A stretch of 64,000 nucleotides of DNA, taken from Schmidtea polychroa. Its lineage: Eukaryota. The translations under genes and the position numbers were made by a program. The DNA lies in assembly GCA_044892525.1 (NCBI GenBank), contig CM097885.1, forward strand, positions 10,604,001-10,668,000. The letters run 5' to 3'. Of this stretch, positions 1 through 64,000 are shown one piece after another. Numbering within the stretch: position 1 is the stretch's first letter; each line of letters begins with the position of its first letter. Below the pieces are notes generated by a model that did no database searches, was not told the origin of the DNA, and was given only the letters and a program-made list of their open reading frames with translations.

Positions 1-1446
1 TCTCATATCTTTTGTAGATATTTGTATAATATTGTTTCTCTTTCATTAGTGTGACCTTGACATTTAATAGTGTTTTAATTTAATAAATTCATGTTATTTT
101 TATTGTTAATAATTTGGTCTAAAAATAGTAAACTATTATTTGACATGTAATTAAATTTTAATTAAATTTGATATTATATATTTAATAATAAATGAAAATA
201 TAATCATAAAGGAAATAAAACTTTGTTAAAATTAATGGAAAATAATTTTTAAGTAATTTTCAAGTAGGCCGTAAAAATACAAAAAAATTGAATTTTTCTA
301 TAGAAATTTGTTATAATCATGTATACAAAAAACAAACAAACAAAAAAAATTAATTATTAAATTTTCGTATATATTTTTATTGGACCCAAAAATTTTTTTA
401 TCAATTATAAAATGCTTTTCCTTACAAATAATTTTGGGAAATCTTTTTCTAATTGAAGTAATTTTCTTCTTGTTTTGTGACTTCGATCTATCCTTTTTAT
501 CAAGTTTTGAATATTTATAAACTATATCTCAATTATAAATTACATTTTTCGATGCTTTTTTCATATATTTCCTATAATTTCCTGCAATTAATCATCATTT
601 TTCAAATTTCTAAAATCGTTTACAGTTGGAAATTTTTAATAAATTATAATTTACATTACTCTCTTGCTTTTCTCTTTTAGTCATGGAAAGTTTGAATGTG
701 ATGAAATGCTAGAAAAACCCTCAAATTTCATAATTTTATAATTAAAAATTTCTCCAATATAGATTACTGCCAATAATTTTTGTTTGTCTGTGTGTATTTT
801 ATATTATAGGATTGTTATGTGTGTGTGTGTGTTTGTATTTTATTTTTTTCACCAAACCTATTTTTCTTCCTTTTCTACACCAAAGTGCATAAATTAAGAT
901 ATAGTCTATGACATAATTAAATTATATATAGAAAGAATAAACACCCTTACTTAAAACAAGGACAACTATTAATGGCATTGTCATAAACTACGAGACTTTA
1001 TTATAGAAAGAATTGATATTGATTTTTATAGGAGATGTAAAGTATGAAAGGCTTAGAGTTCCCGATGTGGAGTTTGTTTCCATATATGAATGCGAATTAT
1101 TTTGTAATGGGTTTACAATAGTTTGATCTCTTTTTCGTAGGTAAATTGAAATGTAGTTTTATATAATTTGTTAAAATATATTGTAAAACAGACGTACAGT
1201 TTAAAAGATTTGATATAACAGTCGAAATATGAAATATTTAAAATCTATAATAATGTAAAATTTTTTTTATTTATTTTATTGTGTAATAATTTGCAATATT
1301 TTTTATAGAAAGTAGAACTGTGATAAAATCGAAAAATTATTAAAAATGGCTTCTTTGTCTTTAATTATGAAATATTTATGAGTTTAAAAATTTTTAATTT
1401 TAAAATGGAAGTTCCATTTGTCCTTAAAATTTTTGTAATTTCTTAC

Positions 1447-1602
1447 TTTTTATGCATGGTGTTTCGGTTGAGTTAGTCTGTCTAAATCCTGATGCGCATC
1501 TATTGCACATTTCTCCAGTTACACCACTTTTACATAGGCATTGCCCTGTTCTTTTATCGCATCTATCCGGAAATTTAGCTCCAATAATATGACAAGTACA
1601 CT
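1447..1602 (-). CDS. netrin: Netrin coding exon 3 (laminin-type EGF repeat 3)
   Basis: Manual translation KCTCHIIGAKFPDRCDKRTGQCLCKSGVTGEMCNRCASGFRQTNSTETPCIK; AG acceptor at 1604-1603 and GTAAG donor from 1446; phase 1 at both ends, continuous with exon 2. Not in the ORF track. Confidence 0.9.
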
Positions 1603-2385
1603 CTATAATAATAATATAAACACTAATAAATTAATATAAAGATATATAATATGTTTTTGATAATTTTATGGAAGGGCCTTCAACATATGTATAATTAAAA
1701 GCATTACTAATAAATAATAATAATAAACGATCCAGACATTCAAACCTTAATCCAGTAAACATATAGTTAATCATACTTAATAAGAAGTTACATAATATAA
1801 TACAATATCACGGCAATCAAATATCTCATTGCAATTACATCACAATAGTAATATCTATGAAAATTATTGATTTATAAAACATGCTTTAACAACAATGTAA
1901 AAGAAACAAATAGACACAAATAATTTTATATATAAAAAGTAAATAATTAAAGTTAAATTAGAATAAATATTAAATCAAAATAATTTTTAATTTCTAATTG
2001 ATTGACTTTTTATTTTTTTGATCAACAATTTTTTATAATAAAAATTAGTATTCACCTGACCTCGAAAAAACTCGGTGTATGAAGCTTATATAACCCAAAT
2101 GTTATTAAATTTGGTGTAAAAACAATTAATAATATAAAATGGGGGTAAGTGAAAATTAATTTTTTTTGGTATGATTGTGATATTTGTCGTGGTTAGCAGG
2201 GAGTGGTCAGTTTCCGGTGTCTGTTTGAAAAACGCCATATGTTCGATTTTATTATATGGTTCTGACTAAAGCCAAATAAACTTGATTAATTTCGTTAAAT
2301 ATCTAATCAAATATCATTATTCTTTTTAAACAAAAATTGGAGAAATTAAAAAATAAAAAAACAAACGATGTTGTGAAGAGAGTGA

Positions 2386-2474
2386 AGAAAATGACCAAAT
2401 TCAAAATTATATTTTCTTGTTTTTATCACAAATTAAAACAAGAATAATAATATTAATTCTTTAATATTATTACA
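2386..2474 (-). repeat. 3' LTR (terminal 11 bp missing)
   Basis: 89 bp matching 5950-6038 with one mismatch. Confidence 0.93.
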
Positions 2475-5400
2475 TGTCTCTCTCTAGTGTCCATTCGACG
2501 TAAAGGTTAAGAGGTCTTCTTGATCTCTGACTTCTCACTCGGTTATCGCCGTGGGGCATAGTCTCCGTTAAGAGAGAAGGCTGATATGAATTGTCCTCGG
2601 CGTTCTTCTGAGAAGTAAACGTTTTTTCTGTTGCTTTTTTGGTGTCTGGGGAGTATATCTGATTATTACTTGATAGTCGTAAGACAGGCTCCTCTCCCTC
2701 GACGTCCATTATCCACGACGTGTTTCTTCCTTTTGGCATAAGATATTGCTGATTTGTTAACTCATGATTCGAGGACGGCTTGTATCCGACTGATTGGCCT
2801 TGGTCGAATGTGCTCACTATTGGTCTTCTAATCTGCCTTCCAAAAACCATTTCCGCCGGAGATTTACCATAAAAGTTTGCTGAGATGCGATGATAAAATA
2901 ACATCTTCTGGAGGAAGACGTCAAATTCCATATAACACTGGCTTAGCTTCCAACATTTGATCCCCTTCTTTATTGTCTGGACAGCTCTCTCTGCCCTCCC
3001 ATTTGCCATTGGAAAGTAAGGCGGAGATTCTATCTTTCGAGCTCCTTGATTATCAATCCATGCTAAAAATTCTTTTGATGTAAACTCAGGAGCGTTGTCG
3101 GATACTATGCATTCTGGTATTCCGAATCTGGTGAATACTGTTCGTAGGCATTTGATGACGTTTTCAGTTGTGCGTTCTTTGGTTCTAAAGGCTTCGATCC
3201 ATCCCGATCCTGAATCAACGATTATTAAAATGTTTCCGACGTCTCGGGAGTACGCCCAATCTATGTGAAGTCTTTCAAAGGGTGTGGCGTTTGGCCACTC
3301 GTGGACTGTCTTCTGTTTCTGGGGGCGTAATGTAGAACAGATTTCACATTTTTCCACATATTGTTCAATGTCTCTCGTTATACCAGGCCACCATGCTGCG
3401 TTTTGAATCATCCTGCATTCTAGCATAGCTCAATGTCTTAAAATCGACCGCTTGATTACTAAATCGTAATCTCGTCAATGCATCCGCAAGAGTAATTTCT
3501 TTTCCTGGAACATGTGTAATGATGTAATCATATTGCATCAGATTTAAAGCCCATTTCGTAATTCGCAGAGAAGTATGATCGAGTATTGCTTGATTACTTC
3601 CTAATAAATATATGAGCGGGCGGTGGTCAGTTTGTAATGTAAATTTTCGCCCTAATAGAAAGTGGCTCAATCTTGAAATTTACCAGACTATGGCTAATGC
3701 TTCTCTTTCTATATTAGAGTAGTTCTTTTCTGCTTCCGATAATGTCCTCGAGACGAATATGACTGGATGTCCTTCTTGTGTGGGGACTGCTCCTATGGCT
3801 TCTTTCGATGCATCTGTGGTTAATGTTGCTTCTTTTTTTAGACAATACGATCTAACTATGGGATGGGAACTTAGTTCCGTTTTTAGCTTATCAAAACTTT
3901 CTTGACATTCCTTTGACCATATGAATTGAGCTTCTTCTTTTCGGAGGTTATTTACCGGTGATATTTTATTCGAGAATTGTGGTATCAACCGGCCGAAATA
4001 ATTTACTAAGCCTATAAAACTTTCAACTTCTTTTTTGTTGGATGGCACTGATATATCTTGTATTTTATTGACCAGCTTTTGGTCCGGTTGGATGCCTCGG
4101 CTTGAAATACTGAATCCGAGGAACGTTATTTCGTCGACATATTCGATTGATTTCTCCTTGTTTATTGTAATCTTTTTTTCTTTTAATCTTTGCTTTACCG
4201 CCTCTAATCGTTTTTTCAGAGCCTCGTCATTCTCTCCAAAGACTAATATATCGTCTTGATAGATTAAAATGCCTTTTATATCGGCTAGTATGTCTTCCAT
4301 TGTTCTCTGGAATATAGAAGATGAGTTCTTCATATCCATTTGTAGGCGGTTGACGTAGAATAGACCTTTCGAGGTATTTATGATGGAAAGTTGCCTTGCA
4401 TTATTGTCTAGTTCAATTTGCCAATATGCCGATTTCAGATCTATCTTTGCGAATCTTTTTGCATTCTTCATACGGGCAAAAATAGTCTCAATATTTGGCA
4501 GAGGATACGTTTCAGTTTTAATCTTACGGTTTACGTGGACCTTGAAATCAACGCATATGCGCAATTCCCCGTTGTCTTTCTTGATCCATACAACTGGTGA
4601 ACAATTGGCAACTGGATCGCGACAAGGGGAGATTATACCCATTTCTTCTAGGCGTAGGAGCTCAGCGTTGACTCCGCTCTCTAATGCTAACGGTACTGGT
4701 CTTGCTCTGCAAAAGAAATTATTAGCATCTTTTAAGAGTTCCATTTTTGCCTGTACACCTCGTATACTTGGAAGGAAGTTGCTCGATTTATTCTTTGCTG
4801 TTGCTGAATTGATGGTCATAGTATCTTCAATAATATCTTGTCCCAACAATCCATATGATTTCTCTGATTCAATAACTGTTAACTTGATAGCATGAATTCT
4901 TTTTTCCGTTTCTACTTCTGCTGTGAAGTAACCTAGGCATTTCATAATGTGACTGTCGTAGGCTGTGAGTTTCATATTATGATGTTTTAGCTTCGGTTCA
5001 CCCAAGTCTTTCCAAAGTTTCGACGAAATTATAGAGACATCTGCTCCCGTATCGATTTGCATCTGAATTTTGTTTGAGTTTATTAAGCATCTTACCAATT
5101 CTTTGTGACATGAATTTACTGCACATATGGATCCTATGTCCAATTCTGTAGAGCTTTCTATAACGGAATTCACTTGCTTATTTTGTTTGTTCTGCACTGA
5201 TAGGCATACAATTGCGAAGTGATTCGGTTTTGAACAGTTTAGGCATTTTTTCCCGAAAGCTGGACATTTTCCTCGGGCGTGGTCTGACCCACAAAACTTG
5301 CATTTTGTTATTGATTTCTGCTCTCTTCTGATATAGTGTAGCTCCTTGTTGTCTTCTTCTGATTCTGCAGGGGTTACGTTCTTGTTGATGAAGCTTTTCA

Positions 5401-5938
5401 ATTGCTCCATGTTTTGAACGAACTCTTTGATGTCGTCGACGCTTGGTTCCGAATGGCCTATCTTTTCCAACAAACGCTTTTTAGATTCACTGTCATGTAA
5501 TCCTGCAATTAGTGACATTGTAATCATGTCTTCTGTCGGATCTGTTGATTCCTTTAGTTTTGAGAATTGACAGAATTCGGCTCCCTTTCTTAGTCTGAGA
5601 ATGAAATCGCTGATTCCTTCTGATTCCTTCTGCTTTAATGAGAAAAATTTATTTCTTTCTGCTATCACTAGTCTTGTCTTTGGTTGTAAGAACGATTTTA
5701 TAGTTCTTTAGATTTCTTCGTATTTGACTGTTTGAATATTTCTCGGGGACAGCATTGATATGACTTTGCCAAGGGCCTCGAACCCGCATACGGCAATGAA
5801 ATTGTCTGTTATTACATTCTGTTTATCCAAATCAATCCATTTGTTAATTCGAGTCATTGCACTGAATGTCATCATCAATGTTTGACATTGATCTGCATTT
5901 GTGAGATCTAATACCGAAAATCCTGCTCGTGACGCCAT
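2470..5938 (-). pseudogene. gag-pol polyprotein pseudogene
   Basis: Double Zn knuckle CKFCGSDH..C / CLNCSKPNHFAIVC, protease IDTGAD, RT YQDD, RNase H TDASK / EREALA / TDHRPL, integrase DWA / SDNAPEF / ERAV. In-frame TAA at 5708-5710 and 3680-3682; frameshift with apparent deletion near 3430 (first half of the integrase HHCC is missing). Confidence 0.93.
5919..5937 (-). promoter_or_regulatory. Primer binding site, probably tRNA-Ser
   Basis: Minus strand TGGCGTCACGAGCAGGATT lies 1 nt from the 5' LTR; its complement AATCCTGCTCGTGACG-CCA resembles the 3' end of eukaryotic tRNA-Ser(CGA), from recall. Confidence 0.8.
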
Positions 5939-6038
5939 TGTTACAATTCAGAAAATGAGCAAATTCAAAATTATATTTTCTTGTTTTTATCACAAATTAA
6001 AACAAGAATAATAATATTAATTCTTTAATATTATTACA
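5939..6038 (-). repeat. 5' LTR, 100 bp
   Basis: TG...CA termini; followed on the plus strand by AAGAG, the candidate TSD. Confidence 0.93.
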
Positions 6039-6082
6039 AAGAGTTTAATTTAGACTTTTCAAAACTTCATTAAATATTTGTT

Positions 6083-6085
<3 letters not shown>

Positions 6086-6149
<64 letters not shown>
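6086..6149. repeat. (TA)n microsatellite
   Basis: Directly visible. Confidence 0.97.
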
Positions 6150-6153
<4 letters not shown>

Positions 6154-6787
6154 CTTTAAACTAAAAATTAAAAACAGATAAAACATATTAAAAATGAAAA
6201 TCGATTAATAGTAAAATTAATCAATTATAAATATATTATTAAAATATTTTTCATTTATATTAATTTAATGAAGTGAAATTGATTGGATAACAGTGATAAA
6301 GGTTGTGCGAAAGATTTGTTACGAGTTCCATTGATTAAAATATTACAAATAAATTGAAAGTATTCAATCAATGGTGAATAATATTAGCTATTTCAAAAAT
6401 AACTTTGAAAACTGTCAAGTTAATATGTTTTCTATAATTGCTTTTCATCCATATTAGTATGAATTTTATATCTTTTTCCTCGTGTATTATAATATTTTTC
6501 ACGTATACAGGGAAATCCCATTTAACGTTATTTAGATTGTTTCAATATTGGATAAATATATGAAATTAAAAAATTAAAGAAAGAAATAAATTCAATTTTG
6601 TTAACGTTACGAAATGAAGTGCAAAATTAGTGAGGCAATATCTGTCTACCACAAGTTTGTTATGGAGGAATGTAAAAAATTAACACTCGAAATATTTTTC
6701 AAAAATTAACTTAAATCATTTTTATTAAATAAAATAATTTATATATATAATTAAATATTATAAGAAGATGCTACTCGAATATACGTT

Positions 6788-6827
6788 TTACGATATATTT
6801 CGACAGTTTCTCTGTCATCGTCAGATA
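6788..6827 (-). ncRNA. Minimal type I hammerhead ribozyme motif (Penelope-like element type)
   Basis: Minus strand TAT-CTGACGA-T-GACAG-AGAAA-CTGTC-GAAA-TATA-TC-GTA: catalytic core, 5-bp stem II, palindromic stem III; stem I is only 3 bp. Confidence 0.6.
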
Positions 6828-9460
6828 GGATAGTATAGTTATTATATCCTATGAGACAATCGTTGCTATGTATGTTTAATTATTTGTTCATAATTTAATA
6901 TTAAATGATAACTCTAAATTATTGAAGAATATTCCGAAAATTTAATATATTACAATTTTAATAATTGAAAGTTTTAAACAAAATAGTGATTGATAAAAAA
7001 TAATTAAATAAACATAAAGATTGTCATTTATTATTATTTTTTTTTATTATTTATTATTATCTCATATATAATATAATAAATAATTTAAACAGAATCTGTA
7101 ATTGAAACAATTAAAAATTAGTTTTTTCATTAATTTATAATTATATTTTCATTAAATACTAATTAATAATTAATTCATGGTAAGCAAACATGACTTTTAT
7201 ATTCTTGAATGAAATCTAGTTGCATTTTGGAAAATTTTAATTTTAAAAAATATGGGATCGGGGACGGAAAAGAATTCTCAATTTGACAAAACCTGCCGGG
7301 TAATTATTTATAAATTTCAGCTGGAGACAAATCCAGTTTCATTTCCTCAGAATCGACTTATTAAAAAGAATTATTTTGTTTAAACGTAAAATGTGATTAC
7401 TTTGATATTAAATTAAATCAATTGAATTTATCTTTTGCACAAAAAGAAAATAATTTTTTAAAAAATCAGAAAAAATTGCTAGTAAATAATTCAGTTCGAG
7501 GTTTCATAGCGTAATTATCTCTGACAATAGTGGCTGTCGAAACTGTAATTGTTATTATTTATTTGTTTAAATGAGGACTATTGGGGGATGTAAAATGTTA
7601 TAGATTGTAACGCCATCAGCAAGCTTTATTCAGCTTCTCGAAAATATAAATAAGGGGAAAACGTAAGCGTTTGAGAATTCATATAAGGTGCTTCACCGTA
7701 TGGAGTGATGGAGCTTTATGGGATGTTACAGCTGGTAATAAATGAAAATGAATACTAAACATTTGATTTAATGGGGAAAGATCTAAACTAAAAGATATCA
7801 TTAGAACTGTCTTCTCATCGTTAGATTAGGCAACCCGCCATGTTCGGTGGCAACTGAATTAATAAATCATCGAATTGTAAAACCGTTATATGTATATTAC
7901 AGGAAATGAACCAAAAAGAACCAAGAACCAAATGTCTTAGCAATTTATCGTAAATGGCTTTTCAGGAATTCAGTGGTTTACGTAATCATTATTTCATAAT
8001 ATTTTAATAGGTTAAAGGTTATTCCAATATTATATGGATGAGATTTATTGATGTTAATATCAAGAAACGCGGACTATTAAGTGGAAATAGATCAAAAAAG
8101 TCTATAGAGACATTGAAGGTTTTGGTATCTTAGTAAAAAGTCTCACACAATAGTATTTGGAAGTGTCACTGCTGAACGAACCCTAGAAAATATCTAGGTC
8201 AACTCAGAATTGTATTAAGGTCACGAAAATATATGGTGTTTGTATACAAAAAATGCATGCTTTTGATAGAAATGAGCTTCAAAGTCTCTAAATTAAAATG
8301 TAGATTACGCCATAATATAATAAATTTTATATATTATGAAAATCAGATTATTCTTATATTATAGAATTATAATCTTATTCTTTAACACATGGCGAGACAG
8401 TGAATAGCATAAGCATCAAATGCCATAATATATCAACTTTCATATATTATAAAACAGATAAACTTATATTATAGATTTAAAATTGTACTCCTTAACACAT
8501 GGGGAGACTTTTATCATAATTTGAACAAATATTTAAACTATTGTGATCCAGAAGTTGTAATAATAACAGGAATAAATATCTCAGAATTAATTCATATGGA
8601 TCATTTTAAGAATAAATGTTGTACCGAAGATGTTTTGAAAATTGTGCTTTTTGTACAAATAATATATGAGATACTTGTGGAGATGATAGTTGCATAAATT
8701 TTGTGAATGTATGGAAAGGAGAAGTAATTCATGTATTACTTGTTGAATTGCATAAAATGTATTGTTGCAATATTTTGGATAAAATTAAAAATGTTTAAAA
8801 TTATATTTGTTTTGTAATGATATCACCTTAATTTACCTATGACCTTTAAACTTCATGTTTTTGTTTACAAAAAATCATGTCGGATTTGGGTTATTAACAT
8901 AAAAATGAAACAATTGATATGCGGTCGTATAGTTATTTGAAACCTTGTTTACAATGTAAATTGTATAAATATCTGATTCAAATCATTACTGAATACAACC
9001 ACAAATGAATCATTAATTTACAGGTTTGTTGTTCCTTGTGAATATTCCATTTTATTTAAGGTAACTTTGTAAAAATTACTTTGGATTAATTAATTTATTT
9101 ATTTTGTTTTTAGGAATCAATGAAAAAGATGTTTTAATAATGTTAGATTTTCAAAAATCAAGTTTGATGATAAGGTTATATGGGGCCAATTTTTTCCGAC
9201 AATGACTGAAGATATTGAATTTAATGAAGAAATATTTATCTAATGCGATTTGAAAGGAATTCCCGATGATGAGAAGATGAGTAAAATAACAACGCTCATT
9301 CAAGGATATAATGTGAGCAGAGATGAAATTAAGACACTTTGGAAGATTATAAAAGCCGAAGAAAAGTTCGACAACGAACTCTGTGTAGTTTAATAATGTT
9401 TCACTATTTTTAGAATTTTATGACAATAAATCTTAATTAGTGTTTAGTGATGACATTTTA

Positions 9461-9544
<84 letters not shown>

Positions 9545-9558
9545 TATAATTATAATAA
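9461..9558. repeat. (AAT)n microsatellite
   Basis: Directly visible. Confidence 0.97.
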
Positions 9559-10619
9559 TTTTAAGTTATAACTTGTTTCAAAAAATAACTAAATTAAGTT
9601 CTAAATTTATTAATTATCACATGTATAGTTCTCATCTTCACTATTTCCTTTCATTATATTTTTAACAGCATGATCAAAAAAAAATTAGGAAAATCATTAG
9701 ATTTATTCAACTTTTTGTTTAGGAGCATTTAATTATTTATCAATTATAGAGTCCTCAATATATGACATAATTTCTCCACTAACTAATTCATTACATTCAT
9801 GACCATTTTCTTGTTTAGATTCATTTTCAGATTCATCAATTGTAATTAATAAAGATTTGAATATTCATATGTTACCCTTTACTGACATATTTGACATTAA
9901 TTTAAACTGAATTAAAATTTTGTTTATATCTTAACTTGATGTAACATTATTTAATATCAGGGCTGGCGGCGAAAATTTATTTTTGAAATTTTAATTTAAA
10001 TTTACAAAATACCACGTCAGCCCATTCGGTGTGGCCGCGGGTGGCTAATGATTTTAATCTTTGTACTTTTTAATAAATATATATCAACATGTTTTGTGTG
10101 TGTGCGATTTCAAAAATTTGATGTTTAAAAAATAAAGTCTTAGAAATTGTTTTTAATTATTTTTAAAATTTGGCTTTTTTCTGTCTTTTTGGGTTTTGGG
10201 GATTTTTTAATTTTGGAAATTTTTCAGTTTGGAAATTTATTTTGTGAATTTTTAATTATGGGAGGTTTCTGTGTTGGGAAGTTTTTTACATAAATTCCTT
10301 ATAAATATTTTATAAATGTCCTTGTATATTTAATAAAAGAAAAATATACTGTTTATTTTCTAAAATAGAAATATTTTCAATAAATAAATATCCTTGCATT
10401 TTACATGTAAAATTTATTTCTATAATAGTGTGGTGTCACCTACAATTTGTTATTATTTTTCCAAGTATTTTTGACCTATATAAAATTTAGAAAAATTTCG
10501 CAAAAAATCAATAAGTTGATCTACAATTTTTATATATAAGAATTTATTTTTATAATAAAGTGGTTGTTCGTAATTACACACTATGTATTTTTGTGACCTA
10601 CATAAAATTCTGAGTTGAT

Positions 10620-11150
10620 CTAGATATTTTCTAGTTGAGAGGGGATTGGTCCAGTGGTGACACTTCCATTTACTAACTGTGTAAAAGATAGATTTAATGA
10701 GATAATAGAAGTTTGGTTAGAAAAAAGCTGTCTGCTCATTATTACGGTGAAATCAAAGTCATTCTTTTTTAATAGCGGTCATTTAATAGAACTAAGCAAA
10801 ATTAAGACCGACGTGTCGTTGAAAGCCATGTCAAGGGGTTGATTTGGATATCTTGTGATTGGTCTTAATGTAATGCTCAATATCATGATGGTTGTATTGG
10901 TACGTATATTCTTTTAGACCAAGTTCATCAGTAAGGTCGCGAATTCTTTTATAGATGAAAATTATTAAAACAGTTGTAGTTTTAAGGGATTTATCAGCTA
11001 CATTTGAGTAAGTTTGGATTTGAAGTGCATCTTTAACATATCAATTAAAGTTGTTTAAATTAAGTCAAAATTTATATATCAACTGATTGGGCCACCATGT
11101 GTATAATTGAGAGTTAACACTTTCTGAAATTGTTAGAAATTCAGAATTCA
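10620..11150 (-). mobile_element. Highly degraded Gypsy pol remnant (tentative)
   Basis: Stop-ridden fragments HDIEHYIKT and PLLKKNDFDF..EQTAF resemble pre-RT and RT/RH linker segments. Confidence 0.3.
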
Positions 11151-11438
11151 TATTATCTGTAATTCTAAAATAAGTCCTTCGAGATTCATACTTCCAACAA
11201 AAGACTCACAATTTTCTAATTCAAGGTCAAATTAGGTATTCAAAAGGACCTTCAAAAGGTAAACAGTGATTTGTCAAAAGGAATTTTTAAAACAAGGAGT
11301 TGACTAACTTTTTTCATGTAATATATATTTTTATGTAAATCCATGATAACTAAAATTTAGCAATTAAATTTTAGGGTACTTTAAAAGCGTGTTCTTTATG
11401 GTCGAGCAATATTAAAATATTTTAGGAGAGAAAATTAC

Positions 11439-11627
11439 TTTTACAAACGAATTTATGGTCCAATGGCTTAGTCCAATCTCTGTAGTAGCCATCATTGCAA
11501 TAATGACATCTTACTCCTGCTGTATGATGTTGACAGTTTGTACATACGCCTCCAGTTAATTGTTTTCGAAGGATGTATAGGTCTTGGCTGAAGTAGCAGT
11601 TTGATGAGTGCAAATTGCATTCACATT
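11439..11627 (-). CDS. netrin: Netrin coding exon 2 (laminin-type EGF repeat 2)
   Basis: KCECNLHSSNCYFSQDLY...GGVCTNCQHHTAGVRCHYCNDGYYRD...CK; 189 bp, AG/GT bounded, phase 1-1. Confidence 0.93.
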
Positions 11628-14600
11628 CTATATAATAAATAGATTCAATGAATGATTTGTCAGAAAATATATAAATAATTTCATGAAATTTCTTTTGTGT
11701 ATAAATAACCGTGCCTAAAGAACTTATATTGGGAAACTTTTAACTATCAATAATAACAAAATATTTGTATCAAAAGTTAACTCTTAGTAATATTGATGTT
11801 ATTGCAAAAATCAATAAATTTTATAATATAGGTAACACACCAACTTATCTGTGTATTGTACATTATATTACGCTCGATAACATATTTATTATAGTATTTT
11901 AACTTGGTCAAAGAAATAAAACTTCTCTCATCACAAAATTTCTATAATAAAAATGCTACAAAACTAGGAATAATACTAATTGCGTTCAATATCACCCAAT
12001 TAAGTTATTTTTTAATCATAAAAACTTTTCATTTACTAATAAATAATAAACTTAATTCATGTTTTCATGTAAAATGTCATACTTAAAAGGAATGTATAAA
12101 TAATTTTTATTAAAAATAATTAATTATCTGAAATTTAAGCGCAAAATCTTTACATCGAAATTAATTTAAATTAAATAAAAATTACAATGTAAGGTGGCTT
12201 GATAAAATGTCTTTAGACTTATAAATTAATTTCAGGTATGTAGTGTATGTCAATCTAATATACAGTGTAGAGACATACAATTAGTTTGAACAAAGAATTT
12301 ATTGTAATTAACATTGTTAAAGATCTTGACCATCATCAGAGATATCATTGTTAATAAAACGAAGGTTTCTGTTTCCTGCATTTCTGGCCTATTTGATTCA
12401 TTGATTTTGACTCGATTTGATGATTCTTCAACATTTTCAGTAACTTCTTCAGTTGATTCGATTTGTACAGTTTCTTCAACTTCTGCAACTTCTGCAACTG
12501 CTTCAACTCGTTCGACTTCAGTAACTTCGTTAGACATGTTTGAATTTGATGATTTTTTAAATTGAATTTGATGATGATTTTTGAAAAAAGTCAGAAGTAA
12601 AGGATTATTTAAACAATCGTTTTTAATTTTTTAATTTAATTTAATTAATATAATAATATATTTTTAGTTCAAATTTTAAATTGATAAAAGTGCCAGTCAG
12701 AGGCACTACATACAGTACGGAAATTATCACGTGGAACCGAAAGTACCATTTTCAAATTGAATCTATTAATTAGATTTGGGTAGAGATAACTTGATGTATG
12801 TATTTGTTGTCATTTATTATCTCTTGTTTTTGACTGTATGCTTTGAGTAGACTACACATTTTTCTGATTATAGAACATTGAATTTAGAAATGGCGTATCC
12901 TGATATGTATATTTGCATCACGAAATAAAGGTTCAAGTGGACATTATTATAGTAGGTGTAAAGTTTCTGAGAATTTTCGTTATAAAAAATAGGATTTTGT
13001 AGTAGATAAATTCATTTCTAAACAATCATAAAAGTTATTGGTGTTCATATATAACTCATTGTCCTAATTCGATGTCTTCAGTCCGAATTTAAATAAGTTT
13101 CCTAATTTTTTTATTTATTTTAGTGAATAAAAAGTAAATTTTGAATAGGCAAGCTATTTATCGCCTATTTTATTTAGTGTTCCCCAATGTGAAAACCGCT
13201 CGTTTTCCTTTTAATTCATTGCTGTTCACGTTTTAACACCAGTGAAATCTCATTAATTTTTTGCAATTGTGCACATTTTTGGCGCCCGTTCGAAAATATT
13301 CTGTAACATATACACTAACTTCTAATTGTTCCTATTTGTTAACGCTGGCTATAAATGGGTTATTACAAAAGACATATAGGTGACTTGCGTACGTTTGTAC
13401 TCATTAACTTAAACCTTCAGTGTTACATGACAGAAAATTAGAAGATATTTATTTAATTTTAATCATTATCTCAAGAGGCTCATATGAAACTGTTACAACA
13501 TGATTATTTATTTTGCATTATAATATTCTGGTGAATGTATTTATCCGCACCAAAGAATAAACAGCCCAAAATCTACGCCGTAACTGTATCCTTTGAAACC
13601 CCCAAAGCTTTCTAATGCTCTCTTAGATTTGAAAAAATATCCTATCTAGATAAATATTAAGTCATTACGGCCTATGGCTAAAGGAGAAATGTTCCTCATC
13701 CATTATCTTTTGTAATTACAATTTCCGATTACCTAATTAAAACTTTTGACTTGGTATAAAATTTCTCTCTCAATTTAAATATATTTTTGCGGAAATCTCT
13801 AAAAGACTCAAAGCAAAAATGCCGACATTTGCTTGAGTTATCAGAATCTCAGATAAAAGCCTTAGTCAAATGAAATTAATAAGGAAACATTTTATCAATG
13901 AGCAAAGATAGCTAAAATTTCAAATTGTCGGTCTCATTTCTCACACTCCATAAATTTATATTTTATGATAATATAAATATATTATTTATTAGCATTTAAG
14001 ATAAAAAAGAATTTTGAATGTTTTATTCCCTAGGGCTATTTAAAAGGCAACCAATGGAGGGGCCAAAAGGATGATGAAAAAATGCTTGTCCCAACCTTTA
14101 CGAGATCTTTGTCAACATGAAAATCAGGTCGTACATGCCTTGAGTATCTGGAAAATACAAAATTAAATACTCCTCGATTTCATCGGATTTATTTCATTTT
14201 GTTGAGTTTATTATTTGAGTATATTCTGACATTTTTTAGCTTTTCTATAGGTTTTTTGTTTTTTAATAAAGTCTTTTGATTTTAAAATAAATCTAATAAC
14301 CCTTAAGTTCTTGATCAGGATCAACTTAAAACCCCCATATCACTTTAATTTAAAATTCCAATTACCTTATTTTCCTAATAGCTCAGTTTTATATTGTTTT
14401 ATACTAGTCACTTATAAATGTTTAAATAATCTAAGTTAAAAAATTAATTGGACCACATGAATGAAGCACAATAACCAAATTGACAAATTCTATACCGAAT
14501 TATTTACAATGTCTTCCGGAAGAACATCAATATTAAATTTGCACATACACACAAAATTATTCGATAGACACACAATGAATAGACACACCAATTATCCTCT

Positions 14601-15399
14601 TTAATTCGCAACTGTTTGCAATGAATAAACGCATCTATTATACAAGTATGTGTGTATGCACCAATTATATATGACGCTTCATTTTTCATGAATTTATTTA
14701 TTTTAACCATTTAATTATTTATAATTAATTTTTACAGCATTTTAGGTATTTATTAATAAAAATTTGGATTTATTTCGATACAACTTCAGTTCTATTATTT
14801 TTAAAGTAATTAATTAACAAATATAACTTATTAATACCCAACGACATCTAATTTTCACACCATTATAGATAAATTGTTTAGCAATATTTCTAAATTTAGT
14901 TTAGTAAAATTTATGGGTTTCTAGTTATTTTCCCAACATCAACATTAGACAGCAAAGTTCATTGAGACATTTCAGGACAATGTGAAATTATATCTTACAA
15001 AATTATGTTATTATCTCTACAACTCAAAGTTGAGTTTTCGGAATTTTCGTAGAAATTCTTTGCGCAATTGTGTATTCAGTTTAATTTTTCTACCACTTTC
15101 TCACATTTTATATTAAATTCGTTTATTCATTGCAACAATAAAAATCAACACATACGTAAGTTTGTGTGTTTATATAATATAAACTTATAGGTGTGTCTAT
15201 TATTGTCAATCAAGCAAATCTGGATATGCAAGTTACGCAATCGCATAAAATCCCACGAGAAAAAGGATCTTCCCATTTGAATTCTCAAAATCTTTACTTG
15301 TTTCCGAAAATTGTATTAAATATTTGTTTTAAATCTCGGTAAATATATGACAAACAACAGTTTTGTGATAATAATTTAAATATTTAATTGATGTGGATC

Positions 15400-15900
15400 A
15401 AAATTCTATATTTATATGACTTCACTTAATATCCATTATACGGAGAACACAAGAAAACCTTCAATTATTTAAGTGCCATCCTCAAAGTGTTTTGCGGTGG
15501 TACCCAAAATCTAAATTTTAATAATTTGAGTTTGATTTCCATTACTTAAATGGAAATTTTACATTGCTCTTCCGTGTTTGTAGAGTACTGTCCATTGGCC
15601 TTTATTTGCTCAATATAAATCTCAAAATTTAAACAAAAATAATAATTATAAAATGTATAAAAAATATTTTTTATGATTTTTACAAAAGAAGAGAGAAAAA
15701 GAAAAGAGACCTAAAAAATAGAAAACTGATTGAATATTTTTTCTTGTATTTTAGTGCAAACGTTTAACTTTCATTATGGAATTTTGTTCCCACAAATTTT
15801 ATTAAATGAATCGGTCTGGTTCAATGTTGAATATGTAAACAGAAATTGGATCACATAATAAATATTTCATTAATAAAATATATTTCCTGTCAATCAACTG
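15400..15900 (-). mobile_element. Degraded Mutator-like (MULE) transposase remnant (tentative)
   Basis: Frameshifted traces of HL..NLW and N..GWH, resembling the MULE C-terminal motifs HxxQNLWR and RTNNxxEGWH. Confidence 0.25.
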
Positions 15901-17271
15901 CAAAATCACATTTTTTGCATTTTTCATTTTTTGTTGTAAATGTCTGTCAAATGAATAATTATATTTTTGGTATATATAATCCGATTTATTTCATCTCGGT
16001 TTGTTGATAAAATTCTAGATATCAGTAAAGTTTGAAGGGAAAATCTCCTTTTCAATATCCGAAACATCCGGTAAACATTTGTATTAGTTACAATATTGCA
16101 ACTGGATAATATTTGCATTCAATAATGTTAATATTAATTTCATATATAATTTATTTGTAATTATAATATAGATGAATTCTAATACAAAATGACTGCAATA
16201 CAAGTGTTGATTGGTGATTATTAAGCTGTCAATTACTGGTCTGACTCCGAGCGTGTTATTTGATAATGACAATGACAAATCACAACGACGTAAAACTTAA
16301 TTGATTATCACAATTGATTATAATGAATTTATCGATACCAATTTTCAACATACCTCAAATGTTTCAAGTGTTTATTACAACCAATCGGGAGTAATAACAC
16401 AACAATAATAATACTCTAAGAACACAACCACTTGACTACTACCGGTAATGGGTGATTTCTAAAATTGATCTGATTGCCTTTAACTTGATTTGAGTAATTC
16501 AATACGCAAGTTCCTTCCAACTGTTTCCTGATTCTCAACCATTTATTTTAAATCTGCTTATTAATTCAAATCTCTCGCCAATTTAGCTACTTTTTTCAAA
16601 TATTTCTCTCTACCATATTTTTTCTCGTCTCTGGTAGTTTGTGTTCAGTTTTCATACCTTGCTATTTGATGGCACTTATTGATAATTCATTGCTTTTTTC
16701 ACCTGTCCTATTGGCATTTCATAATCTTTGACAGCTGTCGAGATATATTTATTTTTTTTAACGATCCCATCTCTCGGATTTTCCAAATCCTTTTTTTCGT
16801 CATCTCGAATAGGCCAATTAGATAACAAGATAATTAAAAAGTTTGTTTTACTTTTTTTTCTTCTTTTGCACTTGTACTTGTTAATTAAGAATGACCTTCT
16901 TTTATTTAATTGTCTGTTTTTATTGAAATTCTTCTGTTCCCTTCCATTCCTATTTCACTGAGTTCCAGAACAAAACCCCATTCATTTATCATCAATTCCC
17001 CCCCAATCATTTTATGTTTTAATAATTATTTTTATTTTATTATTTAGGTATCCTCAGCACAAGTATAAATAGAGAAACGAGATAAAATAACTAAAATATT
17101 TATTGAAATGTATCATTTATTTCTATAAAATTAAAAATAGATGCTTATTTTTAAAATACTTAATTTCCAATATCTATTAAAAAATATCTATTAAGAAATA
17201 TAAATAAATTTAAAAATACTATATGACTTATTTAATATTTAATTAATTTTGCAGAAATAAATAATATAGTA

Positions 17272-20200
17272 CAGCGGTGTCCAACAGAAATTTGATTGTA
17301 GCCACAATCGTCAATTTAGAAATTTTCATTCGCCACATTAAAATAAATTTAAAACAAAATTTTTTATAATAGTTTTTTATTTTAATCAATTTTAGGAATT
17401 ACACAAGTTTTTTTAATAACATTAAACACAAAATACAAAAATTATTTAATGTGATGCTTGGCAATTTTTTTCTTGCACAATACCCTTGAAATCTGGTGTA
17501 AACCTCACGCTAACTGCACATTTTAATTCTGCCTCCAAATTTTCATCACTAATATTGGATCGGTATTTTGATTTTATGAAAGTTACAGCTGAAAAAGTAG
17601 ATTCGCAAACCCAAGTTGTTCCAAACATACTCAATAGCTTCGCAATAGCTGAGTTGAGAACCACAAACTCATTTGACTTTAAGAGGCGTGTCCACAACAT
17701 TAAAATAGATTCATCGTTTCTAGAATAATTGATCTGACTTTGAAGTAAAAGCATATCTGCTTCAAAATCACGTCGGTCCAAACAACTCAGAATTGGTGAT
17801 GTCAAAATGGAAAGGATCTTGCATCAGTTGAAAAGCAGGTCTAAATTTCTCAACATCAATAAAACGTTCTTCAAATTTTTCTTGTAGTTTCTGTAACCAT
17901 CCGACATAACGCTGTATATTAAAATTGGTACCTTCTTTATATTTTTCCATATTATCGAAATGCGTGAAATCATAATCTTTTAACTGTGTCACAAAAAGTT
18001 TTAATTTAGAGACAAATTCTAGTATATACTGTGCCAAATCACATATTAGCTTTCCTTTTCCTTGAAGTTTTAAATTTAATTCATTAATATGTAACGTTAT
18101 ATCAGTGAGAAAAATTAGATCGCATTGCCATTCCTTATTTTCTATTTCAGAAAAATTGATAAGCATTTCTTTTTCTTGAAGGAAATTTCGGATGGGATTT
18201 AATAATGATACAAATCGTTCCAAAACTTTACCACGACTTAACCACCGAACATTTGTAAAAAATAGCAGATCTTTAAATTCAGTGCCCTCAATTTCCTTTA
18301 AAAGCTCCAGAAACTGACGATGGTTTGTAGCACTACTACGAATATAATTAACAACTTTAACAACTAAATCCATCATATTTTTCAAAATGTCTGTTCCAGA
18401 TAATTGAGCACATATATTTTCCACATGTATCATGCAGTGGAAAGAAGCGACCAAGCATACGTGTGTTTGTTGTTTCAAAATACCGACAAATCCAGATTTT
18501 TGTCCAAGCATCGCTGGAGCACCATCTGTTGTGACAGAAACTAATTTCGTCATATCTAATTGAAAGTCTTCAGCGACACTTTTGAAAATTTCAAAAATAT
18601 CTACGCCTCTAGTACGGTCTTTCATTCCACGGATTGTCAACATTTCTTCATATATTTCCAAGTCTTTTGAAACCAGGCGTATCCAAAAAATTAACTGAGC
18701 AGTGTCTCGGATGTCACATGACTCGTCTAATGCTAAAGAAAAACATATACAACTTTTCAAATGTTGGAGCAATTGCTTATTGATGTTTTTCATCAAATCT
18801 TGCATTCTACGAGCAATAGTTTGGTGACTCAATTGCATGTTTTCTATTTTTTGCATTATATCTTTCTTCAAAGGTTCTTCATAATTTTCAAGTAAAATTT
18901 CCATAATAGACAGGACAATCTCTTTGATTAGTTCTCCATCCGAAAAAGGTTTTCTTTTTTGAGCTAAAATCCAAGCCGTTTTGTAGCTAGCCAAAGTAAT
19001 AAGTTCGGATGTAGTTAAAAACCGTTTAAAAAAAGATTGCTGTCCTTCTAATTTTGACTTTAAGCGAGTTATTTCATTCGTTCTAACTTGCTTGCCGACA
19101 GGAAACTTACAATCAAATTCACTATGCATTTGTTGATAATGCTTTTTATGCTGTCCACTTTATTGTCATTAAAAGTTTTGTTACACAATATACATACAGT
19201 TTTTTGGTTTTGTTCCATTACAGCAAATTCTAGTTCCCATTTACCATTAAATTTGCGGCAAACCTATTTCCAATCTCTTTTTTTGGGTTCTAATTGAGTT
19301 GAACCAGTTGCTTCTTCTTGCCTAGCTGAACTATCAGTATCGGAATGTCGTTTTAAATATTTATCCATTTTTTACGGTGAAATAATTTTAATATAATTTC
19401 AAAAGAATAATATGTAATATTTAAAGTCGCACGTTAGTTGTTTATTTAACAAAAACAAACATGAGACTAATACATGGGATTCATACAACGGGAAAACAAA
19501 CCAAAAAAACGCCTACGTTGATGAAAATGTCATTTGTTTTTAAATTTTAAAAAAGCGTTTTCACAAATAGATAAAGTGTAATCACAAATAGATAAGAAGC
19601 ACATTTTGGCATAAAAATTTTTTTTTTGTTTTCTTCTGTTTACTACTTGTAACAAAATTATAATAAATTAGGAATTAACTTAAACAATAATAAATATGAA
19701 TGATAGTGCAGATATTTAAAACATCCTACTGTCTCACTATGTGTACGTACGTAATGTTAGTTGGAACATAGTGCATTGGTTGGAAAAAGCAGTCTATATA
19801 TAAATTTACAGAAAAGTACTGCTGTCTACATCTATTACATTCATAACGCTAACATAGTGTTTTTCGGTATACGACAGGTATACGGTTACTGACTGAGTTG
19901 CTACATAGTATAATGAGAGGAAAGAGGTAGATTAATATATTTTTTGTAGAATGTAGAGCTATCTCCTTTTTTTTCATTGTAACCAAATTGTAAACTACAG
20001 CAATGCAGGTAAATAACAATAATAATCATTTAAATTACTTTAGTTTATTTGAAAACACCTAAATTAATTAAAAACGAAATTTTAGTTCTTAATAAACAAT
20101 CACATGACACTATGTGTACGTAAATTTGACACACCGGGATCTGCCATGAGCATTTCTTAGCATGTAAGATTACAAAATAAAAATTTGTCGTTGTTTATGT

Positions 20201-20330
20201 TTTGGTTACAACTTTGTATTATGGATAGAATTGAAGTATTAAATAAAACATAAAAAAAATGCTACATTCGCCACAAGCACATAGCCCACTCGCCACATGT
20301 GGTGAGTGGCGACTGTGTTGGACATCACTG
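17272..20330 (-). mobile_element. Full-length hAT DNA transposon (Buster/SPIN/GTF2IRD2-like), in netrin intron 1
   Basis: TIRs CAGCGGTGTCCAACA (17272-17286) and CAGTGATGTCCAACA (reverse complement of 20316-20330), 13/15; 8-bp TSD ATATAGTA / ATTTAGAA (6/8, central TA); subterminal GCCACA repeats. Confidence 0.92.
17446..19368 (-). pseudogene. hAT transposase pseudogene
   Basis: ATG at 19368; BED finger CILC...H...H; LDESCD, TDGAPAM, CMIH, RWLSRG and CESTFS motifs. One in-frame TAG near 19265 and frameshifts near 19145 and 17790. Confidence 0.92.
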
Positions 20331-20662
20331 ATTTAGAACGTTTATGCAAGATGGAACAATTCAAGCATGAATTTAGCAACATAAAAATTATATCACAATT
20401 TTTATAATTCTTTTTAAATATTTTTTAAATAATTTATTCAAATTCTAAAACTTTTTAATTAATTTTTAAAATGAAATTGGAACTCTTAAAGATTTGCAGC
20501 GAACCGAAGAAGACAATTTTTAGGATTTAATAGACGTGTCAATCATTTTATAAACCTCATGCAAAGGATCAATTTGTCAGAAATAGGATGCTACAATTTC
20601 GAAAGTCTTGCAAATTGAAAATTAAGAATTGTTATTCTATGACATAATGAACACTATTAAAG

Positions 20663-21432
20663 TGTTGGGTAATTATTTATTAAATTCGGCTCTGATTCTG
20701 ACTCATCGTGCTCTTTATTTCAATTGATAAAATAATACCCAGCACATGATAATTTATTGAAACTCATTCAAAACTTATACAATATTGTTAATCGCACTTT
20801 TAATCTGCACTTTTATGACGAAAACCTCAGGGTAAGAATCTCAATGGGAAACTGCCTTTATTTATCTACTAACTTTTTGTTTGTTTATTTGGTTGTGACT
20901 TTGAGTTAGAATCTGCTTTGCTCTCCTTGTTTGTTGTTAATTTTGTTCATCGACCAACTGACAATTGGTTGTTAGTGGCGTTCCTTTTTATACGTTTCTC
21001 TCTTTCAAATAATTCAATTAACCAATTTCAAAACAATTTCATTAGAAGTATTTTCCTAACAAAATAATTAAGCAGGTGACATTTCGTCAACAGGCTCTCT
21101 GTATAATTTAATCTTGGAGGAAACTAATTATTTTATTTGGACAATTATTGCTTTGGGTTTTCCACATAATATTTATTTATTTGTTTTTAATTAGTTTGTA
21201 TATTTTGAATATCTTTTTTTGGCTATCTGTATTGATTTTACATTATATCTGTATTTGTCTCATCATTTGCCATCTATAAATACCCGTTTCCAGGGGAGAA
21301 TCAATTTTTAATTTTTCCAAATTTTTAATTAATTTAATAATTTTATACTTTTCTAAGTTTTGCATTTTATAGATTTGCGCATTTCTTTGAACATCCAAAA
21401 TTCTTTTGAGTTACTTTATACGACCTCCAACA
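20663..21432. mobile_element. Solo LTR, 770 bp
   Basis: TGTTGG...CCAACA termini with perfect 4-bp TSD AAAG; left part resembles the next two solo LTRs. Confidence 0.8.
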
Positions 21433-21827
21433 AAAGAAATGAAGGTTCAGAAAAACGTACAGATAATGTGGACAATTATTTCAAACATTAATGGTCACTA
21501 TTTATCACTAATAATTTATGATTTAAAAAAAATTATTTTCCCAAATAAATAAATTTGTTGTTTTATCTTATTAGATTAAACAATTTCTATTTGTCATTCA
21601 ATTTCTACCAATCAAATTGTGATTTATTTATGTCTTGCTAAATAAAATGTATTTCTTTAGCTTTTTAATAAAATTTAATTGGTTTTATTATTGTTAATAT
21701 AATTTTTAAGCTTTGTGAGAATCCGGGAATCTGAGATATGAAATTTTTGGAAAATCAGAAACCCTAGTTAGAAGGGAATGTTTGTTTTACTTCTCAATTT
21801 GATTTAGAAACTTCAATTATACCATTT

Positions 21828-22566
21828 TGTTGAGTTTTATTTTTGAAATCGGTTCCCACTGACTCCTTTTGTTCTTATTTAAACAAATAAATCGAAACCC
21901 AACACAGAATAACTTTATTTACTTTCAATCAAATTACAATTTGTCACTACATTCTCACCTTTTGCTCAATATAAATATTACTCGTCAAGTAGATAACCCG
22001 AGGGCCAATCACCTTTTCTGGTACGAGGATTAAACTTTTTCCAATTACGATATTTCGTTCTTTGATCTGTGATCGCCTGATTTTTGTCTATTTTTGAACT
22101 CACTTTTTATACTGTTTGCGAGGGCAATTATTTACAGAATTGCAATTAATTATCTTCAGGCAATTCTAGGTAAACATTTGAGGGTTTCCAATTATTTTAA
22201 TTTGTTGATCCTAGATTGGCACTCGGAATATTCCCTCTCTTATCTGATCGATCAGGTCTCACTGCTCATTGGGTTTTCTTCAGTGCTCGAGCTTCCCATG
22301 GGCTCGGGCTTCTCATTGGCTCGGGCTTTCCATTACAGATTAATTAATTATAATTAATTTGTTTTTTTGCATAATAAATTTGTTTTTTTTCTGTGAACCC
22401 TTTATTAAATTTTCATTATAATTTCTGAACCATACCCGATGCCGATGTTTAATATTTTTGATTTTAAATAAGTTTTAATTAATTTTGCACTTTTATTGAT
22501 TTTACCAATATTTGTTATGTCTTCCTTTTATATATAATTTTTTTGGCTTTAGTACTAACCCCAACA
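21828..22566. mobile_element. Solo LTR, 739 bp
   Basis: TGTTG...CAACA termini, TSD ATTT; homologous along its length to 23093-23735. Confidence 0.88.
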
Positions 22567-23092
22567 ATTTTGATTAAATGAACATCTGGTTTTAAATATT
22601 ATATATAGAAATCTAACTGATTTAGGGATGTGAAAAAAATATTATAAGGATGTATAAAATATTATTCCTTAAACTAAATGGTAATCCAGCTACATTCTGA
22701 AAGGGCTTAGATGAAACGTACCGAAAATTATTTTTTTTATGATAAATTTTTATTATTCTGGTATAAAAGTATGGAAAGGAGTTATTTGATGATTATAACG
22801 CGCCACACTTCTGGGAAACCGATGTATAGGGCTCAATTTACAAAATAATCAAAGTATTGTTAATTTTAAATAAAGAGGCTAGTAGACCGACTTTATAACA
22901 TACACATTAATTTTTTTGTAACTAAAATTTATACCATATTTTTAAAATTTTTAAACATCTTGTGATCAAGACTCAATAAGGGTTCGAACCACTAGGAAAT
23001 GGTAGTGAATTTATTGATCACCTTTATACAGTTTTTTCTCCTTACCGTTTTCAAGAAATTTTGTAAAAAATTGAGTTGTTTTAGAATAAATA

Positions 23093-23735
23093 TGTTGGGT
23101 TCTGTCTTTGACTCCTCGTGTTGTTATTCAAACAAATAAGTCGAAACCCAACACAGAATAATTTTATTAAATTTAAATAAAATTACAATTTGTCACTATT
23201 TGCACCTTTCCCATTGATTTTCTGAATTTCTCCTTTCTTTCTTCGACCAACTGGTGGCTTGTCTGTTTTTGAGCTCCCTTTTTTGTACTGTTTCTGAAAT
23301 GGCAATTATCTACAGAATTTCAATTAATTATTTTCCGGGAATCCTAGGTAAACATTTTAGGATTTCCAAATTGTTTTAATTTGTTTATCCAAGATTGGGG
23401 CTCAAAATATTCTCTCTCTTATCTGATCAATCGGGCCTCACTGAGCATCGGGTTTCCTTCAATGCTCATGTTACCTATGGGCTCAGGCTTCCCATTCGCT
23501 CGGAAGCGAATTAATTAAGAGTATTAATTTTCCCTGTGAATCCCTTATTAAATTTCCATTATAATTTCTGAACTCGTCTATCAATTTCGTGTTTAACCAT
23601 ATTCATTACCCCGTTTAATATTGAATTTTTATTTTTTGTAAGTTGTGATTAATTTTGCACTTTTATTAATTTTACCATTATTTGTATTGCCTTCCTTATA
23701 TATAAATTTTTCTGGCTTTTGTACTAACCCCAACA
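23093..23735. mobile_element. Solo LTR, 643 bp
   Basis: TGTTGGG...CCCAACA termini, TSD AATA. Confidence 0.88.
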
Positions 23736-24318
23736 AATATGAACTAAATAAACTTTCATTCTTTTAATATATTTCATACAGTTTGTATGGATTGAAAGTG
23801 AATATTTGTGAAAGATTATTATTTGTTGGCATTGAAATTATTTTCATTACATATTTACAATGTCCTAGCGCCATACGTACACTCCGCTCACTGAAGGCCA
23901 ACTAAATTATCAACTTGTGACCTGGGTTATAAATTAATATTATAGAAGAGCATTCTTAATCCAAGAATAATAATTATTCATGAAATGTGCTAATTTATTC
24001 CTCTACTTCAGTATATGAAAATAATTTAAGAAATTTTTGTGACAAAATTAATAATCAAAAATATATTATGTATGAATAATGCAATATTTAAATTATTTTT
24101 ATTTTATCTTTAATTAATTATTTAATTTAGAAATATTTTTTAACATGAAAAATTTTAAAAGCAAATATTTAGCTGACATCGAATTCTTATTTTAATTATT
24201 TTAATCTACAGGAAATATAATCACACTCTATTTTACTTAATGTTTTCTTATATATTTTTTAAATGACTCTTCCCTCAAAATTTAAATAGATTACATTAAT
24301 TTATTACTAGAATTAGGC

Positions 24319-24920
<602 letters not shown>

Positions 24921-24985
24921 ATTTTAAATATATTTGAAATTTTATTATATATTAAAATAGTAAAAATAATTAAATCAATTCCTAC

Positions 24986-25925
24986 TTTTGCACTGAGCTG
25001 GAGAGTTTACTGTTGCTCTTGCCCAAGGTAGATCTAAATAATTTTGTTTGCATCTTTCACAGTCTTGACCTTCAGTGTTATGCTGACAAACGCATTCAAT
25101 ATTGTTCGTTATAGAATTTTTATTGCAAGCATTTGCATGGCCATTACATTTGCATCGTCCGCCTATTGAAATGTCGGAAATTGACAAGATTTTTTTCGGA
25201 GAATTTCTGGCGAATCGGAAAATATTCGTCTTGTTCTGTTTCGGATTGTCGAATTTGAACAACGTGATACGAATATCAGACGCACTCATCCAGTCGATCA
25301 AACTGGAATCGCCAACGTTTTCATAAGCACCTTCTAAAACCGTATTGAAAGCCACAACCGGCTCATTGTCGGTTAGAGACAATTTTAACGGAAAACATCG
25401 AGCAGCTTGTTCTCTGCGGCGAATCTGAAAATCATTGAACTGTAAACTGGGAATTGTCGTTTCTTTCATATTGAACATTGATAAACAGTTCGTTGCAAGG
25501 TAATGCCAAGGTGTCCAAGTGATTCCGAAATTGTTGCTTTTATAAAAGGCAATGGCATTGGGAATTCCAGATTCACATGGAGTCAAAGAGATGTAGTAGA
25601 TTTCAAATCTCTTTGCAAATGAAAACGTAATATTTACATGATTCGCTTGTAACGGAACCGACTTCCAGCAGGTTTGATTGTGGGTTAAATGGTAATCTGT
25701 GATTAAATTATCCTTTGGAGATGTTATGTGACAGACTTCCTTCTTTCTACATAAAGTTTCGATCTTTGGAATCATGTTCTCCACAGTGTTTGTGAATGGA
25801 GGCATGCACTGATATGCCGATCCGTGAGCATAGCATGGACTGGGAGTCAAATTATTCATGTGTAACTGCGATAACACAAATTTGTAAAACATCGAAAAAT
25901 AAATTGTGAAAATATATCTGCACAT
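24986..25925 (-). CDS. netrin: Netrin coding exon 1 (signal peptide, laminin N-terminal domain, EGF repeat 1)
   Basis: MCRYIFTIYFSMFYKFVLSQ signal-like start; CMPPFTN, TCWKS, YKSNNFGITWTPWHY, DWMSASDIRI, GGRCKCNGHA..., PWARAT; GT donor at 24985. The upstream part of ORF 24975-26093 is probably UTR. Confidence 0.92.
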
Positions 25926-26458
25926 TTTTCTAGTGAGCTTTTCACTTCGTTTTTTATATTGATTTTTTTTCTTTTTGATATCAATTAAAAAGAAAGTGAA
26001 TCTCTGTTTTGTGTCCGTTGGATACTGTGGCGGAGAAAGAATTTTTCGTTTTTTTTGTAATGCAAAAATGGTATTCTTCAAATCAATCAGCACTCCATCT
26101 CGCGTGTAAATGAAAACGAAAATCTAATTAAATCTCAAACATCCGATAGAAGTGTTTGTCCAAAAAAAAAGAAAATTAGCTATTTTGTGCATATTTACAA
26201 GCTGGAATCGTAAGATTTTTTTATTCTCTCTATCCGACTGGCGGCCAGTTTTCGAAGTAATTAATTTTTCATCAAATTACAATAACAAATGACATGACAT
26301 GATGTGACAAATGATTCGGATTTGTCAACGAAATAAAGTTTGACAGGTCTACAACAGTATTATAAAATATAATCTTTTAGCAAGTGTTTCCGTATGATGA
26401 CCATTTTCAATATGATTCAATATTCAAGGAAATGATATAAACATATGCATAAATTTAA

Positions 26459-26620
<162 letters not shown>

Positions 26621-27382
26621 GCAATAAATAATCATTAGATCTTGAAACTCTTGTAAGCCTTAAATTTTATTTAAAGAGAATTTTCGATTATAAAATAATC
26701 CTTTTCAATCTATTACGAATCAATAATAATATTTGAACAAATAAAATTAAAATTTATCAAAAAATCATTTTATTAATCTTACGACTGTGTTTAGGGTTCA
26801 AAATTACCCCAGAGGTAAAATTTGAAAAAAATTGTGGAAAAATCCATCAAAAACATTTGGCCTTACATAAATGGTTTTGTAATGTTTATACAAGTTTGTC
26901 ATTTGTAGGAATATATTAGTTACAAAATTCCCAGTTATGCCAAAACTGACGTAATCTCACGTAATGACCCCAAAGAAGAAAAATTGGTTTTTTATACACC
27001 TTTATCTTAATGCGTTGATTTTTGGGTTTGTTTATACGTATTATACATTCAATAATTTGTTTATTTTTGGTCATTTCCTATTTTGATGAGTTTTTATAGT
27101 AGATTTTGAATTTTTTTATTGTTTGTTTAATCTGTATGTGAATTGAAATAAAGGCAGACATGCAGTAAAATATTTATTTTTAATTTTTAGCAAAATATTA
27201 TTATTATAGGAATTTTTTTTTTATTATAGGAATTGAGAAAGTGACAGAAAAATTATTTTACATACAAACACAGCACACATAATATAAAATACACGCAAAT
27301 TTAATATAGCTTTTTTTATTCCGAAAGTAGAGAGTCATTAACATACTGTTAACATATCATTAATTTAAAATTAATAAAATTC

Positions 27383-27880
27383 ATGGCTGAAAAAAATTTG
27401 GATTTTGAATCTGACAACTCAACTTTGAGTTTTCGAGAAATGGACGACAAAACATCGTAAGATCTATTTATAAAATATTTTTGAAGTTAATATTTCTTTA
27501 TATTTTCAGATATTTCTTTGGAGACATTTCCATTTTGCGAAGGTGAAGATCTGACAATGTAAGAATTTTTTTATTTAATTACAAATAATTAAAATATTTT
27601 ACAGCATATCAGATATTTCTAGTCAAACGCCTTTGTGTGAAGATATTCAACAAGTTCCATCGACATCTTTGGAATTGAAGAAAAAAATTCGAAAATCGTA
27701 AATTTTAATAACTTATTTTGCAAAAATAATATTTTCAAAGAATTTCAGAAAATGACAAAATCCGTCTACATCGTCAAAGAGGCTATTAAAAATGAGCTGG
27801 AGAAAGAAGATAACAAAAACTTAAAAAACAATTTTATCCATATACGCCTAAATGTCTTAAAAAAATAAATGTGTTTGGTG
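27383..27880 (+). pseudogene. Decayed spliced gene fragment, possibly the N-terminus of a Sola1-like transposase
   Basis: Four short exon-like blocks with GTAAG/AG borders; last block KIRLHRQRGY*K*AGERR*QKLKKQFYPYTPKCLKKI contains stops. Family assignment is from recall only. Confidence 0.3.
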
Positions 27881-27930
27881 ATTATTTTATTTCTTTTTAG
27901 TTAAAAATATATATAACTTACATTTTATTG

Positions 27931-30900
27931 TGTTGGGCCAAGCTTCGAGAGTATTGCAAATCAGGTTAAGGATGAATAAGGGGGATAAAATAAATTTCAC
28001 GAAAAGCGCGAAAAATAAAAGAACAAATAAAATTAGATAAACATAACAGGAATAAAGGGAATAAAAATAACTAATGAAAATAATAAAAGACGAAAAATAA
28101 GATGAAAAAGAAAATAACGCACCACACATAATAGCAGAAGGAAATAAAATAATAAATTTAAGGAAAATAAACCAGAAATTAGGAAATAAAATAAAAATAA
28201 ATCATTTTCAAATAAATACATAAACTAATTAAAACAAAAAATTATACTATAACCGAAAAACAATAAAGTCACAGGAAAAACATGAGGGAAATAATAAAAA
28301 AAATAGAAAAATAAATAAAATAATAAGAAAAAATAAGAAAAAGTCATTAAAATATACCTTATTACATTAAAAAACATAAAAATAATAATAAATAATAATA
28401 TTACACGCAAGTCGCGTCCTGATTGGACGGAAAATAATATAAAAGAAATGGAAAATATCTGTAGAGTACCATTTAACCAAACTGCTCTACAGATCTACGA
28501 TTCATACAGGAACCACTTATCAAACGTCATTGAACAGATTTACAGGGACTACCTTTAGGAAAATTATTCAGATAGCGATCGGAATTTAGGCAGAATAACA
28601 GTACACTTAACTTGGAGAAAAAATCTAGACCTTATTTTCAGTACTCTCGGAGAAAATTATAGTAAGTAAGATGAATGTGTTTGATTTATGATTGATTTAC
28701 GTAACAATGATTAAGTAAAATATTTTATTTTTAATAAAAATTTATTGATTACAAAGATGTTCTCTCTCTATGGCTGGCGACGACGTTGTTTGGGAATCGG
28801 ACATGATGCGGAGACTCGGATGCCTTTTGCAAGGAAATGCTTGGGAGCGAACGATAATAAACGAAGATGTTGAATCAAGTATTTGAAGGAAATTAATCTC
28901 ACTGGGAATGAAATGGTAATATGCGATGAATATCACGATGTAGCATCATGTTCGAGATACAGACGGCGTGGTCGCCAGGTAACTAATTTCTCTAGCAATA
29001 TTAATCCATTTTGTAAACTATATGATTTATTTTTTCGTTTGATAATCGTTCATGGTATTGAGGTTTGGAGAGATAGAATCGTCCTTCCTGACGGTCCAAG
29101 AATGGTGGCAGAGATGTATGCCGTTCTTGGGTGAGTCAGGAAGGGTGAGGACATCTGGTAGACGATGACAATGGAATTGGGAGGAACCTTTTCGCCGGGT
29201 GAGATCATTTACTCTCGAGGATTCTCTTCATAAAGGCATAATAGTCATTCATCTCGATAGGAGGAGAAATACCATAGGAAGTGCTGGGAAAAACTACTCA
29301 CGTCCAAGCATTTCTGCGAATTCAATCATTTTCCAATGAGTTTCGTCACTTTTCGACGCTGATGGACGAGCTATTACTAAAACCACTTGAATGATAGAAG
29401 ACTATGTTTGACATGAAAATATCTATGAGGATCGTCATTGCTTTCTTAAGAGTAAAATCCTTTAGAGGTGCACACCGCCAAGTCGTTAGCGGGTAGATCG
29501 ATCACTCCAATTTTCCTTTTATCCGATTAGAGAGAAATCGGTAAACAAACGTCGAAAAACTGTCATCATCGTCAACTCGTTCGCCTAGGCAAAATGTCAG
29601 AGTCTTGCGATAACTAGTGTAAATACGCGCGACAGTCTTGAGAAAATCCTGGACTCGGCCGATCGTTGAAAATTTATCCTACAATCTGATTCTCCTACAA
29701 TCGAACGGTAGTGAATAGATAAGCCATGTTCTAAAAATACCCAGTTTTAGATTAACGGATAACAACTTCTTCATAAAGGCGTTCATCGCCGACTATCGGA
29801 GTAAATATGGTTAATAGGAGAACAATCACGGAGTTGGGGTTGAGTCGATCAACGTGGTGAATATCCAAAAATTAGAACATCGATATCAAAATTCACATAT
29901 AGAGTTTGTTTTCATCCACATAAAATCCAACAGCAATATTACATGCGACGACCGATAATTCTGCCAATGCACACCTGTGCGTCTACTAACTCCCGGACGG
30001 AGTATAAAGTGATGACGTCATTTCGAGCCACACTGAAACAATAGGTGGTAAATTGAATAACGATTTTACGACAAGAATCGGATAGGGAAAATTTCTTACT
30101 AGCAGATTTTGTTTCCCACTACGATTGCATAGGGTCTACCTATAATAAATTCCAGCATGCACTTTCGAATCATAGCGAAGAACAGTGATCTAATCAGCGG
30201 TTTTCTATGACTACTCACACGGCGGTAAATTAAATTAGATTATTTCGCAATTAGATATTTAATGTGACTAGAATTTCCCTTGCGTTTTAAAAAGTGCCCA
30301 ATTAATTCAAAACCAGACACGTCGAGCGATAATCGTAAAATTTCTTTGGATTCAAATAACATACAATTTCCCGTAAGCTACATAGTTGAATAATCAACAT
30401 ATAACTAATGCGAGGATGATGTTAATGATGATAAATGATTTTTAAATTTTTCGAAAAACATGCAGTTTGCCTGAATTAGGAGATAAATAAAAGAAGTATT
30501 TATCAAGTTTCCAATAGTTAGAATATTGCTAATACAGCGAATATACGCTTGTTATGGGTCCCGCTCCTTTTCCCTAGCTTGTATGATTTGCGTTGAGTGA
30601 ACAGGTTCGTGGTGGTAAATAATACTCCGTATGTTTACAATCTGTCGAAGCTTTTCTGAGGGTCGTCGAGCTATATGTCGAGGGAGTTACCATGATTTCA
30701 CGAGAGATCCGTCAACGAATGCACAAATAATTTTCTGGTAAACTTAATAGGAACCTTCTTTATCTTTAGATGACTGCACCGATCAAATAAGGAAAGGATT
30801 TGCGCCCATGCTTCTCGTGCTCGGACAAAAACGAAGATATTAGGAAGTTGCATCTCTACATCGGGGCCTTGAAGAAGCGCATAGACCTTTATGAAGGCAC

Positions 30901-32076
30901 GTGGTTTTCCCCGCCACAAATGAAGGAGGAGCGAAACAAGATATTAAGACTGGAGCACTGCCGTGACAGTCTCCTCGAGGAAAGCAGGTGCCAGAGGCTC
31001 ACGATAAAAGCCCAATCAGAGGCCTTGCATAAGATATACACGGACGTCGAAATTTCAAAGCGAGTTCGGGAATATCCGATCCAGGACGGAACAAACGTGT
31101 TTCCAATTCACCATCAAATGTTCGTAGCCCCATCGACAACCAACTGCAAAGGACATGGCTCCCAATTATCTCCTATTCTCGCTCCGTCTCTCTCAAGTGC
31201 CAGGCCCCCAACACAAGGCCCATCGGACCCCATTTTAGCTCCAGTACTGCAGCCTCATTCGACTCAACCAGCGGTCAACCTCGCGTCATCGAATCGGAAA
31301 CGCAAGCGGCCGACGCACGCCGAGAAAAATCAAAAACGCAGGGATGCCATCGCTGCGCTGGAAGCTTCGTTATCAGTGGCCCAGTCCACCATCAAAGAGA
31401 TCTCGAATTCTCACGTGATTCCGGCCAAAGAAATATTCCGAGTAATTCCGGCCGATGGTATCAAATATCTCGCGGATCGCCGATTACCTGTGGATATCGA
31501 CGAAGTATTCGCCGACGGAGAAGTTTTCTGATGAGTCAAGCCAACGACAATACCTATTTCTTGCTCTCGATAGACCTACCGACTAACCCTCTGGTGTAAA
31601 ATAACTTATCTGTAGTTTGCTTGTTATTTTAGTAAACATTGGTGTAAAATGTTTTGTTTTTGGTAATAGATGTATGTAATCTAAACAATATAATTTTCTT
31701 GGGATTAGATGATTTGTTTGCGAGAAGGATGGGTGGAATAAACGGATTGGATGATAAACTGAAAATGTGTCATTGAATGAAGGTCGTCCCCTTGGACCAG
31801 GGTCGGACCAGGTATAAGTGTAGAAAGGGGTAAGTTCTTCTAAGGCACCGTGGAATCCGAACTGAGAAGGGGTTAGGAGTAGTCCTAAGGCAGGGGCTCA
31901 CCTGCTAACTTCTTCCGACCCGTGCGGGCAGCACCAACGTGGAACATCACCACGGGCTCACACGCGGGAATATTAGCAAGATCATCTGGGGTATGACGGG
32001 GAATGGCCAGAGTGGAACGAGGATGATTTGTATGTTTGGCAATGAGGTTAATCTTTTTCCCCTGCATATCCCAACA
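27931..32076. mobile_element. 4146-bp TG...CA insertion, probable giant solo LTR
   Basis: TGTTGGG...CCCAACA termini, perfect 4-bp TSD ATTG (27927-27930 and 32077-32080), visibly higher GC than the flanks, no terminal direct repeats and no gag/pol. Confidence 0.78.
30800..31531 (+). CDS. Hypothetical protein within the giant LTR (CxxC, coiled coil, Pro/Ser linker, basic NLS-like stretch)
   Basis: 243-codon open frame; the TTG start is doubtful (first ATG at 30920). CFSC, heptad-like helices and NRKRKRPTHAEKNQKRR. Confidence 0.5.
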   Translation: MRPCFSCSDKNEDIRKLHLYIGALKKRIDLYEGTWFSPPQMKEERNKILRLEHCRDSLLEESRCQRLTIKAQSEALHKIYTDVEISKRVREYPIQDGTNVFPIHHQMFVAPSTTNCKGHGSQLSPILAPSLSSARPPTQGPSDPILAPVLQPHSTQPAVNLASSNRKRKRPTHAEKNQKRRDAIAALEASLSVAQSTIKEISNSHVIPAKEIFRVIPADGIKYLADRRLPVDIDEVFADGEVF

Positions 32077-33095
32077 ATTGAAATAATTCCAAATTCCTAA
32101 CATATCATAAAATACCTAAAAAAGCACCTGAAATTTAATTATCAATATATTATAAATATATTATAAATGCTGATTACAAGTAATATTTAAGAGCTTGAAT
32201 AATGATCTCATAATTATATGAAATCAAAATTCAAGCCTTAAAATATACTTAAATTTAAAAAACTTACTTCTAAAACCATAAATAAAATTGAATTGAGAAT
32301 GAAAATATGAAATAAACATTCTCATAAATGGTGAGTCATCGATTGATGAACACACCAACATGCATTATAGAGACTTTTAACATGTGGAAACGAGTGTATC
32401 ATGTGGCGTACAAATTATCTACTTATAGCACATTCAATTTGGAAATGGTATATATTCTGACTGTGAAGAAAATCTGAAATGTTGGTGTTTTTTTTATTTG
32501 CTCAAAATTTGTCTCAAATTTTATTCCCATTGCATGAGGATTTGAATTGCCAATGATATCTGGTTCAGTCAACATATTAATATTTAAGCTTCATTATTTA
32601 TAATGACAAGTTTTAAATTTAATTTCCTTTTAATGGTCAAATAAAACTTCCCTAAACTTATGAGATGTAATTATATGTATCATATTAAAAAAAGATCCCA
32701 AGTGTAGGAAAGCATAATTATTCTATGCAAATCACGTTTCCTTTGACCCGGAATCCTGTAAACATCGGATGTAGAAATTCAATCTAATTAATACAACAAT
32801 TTGATGGAACTTTCAAGAGTAATAATAATAGTTTTACGATTCTATGAAGTTTGAGTTCATCCGGATTTGAGAAGACGAATAATTGAAGAATTTATTTTCC
32901 GGAAATATCTTTAGGAAATTTTAATTATGGATTGCGTTTTCTATCAAATAAATAGTCCATCTCAAGCAGATTTCACTATTATATAGAGGTAAAGTTCAGT
33001 AAATTCAGTAAGTTTATGAATTTTTAATTTTGGTAACCCTATATTATTATTTATATATATATTTATTATTATTTATTATTAATAAAATTTTTTTA

Positions 33096-34076
<981 letters not shown>

Positions 34077-34434
34077 ATATTTTTGACAACATACTGGTCA
34101 CAGAATTTACCAAACAAAATTTTTTCTAAATATTTTTTCAGTAGTCTTTTACCTTAGTATTCTAGTTCCTATTAAAATTTTTTTTAAATCTTCATGTCCA
34201 AATTATCTTCATTATCTCATGTTCACTTGCAAGTTTTCAACTTATAAAATAATTTCATTGTAATTCAATTTGACAAATAAAGGAAATAAAGTAAATTATA
34301 ACTAATTGACATTTTTTTTCTTTATATTCACAATTTTATTCTACATTTAAAACAAATAAATTTATTTCGAAATAATTTTGTTTTATTTAATTCTATTTTC
34401 TATTCAGGAAAATTAATTGAATCAAAAGAAATTA

Positions 34435-35214
34435 ATGGATCAGTCTCTGAAAGTTTCGATGAGTATTTTTATATTTCTAGGAATCGCTCTACCGATAATT
34501 AATTTAATATTCACCTCCAAGATTAAAGTGTTTAAATTTTTTCTTTTCCAATGGATTTTTGATTTGGGAGTTTGGATTTTCCCGGGATTTCGCTATTTCT
34601 TGATTGTTTTTTTTCAATTCGATCTTCGACAGTTAAATGACTATTTTGCACAGGTCCATGAATATATGACCTACATAGTTTTAGACTGTTCCATTTGGTG
34701 TCATTTGGCATTGTTTAATCAAATTAGCTGTCAATTAAGATTCATTTTGGTTATTTTGGGGATCTCTGTATGTAAGAACTTTCTGATCTTTATCCCGAGT
34801 GTATCGGGGTTGGTAGTGGTCGTAACCCACTTTGTCACAAGTATTTTAGGTCCTATTTTGTGTGAGATTGTGATATTTTGTTTGCCATACTGGAAACAGA
34901 ATTTTGCAAGTGAGAATAAAACTCATATAAAACTGTTGAAATATTATTTATTGAATTATATATATTTTGTTTTAACGAGCATTCCAAATGGCGTTTTTCT
35001 AATAATTACTAATTTGAGTGTTGAGGATTTTTTATCAGAGTCATTACATGGCTTAGTTTACAACTGGGTTTCGTTGCTTTATGTTGGGAGTAGTTTGGTG
35101 AGAGCTTTGACATTTATTATACTTTTCCGAGTTTCAATTATTTCTCATACTTCTTTAGGGGACAGTGAAAGTTATTTATCTACAGATATTGCTGTTATTC
35201 AATCAGATGTATGA
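34435..35214 (+). CDS. Divergent rhodopsin-like (class A) 7TM receptor, intronless CDS
   Basis: About seven hydrophobic segments; ECL1/TM3 FDLRQLNDYFAQVHEYMTYIVLDCSIW resembles invertebrate peptide-GPCR DIR...CKxHxFLTY..DxSxW; TM6 FVLTSIP. ATG at 34435; upstream TTCAG acceptor at about 34407. Confidence 0.65.
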   Translation: MDQSLKVSMSIFIFLGIALPIINLIFTSKIKVFKFFLFQWIFDLGVWIFPGFRYFLIVFFQFDLRQLNDYFAQVHEYMTYIVLDCSIWCHLALFNQISCQLRFILVILGISVCKNFLIFIPSVSGLVVVVTHFVTSILGPILCEIVIFCLPYWKQNFASENKTHIKLLKYYLLNYIYFVLTSIPNGVFLIITNLSVEDFLSESLHGLVYNWVSLLYVGSSLVRALTFIILFRVSIISHTSLGDSESYLSTDIAVIQSDV

Positions 35215-35284
35215 CACTAATAAATTATTCCTGTTATAGTTTGAAGTTTTATCTTATTAGGAAAAGTATTAGTTACAGAGTTTA

Positions 35285-36250
35285 TTAATAATTATATAGA
35301 AAATATTAATTATTATAAATAGAATATTAATTAATATATAGAAAATATTAATTATTAATAATAAAATATTAATTATTATAAATAAAATATTAATTATTAT
35401 AAATAAAATATTATTTATTATATAGAAAATATTAATTATTATTAAGATAATATTAATTATTATATAGAAAATATAAATGATTATAAAGAAAATATTAATT
35501 ATTATAAATAAAATATTAATTAATATATAGAAAATATAAATGATTATAAAGAAAATATTAACTATTATAAATAAAATATTAATTAATATATAGAAAATAT
35601 TAATTATTATTAATAAAATGTTGTTTATTATATAGGAAATATTAATTATTATAAATAAAATATTATTTATTATGTATGAGATATTAATTATTATAAAGAA
35701 AATATTATTTATTAAAAAAATATTAATTAATATATAGAAAATATTAATTAATATATAGAAAATATTAATTATTATTAATAAAATTTTGTTTATTATATAG
35801 GAAATATTAATTATTATAAATAAAATTTTAATTACTATAAATAAAATATTATTTATTATATAGAAAATATCAATTATTATAAAGATAATATTAATTATTA
35901 TTAATAAAATTTTGTTTATTATATAGGAAATATTAATTATTATAAATAAAATATTAATTATTATAAATAAAATATTAATTAATATATAGAAAATATCAAT
36001 TATTATAAAGATAATATTAATTATTATTAATAAAATTTTGTTTATTATATAGGAAATATTAATTATTATAAATAAAATTTTAATTACTATAAATAAAATA
36101 TTATTTATTATATAGAAAATATCAATTATTATAAAGATAATATTAATTATTATATAGAAAATATAAATGATAATAAAGAAGATATTAATTATTATAAATA
36201 AAATATTATTTATTATGTATGAGATATTAATTATTAAGATAAATATTAAT
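35285..36250. repeat. AT-only minisatellite, ~22-bp unit (AAAATATTAATTATTATAAATA-like)
   Basis: Directly visible degenerate tandem array. Confidence 0.9.
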
Positions 36251-36536
36251 ATGCGGACTTTTATTCTTGTAAATTTATTTTTTTACTAGTCATCCAAAAT
36301 GCAATTTCCAGTAAAAGTTAAATTGAGAAACATTCTCATATACCTATAAAATTTTAGAAGTAATACGCCATCTTTAAGTTCTAGCAATTTTTTTTACTTA
36401 ATTGTTTACATCAGGCATACTTTTAGGAATTTTTATTGTTTCTTTGATAATAGGTTTCCTCGTTTTCATAGAGGTTGCTTGATTTTCTGTATAAGAAGGT
36501 CTAGTTTAAAATTAATATTCTTTATAATAATTAACC

Positions 36537-37000
36537 CTATATACGTATATATAAACTTTCCTGGGCCATAGTTGATCTAACAGCATTTCTAATATGTTCG
36601 AAATGACTGAAGGATCGTTTACCGGTGCAGTTTGAAACATGCAGAGTAAGATAAATGTGCAGAACAACATGCACATTTGGAAACCCGGTCTTCAGATTCA
36701 GTTCATTCATCAATTTCAACATTTGCATCGGTGTTTTCTTTGTCGGCAATGATCGGATTTCTGTTAGAAATGTTCACCACTTAATCCACTCATCACAGAG
36801 GCCATCAGTGACATCATAATAGTAGAATTCCACAAACAATTTTAAAGACTCCATTGCTGCAGTGCTGCGTTCATCATCGACGTACAAGAAATAACAACGA
36901 TCGTCAATTGCTTTGAATTCTTCAGTTCTACAGTGGAAGCAATTATAACATAATAGGTATCGACTTTGAACTTTTCCTCGTCCGTTAAAACAACAGGTTG
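36537..37000 (-). pseudogene. hAT (Tip100/ZMYM1-like) transposase C-terminal remnant
   Basis: FPNVHVVLHIYLTLHVSNCTGKRSFS...RNAVRSTMAQE matches the hAT dimerization-domain pattern. Confidence 0.75.
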
Positions 37001-38045
37001 TTCATTGCTATCAATTGCTTTGCAATTTATTAATTTATTAAGTCAAAAAATTCGTTTTGGAACCGGTCACGTGGGGGGAAACTTTTTTGCTATAATCTTA
37101 TTAAATAAAATTTGTTGAAATATAAAAAAATACCCCTTGGATTTCACAATTAAAATATTCAATCTTGTGTTTATTGTTTATTTTTATGTAATTTTTTTGT
37201 TTTTTATTGTAGTTAAAATTGTTGTTCATTATTTTAGTAAAAGTCTCAAGACCTGTCTTTCATTAAATAAAATTCTTGTTATTATATTTGGAAAATAATT
37301 CAAGACAAAATATATTTGTTTTCAATAATTAATATGTTATGACTATTTTGTTACAATTCATGAATTATAATTTTGTTTTTCTTTAATTTTTTGAAATATA
37401 TTCTGTGATAATTGACATTTGCACATCTGACAAATCGATTACGTAAGCGTGAAAATCCGCAACAAATTCATCCAATCAAATCCGAGTACGGTGAAATTAT
37501 TGATTATTCGTAATTTAATCAGCAGATGAAATCGAATTTTTCAAAGAATAATTTCTTTTTCTTTCACATGAGAAATCAGTTGTTGAAGAGCAATGCAAAT
37601 TTGTGTTATTACATCATTTTCATTTTTCCACATTCTTTCTGGGCTCCTTGATGTCATTGTGAAAGCAATTTGCAAAAATAATAATTGTAATTATAATATT
37701 ATTATTTTTTTTATTATTTATTATTCATTTCTCAATTGCGCATTAATTTACAGAATTTTTAATAATAAAATCATTAAATTGGTAAAAATTGATGATTTAA
37801 ATAAATTATTGTTAAATAAATGTTGATGTTATTTTATTCAAAATCGAAATATTGAGGCTGGTGCAAATTAAGGCACTTTTTTACCATAAAATTTGAAACG
37901 GTGAAAACTTTTGCCACCTAGATAAAAATTTGTTTATCCCGTTAACACAAAAATTCTGGATTTGGGAAATGATAAACTCTTGAAAGGCTTTTTTGGCAGC
38001 ATCTTGATTTCTGAATATTTACTACTAGCGGTGAAGTTTTTTTAT

Positions 38046-38350
38046 TCAATACATGGACACTGAGGTGTTGAGCTTCTTCGCCTTTCTGATTCGTTTCAAA
38101 TGGCTAACAATTTCATTCGGTACTTTTCTCATTGATTTGAGTGGGTAAGCTTTGATTATCTCCTTCGAATGGTTGTCGGAAACAACAAAATGACGACGCA
38201 ACCTTATTTGTCTTTCTCCACTTCCAATTTTTTTAACAAACGAATGACTACATATATGTACACTACTTTTGCCCCAAGATTGTTTATTTAAACTTACACA
38301 CATTATGATTTGACAATTGCAGCAAATGCGTAGGCAGACAATACAAATCA
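38046..38350 (-). pseudogene. Possible THAP-domain (P-element-like) remnant
   Basis: W..SSVHICSHSF...QIRLR resembles the THAP pattern W.....ICSxHF....RLK. Confidence 0.3.
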
Positions 38351-38358
38351 GTATAAAT

Positions 38359-39127
38359 TGTTGGACAAATACTAAGAAAACAAAAAAATTGTTTAGTTGA
38401 ATCAAAAGGGGCAACTAAGAAAATGTCAGAAATTAAAATTTAAAAGAAAGGAAATGGGAAAATAGAAAAAATAAATAAAAATACATTAAATAAACTAAAA
38501 AGGAAAAGAAGATAAATAAGATTCAACTCTTTTCTTTACTCCTTTGACTTAACTTCATTCTTTTATTTTCCTTTCCGCTATTTTTATCTTCTATCTTTAA
38601 TATTTCTTTTTTAGTCCTAATGTCGATTTCTTCGTCCCTACCTGAGGCAAAATGCCAATTGTTTCTGAATTTGAGCTCCCTTATATAGTTGAAATAATCA
38701 CCCTAAATAATGTAATTATATCTCCTTTTGACAGGCTTTGCCTCGCAGCCTTTTTCATCTTTTCTCCTTTGAAAGAAATAATTAATTGTCCCACCGTGCG
38801 TTTCCCTTGCGATAATCTCTTTCCCGTTTTCCCATTACTCATGTTGTCATGATAATGGTTTTCCAGAATCCATTTTGTTTACTTTTCTTTCTGTTTATTT
38901 AACTCGGGTTTTCCTTAATTAATTAATGATTTTCTGTTTTTGTACGTTTGCTTGCATTTTGACCTTTTCTAAACATATTTTGAAGAATCCGTTCTTGCCA
39001 TGATCTTTCCCATAATCTCATTTACATCTGACCCGTTTTTCAAATTTTAATTCGATAAATTGTTGCTTTTTGAATTTTCCAATATTCCACTTTTAATTAC
39101 ATCATTTTAAATTTAACAACCCCAACA
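38359..39127. mobile_element. Probable older solo LTR, 769 bp
   Basis: TGTTGG...CCAACA termini; TSD AAAT / ATAT (3/4); shares GAGCTCCCTT with 23093-23735. Confidence 0.5.
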
Positions 39128-39349
39128 ATATTATAATCTTTAATAATTTTTTTTGTGCATTAAGTTAATGTAGTTATACATATCACATCAACTTTGAAGC
39201 AGTTAGATAGAACTTGTAGACACCTATAGAAGCAAAACTTTAATAAGGTTATATTACCTCCATTTCAAGAGTTTTGTATAAATAAAATTAATAAAAACGA
39301 GGTAGATAAGAATAGCCAGGACTAAATAAATGTAAAAATCTATTGGCAA

Positions 39350-40160
39350 AAATGAAACAGCGGTGCCAGTAATAAATTTAACAACATTTTATATTGCTAG
39401 TGTAAGTGGTAGTACTAATACCACCTGCGCTTCGAGTTAATTGCAGCATGGATACAATGTAAAATTTCTGCAAGTTCGTGGTGAGGTATACAGTAGAAGC
39501 GGCTCCTCAAGTCGAAAGGGTCGAGTCTCTGGTTCGGAAGTCTCGAAGGATTAAGGTAACATGGTTCTGACAGGAGTATGTCAAAAAATTACAACAACGG
39601 ATTGAATCGATTGAGAAGTCCCGGGTCAAAGATCGCAAAATTTCCCCACTCGTAACCCACAAAGATATTGACTAAAAATTCATTTTTTCAACTTCCTAAC
39701 TTGTGGCGGAACTAGTTAAAACTTGTGGAACGCAGAAATAGAAATATATGATATGGAGATTCAATATCGAATAGGCAAAGATCATACATATGCTGATACA
39801 CTATCAAGACTTCCAAGATATGGACAACGTCAACTACAAACATAAAGAACCACAGAAGAGATGAATCATGAAGAGGACATTTAAAAAGGATTTTATCCTC
39901 TTTGGTGTGGAGGTGGCTAATATTCAAACAAACGTTAAACGATAGCGAATCCAAAATAACCTAGTGTTGGCGTTTATGGAAAAGATAAACAAAACAACGA
40001 GACGACGACCTATTAGCTCTTATGTGAACGCCTCTGATTTACGGACTTTCGGCCAATGTATCCAGGAAGACTGTCATGTTGGTGCTGTGTACTGTTGTCG
40101 AAAATCAAGAGACGGGTGAGGTCCTGCCTTACAACTACTCTATCACCTGTATTTTCTAGT
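39350..40160 (+). mobile_element. Degraded Gypsy pol remnant (tentative)
   Basis: Traces of protease NSGASN and RNase H VNASD...QE...YNYSIT. Confidence 0.35.
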
Positions 40161-40880
40161 GGGTTCGCGACTGTCGTTCGAATGTTTTACGTCTAGATGT
40201 TGCCATACCAATAAAATGGTAATACATGTTTTTGAATAAATAAATTCGAATTTTAGCCGGATTTTACGTAAATATGTTGTCATTCTATGAATAATTTGAT
40301 AAAAATGTCAGCAATGACTGTGTTGCGATCCACGGTGGAGATCGCCTCACAAAACTCCTGCTGATTGCGAGAAAAACGACAAAATGGCCTGTAGGAAGAC
40401 AACTAGTGCCTCCCATCCAACAATTTGTGACATTTCCCCCTATATGAACCCATAAATATATCTAAAATCATATAACATTCTATTTATGACATCTTTAATA
40501 AAATAATATAGACCAAATAATGATAAAATGATTAGTAATTACGAGGAAGAAGCAACTCCAATTTTTAAAACTTTATAAAATACAGAGATAAACTTCAAAA
40601 ACTAAAATTACCAGTTGTGACATCCTTGTTAACCTCTTAAGTGACTAATACGGATATATACGTCATCAACATATGCATTACAAAACACATAAGACGAATA
40701 AAAATATATCATGTGTAATGTACAGTTATATATTTTACTTATTTTTAAACAAGGTTTTGCGACGCCTTCTTATTTTATTGAGCGTAGGTCGCGCTGGAAA
40801 AAGAAATAAAAAACTATATAGCGATTATTTACCATAGTAAATTATCGCTATAAAAATATTGACAATTAAAAAAATTCAAT

Positions 40881-41165
40881 AAAGATTTGTATTTCAATTC
40901 AAAGATAAAGATAAAGTTTCAAATTCTATTAACAAGTCAAAAATTTGTATTTCAATACAAAAGTAAAGATAAAGATTCGAATCCTAATAACAAGTTAAAG
41001 ATTTGTGTTGCAATACAAAGAGAAAGACAAAGATTCAAATTCTAACAACAAGTTAAAGATGTGAGTTTCAATATAAAGATAAAGACAAAGATTCAAATTT
41101 TAATAATTAGTTAAAGATTTGAGTTCAGTATCAAGACAAAGACAAAGATTCAAGTTCTAACTAAC
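40881..41165. repeat. 58-bp tandem repeat, ~5 copies
   Basis: Unit AAGATTTGTRTTTCAATACAAAGA.AAAGAYAAAGATTCAAATTCTAA.AACAAGTTA. Confidence 0.9.
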
Positions 41166-41953
41166 CTATCTTCAACTACAAGGTTTTCATTTTTATTCTT
41201 GAAAAAAGGTTCATGTTAAAAAATCGTTATTGTTGATTTTATAATATATTTTTATACGTTCTAACATATCTTCACCCCAGCTGTCCAGAGACAATTTATT
41301 TACTGGAGACTCGGCTGGGTTCTACAGCATTCCTTTGTTATACACTAAACAAAAACTACAAACGACTCAAAATAATACACCCATAACAACACGAACCTCC
41401 CAACAATAAATATTACTTATGTTAGCATATATAAATATCATTCAATAAGATATTATTTTATTTTTAGTAACACAAAGTCTGCTGCGACTATCCCTTATAT
41501 ATATTTTTGTAAATGTATTTGACCAATCATTGGTTGCATTATTTTTATTTTTTAATTTATTATTTTTAAAATAAAATTTTTCCTTTACTTTTTATTTCTG
41601 ATTTATCAAATGATCGTCTTTACACATCATCCTTTTCCCACGTATAAGGTGGTAATTTTTGCGGTTGTCTTTTTTCGGCGATTTACTTTGTTTTTTATAC
41701 ATTTTAAGATGTGTTTCATGTGTAACGGTTTGCTTTTCATATTTTATTATTTATGTTTAATTTATTTTTAAAGTCGTTTTGTTTTTACTTTTATTTTGAT
41801 TGATGTTTTAAATTAATTATAAATATTCTTATTGTTGTTTTCAATGTTATATGAGTTGTCCCGGAAGCCACTTTGATTTCATTTACTTAATTACTGTTGA
41901 TTAAAACACAAAAAAAAACAGACCAAAAGGTTTTTGCTATTTAAGCGCTCGAC

Positions 41954-42403
41954 CATGGGCGTCCGCAGGAATTTTTCCAAGAGGGGGGGGGGGGGGGGGC
42001 AAAAATATTTTTTTTAATAAGTGGACATTTTTTCTTGGGGGGAAGAGAGTTGAAAAAAATGCATGTTTATAATAAATATTTGGGGCATTGTACAAAATAG
42101 GACTTTTTTTTATTAATTTACAAAATAGAACACTTTTTATAACCAGAACGTCAGTTAATATTGAAAGTTTTTATACAAATAAGATGATTTGAAATCATTG
42201 ATTTCCAGATATAATTAATAACAATAAAAAAACAGGAAGCCCCTTTAAATTAAATTTTTTTATTAATTTTTTTTGTCTTGGGTTTTTCCAATATTGTTTG
42301 AGCGCATCTATTAAAATCTGTTTAAATTAATCGAAAAATAGAATGGCTTGGGAAATTCAGAGGGTTAGTGCCCCCTCTTGCCCCCCCCTTGCGGACGCCC
42401 ATG
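41954..42403. mobile_element. hAT-type MITE, 450 bp
   Basis: Perfect 14-bp TIR CATGGGCGTCCGCA; TSD CGCTCGAC / GGCTCGAC (7/8); subterminal G and C runs. Confidence 0.92.
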
Positions 42404-42736
42404 GGCTCGACACCAGCAACACATATCGAATAAGTCGAAATGACGACGAAAGAACTCATGCATGTGATTATATTTTATATTTAAGCATTTACAATTATTT
42501 GATAATCAAGTTTTCTCCAAATAATGGCGCCCTTTATGTTTTTGTTTTGCCCAGTGTAAGCGCCCTATTCGCAAACCCCTGGTCAAATGCTTAGCTTATA
42601 TAAAATTTTGTCATGGAAAAAAAATTTGATTGTTATGGAAATCAAACAAAATATTAAAATAATCATATTACCTTATCAAATTATTAAAAATTTAAAAATA
42701 TAATTATAGAGAAATTTACTAATTTATTATCAAATA

Positions 42737-44130
42737 CAGTGGTTCTCAACCTTTTTTAGCTCATGGCACATTGAGCTTAAATTTTTCGCGACACACCTTA
42801 ATCCCTCTCATCCCTACGATAGAAATATTTTTCAGTTTCTCAGTAATTTCAATTCGAAGTTTTTAAATTAAAAAAAATTCAAAATTAAAATTCGATATAA
42901 TTTTTGTTAAAAATATTGTTAAAAAGGTTTTATTTTTCCTGTTCGGATTTAACATTTTTAATGAGAAGGCTGAGCCTGCTTTCGAGAGAAAGTCAGGCTG
43001 AATCGAGGTTCTAATTTTGAAAGACGAGCACGCATTTTGTTGTCGATGTTAAGAAGTCGCTCTCCCTTTTTGAATTTTATTTCAGTTAGAGCCAAAAATC
43101 CGAATTCACAAAACCATGAAAAAAGAATACAATTTGTCGAACAAATCTGAGAGAAATTAAACTTTCAAGCCACCAGATTTTGTCATGAAGAAGAAATCCA
43201 AAATCTGCTTCCTCGACCTCGAAAGACGAAATAACTTCCACTTTAAAGTGAATAAGACGCTTCAAAACTTTTCCTTCGTAATCGGAATCCATTACATCAC
43301 AAACCTGAGAGAAAATTTGATATAGTTGACTAATTGAATCGACTGGTTCATGACAGATTGTATATTTTCTGGAAACGATTTAGCGACGAGAGCTTCTCTG
43401 TGGATCATGCAGTGAGTTGACGTTTGAATTCTTTTGAACCACGAGATTGACGAATCCTTTATTTTTTAATCTCATTGAAGGACAACCATCGTTGCTAATG
43501 CTTACACAGTTTTTCCAATTTTACTTGACAAGTGAAATATTCTCGTTCACCAGCTCAAAAATATCTTCACTTCTCGTGTTGTTTTTTAAATCTTTGTAAA
43601 ATAAGACTTGCCGTCTTTAACAAATTGAACAAATTCCAGAAGCTGAGCTTTTCCACTTATGTCAGTAGAATCTTCAAACAATCCACTGAGGGATCTTCCT
43701 CATCTTTCAGATCTGATGATAAATCTTCGATTCGGCAAGAAATTGTGCCATTTGACAATGGAACTTTCTTGACTTTGTTTGTTAAAATTGTTTCAACGAT
43801 GATAGCTAATGCAAGGGTGATAATCATTTCAGCTTCTGTATTTGATTTCTTTCGTTTTGACAACAATTGAGCCATCTTGTAACTTGCCATCAATCCTTTT
43901 TCGGGTATTTTCATGTACAATGAAAGTTTCTTTGCTTGTTTAGATTGTTGTACTGCAAGGTTTTCGAAGTATTCTTTTGATTTGTTGTTTAAAGCTGGAT
44001 GTTTAGGTTCAAAATATCGCTTCAATTTGCTTGGTACGAGTGCCTCGTTTGATAATGTTTTATTACATTTGAGACAGAATGGTGATTGGGACTCTTCAGA
44101 TTCTTTTTTTACCTGTCGAAACTTGATATG
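42737..44130 (-). mobile_element. Truncated hAT Charlie/Buster (ZBED5/SCAND3-like) element
   Basis: One TIR CAGTGGTTCTCAAC at 42737; fragments QCLKC-like, PSKLKRYF..KHP, VPLSNGTI, HCMIHREAL, WLESL and C-terminal KQAQPSH*. No second TIR found. Confidence 0.82.
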
Positions 44131-44272
44131 AAATTATTATTTTTATTAGCGTAAATTAATTGAAAATATTTAAATAAACACGTTAAAGACTATTAATAAA
44201 AATCGCCATTCGTACATCTTTTTCACTAGATATTTCGATACCATCACTATGATCAAGTTATCTACATTCACT

Positions 44273-44370
44273 AGGGATGAATAACTATACAATATTGATA
44301 ATTTATAAACAAATTATTAAATCTAAAAATTTGTTTATAAATTATCTATATTGTATGGTTATTCATCCCT
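44273..44370. repeat. Near-perfect hairpin, ~43-bp arms with 2 mismatches; mini-MITE-like
   Basis: AGGGATGAATAACTATACAATATTGATAATTTATAAACAAATT followed by its reverse complement. Confidence 0.85.
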
Positions 44371-45119
44371 CACGAATAAAGCTTATGTAGAGCGTTTTTG
44401 TCGGGTTTCCGAAGGATTACATTTTGAAAACTCTGAGCAATTTTTGGCGAATAAAATGATTTTTTTCGCGTCTATTTATATCAAGATTTTTTAATTTATT
44501 TCCGGCTTATCTCACGGATTAGTAATATTATATCTATTTCTTTACAAATTGCGTGCTAGCAATAAAAATGTGTTTTTCTGTAATGATATTTCTTTGTACT
44601 ATGAATTGCGTGTTATAATAAATATGTTTTCATAAATTATAATATAACAATTTTTGTAATATACAAATTCTTAATTAATTTTTTGAAATAATTAATTGTA
44701 AGTTTGTCTTAACAAACTAAATACCGATTTATAAAAATAAAGATAATTAACATAACCTGATAAAATAGTCCATTATACATTAAATAAAGATGAAAGAATA
44801 CACATAGAATGACCAAATCATGCAAGCAATAATCAAATAATTAAAATAGCTTTTGTCAGTTATATATTATTGGATTGAACGACTTTTTGAGTCTTCTTTC
44901 GAAAACCACTTCTGCATATACGTTGACCCTATAACTTCTAAATCCTGTCTTTTAATATTTGTTTAGGACGAATATGGTGATGAGCCTACCCTCATTATCC
45001 AACATATATTGTTTATTATTAACATAATACAAATTAAAAATAATATTTAATTATTAATGAAATGAAACAAACAAGACAGGAAAAACCACATGAACAACTC
45101 TATTGATAATATTAACTAA

Positions 45120-48100
45120 TTAATGGGATAACAATTGGATAGAAGAGGAAACCAAAACGTATGTTTGCTCCTTGCATTTGCCATGCTCGAGATTGTCTGT
45201 GTCAATATCTAAATAGTTGATGATAATCGTATCGAATTATAAGAATGTTACTCTTTCTCATTCCAATTCTAGTGGGCTTCTCGCTGTTAAACATTAGACT
45301 GACGCGAGATTTCACCTTGCTCCATTCTTCCATCAATTTTTGTCGATGCTCCATTAGTTTGCGCTTGGTTTCATTAGACATCATCTCATCCTGATGGGCA
45401 AATTGTTGATTGAATTTGGCCATGTTCTTTTTAATGTTTTTGATTTCATTTTCTGACAACAAGCAAATTGGTCTCGGCCTCCAAAGGATCTGCTTCAGTC
45501 CCTGGAACGGTTTATCCATCAACAATCGCCCAGTGATACTGTGAAATGTGACACCACAATCCCCAGTTTCATTGATCAGATTCTGTCGATAGGACATCAA
45601 ATATCGACCGGTTGGATCCCAGACGAAATCGTTCAAATTGTTCGTTTCAACTCTCTTCAGAACCACTCCATCGTGACCATCAATGAATTCAATAAAGCTC
45701 GTATTGGGCGTGGAACAGGCGATAAATTGACCAGACGGTGACCATTTTAGCATTGTCATTCGTGTGGAGAATCCGAAATCCATAATTTTCTGGGTTTGCC
45801 CGCTGGTTTTCAAATCGTAAATCAGAATACTTGTAGACTTTTGATTTGAAGTAAGAAAGGCAAATTTTGAGCCGCTTGCTTCCCAATCATTGGCAACAAT
45901 TTGTGTTTTTTCACTAATTGGAATCTTTTCCACGGGGATTTCTTTCTCTTTAACTCGGTAAATTTCCAAAATTGCACTTGATCCCTGCAATGGATCGTGT
46001 GAGGTTTCAATTTCGGCAGATAGACGATAATTATTGATTTGTGGATATTATTATGAAAAGGTTTTGAAATCGATAATTAATGATAAGTTGGACAGTTCTT
46101 ATTTTGAAAAAGTGCAGAAATCGATAATTAATGATGAGTTGGAAAGTTCTCACTGAATAATTATGAAAAAGCACAAAAATGATAATTAATTAATCAACTA
46201 TACTCCTAAATTGTACAGACCTTGAGTCCCACAATTTCCATCAGTTAATCGACTTTACCCCAAATGACCTTGACCTTTCCTTAAAATACGATTGGCCCCT
46301 TAGGTAATTATTGATCACACTCCCCAATCAAAAAACGGTTGCGCGCCTGGTGTTCACTATTGGCATTATTAAGAGGTGAATATTATCAGGCATATTAACT
46401 TATGAACTCAAGTTATTCCTTTTGGTCTTATTTCACATGTCCTCTGGATATCGAGATAATTGTCATTGGCTATCGTGATTATCATATAGGGGGATTATAT
46501 CTAGGCGTGGGAAAAGGCATTCAAAAACGACAACAATATCCTATTATTAATATATCGATTGATAATATTTATTCTAATTGACTTATTAATTAATAATATC
46601 AATACGATATTATCCAATAATCTCTAATCCAAATTTTATTATCGTTTCAGTGGTGCTAAAGTTATTTTCTAATAATTATTATTTACTATTGATGATGGTA
46701 AAATTTTGGCAACATGATTTTAAAAATTCGACAACTGATAAAATAAATAATTTCTGTGTGCTCTTTGTCAGTTACAAAATTATCAGAGTGAATTCGACAT
46801 CAAATGGGAATTAAATCGATAAATTAATTTTGTCAATAAATGATTTTTTAATTAAAATAATTAATTTTGTTCATTATTGGAATATTGCAATTGATCATAT
46901 GGAAATTAAATCGATAAATTAATTAATTTTTGTCAATTATTGATTTTTCTAAATTAGAATATTTTTAAAAATGGAATTTTACTATCGATCAAATGGAAAT
47001 TAATTAATTTGTACATTTATTGAATTTTACAATAGATCAAATGATGGATATCGGTAAATTTAAATTATTGGTCTTTTAAGTCGTTCAAATTGATTAGCTT
47101 AAATCGAATAAAATATTGATTTATTATAACCCATCAACTGAAACTAAACCAATAAATTATTGTTTTGGCTATCGATGTTTTCTTTTTTACGTATCTCTCC
47201 TCAATAACCGCCAAAAAGTCGTCGATAAATAAATGAAATTATTGATTTTTTAATTAAAATAATTAATTTGTCATTTATTGATTTTGAATTGAAATAATTT
47301 AGTCCATTATAGCAATTTTACTATCGATCAAATTGAAATTTAATTGATAAATTAATTAATTGATTGTCAATTATTGATTTTTAATTAAATAATTTTGTCA
47401 ATTATTCGAATTTTACAATTGATCATATAGAAATTAAATCGGTAAATAGATTTATATTAAATAGATTTATTATAATCTATTAACTGAAACTAAAATCAAT
47501 AAATTATTGTTTTGACTAAAATCGATCTAATCAAATTGGTTGATAAACGTTTTAATAAAAAAATTAATAACTGCTTTTGTTTAAATTATCCAAAAATCAA
47601 TATAAAAAATAATTACTTACAATATATTAAAATTTATTATCGACGTTTTCCATTTCTCCACAATAACCGCAAAAAGTCGATAAATAAATTATATCAATTA
47701 TTGATTTTTTTTAAATTAAAATAATTAAAAAAATGGAATTTTACAATCGATCAAATTGAAATTTAATTGATAAATTAATTAATTTTGTCAATTATTGGAA
47801 TTTTACAATTGATCATATGGAAATTAAATCGACAAATATATTTATATTAAATGATTTATTATAATCTATTAATTGAAACTAAAATCAATAAATTATTATT
47901 TTGACTAAAATCGATCTAATCAAATATTAAATAAATCCTGATTGGGTGATAAACGTTTTTAGAAAAAATAATAATTGCTTTTGTTTAAATCATCGAAAAA
48001 TTCAAAAAATCCTAAAATCAATATAAAGAATAATTACTTACAATATATTTAAATTGATTATCGATGTTTTTCTTTTTCACGTATCTCTCGCCAATAACCG

Positions 48101-49371
48101 CCAAAAATTCGTCCTGTGAGTTCCATTTCAACGAGATTTCGGCAACATTAAAAAGCGTCTTGGCAAAAATTTCCTTCTTAGTCGGCAAGCTAATGAGAAC
48201 GATTCTAGCTGGAGTGCTCTCCTGCTCACCAACCCAATACGATATCAAATGGCCTTTGGATGACCAGGTGAAATCCTTCACTCCGACAATCTCGATGCTC
48301 TTCTTATCGACCATTGCACAGTTTTCCGATTGATAAACCGATATTTTGTCCTTTTGCTTCCTAGCGAAATATCTATCATCGAAACTCCAGCGAAATTCCG
48401 GCCAGAATTGATTTTCATCCTCGTCGGTTTTTGGAATGATAAACTCTCTAATCAGCGTCCCGGTTACGACATCCCATACATTGACAACAAAGGTTATATT
48501 GTTCAAGCTGAATGTCATGGCAAATCTGAAATGGAAGAGGAAATTCTGATTTCACGTTGAAGAGAAAGGAGAGATTTACTTTTCGTTCGGTGAGAAATGA
48601 ACATGTCGCGCTTTGGTGTGGAGAAATCGATTAACTTGTATGAATTTCTCGCCACCCCATAAAGCAATACCTTTGTCGTGGATTGTTGCCATATACGTGC
48701 CCAGGGGTGACCAGAGAACAATGGCTTCGGTAAAATCACTTCGATTCCATTTTGTTTCGAGATCTCGCGACGAATGTTCAAAAATTGTAATTTCACTTTT
48801 ACTGTGGATTAACAATTGGTCTCTACATTGACGCTGTAAAAGCCAAGAAAGCATATCGTTCTAATAATGGCCAGTGTCCAGTTAGAGATGGATTTAATTA
48901 TTTTAAAGCTTTACCTGATATCTCCAGACTAAGGGTTCTGGTTCTTTCCATTCATCATTTTCATTCATTAGTTGCTGGAATTCAGATAATATAATTGTTC
49001 GGAAAGTGTGGCTTTTGTCGAAAGCAACTCCGTTAAATTGCTTATGAGCCATCATAGCAATTTCGTCGGTTGGGAAGGTTACGAAAATAAAACCTTTGCT
49101 TTGATTGTTTTCATCCATGGGAATTACGACATTTTCACATTTCATTTTGCTTTTAATAAATTTTTTTAATTGTTCAACTTTACTTTCGGGAACAATAGGA
49201 AGTCCGGCAACTAAAAGTTGATTTCCTATGTTCTGTTCTTTGCATGGTTTAGGGAGAAGCTGTAATTCATTTATTTCTTTAAATAATTTATAATTATAAT
49301 AGGCATAATATATTTAACTGCATACCTTGATCAATTATTTGTTCAATATTCATTTCACTTATCTTCGTCAT
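45120..49371 (-). CDS. EIF3B: Translation initiation factor 3 subunit B; complement(join(45120-45208,45252-45984,48042-48525,48580-48860,48915-49276,49326-49371)), 664 aa
   Basis: RRM (VAGLPIV, KGFIFVTF, FDKSHTF); WD-like repeats WSPLGTYMAT, GIALWGG, FSPNEK, WPEFRWS, WSPSGQF, WDPTGRY, WRPRP; C-terminal IDTDNL. All introns are GT-AG with consistent phases; total 1995 nt. Confidence 0.93.
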
Positions 49372-50966
49372 TGACGTTTTAAATATTAATTAATATTAAA
49401 ACAAGGTATTTAAATTATTACTAAATAATTTTTTAATTAAATAAAATGAGATATGAATTCGAATTTAGATATTTATTAGTTTTGTTAATTAATTATTGCA
49501 AACAGAATCTCATACTTTATAATCAAATTGAAAATTACAAATTAAAATAATTTGAGAATATAAAGTTAAAAGCAAATATACAAATACATATATTGAAGTG
49601 TAGTTGCTATCCTAATTTTGTTCCTGTTGGCATACTAACTCATTTTATGGTAGAACGGTTCCCTTATACTGGTAGGTTATGAGTGGGGAAACCTTTCGTA
49701 TCGATATGTGTCTTATCCTGTCGACCCTTTCGTTGTATCTACATTCCTTTCGCAACCACATAACTATTTATTTGACCTCTAAACGCCCGTCGCGAGTTAC
49801 TTTGGTACATCGATTCAGTAGAAGGTGAGCCTATCATAAGGACTACTGATATCATAACGCGCCATTCGGTTCATGGGCTTACCGTAGAAGGTGTAACAAC
49901 TTATTGAATCTTGTCTCTTTATGATTTTATAATACACCATAACTTTATAGTTGATTTTTGTATCAGATTTCTGGATTCGGAATTTTAACGTAAAACAAAT
50001 GAAATTTTCTAAGAATTTGAAATACGAGATTGTGCGATCGGCAATTTCTGCCAAGATATCTACGATTATGTTGACAAAATATATCGAAGTTATCCATATT
50101 ATGAGAATATTTTTAATAGAGTAATGTTCAATTTATTGTTCAGTCGAATTCGTTACAATTTTAAATTATTCCAGAAAATCAAACTTTCATTTGACTTCAA
50201 GAAATTTTTTCAAAATGTTTTGTTTAATTCGTTTCTTTACTAACTTTTCTTTTCACTAGTCACATGATTTTATTCGACGTGCTTCTAATTATATGATTCT
50301 TTCTAATTTACATGTTGTGGGTCACGAATAAGGTAAACTTTCTTATTTCTATACGTTCTGCCATGTCAATGGTTGTATTATGTCTACATTCCTCGCGCAA
50401 CGTTGATGCTGCGATTTAACGGGTTACTGTCAGTTAAAGGTGAGCCCTAACATATTGGGATACTAATGCTCTGACCCGCCTCTTGGTTCATGAGCTTCCG
50501 TAGGTATAGCACTCTAATTTTTCATATTCCTCACCATATTACCATCAATTCCTAGCCCTTTGTTGTTGGGTTTTCCCTTAAATTTCCATGATTGAAAATA
50601 GAATTTAATGTGAATCTAAAGAGTACGAAATACGAGATTTAGTTAATATGTAGCCTATGTTAAAATGTCTCCAATGATGTTGATTAAAATACATCGAAAT
50701 TACCCATATTCTATAACTACCTGATTTAATTAAATGGCGTTTAATTTATTGTTCAATTAAATTGGTTATAAACGTAAATTGTTTGGCAAAATCTCATACT
50801 CTCTTTGATTTCAAAATGACGAAAACATTTTATTCTTAACTAATTTAAAATAAATAAATTATAACTGCTTCAACTTTTAACAGTTTTATAAATAAACTTA
50901 CAAATATGTAAGAGCAAGCAAAATAAAAAAAATCATTGAACCACTTTGAAATTTCTTGGTGACACA

Positions 50967-51207
50967 AGTAGTGGGTATATGACCCTCATGGACACATCCA
51001 CCCTGATAAAAGCTACTTCCAAACACTTAATATATACTAATAACACCCCTAATTTTTACACTTTTAACTCTTTTAGACCCTCTATTTTCAACACAAAAGC
51101 CAAGCTTTCTATTTTAAGCCCCCTATAAACAGAAAGAAAAAAAGAGAAGAACAAGAAACTCACAAACTATCAATGGCTATGTCCATGAGGGTCATATACC
51201 CACTACT
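50967..51207. repeat. Polinton terminus with an internal 28-bp perfect inverted repeat
   Basis: AGTAGTGGGTATATGACCCTCATGGACA at 50967-50994; reverse complement at 51180-51207. Confidence 0.92.
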
Positions 51208-51306
51208 ATAGCAAGCAAGCCGCCAACTTGACAAATTGCAAACTAAAATTATAAATATTTTAAAATCTTGAAAACATAGTATCCAATAAAAAAATTTTTT
51301 AAAAAA

Positions 51307-54300
51307 ATGAATCCTAATATTTATGCTTGCACTATTTGTCAAAAAAATTTTAAAAATAAAACTGCACTACTTTCACACCAAAAATCAAAAGCTCATTTAT
51401 TAAAAATAAATAGACTTGATAATTCAAACTCAAAAATCTGTACTAAATGCAAAGTAAGATATTTACTTTCAGGATATGATAAACATTTTGAAAATTGTAT
51501 TGGAGTTCCTAAAAATAGAGAAAAATTTGAATGTTCTATATGTAAATCAAAATTTAATATAAAATCTTATTATTTAAAACATGTAAAAAAATGTGCTATA
51601 AAGAATAACCAACCAATACCAGAAAGTCATTCTGAAGATTCTGATATTGAACCTGAACATATTGAAAAAGAAAAATATAATTGGGACAACTTTAATCATA
51701 TAGATGTATTTACAGAACAAATGTTTTCAACAATCACAGATTGTATAAGAAGAAATAAACAAAACATAAAAAATTCAATGGATAATGCTATAAAAAAATT
51801 TGGTCAATCAAGATTTAACATTATAAAATATAAAGTTAGAATCTCTGCAAGATATTGGAGGGGAGAAGAAATAGAAACAACTCCTCTAGATGTTGATATC
51901 GAATCATCATTTAAATATTTATTCTCAACAAAGGGAATAAATAAAATCATCAAAGATTTAACTCAAGAGATGGAAGAACAACAAGAACAAGTAGAACAAG
52001 AATTGGGAGAATCTAATTTAAGATTCCACTCTTTCAAATCTATAGAAATTGAATATTGGAGAGCAGCACCACCAAATCCCAAATCTTTTATTCGCACACC
52101 ATTCAACTCCATCTATGTTATAAATGTAAAAAATAAAGATGATAAATGTTTCCAATGGTCAATACTTGCACATTTACATCCTCAAGCAAGGAATCCTCAA
52201 AGGGTTTCAAAATATAAACAATATGAAAATGAATTGATTTATCCAACAGGATTTAAACATCCAATGAAAATTGAAGATATTCCAAAATTTGAAATTTTAA
52301 ATAATATTAAACTTAATATTTATGAACACATTCCAGATAATGATAATTTAAAACATATTATACCAATTTATATTTCAAATAAAGAATTATTAGAACAAGA
52401 TAAAAATAGAGAAATAGATCTTTTAATATTAGAAGAGCAAAGCTCTACAGGACAGGATGAAGAATATAGAGAATATGTTTTTAATGAAGAAACTGAAGAC
52501 GATGGGCAAAACCCAACAGATCAAGAAGAAAGCCCAACATTAGAAAAGAAACAACATTATATTCTAATAAAAAACTTTCAAAGTTTTATGCGTACAATAA
52601 CACAAGTTAGAGGAGGAACAACTTGTAAAAGATGTCTTCACTATTCAACCTCTAAAAACTCAATGATTAAACATGAAAGATTGTGTGACAAGAACCAAAC
52701 AGCATTAATTAAAATGCCTATAAACTCAGACATGAACTTTAAAAATTATTCAAATTTATTAGAATCAATGGGTGTAATATATGGAGACTTTGAAGCAATA
52801 AATATAAAACAAGACTTGGAAAAAGAATATTTAAAAATAATAGAAAAAAATAATTTATTAGATTCTTGGTGTGATTATTCAGATCGAGTTCCCCTTGAAT
52901 CTCTATCTGAGAATATGAAAAACTTTCTAAAGTTAAATAATAAATCCTATACAATAAAATTAACCAAACAAATACCTTCGGCTTATAAACTATTTTTTAA
53001 AAGTAATTACCCCAAACTCATAGAATCTAAAGAATATTCATATAGAGGAACCTCTGAAGAAGATGTTTTAAATCATTTTACTAAAAATATAAATGATCTA
53101 GAACATGAATTATTTAAAATATTAAAAACAGAATATAAAATAAATTTTTCAACTGAACAATTTGAAGAATATAAAAATTCTACAAACTGTTGGATGTGTA
53201 AACAATCCTTTGAGAGCTTCGCGACCCCTGAGAATCAACTCCTTGAAGATTCTTCAGATATCGAGTCTATTGAAGAAGAAGAACAAAGAATGTTTCATGA
53301 AAGACAACTACAATCTTCGAAAAACATAAAAGTACCAGATCATGATCATTTTAAAAAATTAAATAATTATCGAGGAGCAGCTCATACAAACTGTAATATA
53401 AATTGTAAAAAACCTAAATTTATACCAGTTATATTTCATAATCTTTTTGGATATGATGTACATTTATTTATAAAGGCCCTAGCTGCAAATGCTAAAAATT
53501 CTTTCAAACTAATAGGTTTAACAAAAGAAAAATATAAATGTATACAATATGGATGTTTAAAATTTATAGATTCTCTAAATTTTTTAGGAATGTCTCTAGA
53601 TGCAGTAGCAAAAACAATGAAATCAGAAGATTTTAAATATACAACCACCATGGTTTTGATAAAAAATAATATTCCCTTGGAAGAATATCCAACATGTTTA
53701 GCAAAAGGAATATATCCATATGATTATATTGATTCATTTGATAAATATAATGAATCCTTACCAGAGAAAGACAGCTTCTTTTCAAACCTTCAACAATCAA
53801 ATATTACAAATCAAGAATATTCTCGAGCAAATAAAATGTATCAATTATTCAACTGTCAAAACCTTGGAGAATATACCGACATGTATTTATCCCTTGATGT
53901 TTATATTTTAGCTGACTGTTTTGAAATCTTCTGTAAAGCCTTTGAATTAAAACCCTATAATTATATAACATCTCCCTCTTTAGCTTGGGATATATTGTTA
54001 TATAATATATGGACTGAAAGTCATTCTGAAGAGGGTGATAGGAATAAAATAATAGAACTATTAACTGATCTCGATATGTTTAATGTATTTAAACATAATA
54101 TTAGAGGGGGTGTTTCCTCTGTAATGGGGGATAGAGAAATAACTACAAATAATTCCTTAACCATTTGTAGAAAATTCTTTAAAGATACAGATGCAGACTA
54201 TATAGAAGTAAAAACACAAGAAGATTTTAATTTAATAAAACAAGGTTTATCAAATCCATGTGAAATATTTTATACTGATGCAACTGCTCTATATGGCGGT

Positions 54301-56673
54301 GTAATGACTCAACATTTACCAATTTCTAATTTCTCATGGGTTGATATTCCTAAAGAAAAAGATAAACTAGAAGATCTTTTAAATGAAATCCTATCAACTC
54401 CTAAAGATTCAGAATTTGGATATGTTATAGAATGTGATCTCGAGTATCCAGATGAAATAAAATCTAGAACTAGGTATTTCCCATTTGCACCAGTAAAAAG
54501 AAAAATCAGCATTGAAGAACTTTCAGATTGGCAAATCAGACAAAATAGATCAACTACTACAAAACTTTTATGTGATCAAACAAATCGAACTTATTATCTT
54601 TGTCATTATAGGTTATTACAATTTTATCTTTCGCATGGAATGATATTAAAAGATGTTCACAGTATTATAAAATTCAAACAAGCAGCATTTATGAAAAAAT
54701 TTATATATGGAAACATTAGAAAAAGAAATGAAGCAAAAAGAAATGGAAATGCTTTTCTAGACATGATTTATAAACTTTTAAATAATGCAGTCTTTGGTAA
54801 GACTATGGAAAATGTTGATAAATATACTCGAGTAGAACTTTTATCAAATACTCCAAAAGACTTTGCAAGATATAATCGAATGCTTGGAAAACCTACATTT
54901 AAAAATGCTGAAGTATTCTCAAAGAATCTTGTGGCAATTGAAATTCAAAATAGTGAAAAAACTTATAACAAACCAATCTTTATAGGCTTCTCTATTTTAG
55001 AATTATCAAAACTTCAAATGTATGAGACTTATTATGATATTCTAGTACCTCACTTTGGAGATCGAATATCAATGCATGGTATGGATACAGACAGCGCCGT
55101 ACTATCGCAAGTGCAACAAGTGCAATCGCACTGGGCCCCCTATTTTTGAGGGGCCCCAAATATTAAATACATTAGAAAAACTTCTCCAATACCATAAATT
55201 ACTACGAATTGAAAGAAAAAAAAAAATTTAAAAATTCAAAATTCGTTTAACTTTCAAAAAAAATCTAGTTGGCAACGATTTAATTTGAAACAAATATACC
55301 TAATAATTCAGTTGTTTTTTGCTTCAAATTGTTATCTTCTGTTTGTTTATTATATCGTCTTATTAGTGGAAAGTAATATTATTTCAAAGTTATAAACAGA
55401 AATAAGTTTTATTTTAATTTTTTGTGGATAATGTGCATCGTAAATTATAAAATACGGTATTATTAATAATTTACATTTTTTGTGTCTACCGTTAGTATAA
55501 GTGCGGATATTACATAGTAATTTTAGGTTTAACGATTCGTTTATATATTTAATAAATTGTAATTTTCACTTTTCAAATTAAATTTGAGTTAACGAACATA
55601 GTTTGAAAACATATACTGTATATATGTCGCAGGAAAGACTTTCTGGATTAGCAATACTGTCAATTGAAAATGCAACAGCCAGAACAATTGATTACAATGA
55701 CATAATTGATGAATTTGCCAGCAAAAGAGCTAGAAAAATTACTTTATAATTGCTATTATTTTTTTAAATACAATCAATAAAAAATTTATTCAAATTTAAA
55801 AAAAAATTTTTTTAGTTTCTGCACAGGGCCCCCAAAAGTTACAGCACGGCGCTGGATACAGATAGTATGTTTTTAAAAATATATAGCAAAGATGTTAAAA
55901 AAGAAATATCTGAAAGTGAAATCCTAAGTAATTTAATAAATGCATCTGGAGAATTATTCACCTTTAAAGATGAAAAACCAAATACCCCAATAACTGAGGC
56001 TATATTTATCAAGGCTAAACAATATTCACTAGAAATGATACAAGCACCAAAGATGAAAAAACACACAATTAAAATCAGAGATATAAACCCAATAACCTTG
56101 GAAATGGAAGAAATAGAATATACAAGTGAACAACCTATAATAACCTTTGATACAAAAACTCTTAAAGATAACAAAAGTAAAGGGATACAAAAATCTGTAT
56201 CCAAAACAATTGCCAATCAAGACTATAAAGATTCTCTAAATAAAAATTATATAGATAAAATGGTTGAGGTACATCAACTTAAATCAAAGAAGCATAACAT
56301 GTATTTAGAAGAATCAGCCAAGATAGCATTATCAAATTATGATGACAAAAGATTTATTCTAAGTGATTTAAAAACAACTCTTCCAATTGGAAATGATTTA
56401 ATCCCAATAATAAAAAATCTTGAAAAAATAAATGAACTTTATAACCTAAATATTACCGATCTTGATATTTATAAAATCGAGATTATATACCCAGAGCTTC
56501 CTCAAAGAGTTCCACAAAGACTTGCACAAAAACCACTATATAATCAAGTTCAAAACCCAATATCCATAGATGTAAAATATTTAAATATAGATTCTGAATA
56601 TATTCAGGGATTATCAGGACAGGAATTCGAATCTCATAGATTGATGTTAGAGAACATCCAGTTTCAGTCATGA
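51307..56673 (+). pseudogene. pPolB: Protein-primed family B DNA polymerase, split by a MITE; join(51307-55091,55863-56673) gives 1531 aa
   Basis: N-terminal zinc fingers; DDKCFQWS; exonuclease GDFEA and FHNLFGYD; HNH/EndoVII-like DHDH..YRGAAH..CN; KGIYPY; polymerase DATALYG, KLLNNAVFGK, MDTDS; YDDKR. Removing the insert and one TSD restores a single frame. Confidence 0.95.
55092..55854 (+). mobile_element. Non-autonomous hAT (Tip100-like) element, 763 bp
   Basis: TIR CAGCGCCGT(A/G)CT; perfect 8-bp TSD GATACAGA (55084-55091 and 55855-55862); carries a transposase tail MSQERLSGLAILSIEN...IDEFASKRARK*. Confidence 0.95.
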
Positions 56674-56730
56674 CCGAATTTGATCTTTTTAGAGTTTAAT
56701 CAAATAAAAAAATAATTTTTTGATTTAAAA

Positions 56731-56964
56731 ATGGATAATCAGGATTTAAAATTAATATATGAAAATATAAAATCATATTATAGTGATTCAAAAGTTATTT
56801 TATCTAAAACATTATTTAATGATTTAATTAATGAATTTTTTCAATTAAAGGATACCCAAATCTCAAAAATATTTCTCGTCAAGATTTTTCTTGTCGCTTG
56901 TTTAATATTTTCATTACTCTTTGTCTTAATTTTTCTTGTTTTTCCTCAGCCGAATGTTTTATGA
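56731..56964 (+). CDS. Small hypothetical protein with a hydrophobic C-terminus
   Basis: TAAAAAATG start context like the other Polinton genes, but it overlaps the convergent ORF by 86 bp. Confidence 0.35.
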   Translation: MDNQDLKLIYENIKSYYSDSKVILSKTLFNDLINEFFQLKDTQISKIFLVKIFLVACLIFSLLFVLIFLVFPQPNVL

Positions 56965-57253
56965 CTATAATCTCCTTAGACATTCTTTTTAAATATTCAT
57001 CATCAACATCTTCAACTTTTTTAAATAGATAATCTCTTTCCTCCTTTACCTGCCTAAGTTCTTCATTTGCATTCATAGAATCTTCTCCTAAAGCTTCTAT
57101 TAAAACCCTTATTGCTGGCATTCTAACAATCAACTGTTCTCCATACAAAGCCCGAGTTGTTAAAGATTTTTCTTTATATTCTAGTAATGCAGCTTTTGAC
57201 TCTTTTTTAATAATAGGATTGTGTCTTATTAAATCTAAAACATCATCTTCCAT
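56879..57253 (-). CDS. Polinton hypothetical helical protein, 124 aa
   Basis: Part of the tightly packed minus-strand array; TAAATG start. Confidence 0.7.
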   Translation of the reverse strand: MEDDVLDLIRHNPIIKKESKAALLEYKEKSLTTRALYGEQLIVRMPAIRVLIEALGEDSMNANEELRQVKEERDYLFKKVEDVDDEYLKRMSKEIIVIKHSAEEKQEKLRQRVMKILNKRQEKS

Positions 57254-57284
57254 TTATTAACATAAAAATTTAAGTAAAAAAAAT

Positions 57285-57986
57285 TCATCCACGATTTAAA
57301 ACTTTATCTAATTCTTCATCTCCTTCAGAATGACTTTCAGAATGACTTTCAGAATGACTTTCAGAATATCCCGACATCTCTTCCTTTTCTTTATTATCAA
57401 AGATTTCAAAAACTGAAGGTTGATTCCTAGGGATCGCGAAGCTCTCAGAGGTCAAGTTCCCAGAATGCTCCCCAGAACCTAAAATATCTTTTGACTTTGT
57501 ATCCATAGACTTTGTATCCATAGACTTTGTATCCATAGACTTAATATCCATAGACTTAATATTCTTAAAAATACTATTTACTCCATTAGATTTAAGAGCT
57601 GAACAAATATGATTCTTCTGAGAAGATTTAAAAACTTTTGAACAATCTGTACAATAAAAAGATTTCTCCTGAAGTCCCAAGATATTTGTTTTAGGTTTAT
57701 TTTCAATCTTATTTTCAACCTTGCTCCTTTTATCAGCATGTCCCTTCTCTTTCTTTTTACCCTTAACAGCATGCCTAAAAGGAGAAGGCATTCCTAAATC
57801 ATTTCTTATTCTTCTCATAGTAGAATCTGAAGTGCCAAGCATTTTACAAATTTGAGATTGAGTAAAATTAGGATTCTCACTTAAAATCTTTGTAAACCCT
57901 AAAGCTTTTTCTTTTAATAAAAACATGTTTAATTTAGAAGTATCAACTACTACAACTTGATCGACTTTTTTTAAAAATTCATCCAT
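57285..57986 (-). CDS. Polinton putative DNA-binding protein (HTH plus zinc finger), 233 aa
   Basis: FTQSQICKMLGTSDSTMRRIRNDLG is HTH-like; CTDC...HIC; SMD(I/T)K and SESH repeats. Confidence 0.75.
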   Translation of the reverse strand: MDEFLKKVDQVVVVDTSKLNMFLLKEKALGFTKILSENPNFTQSQICKMLGTSDSTMRRIRNDLGMPSPFRHAVKGKKKEKGHADKRSKVENKIENKPKTNILGLQEKSFYCTDCSKVFKSSQKNHICSALKSNGVNSIFKNIKSMDIKSMDTKSMDTKSMDTKSKDILGSGEHSGNLTSESFAIPRNQPSVFEIFDNKEKEEMSGYSESHSESHSESHSEGDEELDKVLNRG

Positions 57987-58004
57987 TTTATAAGTAAGAA
58001 TTTT

Positions 58005-58622
58005 TCAATAAGAATTCTTCATGGAATATTCTTTCAACCACTTCTCTCTTTGACTCTTTTTTGTTCTTTCAATCTTTCCATCTTTCTTTAATCTTAAAAC
58101 CTCATTTTTAATATCTTGTATTATTTGATTTGATTTCATTATTTCATCATCAGTCAGGATTCCATCTTCTAAAGCTTTTAATTGAAATAAAAATAATTTA
58201 GAGATTCCTATTTCTATTGTATTACAAACTTCTCTATATAAACTTTTCTTTTTAGAAGTATAAGATACTGAAACCATTTCAGTCAAGAATCCATCAGCCA
58301 CAGAAATACTTCCAAGTATTACAGGTGCAATTGTTAAAACTGGCAAGGTTGCAGGTAAAATGATTGTTAATATTGCAGATGTAAATCCTAAAGAATAACC
58401 TACAATTTTTAAAACAGTATTCCCTTTATTCCATCTATTTTTAATTTTTTTATAATGCTTTAATAAATCTTGTAAATGTAAGGTTTCTGATTTAAATTCT
58501 TTTACTCTCATGACCTCTAATTCTGTAGGGGCTGAAGGTTTAGAACCTTTGAGACCTTCGGAAGCTTCAGAATAATATCCCGATGACAATTCTGGGTAAA
58601 TTTTTTCTTCTCTGTCTTCCAT
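58005..58622 (-). CDS. Polinton membrane protein, 205 aa
   Basis: IYPEL N-terminus, a coiled segment, a central hydrophobic hairpin and a helical C-terminus. Confidence 0.75.
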   Translation of the reverse strand: MEDREEKIYPELSSGYYSEASEGLKGSKPSAPTELEVMRVKEFKSETLHLQDLLKHYKKIKNRWNKGNTVLKIVGYSLGFTSAILTIILPATLPVLTIAPVILGSISVADGFLTEMVSVSYTSKKKSLYREVCNTIEIGISKLFLFQLKALEDGILTDDEIMKSNQIIQDIKNEVLRLKKDGKIERTKKSQREKWLKEYSMKNSY

Positions 58623-58642
58623 TTTAATAATTAAAAAAATAA

Positions 58643-59623
58643 TTAAACTCTCAACAGGACTTTATTATGAGGTATCAATATTCGAATATCATAAGAAGCT
58701 CGTCTTGAGTGAATATCTTTATACAACTCCATCAACGCTTTATGAACTTCAAGAACATCAACCTTTCTTTCATAAAATATTAAATCTATATAATGTACAA
58801 GTGTGCTTTTAAAAATAATCTCTTTACTTTTAGTTTTATGTGCGATGTATGAATCAGTCATACCTGGACGAGTATTAACATGCCAATCTCCATTTGGTAA
58901 ATCATAACTAGCCATTATAACATCACCCTTTTCAAGCTTACTATTATAATCAGATTTCACAAACCATTTCATTCTTTCGCCATCATCATCAAACAAAAAG
59001 AAATAAGGATCAATAATCTTTACAACCATAAAAACACTCCAGGATTTACTATTTGTTGTTATTAAACTTGGTTCTATAAAATGTTTAAAGTTATCAGGAA
59101 GTAATGTTTTATTCTGAGGTAATTCAGCAGCTCTTTTTCTAATACTATGTGTGGTGTTAATGTGTGTTCCATGAGACTCTAAATTTGAAATTCTTTTATT
59201 AAATGATGTAATCAACTCATTTATTATATTATATATTGTATTAAATTTAGTATTCATAATTTGTTTATCTTTAGAGTTTAATATGCTAGTATTTAACTTT
59301 ACAACTTGTTCAGTTAACAGACTTTGTAACTTGTCAAATTTATCATTAAATCGTTGTTCGATATTATCAATTTTTGTTGTTAATGAACTTTCAATTCTTG
59401 TTGTTGTTAAATCAGTATAATTTTTAACACCATCAACATATTTTTTATTAACTGCATCAGCTTCATCAGTTGGAAAAGATAATTCTTTTATCTTGTGTCC
59501 ATTTAAATTTAAATCTCCTTTCATCGAATCACCTCTTTCATTAATATATCTCTTTTCTGTAAGAAATATAACATCTTCATCTTTTAATCCATCATTATAT
59601 AATCCAAACTTGTTATAATTCAT
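58643..59623 (-). CDS. Fiber-like virion protein, 326 aa
   Basis: GDSMKGDLNLNGHKIKELSFPTDEADAVNKKYVD fiber/stalk motif, long heptad region and globular C-terminus; adjacent to penton. ATG at 59623. Confidence 0.7.
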   Translation of the reverse strand: MNYNKFGLYNDGLKDEDVIFLTEKRYINERGDSMKGDLNLNGHKIKELSFPTDEADAVNKKYVDGVKNYTDLTTTRIESSLTTKIDNIEQRFNDKFDKLQSLLTEQVVKLNTSILNSKDKQIMNTKFNTIYNIINELITSFNKRISNLESHGTHINTTHSIRKRAAELPQNKTLLPDNFKHFIEPSLITTNSKSWSVFMVVKIIDPYFFLFDDDGERMKWFVKSDYNSKLEKGDVIMASYDLPNGDWHVNTRPGMTDSYIAHKTKSKEIIFKSTLVHYIDLIFYERKVDVLEVHKALMELYKDIHSRRASYDIRILIPHNKVLLRV

Positions 59624-59657
59624 TTTTATAGAAAAAATCAAATAAAAAATAAAATCC

Positions 59658-60467
59658 TTAAACCTGTTTCAAAGATAAACACATTGAAATCTTTTCTCCA
59701 TTAAAACTAATTAACTCTCCATCTTCATCAACAATTCTAAAACTAATATCCATTATATTTTTTCGACATAAAGGTAAATAATTTGGAGGATTCATTCTTT
59801 CAACCATTTTATATCCTACTCGTACAATATTAGAAGGAAAGGAATATAAAATATTTGCATGTTTACCATTATTGTATGATCCCATTATACAATCACACTC
59901 TATATTTATAGAATTTGTATTTGTTATTTGTATAATATTTTTAGATTTAATAGTTGATGGTGTATATTCTCTGACTTCAAAACCTAAAATAGTATGAAAG
60001 AAACTAGAAGTAGTAACACCAAGTCCAACATTTTTTAAAGTTAATATACATTTTGAAGTTTGTACATCTGCTTTTATTTCTACATCTCCATTTGTTTCTT
60101 TTAAAATTGTTTTAGCTAAATCTACTATTTCATATGATCCTGGTTCAATTGTTATAATGTTATATTCCCTAGAAGTAATCTTTTCATATTCACTATTTTT
60201 CAATATACTAGGTTTAATAAATGAAACAGAAACCCGAGGTATTTTATCCTTCATAACTATAATAAATTTATTATTATTATTATTTATATTAAAAATAGTA
60301 TTAAAACAGGAAAACCACAAGAGTCCTAATTCATAATTTAAATCTTGATCTAAATTTATTGAATCTTCAAAATTTATAGTAAAGTCTGATTCTTTTGAAT
60401 TTATTAATAAACTTCTTGAATATTTATTTGACATTATGTTTACCATTTTTTTTAAATTATCCTCCAT
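59658..60467 (-). CDS. Minor capsid protein (penton, single jelly roll)
   Basis: F.INF...I.L, I.PGSYEI.DL, INIECDCI.GSY.NG...ILYSF, YLPL....I..I.FRI.DEDG..I.FNG. Confidence 0.85.
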   Translation of the reverse strand: MEDNLKKMVNIMSNKYSRSLLINSKESDFTINFEDSINLDQDLNYELGLLWFSCFNTIFNINNNNNKFIIVMKDKIPRVSVSFIKPSILKNSEYEKITSREYNIITIEPGSYEIVDLAKTILKETNGDVEIKADVQTSKCILTLKNVGLGVTTSSFFHTILGFEVREYTPSTIKSKNIIQITNTNSINIECDCIMGSYNNGKHANILYSFPSNIVRVGYKMVERMNPPNYLPLCRKNIMDISFRIVDEDGELISFNGEKISMCLSLKQV

Positions 60468-60483
60468 TTCTTATAGTAAAAAT

Positions 60484-60927
60484 TTAAAGTAGAGATTTTA
60501 AATCATTATAAATTTCTTGGATTATAGATTCAAAATCTCCTTTGGATTTATTTAATCTATACAAAACATATAAGCATAAAATACCACATATTTTATTATT
60601 CCAAGGTTGAACTTGTAAAGAATTAAAAATATAGTCTCCCGAGAGATAATCTTCAACTTCTTTAGTAGGTTTAATCCCAAAAGAATCAAAGTATATAGAT
60701 TTGCCTTCTCTATTATATATACAAACCCAATGAGATCCTTTTTCATTTGAATTTTGATAATTTATAATGATATTCTTTGGAGTGTCTTCTTTCAGACTTG
60801 ATAATTCATCATTCATTAATATTTTTATTTTTAAATTTAAATAATTTGCATAATCTTTTAAATCAAAATTTGTTTTTGCATTTATTCCAAATGTTTTTAA
60901 AAAATCTAATATTGAAGGACAAGTCAT
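60484..60927 (-). CDS. Adenain-like cysteine protease
   Basis: GSHWV, YFDSFG and Q......CG..C give the His/Asp/Gln/Cys catalytic set. Confidence 0.92.
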   Translation of the reverse strand: MTCPSILDFLKTFGINAKTNFDLKDYANYLNLKIKILMNDELSSLKEDTPKNIIINYQNSNEKGSHWVCIYNREGKSIYFDSFGIKPTKEVEDYLSGDYIFNSLQVQPWNNKICGILCLYVLYRLNKSKGDFESIIQEIYNDLKSLL

Positions 60928-60950
60928 TTTATATTTTATAACTTCGTATT

Positions 60951-61864
60951 TTATAACTTCGTATACTTGATAAATTTATCTTTTGAAATTATTCCTTGTT
61001 TTAACAAATCTTTAGAAATCTTTAAAATATTAGAATCTAAATTATTATGTCCTGCTTTCCTTGCAGATAATAGTTTTCTTAATTCAATAAAAAGATTGAT
61101 GGGATTTCCAGACATTCCCTCCCCCTCTGTAACAATATAACCCTTTTCATTTCTATCTAAATAATTCTTTAAATCTTGAATATGTTTTGCTTTAGAACTA
61201 GCTTTTATTGATCTTATAAAATTTAAATATTTTTCAATTTCTTTAATATTATCTGAAGGATATCCACAAATTAATTTATTAAAATCATCTGTTTTTCAAT
61301 TTCTTTAATATTATCTGAAGGATATCCACAAATTAATTTATAAAAATCATCTGTAAATTCAAAGTCTAAATATTCATTATTATAAACATTTTGTGAATGA
61401 ATATGTGATTTATTTTCTGAAGTTGTATATAAAGTAAAGTTTTGTTTATTAATTGTTATTATTGTATATCCTTCAGCATTAGTCTTAAATATGGGTCTAA
61501 TTGAAGGAGGTAAATCATCATTAATTTTAGGATTGAGTTTAAGACGTTTTGTTTTTAAAAACATTTCTTCTTCTTCCACATTAGAGGTTCTTCTACGTTT
61601 TCTTTGATTTCTTCCTTCACTGGATTCTTTTTCTTTCTCCTCCCACTCTAGTTCTTTTATTTTTTGTTTTTTATCCAACTCTTTATATTTTGCTTGCACA
61701 TTTAAATCTAATCCTTTTATAGCTTTAATTGTTGGTTCTTGTTGTTGTGTTATTATCTCATTTAATATTATAGATTCAGTATGTTGACTTGTATCTTTTT
61801 TATTATATTTATCTTCTTCTGATCCTAATTTTTTTAAAAGTGCTAATCTTTCTTCATATACCAT
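60951..61864 (-). pseudogene. Polinton conserved core-type protein frameshifted by a 62-bp duplication (283 aa when repaired)
   Basis: The repaired frame ends ...EGEGMSGNPINLFIELRKLLSARKAGHNNLDSNILKISKDLLKQGIISK...; this L.LL...K.AG.N...I..I...L...G.I tail is recalled as typical of Polinton proteins. Confidence 0.75.
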
Positions 61865-61900
61865 TTTAATGGTATTAAAAATGGTTCGAAGGACAAAGTA

Positions 61901-62509
61901 TCATTTTAAATTTATACCATTTTGGAGTTCGAAGGGTTTCAAATATAAACCCTTCCCATTTTTAGTTTTACAAATACACCCATTCTTTAAAGACTTACAT
62001 ATTTTTTTAAAATCATCTTTATCCTTTGAAGATAAAGATTTAGATGATGAAATTTGATTTTTTAAAAAATCATTTAAACCACGGCCTTTATAAGGATCAA
62101 GATAGAGACCTTTTCCAATGAATGGAGTCCCTTCAGGCAGAGTCTCTTGAGGCTTTTGTCTTTCGAATGCTTTCCCCTTTAATAATTCAATCTCTTTTAA
62201 TATTTTTTCTTTTTCAGCATCGGCCTTTTGACCTTCTTTTATTATTTTTTCTTTTTCTAATTGTTTATTTCTAGCATCTCTTGAATTATTCACTACAGTC
62301 GCAACACCACCAGCTATTCCAGTTGCACCAGTTATTGCAGCAGTAATGATAGGTATTAAAGCAGCTAATGGAAGAATACCTCCTTCTTTGATATGCTCTT
62401 TAACTTGTTCTTTTACATGTTTTCCAATAAAATATTTTTTACCATTGATTACAACTGATTTACTTTTATTTGAATTTATTAATTCTTGAAAGGATTCTTC
62501 TTCTGTCAT
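61901..62509 (-). CDS. Adenovirus pX-like core/membrane-active protein, 202 aa
   Basis: GGILPLAALIPIITAAITGATGIA resembles adenovirus pX GGILPLLIPLIAAAIGAVPGIA; repeated GKGLYL / GRGL. Confidence 0.75.
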   Translation of the reverse strand: MTEEESFQELINSNKSKSVVINGKKYFIGKHVKEQVKEHIKEGGILPLAALIPIITAAITGATGIAGGVATVVNNSRDARNKQLEKEKIIKEGQKADAEKEKILKEIELLKGKAFERQKPQETLPEGTPFIGKGLYLDPYKGRGLNDFLKNQISSSKSLSSKDKDDFKKICKSLKNGCICKTKNGKGLYLKPFELQNGINLK

Positions 62510-62520
62510 TTTTTAATAAA

Positions 62521-63324
62521 CAAAATAATCGAAGACCTCCGGATACTTGGAAACCAATTTTAAATAGACATAAGAGTAAATTTAATAATAAAGTATTTCC
62601 TGATAATTTTAGATTATTAATTGTTGGTTCTTCTGGATGTGGAAAGAATGTACTTCTTTTGAGGATGTTGCTTGAAGATGATTTTTTAGATTATAATAAT
62701 TTAATCTTTTACTCTACAACCATAAATCAATCAGAATTACAACTTTTGAAATGTGGATTTGAAAATAAATTAACTAAAAAAGCAATAATTGATATTTTTA
62801 AAAATCAACATAGATGTCCTGAAGAAGTTTTTCAACCTTGTGATATGGTTGATTGGTATAAGGAAAAGATTTTAGAATCAGATATTAGTAATAAAAATGA
62901 TTATATTTGTGAAGATGAGTGGATCCAAGTTTTATTCTCTAATAAACCTGAAGATGTTTTACATTGTGATTTACTTCCTAAAGATAAAAAGAATCTAGTT
63001 ATATTTGATGATGTTGTTAATATGAAAAATCAAGAGATTCAAAAGAGTTACTTTACAAGAGGAAGACATAATAATTGTAATGTTATTTATATATCTCAAA
63101 CTTATTATGCTTTAGATAAAAATTCAATAAGAAATAATTCCAATTGTTTTATATTTTTTAAATTAGATCGCCGTGATAAGAATATGATTTATAATGATTT
63201 ATTTTCAAATGTTGAACCTGATAAGAATATGTTTGATATGTTTGTTGATAATCATTGGAAAGAAAAATATAATTATATTTATTTGGATAGAGAAGAAGCT
63301 GAAATGTGGAAAAGTTTATTTTAG
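62521..63324 (+). CDS. A32/FtsK-HerA-family DNA packaging ATPase (start codon uncertain)
   Basis: Walker A GSSGCGKN, Walker B LVIFDD, RGRHNN, ISQTY and IRNN. Confidence 0.9.
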   Translation, partial: QNNRRPPDTWKPILNRHKSKFNNKVFPDNFRLLIVGSSGCGKNVLLLRMLLEDDFLDYNNLIFYSTTINQSELQLLKCGFENKLTKKAIIDIFKNQHRCPEEVFQPCDMVDWYKEKILESDISNKNDYICEDEWIQVLFSNKPEDVLHCDLLPKDKKNLVIFDDVVNMKNQEIQKSYFTRGRHNNCNVIYISQTYYALDKNSIRNNSNCFIFFKLDRRDKNMIYNDLFSNVEPDKNMFDMFVDNHWKEKYNYIYLDREEAEMWKSLF

Positions 63325-63335
63325 GGCTTGTCGAT

Positions 63336-64000
63336 TTAGAAATCTGTTTTCTGTAATTCATTATTGTAAAATCTACCCAATATTTTTTCATTATTTAAAT
63401 CAATGATGCTATATGTTATTGGAGTTGTATGATGTATTTTATTTATAATAAAAATTTCATTTGTCCATTTTGCTGTGAATCCTTTTTCAAATTTATTTTT
63501 ATATTTAAATATTCTTACGCGGTCACCAATTTTAAACTTTGGTTTTATAGGGGTTGTATCAACAATAACATCATTTTCAATATTTACCACTTTAATGGTT
63601 TCAGGATTCAAGGAAGCATTTAAGGGTGTTAATTTTATAGAACTATGTACATCATTATTATATTCATTTACAATCTTTTGTAACAATTCATTGTTCCATT
63701 TTTGTTTTCCAATAGCAGTAAAATATTTCCACATTTTATTTTTTAATGTTCTATTTAATCTTTCAACCACAACTGCTTTTCCTTCGTTTTCTGTTGAATA
63801 TAATTTAATATCATTTTCATTTAAAAACTTTGTAAAAACTTTGTTATAAAATTCTGTTCCTTTATCACACCATAAATATTTTGGAATTCTTAGATGTTGT
63901 TCAAATATATTTTCAAATGCTTCTGTAATAGAATATCCTGTTTTATTTTCTAAACATCTTGCAAAAGCAAATCTTGTATATAAATCTATTACTGTTAAAA
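63336..64000 (-). CDS. Polinton retroviral-like (rve) integrase, 5' part outside the window
   Basis: Frame open from 63998: LTVIDLYTRFAF..., WCDKGTEF, VERLNRTLK, YNNDVHSSI, FKIGDRVRI, FYNNELQK. Confidence 0.93.
   Translation of the reverse strand, partial: LTVIDLYTRFAFARCLENKTGYSITEAFENIFEQHLRIPKYLWCDKGTEFYNKVFTKFLNENDIKLYSTENEGKAVVVERLNRTLKNKMWKYFTAIGKQKWNNELLQKIVNEYNNDVHSSIKLTPLNASLNPETIKVVNIENDVIVDTTPIKPKFKIGDRVRIFKYKNKFEKGFTAKWTNEIFIINKIHHTTPITYSIIDLNNEKILGRFYNNELQKTDF

Follow-up and report, generated by a model that had tools for sequence, protein, structure and literature searches.

The window, the 64-kb stretch of DNA analysed here, contains at positions 50967–64000 the left 13 kb of a Polinton/Maverick element, as judged from the gene set and the left end. 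The features of the element and its surroundings are listed below.

45202–49371, minus strand: host eIF3b-like gene, exons seen in part (RRM, eIF2A-type propeller); divergent from the element and not part of it
50961–50966, plus strand: candidate 6-bp TSD GACACA, left copy only, seen in the sequence; contigs of the host flank from runs X1 and X3 match up to 50966 and no further
50967–51207, no strand: left terminus with an AGTAGT start, a unit of 241 bp that finishes with its first 34 bp in inverted form
51307–55091, plus strand: pPolB, N-terminal piece (PF03175, E 3.6e-12, 46 bits, above cut-off)
55092–55854, no strand: non-autonomous hAT-type insert, 763 bp, with CAG-starting terminal inverted repeats and an 8-bp TSD
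55855–56673, plus strand: pPolB, C-terminal piece, 44% identical to the C-terminus of relative P0160 and beginning where the N-terminal piece stops
56879–57253, minus strand: 124-aa ORF, unplaced; a stretch common to few relatives
57285–57986, minus strand: 233-aa ORF, possible regulator, with a weak helix-turn-helix, a CxxC motif and a low-complexity tail
58005–58622, minus strand: SLATT-like membrane protein, 205 aa, with a disordered N-terminus and a long helical hairpin with a hydrophobic tip
58643–59623, minus strand: fibre-like protein, 326 aa, with a tail-fibre-type motif, a coiled coil and a variable C-terminal head
59658–60467, minus strand: penton, single jelly-roll minor capsid protein, from fold matches of the model
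60484–60927, minus strand: adenain-like cysteine protease, His/Asp/Gln/Cys present
60951–61864, minus strand: core-type gene, frame broken by a 62-bp duplication at 61230–61353
61901–62509, minus strand: pX-like protein (PF05829, E 6.6e-7, above cut-off)
62539–63324, plus strand: A32/FtsK-type packaging ATPase, start of frame approximate (PF04665, E 2.8e-8)
63336–64000, minus strand: rve integrase, C-terminal part, running off the window (PF00665, E 3.5e-8)

The replication, integration and virion genes named in a preliminary description of this DNA were all present, the match of the protease being statistically weak, and the very short spacers it mentioned measured 11–36 bp between intact neighbouring genes. 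Its identification of the element as a Polinton was likewise borne out by family matches of pPolB, integrase, pX and ATPase, together with the penton fold and the fibre motif. Outside the insert, 94% of the sequence was coding (11,508 of 12,271 bases), and both the spacers and an upstream T-rich/AAAATG pattern were uniform over the whole element. No major capsid gene was found in the 13 kb of the element within the window, and no TBP gene was found. Among 11 upstream stretches, only that preceding the ATPase frame had an ATAAAC box, and none occurred before the virion genes. Rfam gave 0 matches in 49000–64000.

The terminal 241-bp unit was closed at 51174–51207 by an inverted copy of the terminus ending in ACTACT, identical at 32 of 34 positions (E 2e-9), which had escaped the preliminary description. 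The unit can fold back on itself (DNA fold of −34 kcal/mol, computed without a shuffle control). A separate mini-element was ruled out, as no TSD surrounded the unit and only 99 bp separated it from the pPolB start. Past position 50966, the flank contig of run X1 continued with 23 letters unlike the window, while that of run X3 ended at 50966; we tentatively read these contigs, one in each of two public runs, as the empty site. The candidate starts of the eIF3b-like gene on the minus strand (49371 and 49353) lie 1.6 kb from the element, in agreement with the distance first given. A further host gene, with laminin N-terminal and EGF domains, indicates that the host is an animal.

The precise left boundary also bears on whether the stretch could be free viral DNA or a contaminant misassembled onto host sequence. 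CpG was depleted in the element (0.31) but not in the window's host genes or its remaining transposons (0.93–1.04), and no assembled contig of the public runs bridged the junction between element and host, both of which favour such an origin. Nevertheless, we regard it as highly improbable: the first base of the stretch is that of a Polinton-type end, a hAT insert of host type lies within it together with its TSD, and relatives abound in one unlabelled run as well as in three from organism A.

The N-terminal piece of pPolB contained a C2H2 finger, OTU-like Cys/His motifs, Exo I–III, an EndoVII/HNH-like insert and polymerase motifs A and B. The OTU-like domain was recognized at motif level, with a Cys motif at residues 278–286, present in 108 of 120 relatives, and a His motif at 417; the EndoVII-like motif was common to 98 of the 120 pPolB relatives listed. 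The EndoVII insert is associated with Beta-type adintovirus polymerases. With these Beta-type (group 1) polymerases the element also shared its weak PF03175 match (46 bits), a feature reported for the divergent class. The domain order TP-vOTU-EXO-PALM agrees with that published for Polintons (PMC11071308). The search returned 442 pPolB relatives at E ≤ 1e-20 among 8000 scored; identity to named insect and spider relatives was only about 30%, and the nearest sequences were three metagenomic proteins (46, 41 and 38% identity). The pPolB tree comprised 61 rows, without Terrapene or Mayetiola references.

Both pPolB pieces matched one relative end to end, and the insert between them fell inside the codons of polymerase motif C. 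It had CAGCGCCGT ends and an 8-bp TSD (55084–55091 and 55855–55862) identical at 8 of 8 positions. The insertion originally described as a MITE is thus real, the better name being a non-autonomous hAT-type element. We take the hAT label from the type of ends and TSD (short CAG-starting inverted repeats, 8 bp), and a short transposase-like coding remnant of 53 aa near 55588–55746, which gave no Pfam match up to E 5, presumably resembles hAT transposase C-termini. A contig of run X1 matched 326 bp of the insert without difference at a depth of 509, versus about 40 for the flanks, and three contigs of the same run joined 55081 to 55853, indicating that relatives without the insert exist.

The preliminary description had counted only three lesions. 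The insert, the 62-bp tandem duplication at 61230–61353 (copies 61/62 identical), which shifts the frame of the 60951–61864 gene, and the missing start of the ATPase, whose frame is open over 62449–63324 with no ATG ahead of Walker A, were all real. The count itself may be too low, as the ATPase P-loop, not remarked on at that stage, is non-canonical at the position after the lysine, unlike that of the metagenomic relative L002, and may represent a fourth lesion. No stop codon interrupted the 10,275 bases of coding sequence, which puts the upper bound of neutral change at 0.46–0.73% and limits decay over these 10.3 kb to about 0.5–0.7%. The proposed youth of the element was supported by this absence of stops and by the 61/62 and 8/8 identities of the duplication and the TSD. 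The copy cannot copy or package itself; siblings could at most mobilize it, provided that its ends are intact.

Among the virion genes, the penton was identified by its model, which matched the mavirus penton (Z 11.9, with 225 aligned at an rmsd of 6.2), a Sputnik chain (Z 11.7) and a PBCV-1 capsid chain (Z 13.1). The mavirus penton and other vertex proteins scored Z 10–13 versus Z ≤ 7 for unrelated rows, and minor capsid proteins were matched in BFVD down to E 2e-14. The catalytic residues of the protease were invariant in 4 of 4 aligned relatives, and its catalytic motifs aligned with those of adenovirus protease with weak matches (PDB E 0.7–1, Pfam C5 E 0.045); a single-sequence PDB search returned no protease. 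The fibre-like protein matched phrog_2710 tail fibre over residues 30–94 (E 2.8e-8), and differed from relatives of 81% and 78% identity mainly at both ends. Against IMG/VR its alignment gave only short tail-fibre-motif matches, at 25 loci, and a SPRY-like head is a lead only (0.84). The ATPase matched PF04665 with 34 bits (cut-off 22.8) and was 48–50% identical to that of L002. The core-type gene gave no family match, and presumably belongs to this type from its position and motif; both of its pieces matched single ORFs in L002 and L004.

The 6.7-kb contig L002 resembled the element in its integrase (50% identity), ATPase (48%), penton (44%) and pX (38%), and differed from it in gene order, in a PLA2 fused to the integrase and in the presence of a capsid gene. 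On this contig, counterparts of the integrase, pX, ATPase, core-type gene and penton occur together with a double jelly-roll capsid gene (PF21738, E 4.5e-28). IMG/VR scans with the ATPase, the penton alignment, the 233-aa ORF and the L002 capsid protein returned no relative.

Animal Polintons/Mavericks (family Eupolintoviridae, formerly Adintoviridae; PMC8502044, PMC12451622) likewise have a pPolB with OTU-like motifs, an rve integrase, an A32/FtsK ATPase, penton, pX and fibre, a dense gene array and an AG-starting end; an adenain-like protease is probably a further common feature. Polintons carry terminal inverted repeats at both ends and are flanked by a TSD of 5–8 bp. The element differs in having an inner inverted copy of its terminus and an integrase without a chromodomain: in the C-terminal 220 aa, which include the C-terminus, PF00665 was the only family match (34.1 bits, cut-off 32.6). 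The L002 integrase also gave no chromodomain match. Since adintovirus integrases typically have a C-terminal chromodomain (PMC11071296), the element was filed as a Polinton/Maverick, adintovirus-like but not a strict adintovirus. Adintoviruses are further defined by an OTU-like domain at the PolB N-terminus (PMC8502044, PMC11071296) and by a hexon that BLASTP pairs reciprocally with reference hexons (PMC11071296). Our literature search found no paper joining Maverick, Platyhelminthes, capsid and TIR. Polintons are known from a flatworm genome as a class under piRNA control, those of planarians being silenced by SMEDWI-2 (PMC8532177). With this element, a class documented throughout the animals, planarians included, gains one more lineage.

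The related copies expected elsewhere were found as many relatives among the contigs of public runs, some of them lacking the insert. In run X1, single element-like contigs reached depths of 1747 and 2020, versus 35–46 for flank contigs. No single contig of the public runs spanned the whole element stretch. The best run contained only 0.50 of the sampled words, and several places differed from every covering contig in all four runs (among 40 listed of 1635 differences), which places the nearest represented relatives about 2% away. In run X8, taken as RNA by guess, depth was 2–363 over the element, 621–652 over eIF3b exons and near 0–2 in the intergenic flank. We did not count this as expression, as the element profile in X8 copies that of the DNA runs and is explained by DNA carry-over from a multi-copy family. 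The family is young and probably presence/absence-polymorphic.

Summed contig depth, which is not a copy number, changed stepwise along the element in X1, from about 2–7e4 over pPolB to 2–3e3 over 56639–57772 and 0.8–2.7e5 over 57773–64000, and a like pattern, including the low middle section, was seen in the other three runs. These steps, and a fibre N-terminus that departs from two near-identical relatives, raise the possibility, held tentatively, that the copy is a mosaic in which the pPolB arm and accessory stretch of one subfamily were joined to the virion–integrase arm of a larger family by natural recombination or, less likely, by mis-assembly; module swaps are reported for adintoviruses (PMC8502044). 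The nature of summed depth, and the spacers and T-rich/AAAATG pattern that run evenly along the element, argue against a join. Such a mosaic would be compatible with our preferred reading and does not exclude it. Taken together, these data support the assertion (probability about 0.88) that the element, now dead, integrated recently into the AT-rich genome of an animal and is one of many copies of a Polinton/Maverick family (class Polintoviricetes) whose pPolB is of the divergent type that bears an EndoVII motif.

By analogy with its class, an active copy would excise, and the protein-primed polymerase would replicate it in linear form, with the OTU-like protease freeing the terminal protein. 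The ATPase would package the DNA into a shell of double jelly-roll protein whose vertices bear penton and fibre, the adenain-like protease would mature the particle by acting on pX and core proteins, and the rve integrase would re-insert the element with a 6-bp duplication. The lineage would accordingly be virion-forming. It seems somewhat unlikely that the family moves only as a nuclear transposon, with virion genes kept by recent descent and not by use and no particles made in this host. Animal Polintons are mostly known in silico (PMC10748475), and this element is known from sequence alone, which favours such a reading; on the other hand, the virion genes are open and full-length relative to their relatives, the fibre differs from close relatives chiefly at the N-terminus and in the head, a pattern that a host-facing protein would be expected to show, and summed depth was highest over the virion and integrase genes. 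A young family whose set of virion genes is almost complete offers material for asking if particles are formed by animal Polintons.

The 205-aa membrane protein, for which 179 relatives were found, hints at a possible route of exit for such particles. In BFVD, its model (pLDDT 85.5) matched invertebrate iridovirus proteins first and then SLATT proteins; the match to IIV-22 S6DF61 (E 4e-6) suggests a likeness to SLATT-type proteins of Polinton-like viruses and invertebrate iridoviruses. Atlas leads were SLATT two-helix effectors (0.76–0.78), a PDB fold search returned generic helical bundles only (Z ≤ 10.7), and, of the 29 Pfam families matched by 106 members of the protein family, the 25 listed did not include SLATT. 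SLATT is labelled on the Hydra and Stylophora adintovirus maps of PMC8502044 (Fig. S2).

The N-terminus of the protein, which is poorly ordered and otherwise unconserved, contained YPxL and, in this copy, PSAP. The YPx[LI] motif was kept in 80 of 106 family members, its Pro and Tyr in 100 and 97 of 101 filled rows. PSAP was dropped as a family trait, as it occurred in 12 of 110 relatives and the nearest ones read ASAP. ALIX-binding late domains are defined as YPXnL and YPXL/I (PMC4880917, PMC3244986). The available parts of SLATT-type protein descriptions held no mention of an N-terminal YPx[LI], and no paper was found on Polinton together with ESCRT. The conserved motif, of the ALIX-binding type, hints at ESCRT-aided exit, and the most likely role of the protein, put forward tentatively, would be to recruit ALIX through YPx[LI] and help particles leave the cell or become membrane-wrapped.

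Alternatively, and at somewhat below even odds, the protein may be a pore-forming SLATT-type effector of lytic exit or antiviral defence, with YPx[LI] serving in sorting or structure and having no connection to ALIX. In favour of this alternative, YPxL conforms as well to the Yxx-hydrophobic pattern of tyrosine sorting signals, SLATT two-helix effectors are numerous among the fold neighbours, and PSAP is scarce among the relatives. Abortive infection or lytic egress is suggested for such proteins in a preprint (bioRxiv 10.64898/2026.10.13.758929). The Pro is, however, as conserved as the Tyr, which a plain sorting signal does not need, and the location of the motif in the poorly ordered, otherwise unconserved N-terminus also speaks against this alternative. 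A broader and, as a whole, unlikely model would have this animal Polinton branch exit cells without lysis, the SLATT-like protein, whose gene lies among the virion genes with fibre on one side and regulator on the other, using YPx[LI] to recruit ALIX/ESCRT-III and so wrap or release capsids, a device shared with invertebrate iridoviruses; transposition of the family would be continuing in this host, and a displaced strand could rebuild its origin locally by means of the inner mirror copy of the terminus. With the motif, a possible way out of the cell for such particles can be tested inexpensively on a single protein, and the YPx[LI]-bearing SLATT-like protein, the 34-bp inner mirror copy of the end and the CpG depletion are the observations worth keeping.

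Several genes had been set aside as orphans at first. Most proved to have relatives, and only the 124-aa and 233-aa ORFs stayed unplaced. A 77-aa ORF at 56731–56964 on the plus strand, which overlaps another ORF and had no match, is doubtful. The 124-aa ORF gave no Pfam or PHROG match. For the 233-aa ORF, helix-turn-helix matches were weak and under cut-off, and the DNA-binding protein family phrog_14131 was matched with E 7e-5.

The element opens with AGTAGT at position 50967, directly preceded by GACACA, and runs on to the window end. An eIF3b-like host gene on the minus strand has candidate starts at 49371 and 49353, in agreement with the 1.6-kb distance given in the preliminary description. 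When the 763-bp insert in pPolB was excluded, 94% of the sequence from 51307 to the window end was coding (11,508/12,271 bases); intact neighboring genes were 11–36 bp apart, matching the very short spacers claimed, and a T-rich stretch followed by an A-rich ATG context was observed upstream of the genes. The genes listed in that description (replication, integration, fiber-like, penton, adenain, pX-like, core-type, and ATPase) were all found, the adenain-like match being statistically weak. From the right, the minus-strand order was integrase, pX-like, core-type, protease, penton, fiber-like, 205-aa membrane protein, 233-aa ORF, and 124-aa ORF.

Features of the element and of its surroundings
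51307–56673, plus: pPolB (PF03175, weak but above the cut-off, 46 bits)
between pX and integrase, plus: A32-type ATPase (PF04665)
rightmost gene in the window, minus: rve integrase (PF00665)
minus: pX-like protein (PF05829)
between pX-like and protease genes, minus: core-type gene, frame broken by a 62-bp duplication
minus: adenain-like protease, catalytic motifs invariant (4/4), alignable with adenovirus protease; weak, E 0.045 to 1
minus: penton, predicted model (pLDDT 75) with fold matches
58643–59623, minus: fiber-like protein, phage tail-fiber motif (E 2.8e-8)
minus: 233-aa ORF, weak HTH
minus: 124-aa ORF, unplaced
2470–5707: broken gypsy-type retrotransposon
17446–19159 and 43657–44133: two hAT-like transposase remnants
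24975–26123: host gene resembling netrin, open frame of 382 codons

The gypsy and hAT labels of these other transposons are assigned by motif likeness. The host is an animal, as the window carries a laminin N-terminal plus EGF gene. An inverted copy of the element's first 34 bp occurs at 51174–51207 (32/34 identical), and the element end is therefore able to fold back upon itself. This inner copy closes a 241-bp fold-back unit (50967–51207), the halves between being purine/pyrimidine-skewed; no TSD was found around the unit.

The pPolB gene contains a C2H2 finger, OTU-like Cys and His motifs, Exo I–III, an EndoVII/HNH-like insert, and polymerase motifs A and B. The search yielded 442 matches among 8000 scored candidates, the closest of those scored being metagenomic proteins (46, 41, and 38% identity), while named relatives were mostly insect and spider proteins with identity near 30%. 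Among the 120 relatives listed, the OTU-like Cys motif was present in 108 and the EndoVII-like motif in 98. A quick tree was built from the N-terminal pPolB piece together with the 60 best of these 120 relatives; it includes no Alpha/Beta reference, carries a long-branch warning, and places the piece with two relatives, P0160 and P0161 (SH-aLRT 100). One related polymerase, P0208, is labeled as coming from a Rickettsia endosymbiont of a weevil, presumably host DNA in that assembly; another, P0179, has the additional Pfam domains PF05204 and PF14890, which we take to be intein-type. A 33-bp inverted pair (88%) links 53207–53239, in a variable pPolB stretch, with 57419–57451, in the tail of the 233-aa ORF; about 120 bp in the former region were skipped in relatives' contigs.

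The penton model matched mavirus penton with Z 11.9 over 225 residues (rmsd 6.2) and further vertex and capsid chains with Z 9–13. No major capsid gene was found within the element's 13 kb in the window. Among the seven loci from a penton-alignment search, the metagenomic 6.7-kb contig L002 has a matching integrase, pX, ATPase, core-type gene, and penton, with identities of 38–50% for four of the five, and also a double jelly-roll capsid gene (PF21738, E 4.5e-28). Its integrase ORF (148–1473) also encodes a zinc finger at the N-terminus and a PLA2 domain of the parvovirus type (PF08398, E 3e-12), and between integrase and capsid gene lies an ORF with no Pfam match that looks HNH-like by motif. 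The stalk of the fiber-like protein is near-identical to that of two relatives, the differences lying in residues 1–25 and in the C-terminal head, which gave a weak SPRY-like lead.

Of the Polinton hallmarks, pPolB, the rve integrase, the packaging ATPase, and the penton tested positive, and the protease match was weak. In the literature, Polintons, Mavericks, and adintoviruses are handled as one group (bioRxiv 10.64898/2026.06.19.733378), renamed Eupolintoviridae (PMC12451622), Polintons occur across invertebrates (PMC10748475, PMC11131425), and planarian Polintons are known and piRNA-silenced (PMC8532177); PMC6431247 provides general background only. A chromodomain is a trait of adintoviruses in PMC11071296, whereas the rve integrase in the window lacks one, and the element was therefore classed as an adintovirus-like Polinton. 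It is a further lineage of the already known Polinton class.

The preliminary description counted only three lesions and called the copy young. The insert (55092–55854), termed a MITE there, is real and lies within the codons of polymerase motif C, but it has inverted ends beginning CAG and an identical 8-bp TSD, which we take to be marks of a hAT element. It belongs to a young multi-copy family of its own: 326 bp of it agree exactly with a contig whose depth is about 12 times that of the flank. The 62-bp duplication (copies 61/62 alike) disrupts a gene that is a single ORF in L002 and in L004, another related metagenomic locus, and the ATPase frame has no ATG ahead of Walker A. All three lesions were thus seen, but the ATPase P-loop, canonical in L002, is non-canonical in the element and is possibly a fourth. 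No stop codon occurred in 10,275 coding bases of genes having relatives, so that neutral change is capped at 0.46–0.73% per site (95%, three transition biases). The copy is young, as claimed, but unable to replicate or package by itself.

Parts of the stretch were present in 17 of the 24 public sequencing runs listed (best run, 0.50 of words), and the contigs of four runs were compared in detail with the window, related copies being seen as partial contigs, none of which spans the element. In run X1, flank contigs had depths of 35–46, and depths of 1747 and 2020 were reached by single contigs of about 87% likeness to the element. In three contigs of this run, 55081 was joined to 55853, and relatives without the insert therefore exist. 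The X1 flank contig matches to 50966 and then continues with 23 letters unlike the window, and that of run X3 stops at 50966, fixing the boundary at 50966/50967 independently; one contig per run suggests an empty allele. In each of the four runs, summed contig depth, which is not copy number, was highest over the virion and integrase genes (57773–64000), several-fold above that over pPolB, and was far lower at 56639–57772, hinting that the virion arm is more widely shared than this pPolB and the accessory stretch. The latter, holding the two unplaced ORFs, is a variable accessory slot.

By analogy with the class plan in PMC11071308 and PMC8502044, linear DNA would replicate by protein priming, with the OTU-like domain releasing the terminal protein, the ATPase, capsid, penton, fiber, and protease would build a particle, and the integrase would insert the genome. 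In the element itself, these steps are represented by the parts list. Of the earlier wording "probably virion-forming", most of the virion gene set is seen in the window, and particle formation is inferred from the class; a transposon-only life in the host is a real alternative, though less likely than not.

The 205-aa membrane protein has 179 relatives among cluster representatives. In its predicted model (pLDDT 85.5, 106 rows), the first 30 or so residues are loose and lead into a long hairpin of helices whose tip is hydrophobic; two such hydrophobic segments were scored in 80 of 110 near-full-length relatives, chosen from 150 listed. The best viral fold matches were invertebrate iridovirus proteins (E 4e-6 to 3e-4), and SLATT two-helix proteins matched weakly. 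Although most search matches did not extend over the N-terminal part, YPxL occurred within the first 60 residues in 45/110 relatives (shuffled mean 0.9, maximum 5) and in none beyond; among 106 aligned rows, 80 have the wider [LIVM]YPx[LIV] and 96 have YP, versus 2 with YP beyond residue 60. YPXnL and YPXL/I bind ALIX (PMC4880917, PMC3244986), and budding via ALIX, Tsg101, and Nedd4 has been reported for an iridovirus (PMC4880917). SLATT-type proteins are already annotated in adintoviruses (PMC8502044, Fig. S2 text), and lytic exit or defense has been proposed for them in bioRxiv 10.64898/2026.10.13.758929; such a function, rather than ESCRT-aided release, is a serious contender, though short of even odds, and fits with PSAP not being conserved (12/110). 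We put the putative ALIX/ESCRT role at a probability of about 0.35, and it is the part of the element worth a bench test. A literature search on "polinton" and "ESCRT" returned nothing on such a link in titles and abstract beginnings, looser searches being swamped by ESCRT papers.

CpG observed/expected was 0.31 in the element's genes (51307–64000), in contrast to 0.93–1.04 in the window's host genes, gypsy, and hAT. There were 22 codon-junction CpGs, compared with a mean of 49.7 over 100 synonymous shuffles, none of which gave fewer than 33, and low CpG (0.43–0.63) recurred in 5/7 related loci. CpG depletion thus looks like a lineage trait, perhaps reflecting time spent in a methylating host. 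The flank that separates the element from eIF3b contains an old direct repeat (50053–50200 and 50662–50814, 70% identical), its copies about 610 bp apart, and an intron of the eIF3b-like gene holds an AT-rich repeat family (46800–48080; 30–80 bp, spacing 62–433 bp).

Follow-up and report, generated by a model that had tools for sequence, protein, structure and literature searches.

The window analysed here, 64,000 nucleotides of Schmidtea polychroa DNA (contig CM097885.1 of assembly GCA_044892525.1, positions 10,604,001 to 10,668,000 of the forward strand), ends in 13 kb of a Polinton/Maverick element whose left part lies within the sequence and whose right end lies beyond its 3′ edge (Table 1). 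The element starts about 1.8 kb upstream of the most 5′ exon that we see of the host gene eIF3b; a search with one eIF3b exon, 45202-45783, gives two unnamed proteins as the best matches (90% and 68%) and flukes as the best named matches (38%). Other parts of the window hold pieces of an LTR retrotransposon pol gene (2470-5527; protease, reverse transcriptase, RNase H and integrase), an exon encoding laminin N-terminal and EGF domains of a netrin- or laminin-like protein between long TAA/TTA arrays (24975-25925), a 21-bp AT-rich tandem array (35150-36300), a 58-bp tandem array (40822-41169) and a dispersed intronic repeat of about 80 bp (46855-47852).

Table 1. Features of the Polinton left part and its host flank, in window coordinates
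Feature	Coordinates	Strand	Evidence and remarks
Host eIF3b exons	45202..49145	-	exon 45202-45783 searched, remaining exons identified by reading
Last six host bases, GACACA	50961..50966	+	candidate left copy of a 6-bp target-site duplication (TSD), its partner beyond the window
Terminal ~135 bp common to many family members	50967..51100	+	depth step; terminal inverted repeat (TIR) proper or conserved leader
Outer arm, true left terminus with (AGT)2 end motif	50967..50994	+	perfect 28 bp
Imperfect inward extension of outer arm (element positions 29-42)	50995..51008	+	9/14 columns with a 2-nt gap, null 0.005
Spacer (loop) between the perfect arms	50995..51179		185 nt, AT-rich
5-bp direct repeats ACTAT either side of inner arm	51166..51209	+	at 51166 and 51205
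Inner arm, imperfect part	51168..51179	-	possible template-switch landing site or decayed part of a ~40-bp copy
Upstream ORF, 12 codons	51173..51211	+	three in-frame ATGs from the inner arm; not in the reading frame of pPolB; may be chance
Inner arm, perfect inverted copy of the first 28 bp	51180..51207	-	stops exactly at the terminal base
pPolB, protein-primed DNA polymerase B	51307..55149	+	N-terminal C2H2 zinc finger; PF03175 E 3.7e-12, above cut-off
Non-coding insertion, 763 bp, short TIRs	55092..55854		8-bp duplication 55084-55091 / 55855-55862
ORF past the insertion	55867..56673	+	no Pfam match
Candidate minor capsid protein	59658..60467	-	Atlas feature score 0.98 to viral clusters; tblastn 30% to L004
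Candidate adenain-like protease	60484..60927	-	weak PF03412, below cut-off; tblastn 37% to L004
Adenovirus protein X-like core protein	61901..62509	-	PF05829 E 6.6e-7, above cut-off
Packaging ATPase frame	62449..63324	+	phrog_2666 E 1.4e-7
Retroviral-like (rve) integrase, cut by window edge	63336..63998	-	PF00665 E 3.5e-8; 49% to L004

On testable features the element is a member of the Polintons/Mavericks (polintoviruses, adintovirus-like), with which it shares pPolB, the rve integrase, the packaging ATPase, candidates for the protease and the minor capsid protein, an (AGT)2 end, and an apparently polymorphic insertion with a sharp boundary. The available portions of PMC8097293 and PMC10748475 give the ends of this group as 5′-(AGT)2//(ACT)2-3′, and the former, in the same limited portion, names (AGT)2 as the commonest end motif of vertebrate Mavericks, thought to allow jump-back priming. 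An earlier note on this DNA had taken the AGTAGT terminus for a Polinton left end, with which both the gene content and the boundary between host contig and element at 50966/50967 agree. We find 31 homologues of pPolB, and the integrase, ATPase, protease candidate and capsid candidate all match L004, a complete AGTAGT-ended element; by tblastn the protease candidate matches 18 pPolB-bearing loci, while a search of the PDB gave nothing relevant for it. The minor capsid label is a candidate one that we infer from size and context. The protein X-like ORF and the ATPase are arranged head-to-head, and the ATPase frame is open from 62449, with its Walker A-like motif upstream of the first ATG (62665) and no earlier in-frame ATG. 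The insertion at 55092 interrupts the pPolB frame, which terminates within it; because the break falls near the last catalytic motif, this copy is not autonomous. We take the insertion to be hAT-like, a superfamily label that follows from the length of its target-site duplication, and the ORF past it is, by its position, the probable C-terminal part of pPolB. No major capsid gene was recognised within the window, where the element is unfinished, and the 12 element ORFs scanned gave no match to the TBP family. A 326-aa ORF (58643-59623) whose N-terminus resembles phage tail-fibre families (phrog_2710 E 2.8e-8) is a candidate virion fibre. A 12-bp tandem repeat at 57323-57365 lies in a 233-aa ORF (Ser-Glu-Ser-His repeats), with copies resembling it near 51622 and at 53207-53239, and has an 18-bp inverted match at 54014-54031 in pPolB.

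The left end of this element carries a second, inverted copy of its own terminus. The two 28-bp arms match without a mismatch in a 28-mer scan of the whole window, a two-fold match that none of 100 dinucleotide shuffles reproduces, and 32 of 34 positions match when the pair is taken further inward. The earlier note had described this repeat, 185 bp inward and about 100 bp ahead of pPolB, with coordinates that are all correct: the arm ends at 51207 and the pPolB ATG stands at 51307. Complementarity stops beyond both arms, towards the flanks. Inward, with a 2-nt gap, an imperfect homology of about 40 bp reaches over 50967-51008 on the outer side and 51168-51207 on the inner side, and the 9 of 14 further columns that match are equalled by 0.5% of 3000 shuffled loops. 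All four arm differences fall within the inner 14 of 42 positions, for which a hand calculation gives a probability of about 0.01 if differences were evenly spread. The duplex of the 28-bp arms has a computed energy of -34.8 kcal/mol, and predicted single-strand DNA folds are strong for both the plus strand (50967-51310, z = -5.75) and the minus strand (50967-51207, z = -8.9), making a local panhandle, one of the two readings offered by the earlier note, thermodynamically plausible in these models; the RNA fold of the putative 5′ UTR (51150-51330) is ordinary (z 0.35). The ACTAT repeats on either side of the inner arm are a weak sign of what would be a microhomology-mediated insertion, and the 12-codon upstream ORF may be a chance product. 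A TATA-like TATAAAC at 51124, in the loop, was rejected as a promoter: the motif occurs 12 times across the 13 kb of the element, is absent from the 70 nt upstream of 10 of the 10 ORF starts checked, and is non-specific.

Short-read contigs were used to place the integration boundary. Four of seven runs, from two studies (X1 and X2; X3 and X4), were aligned to 50450-52250 at 80% likeness; X5 and X6 were left out, and X7 contains almost none of the region's words. The depth of the host flank is flat (about 40, 46, 171 and 47 in the four runs), and in all four a host contig of single-locus depth aligns exactly up to 50966. In X1 and X2 this contig continues with 23 non-fitting letters, which we read as the empty site, and in X3 and X4 it stops at 50966, so that, from this behaviour, the insertion appears to be polymorphic. 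The empty-site contigs do not show the flank joined to the element body, one X3 sibling contig starts exactly at 50967, and no joint skipping or flipping 50967-51207 is among the 15 of 21 joints listed, though weaker, shorter-sided joints appear. Since the host contigs end or diverge at 50966 and no listed joint skips the cassette, the outer end is the one that was integrated, and the 241-bp cassette and the body arrived together. The junction letters also permit a reading in which an unrelated TA-targeting MITE sits in an AGTACT site and mimics AGTA...TACT ends; with the empty-site contigs of X1 and X2 diverging at 50966, not 50970, and no joint to 51206 listed, we give this a negligible probability. 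A Tc1/mariner-type TA MITE, whose empty site would restore a single TA between joined flanks, was rejected: the empty-site contigs depart at 50966, and no skipping joint is among those listed.

Sibling copies of the element carry the same layout. A 164-nt sibling contig, present in X3 and X4, two runs of one study, joins the loop to the arm and the body. Its alignment covers 138 nt (51120-51257), differs at 15 positions plus 2 gap letters (~88% identical), has more than 31 letters on each side of 51207 and reaches 50 nt into the body. Another X3 contig of similar depth spans 50967-51098 with 14 differences, and the two may derive from one sibling. A C>T change at 51177 is present in four contigs of X1 and three of X2 and accounts for most of the depth there; it is the sole variant in 51060-51329 among the 40 of 403 entries listed, and it falls in the imperfect part of the arm. 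At 51177 the summed contig depth, which should not be read as a copy number, exceeds that of the flank by a factor of 8 to 17 in all four runs. A one-off rearrangement of the window copy, or a misassembly, was the case that the earlier note had set against its own proposal, and it would fit with the finding that no near-100% contig spans the whole cassette among the 32 of 4817 pieces listed; the independent bridging contig, seen in two runs, and the summed depth at 51177 in all four make it a remote prospect.

The inner arm is not common to the whole family. Between 51094 and 51105 the summed depth decreases by a factor of 6 to 7 in X1 and X3 and of about 5 in X2 and X4, and family homology mostly ends near 51100. 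X4 contains a joint from 51095 to 51269 via different sequence (depth 398), and X1-X3 have loose ends before 51270/51271, where many siblings are unlike the window. Siblings of these two kinds indicate that the arm is dispensable for the family, and the depth fall near 51100 together with the alternative joints and loose ends indicates that it marks a minority subfamily. The expectation that siblings share the internal inversion is thus borne out for the bridging sibling and the contigs with the 51177 variant and fails for other siblings, which are without the region. We conclude that the inner-arm layout is a real, inherited, subfamily-level variant of the Polinton end, the sibling arm being known from contig alignment.

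Depth also bears on the proposal of the earlier note that the cassette is a self-contained mini-replicon or MITE, copied and integrated alone by the Polinton enzymes. Its two end motifs are complete and correctly oriented, and as a short unit bounded by the ends of an autonomous partner it resembles MITEs and non-autonomous Polintons; here, however, there is no depth excess, the cassette is fused to the body in both the window copy and the bridging sibling, and no TSD surrounds the unit, its flanks GACACA and ATAGCA differing as had been described. An amplified 241-bp unit would give a plateau up to 51207 and then a drop. The depth does not step down at 51207, the bins 51121-51181 and 51182-51242 being alike in the four runs (1668/2230, 2236/2002, 6636/6715 and 849/1064), and where it does fall, near 51100, is within the cassette, so that the MITE reading is unsupported. 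No loose end at 51207 is found among the 24 of 656 listed, which is weak evidence; likewise the 15 of 21 joints listed include no strand-changing joint (loop flip or snap-back centre). Because contigs drop rare forms, stand-alone copies, flipped loops or snap-back centres may exist at low frequency. Abundant stand-alone 241-bp copies are unlikely, and we regard an independent mini-replicon as very improbable.

The search was extended to distant relatives. Profile scans yielded 35 and 80 pPolB loci and 30 integrase loci; single-protein scans of viral contigs with pPolB and integrase returned no relatives, and alignment scans did find them. Three elements (L004, L029 and L060) have AGTAGT ends on both sides and four more (L025, L031, L034 and L168) have inverted repeats at the contig ends, and we find an inner inverted terminus at none of the 14 ends of these seven elements, with scores of 10-26 against 58 for the window. 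Among 1118 end-type motifs in 144 partly redundant loci (1.18 Mb), a set that leaves out 51 pattern-scan loci, none has an inverted copy at 17/20 within 1 kb. With 24-43% identity in pPolB, these distant elements are a poor guide to near relatives. The closest, L036 (43% identity), has no ACTACT in the 183 nt before its ATG. Its first nine bases also occur in the inner arm of the window, and with its own first ~26 bases missing it is an incomplete control; its start aligns to positions 27-44 of the outer end (14/18, null 0.002), and because no ACTACT follows we read it as a homologue of the outer end. A 25-mer of the terminus has no match in viral contigs and an 18-mer none in prokaryote genomes. 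The 41 matches of a 15-mer in viral contigs were set aside as chance; no match carried on past the 15-mer (5 of the following 13 bases at best).

A gapped pattern with the shape of the cassette finds 10 loci with perfect arms of 9-15 bp. The best of these, L116 (28/30), was rejected: its arms extend outward, it is a repeat, and its record is without a pPolB match. Its positions 1020-1900 hold a nested inverted-repeat family with AGTAGTGGG, in a giant-virus bin and unrelated to the window element. The partial pair of L083 is degenerate and located inside its locus, and no TIR was found in L167 when searched. L183, a contig of Polinton-like-virus type, holds two intergenic modules of about 340 bp in inverted orientation (951-1292 and 11539-11865), each bounded by inverted short-repeat arrays; these are not termini, and the contig encodes a D5-type primase-helicase, a label assigned by reading. 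In L004 the complete AGTAGT-ended element spans 324-15708, and its flanks (1-323 and 15705-16027) are mutually inverted, possibly an assembly effect.

Two accounts of the inner arm carry most of the weight. One, which we consider possible but doubtful, is that the arm is kept for a function, as a local panhandle or a self-priming hairpin, the geometry being given by the sequence and the use conjectural. On a displaced minus strand, the 3′ terminal 28 nt would pair with the inner copy 185 nt away and rebuild a duplex origin locally; alternatively, the recessed 3′-OH, facing the body, would self-prime a snap-back copy. In silico, both the geometry and the fold allow the minus-strand 3′ end to fold back as a primer on a continuing template. 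That a Polinton subfamily evolved a self-folding left end, with local origin rebuilding or self-priming by a parvovirus-like snap-back route, seems to us rather unlikely; if the snap-back were true, it would yield a palindrome arranged head to head about the 185-nt loop. In the rolling-hairpin telomeres of parvoviruses and the fold-back telomeres of Streptomyces, the 3′ terminus pairs with a complement no more than about 200 nt inward, in structures of several nested palindromes required in every genome. The fold-back distance is similar here, but there is one stem, in only part of the family. As far as the available part of PMC11886824 goes, displaced strands in PRD1 and adenovirus are usually pictured as panhandles, which also serve to explain how end repair restores homology, although the panhandle itself has not been directly demonstrated. 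The likeness to that model (PMC11886824, same portion) is that the terminus of a displaced strand pairs with an inverted copy and a duplex origin is rebuilt; the partner there is the far genome end, whereas here it would be 185 nt distant, and folding of the minus strand would leave its 3′ end recessed.

This standing in end-repair models favours a maintained function, as do the strong predicted stems on both strands, the confinement of the arm differences to the inner 14 bp, a layout common to copies at about 11% divergence, and the position of the sole listed variant in the imperfect part. Against it, the arm is missing from other siblings and from all distant relatives examined, no strand-changing joint is among those listed, and family-wide homology stops near 51100, from which it follows that the right TIR may not include the arm.

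The account we prefer, with confidence that is evenly balanced, is that the inner arm arose when a template switch duplicated the origin in this subfamily alone, and that it is now a passenger. The inverted duplication of the terminus would have occurred in an ancestor of the subfamily, and the copy would since have travelled with the whole element. During strand-displacement synthesis from the left origin, the polymerase would, about 200 nt in, have switched to the displaced plus strand, landing on a short, partly complementary stretch (positions 29-42). It would then have copied back to the protein-capped 5′ end of that strand, run off at base 1 and returned to the original template, possibly via the terminal ACT; the ACTAT repeats at 51166 and 51205 fit such a re-entry. 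We infer these switch junctions from the sequence. In double-stranded DNA the inner copy would not be an end and would be largely inert, and in displaced single strands it could form a local stem of 28-40 bp that the element tolerates.

A double template switch would yield a copy that is inverted, near the end and stopping exactly at the terminal base. We count for it the perfect 28 bp followed by an imperfect 14-bp patch, and the ACTAT repeats around the arm; the absence of the arm from other siblings, from 14 of 14 distant ends and from the surroundings of the 1118 motifs is counted for a passenger. At the sibling divergence of 10.7%, the probability of no change in 28 positions is 0.21 if only the inner arm drifts, which is compatible with neutral decay, and 0.04 if both arms drift freely, which is borderline and would fit selection or repair of the 28 bp. 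If the whole ~42 bp was copied, the crowding of the four differences in the inner 14 would instead point to selection or repair. The available portions of PMC7954356 and PMC11724301 document short-range template switching in other systems, as short inverted templated copies with microhomology near a DNA end, most of them about 5-34 bp in a yeast study; those switches arise in host replication or break repair, whereas here a protein-primed polymerase would be copying to a capped end.

A further possibility is that the inner arm is what remains of a genuine right end that the integrase inserted into the 5′ region of a sister element or, by auto-integration, of its own molecule, and that recombination or deletion later trimmed. 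At 51207/51208 a terminal ACTACT is joined to unrelated DNA, like an integrated end, and 51100-51170, not common to most of the family, could be right-end sequence. Such a capture would be expected to bring a whole TIR, for which the portions available to us give 46-1447 bp in vertebrates (PMC8097293) and generally 100-1500 bp (PMC10748475), yet the homology here covers only 28-42 bp, and no 6-bp duplication is tied to the junction; we judge it improbable.

An inverted terminus copy inside the left end sets this element apart from the Polintons described in the available parts of PMC8097293 and PMC10748475, and we found no inner inverted terminus in the Polinton literature searched, as far as titles and the beginnings of abstracts show, with Repbase and supplements outside the scope. 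The adenovirus mutants with embedded inverted terminal repeats are laboratory mutants with a duplicated left end. What they share with this element is an additional origin placed internally, close to one end of a linear genome replicated by protein priming; the copy here, in contrast, is natural, inherited, short and inverted, in an integrated element. Polinton replication has so far been deduced mainly from sequence, and a subfamily found in nature with its origin repeated 200 bp in from one end provides a ready-made test. If the arm is a passenger scar, it is a minor structural variant. If inner arms drift across diverged siblings, the arm would be a datable relic of the strand displacement that the Polinton polymerase carries out; if they track their own termini, the stem would form in vivo and be repaired or selected.
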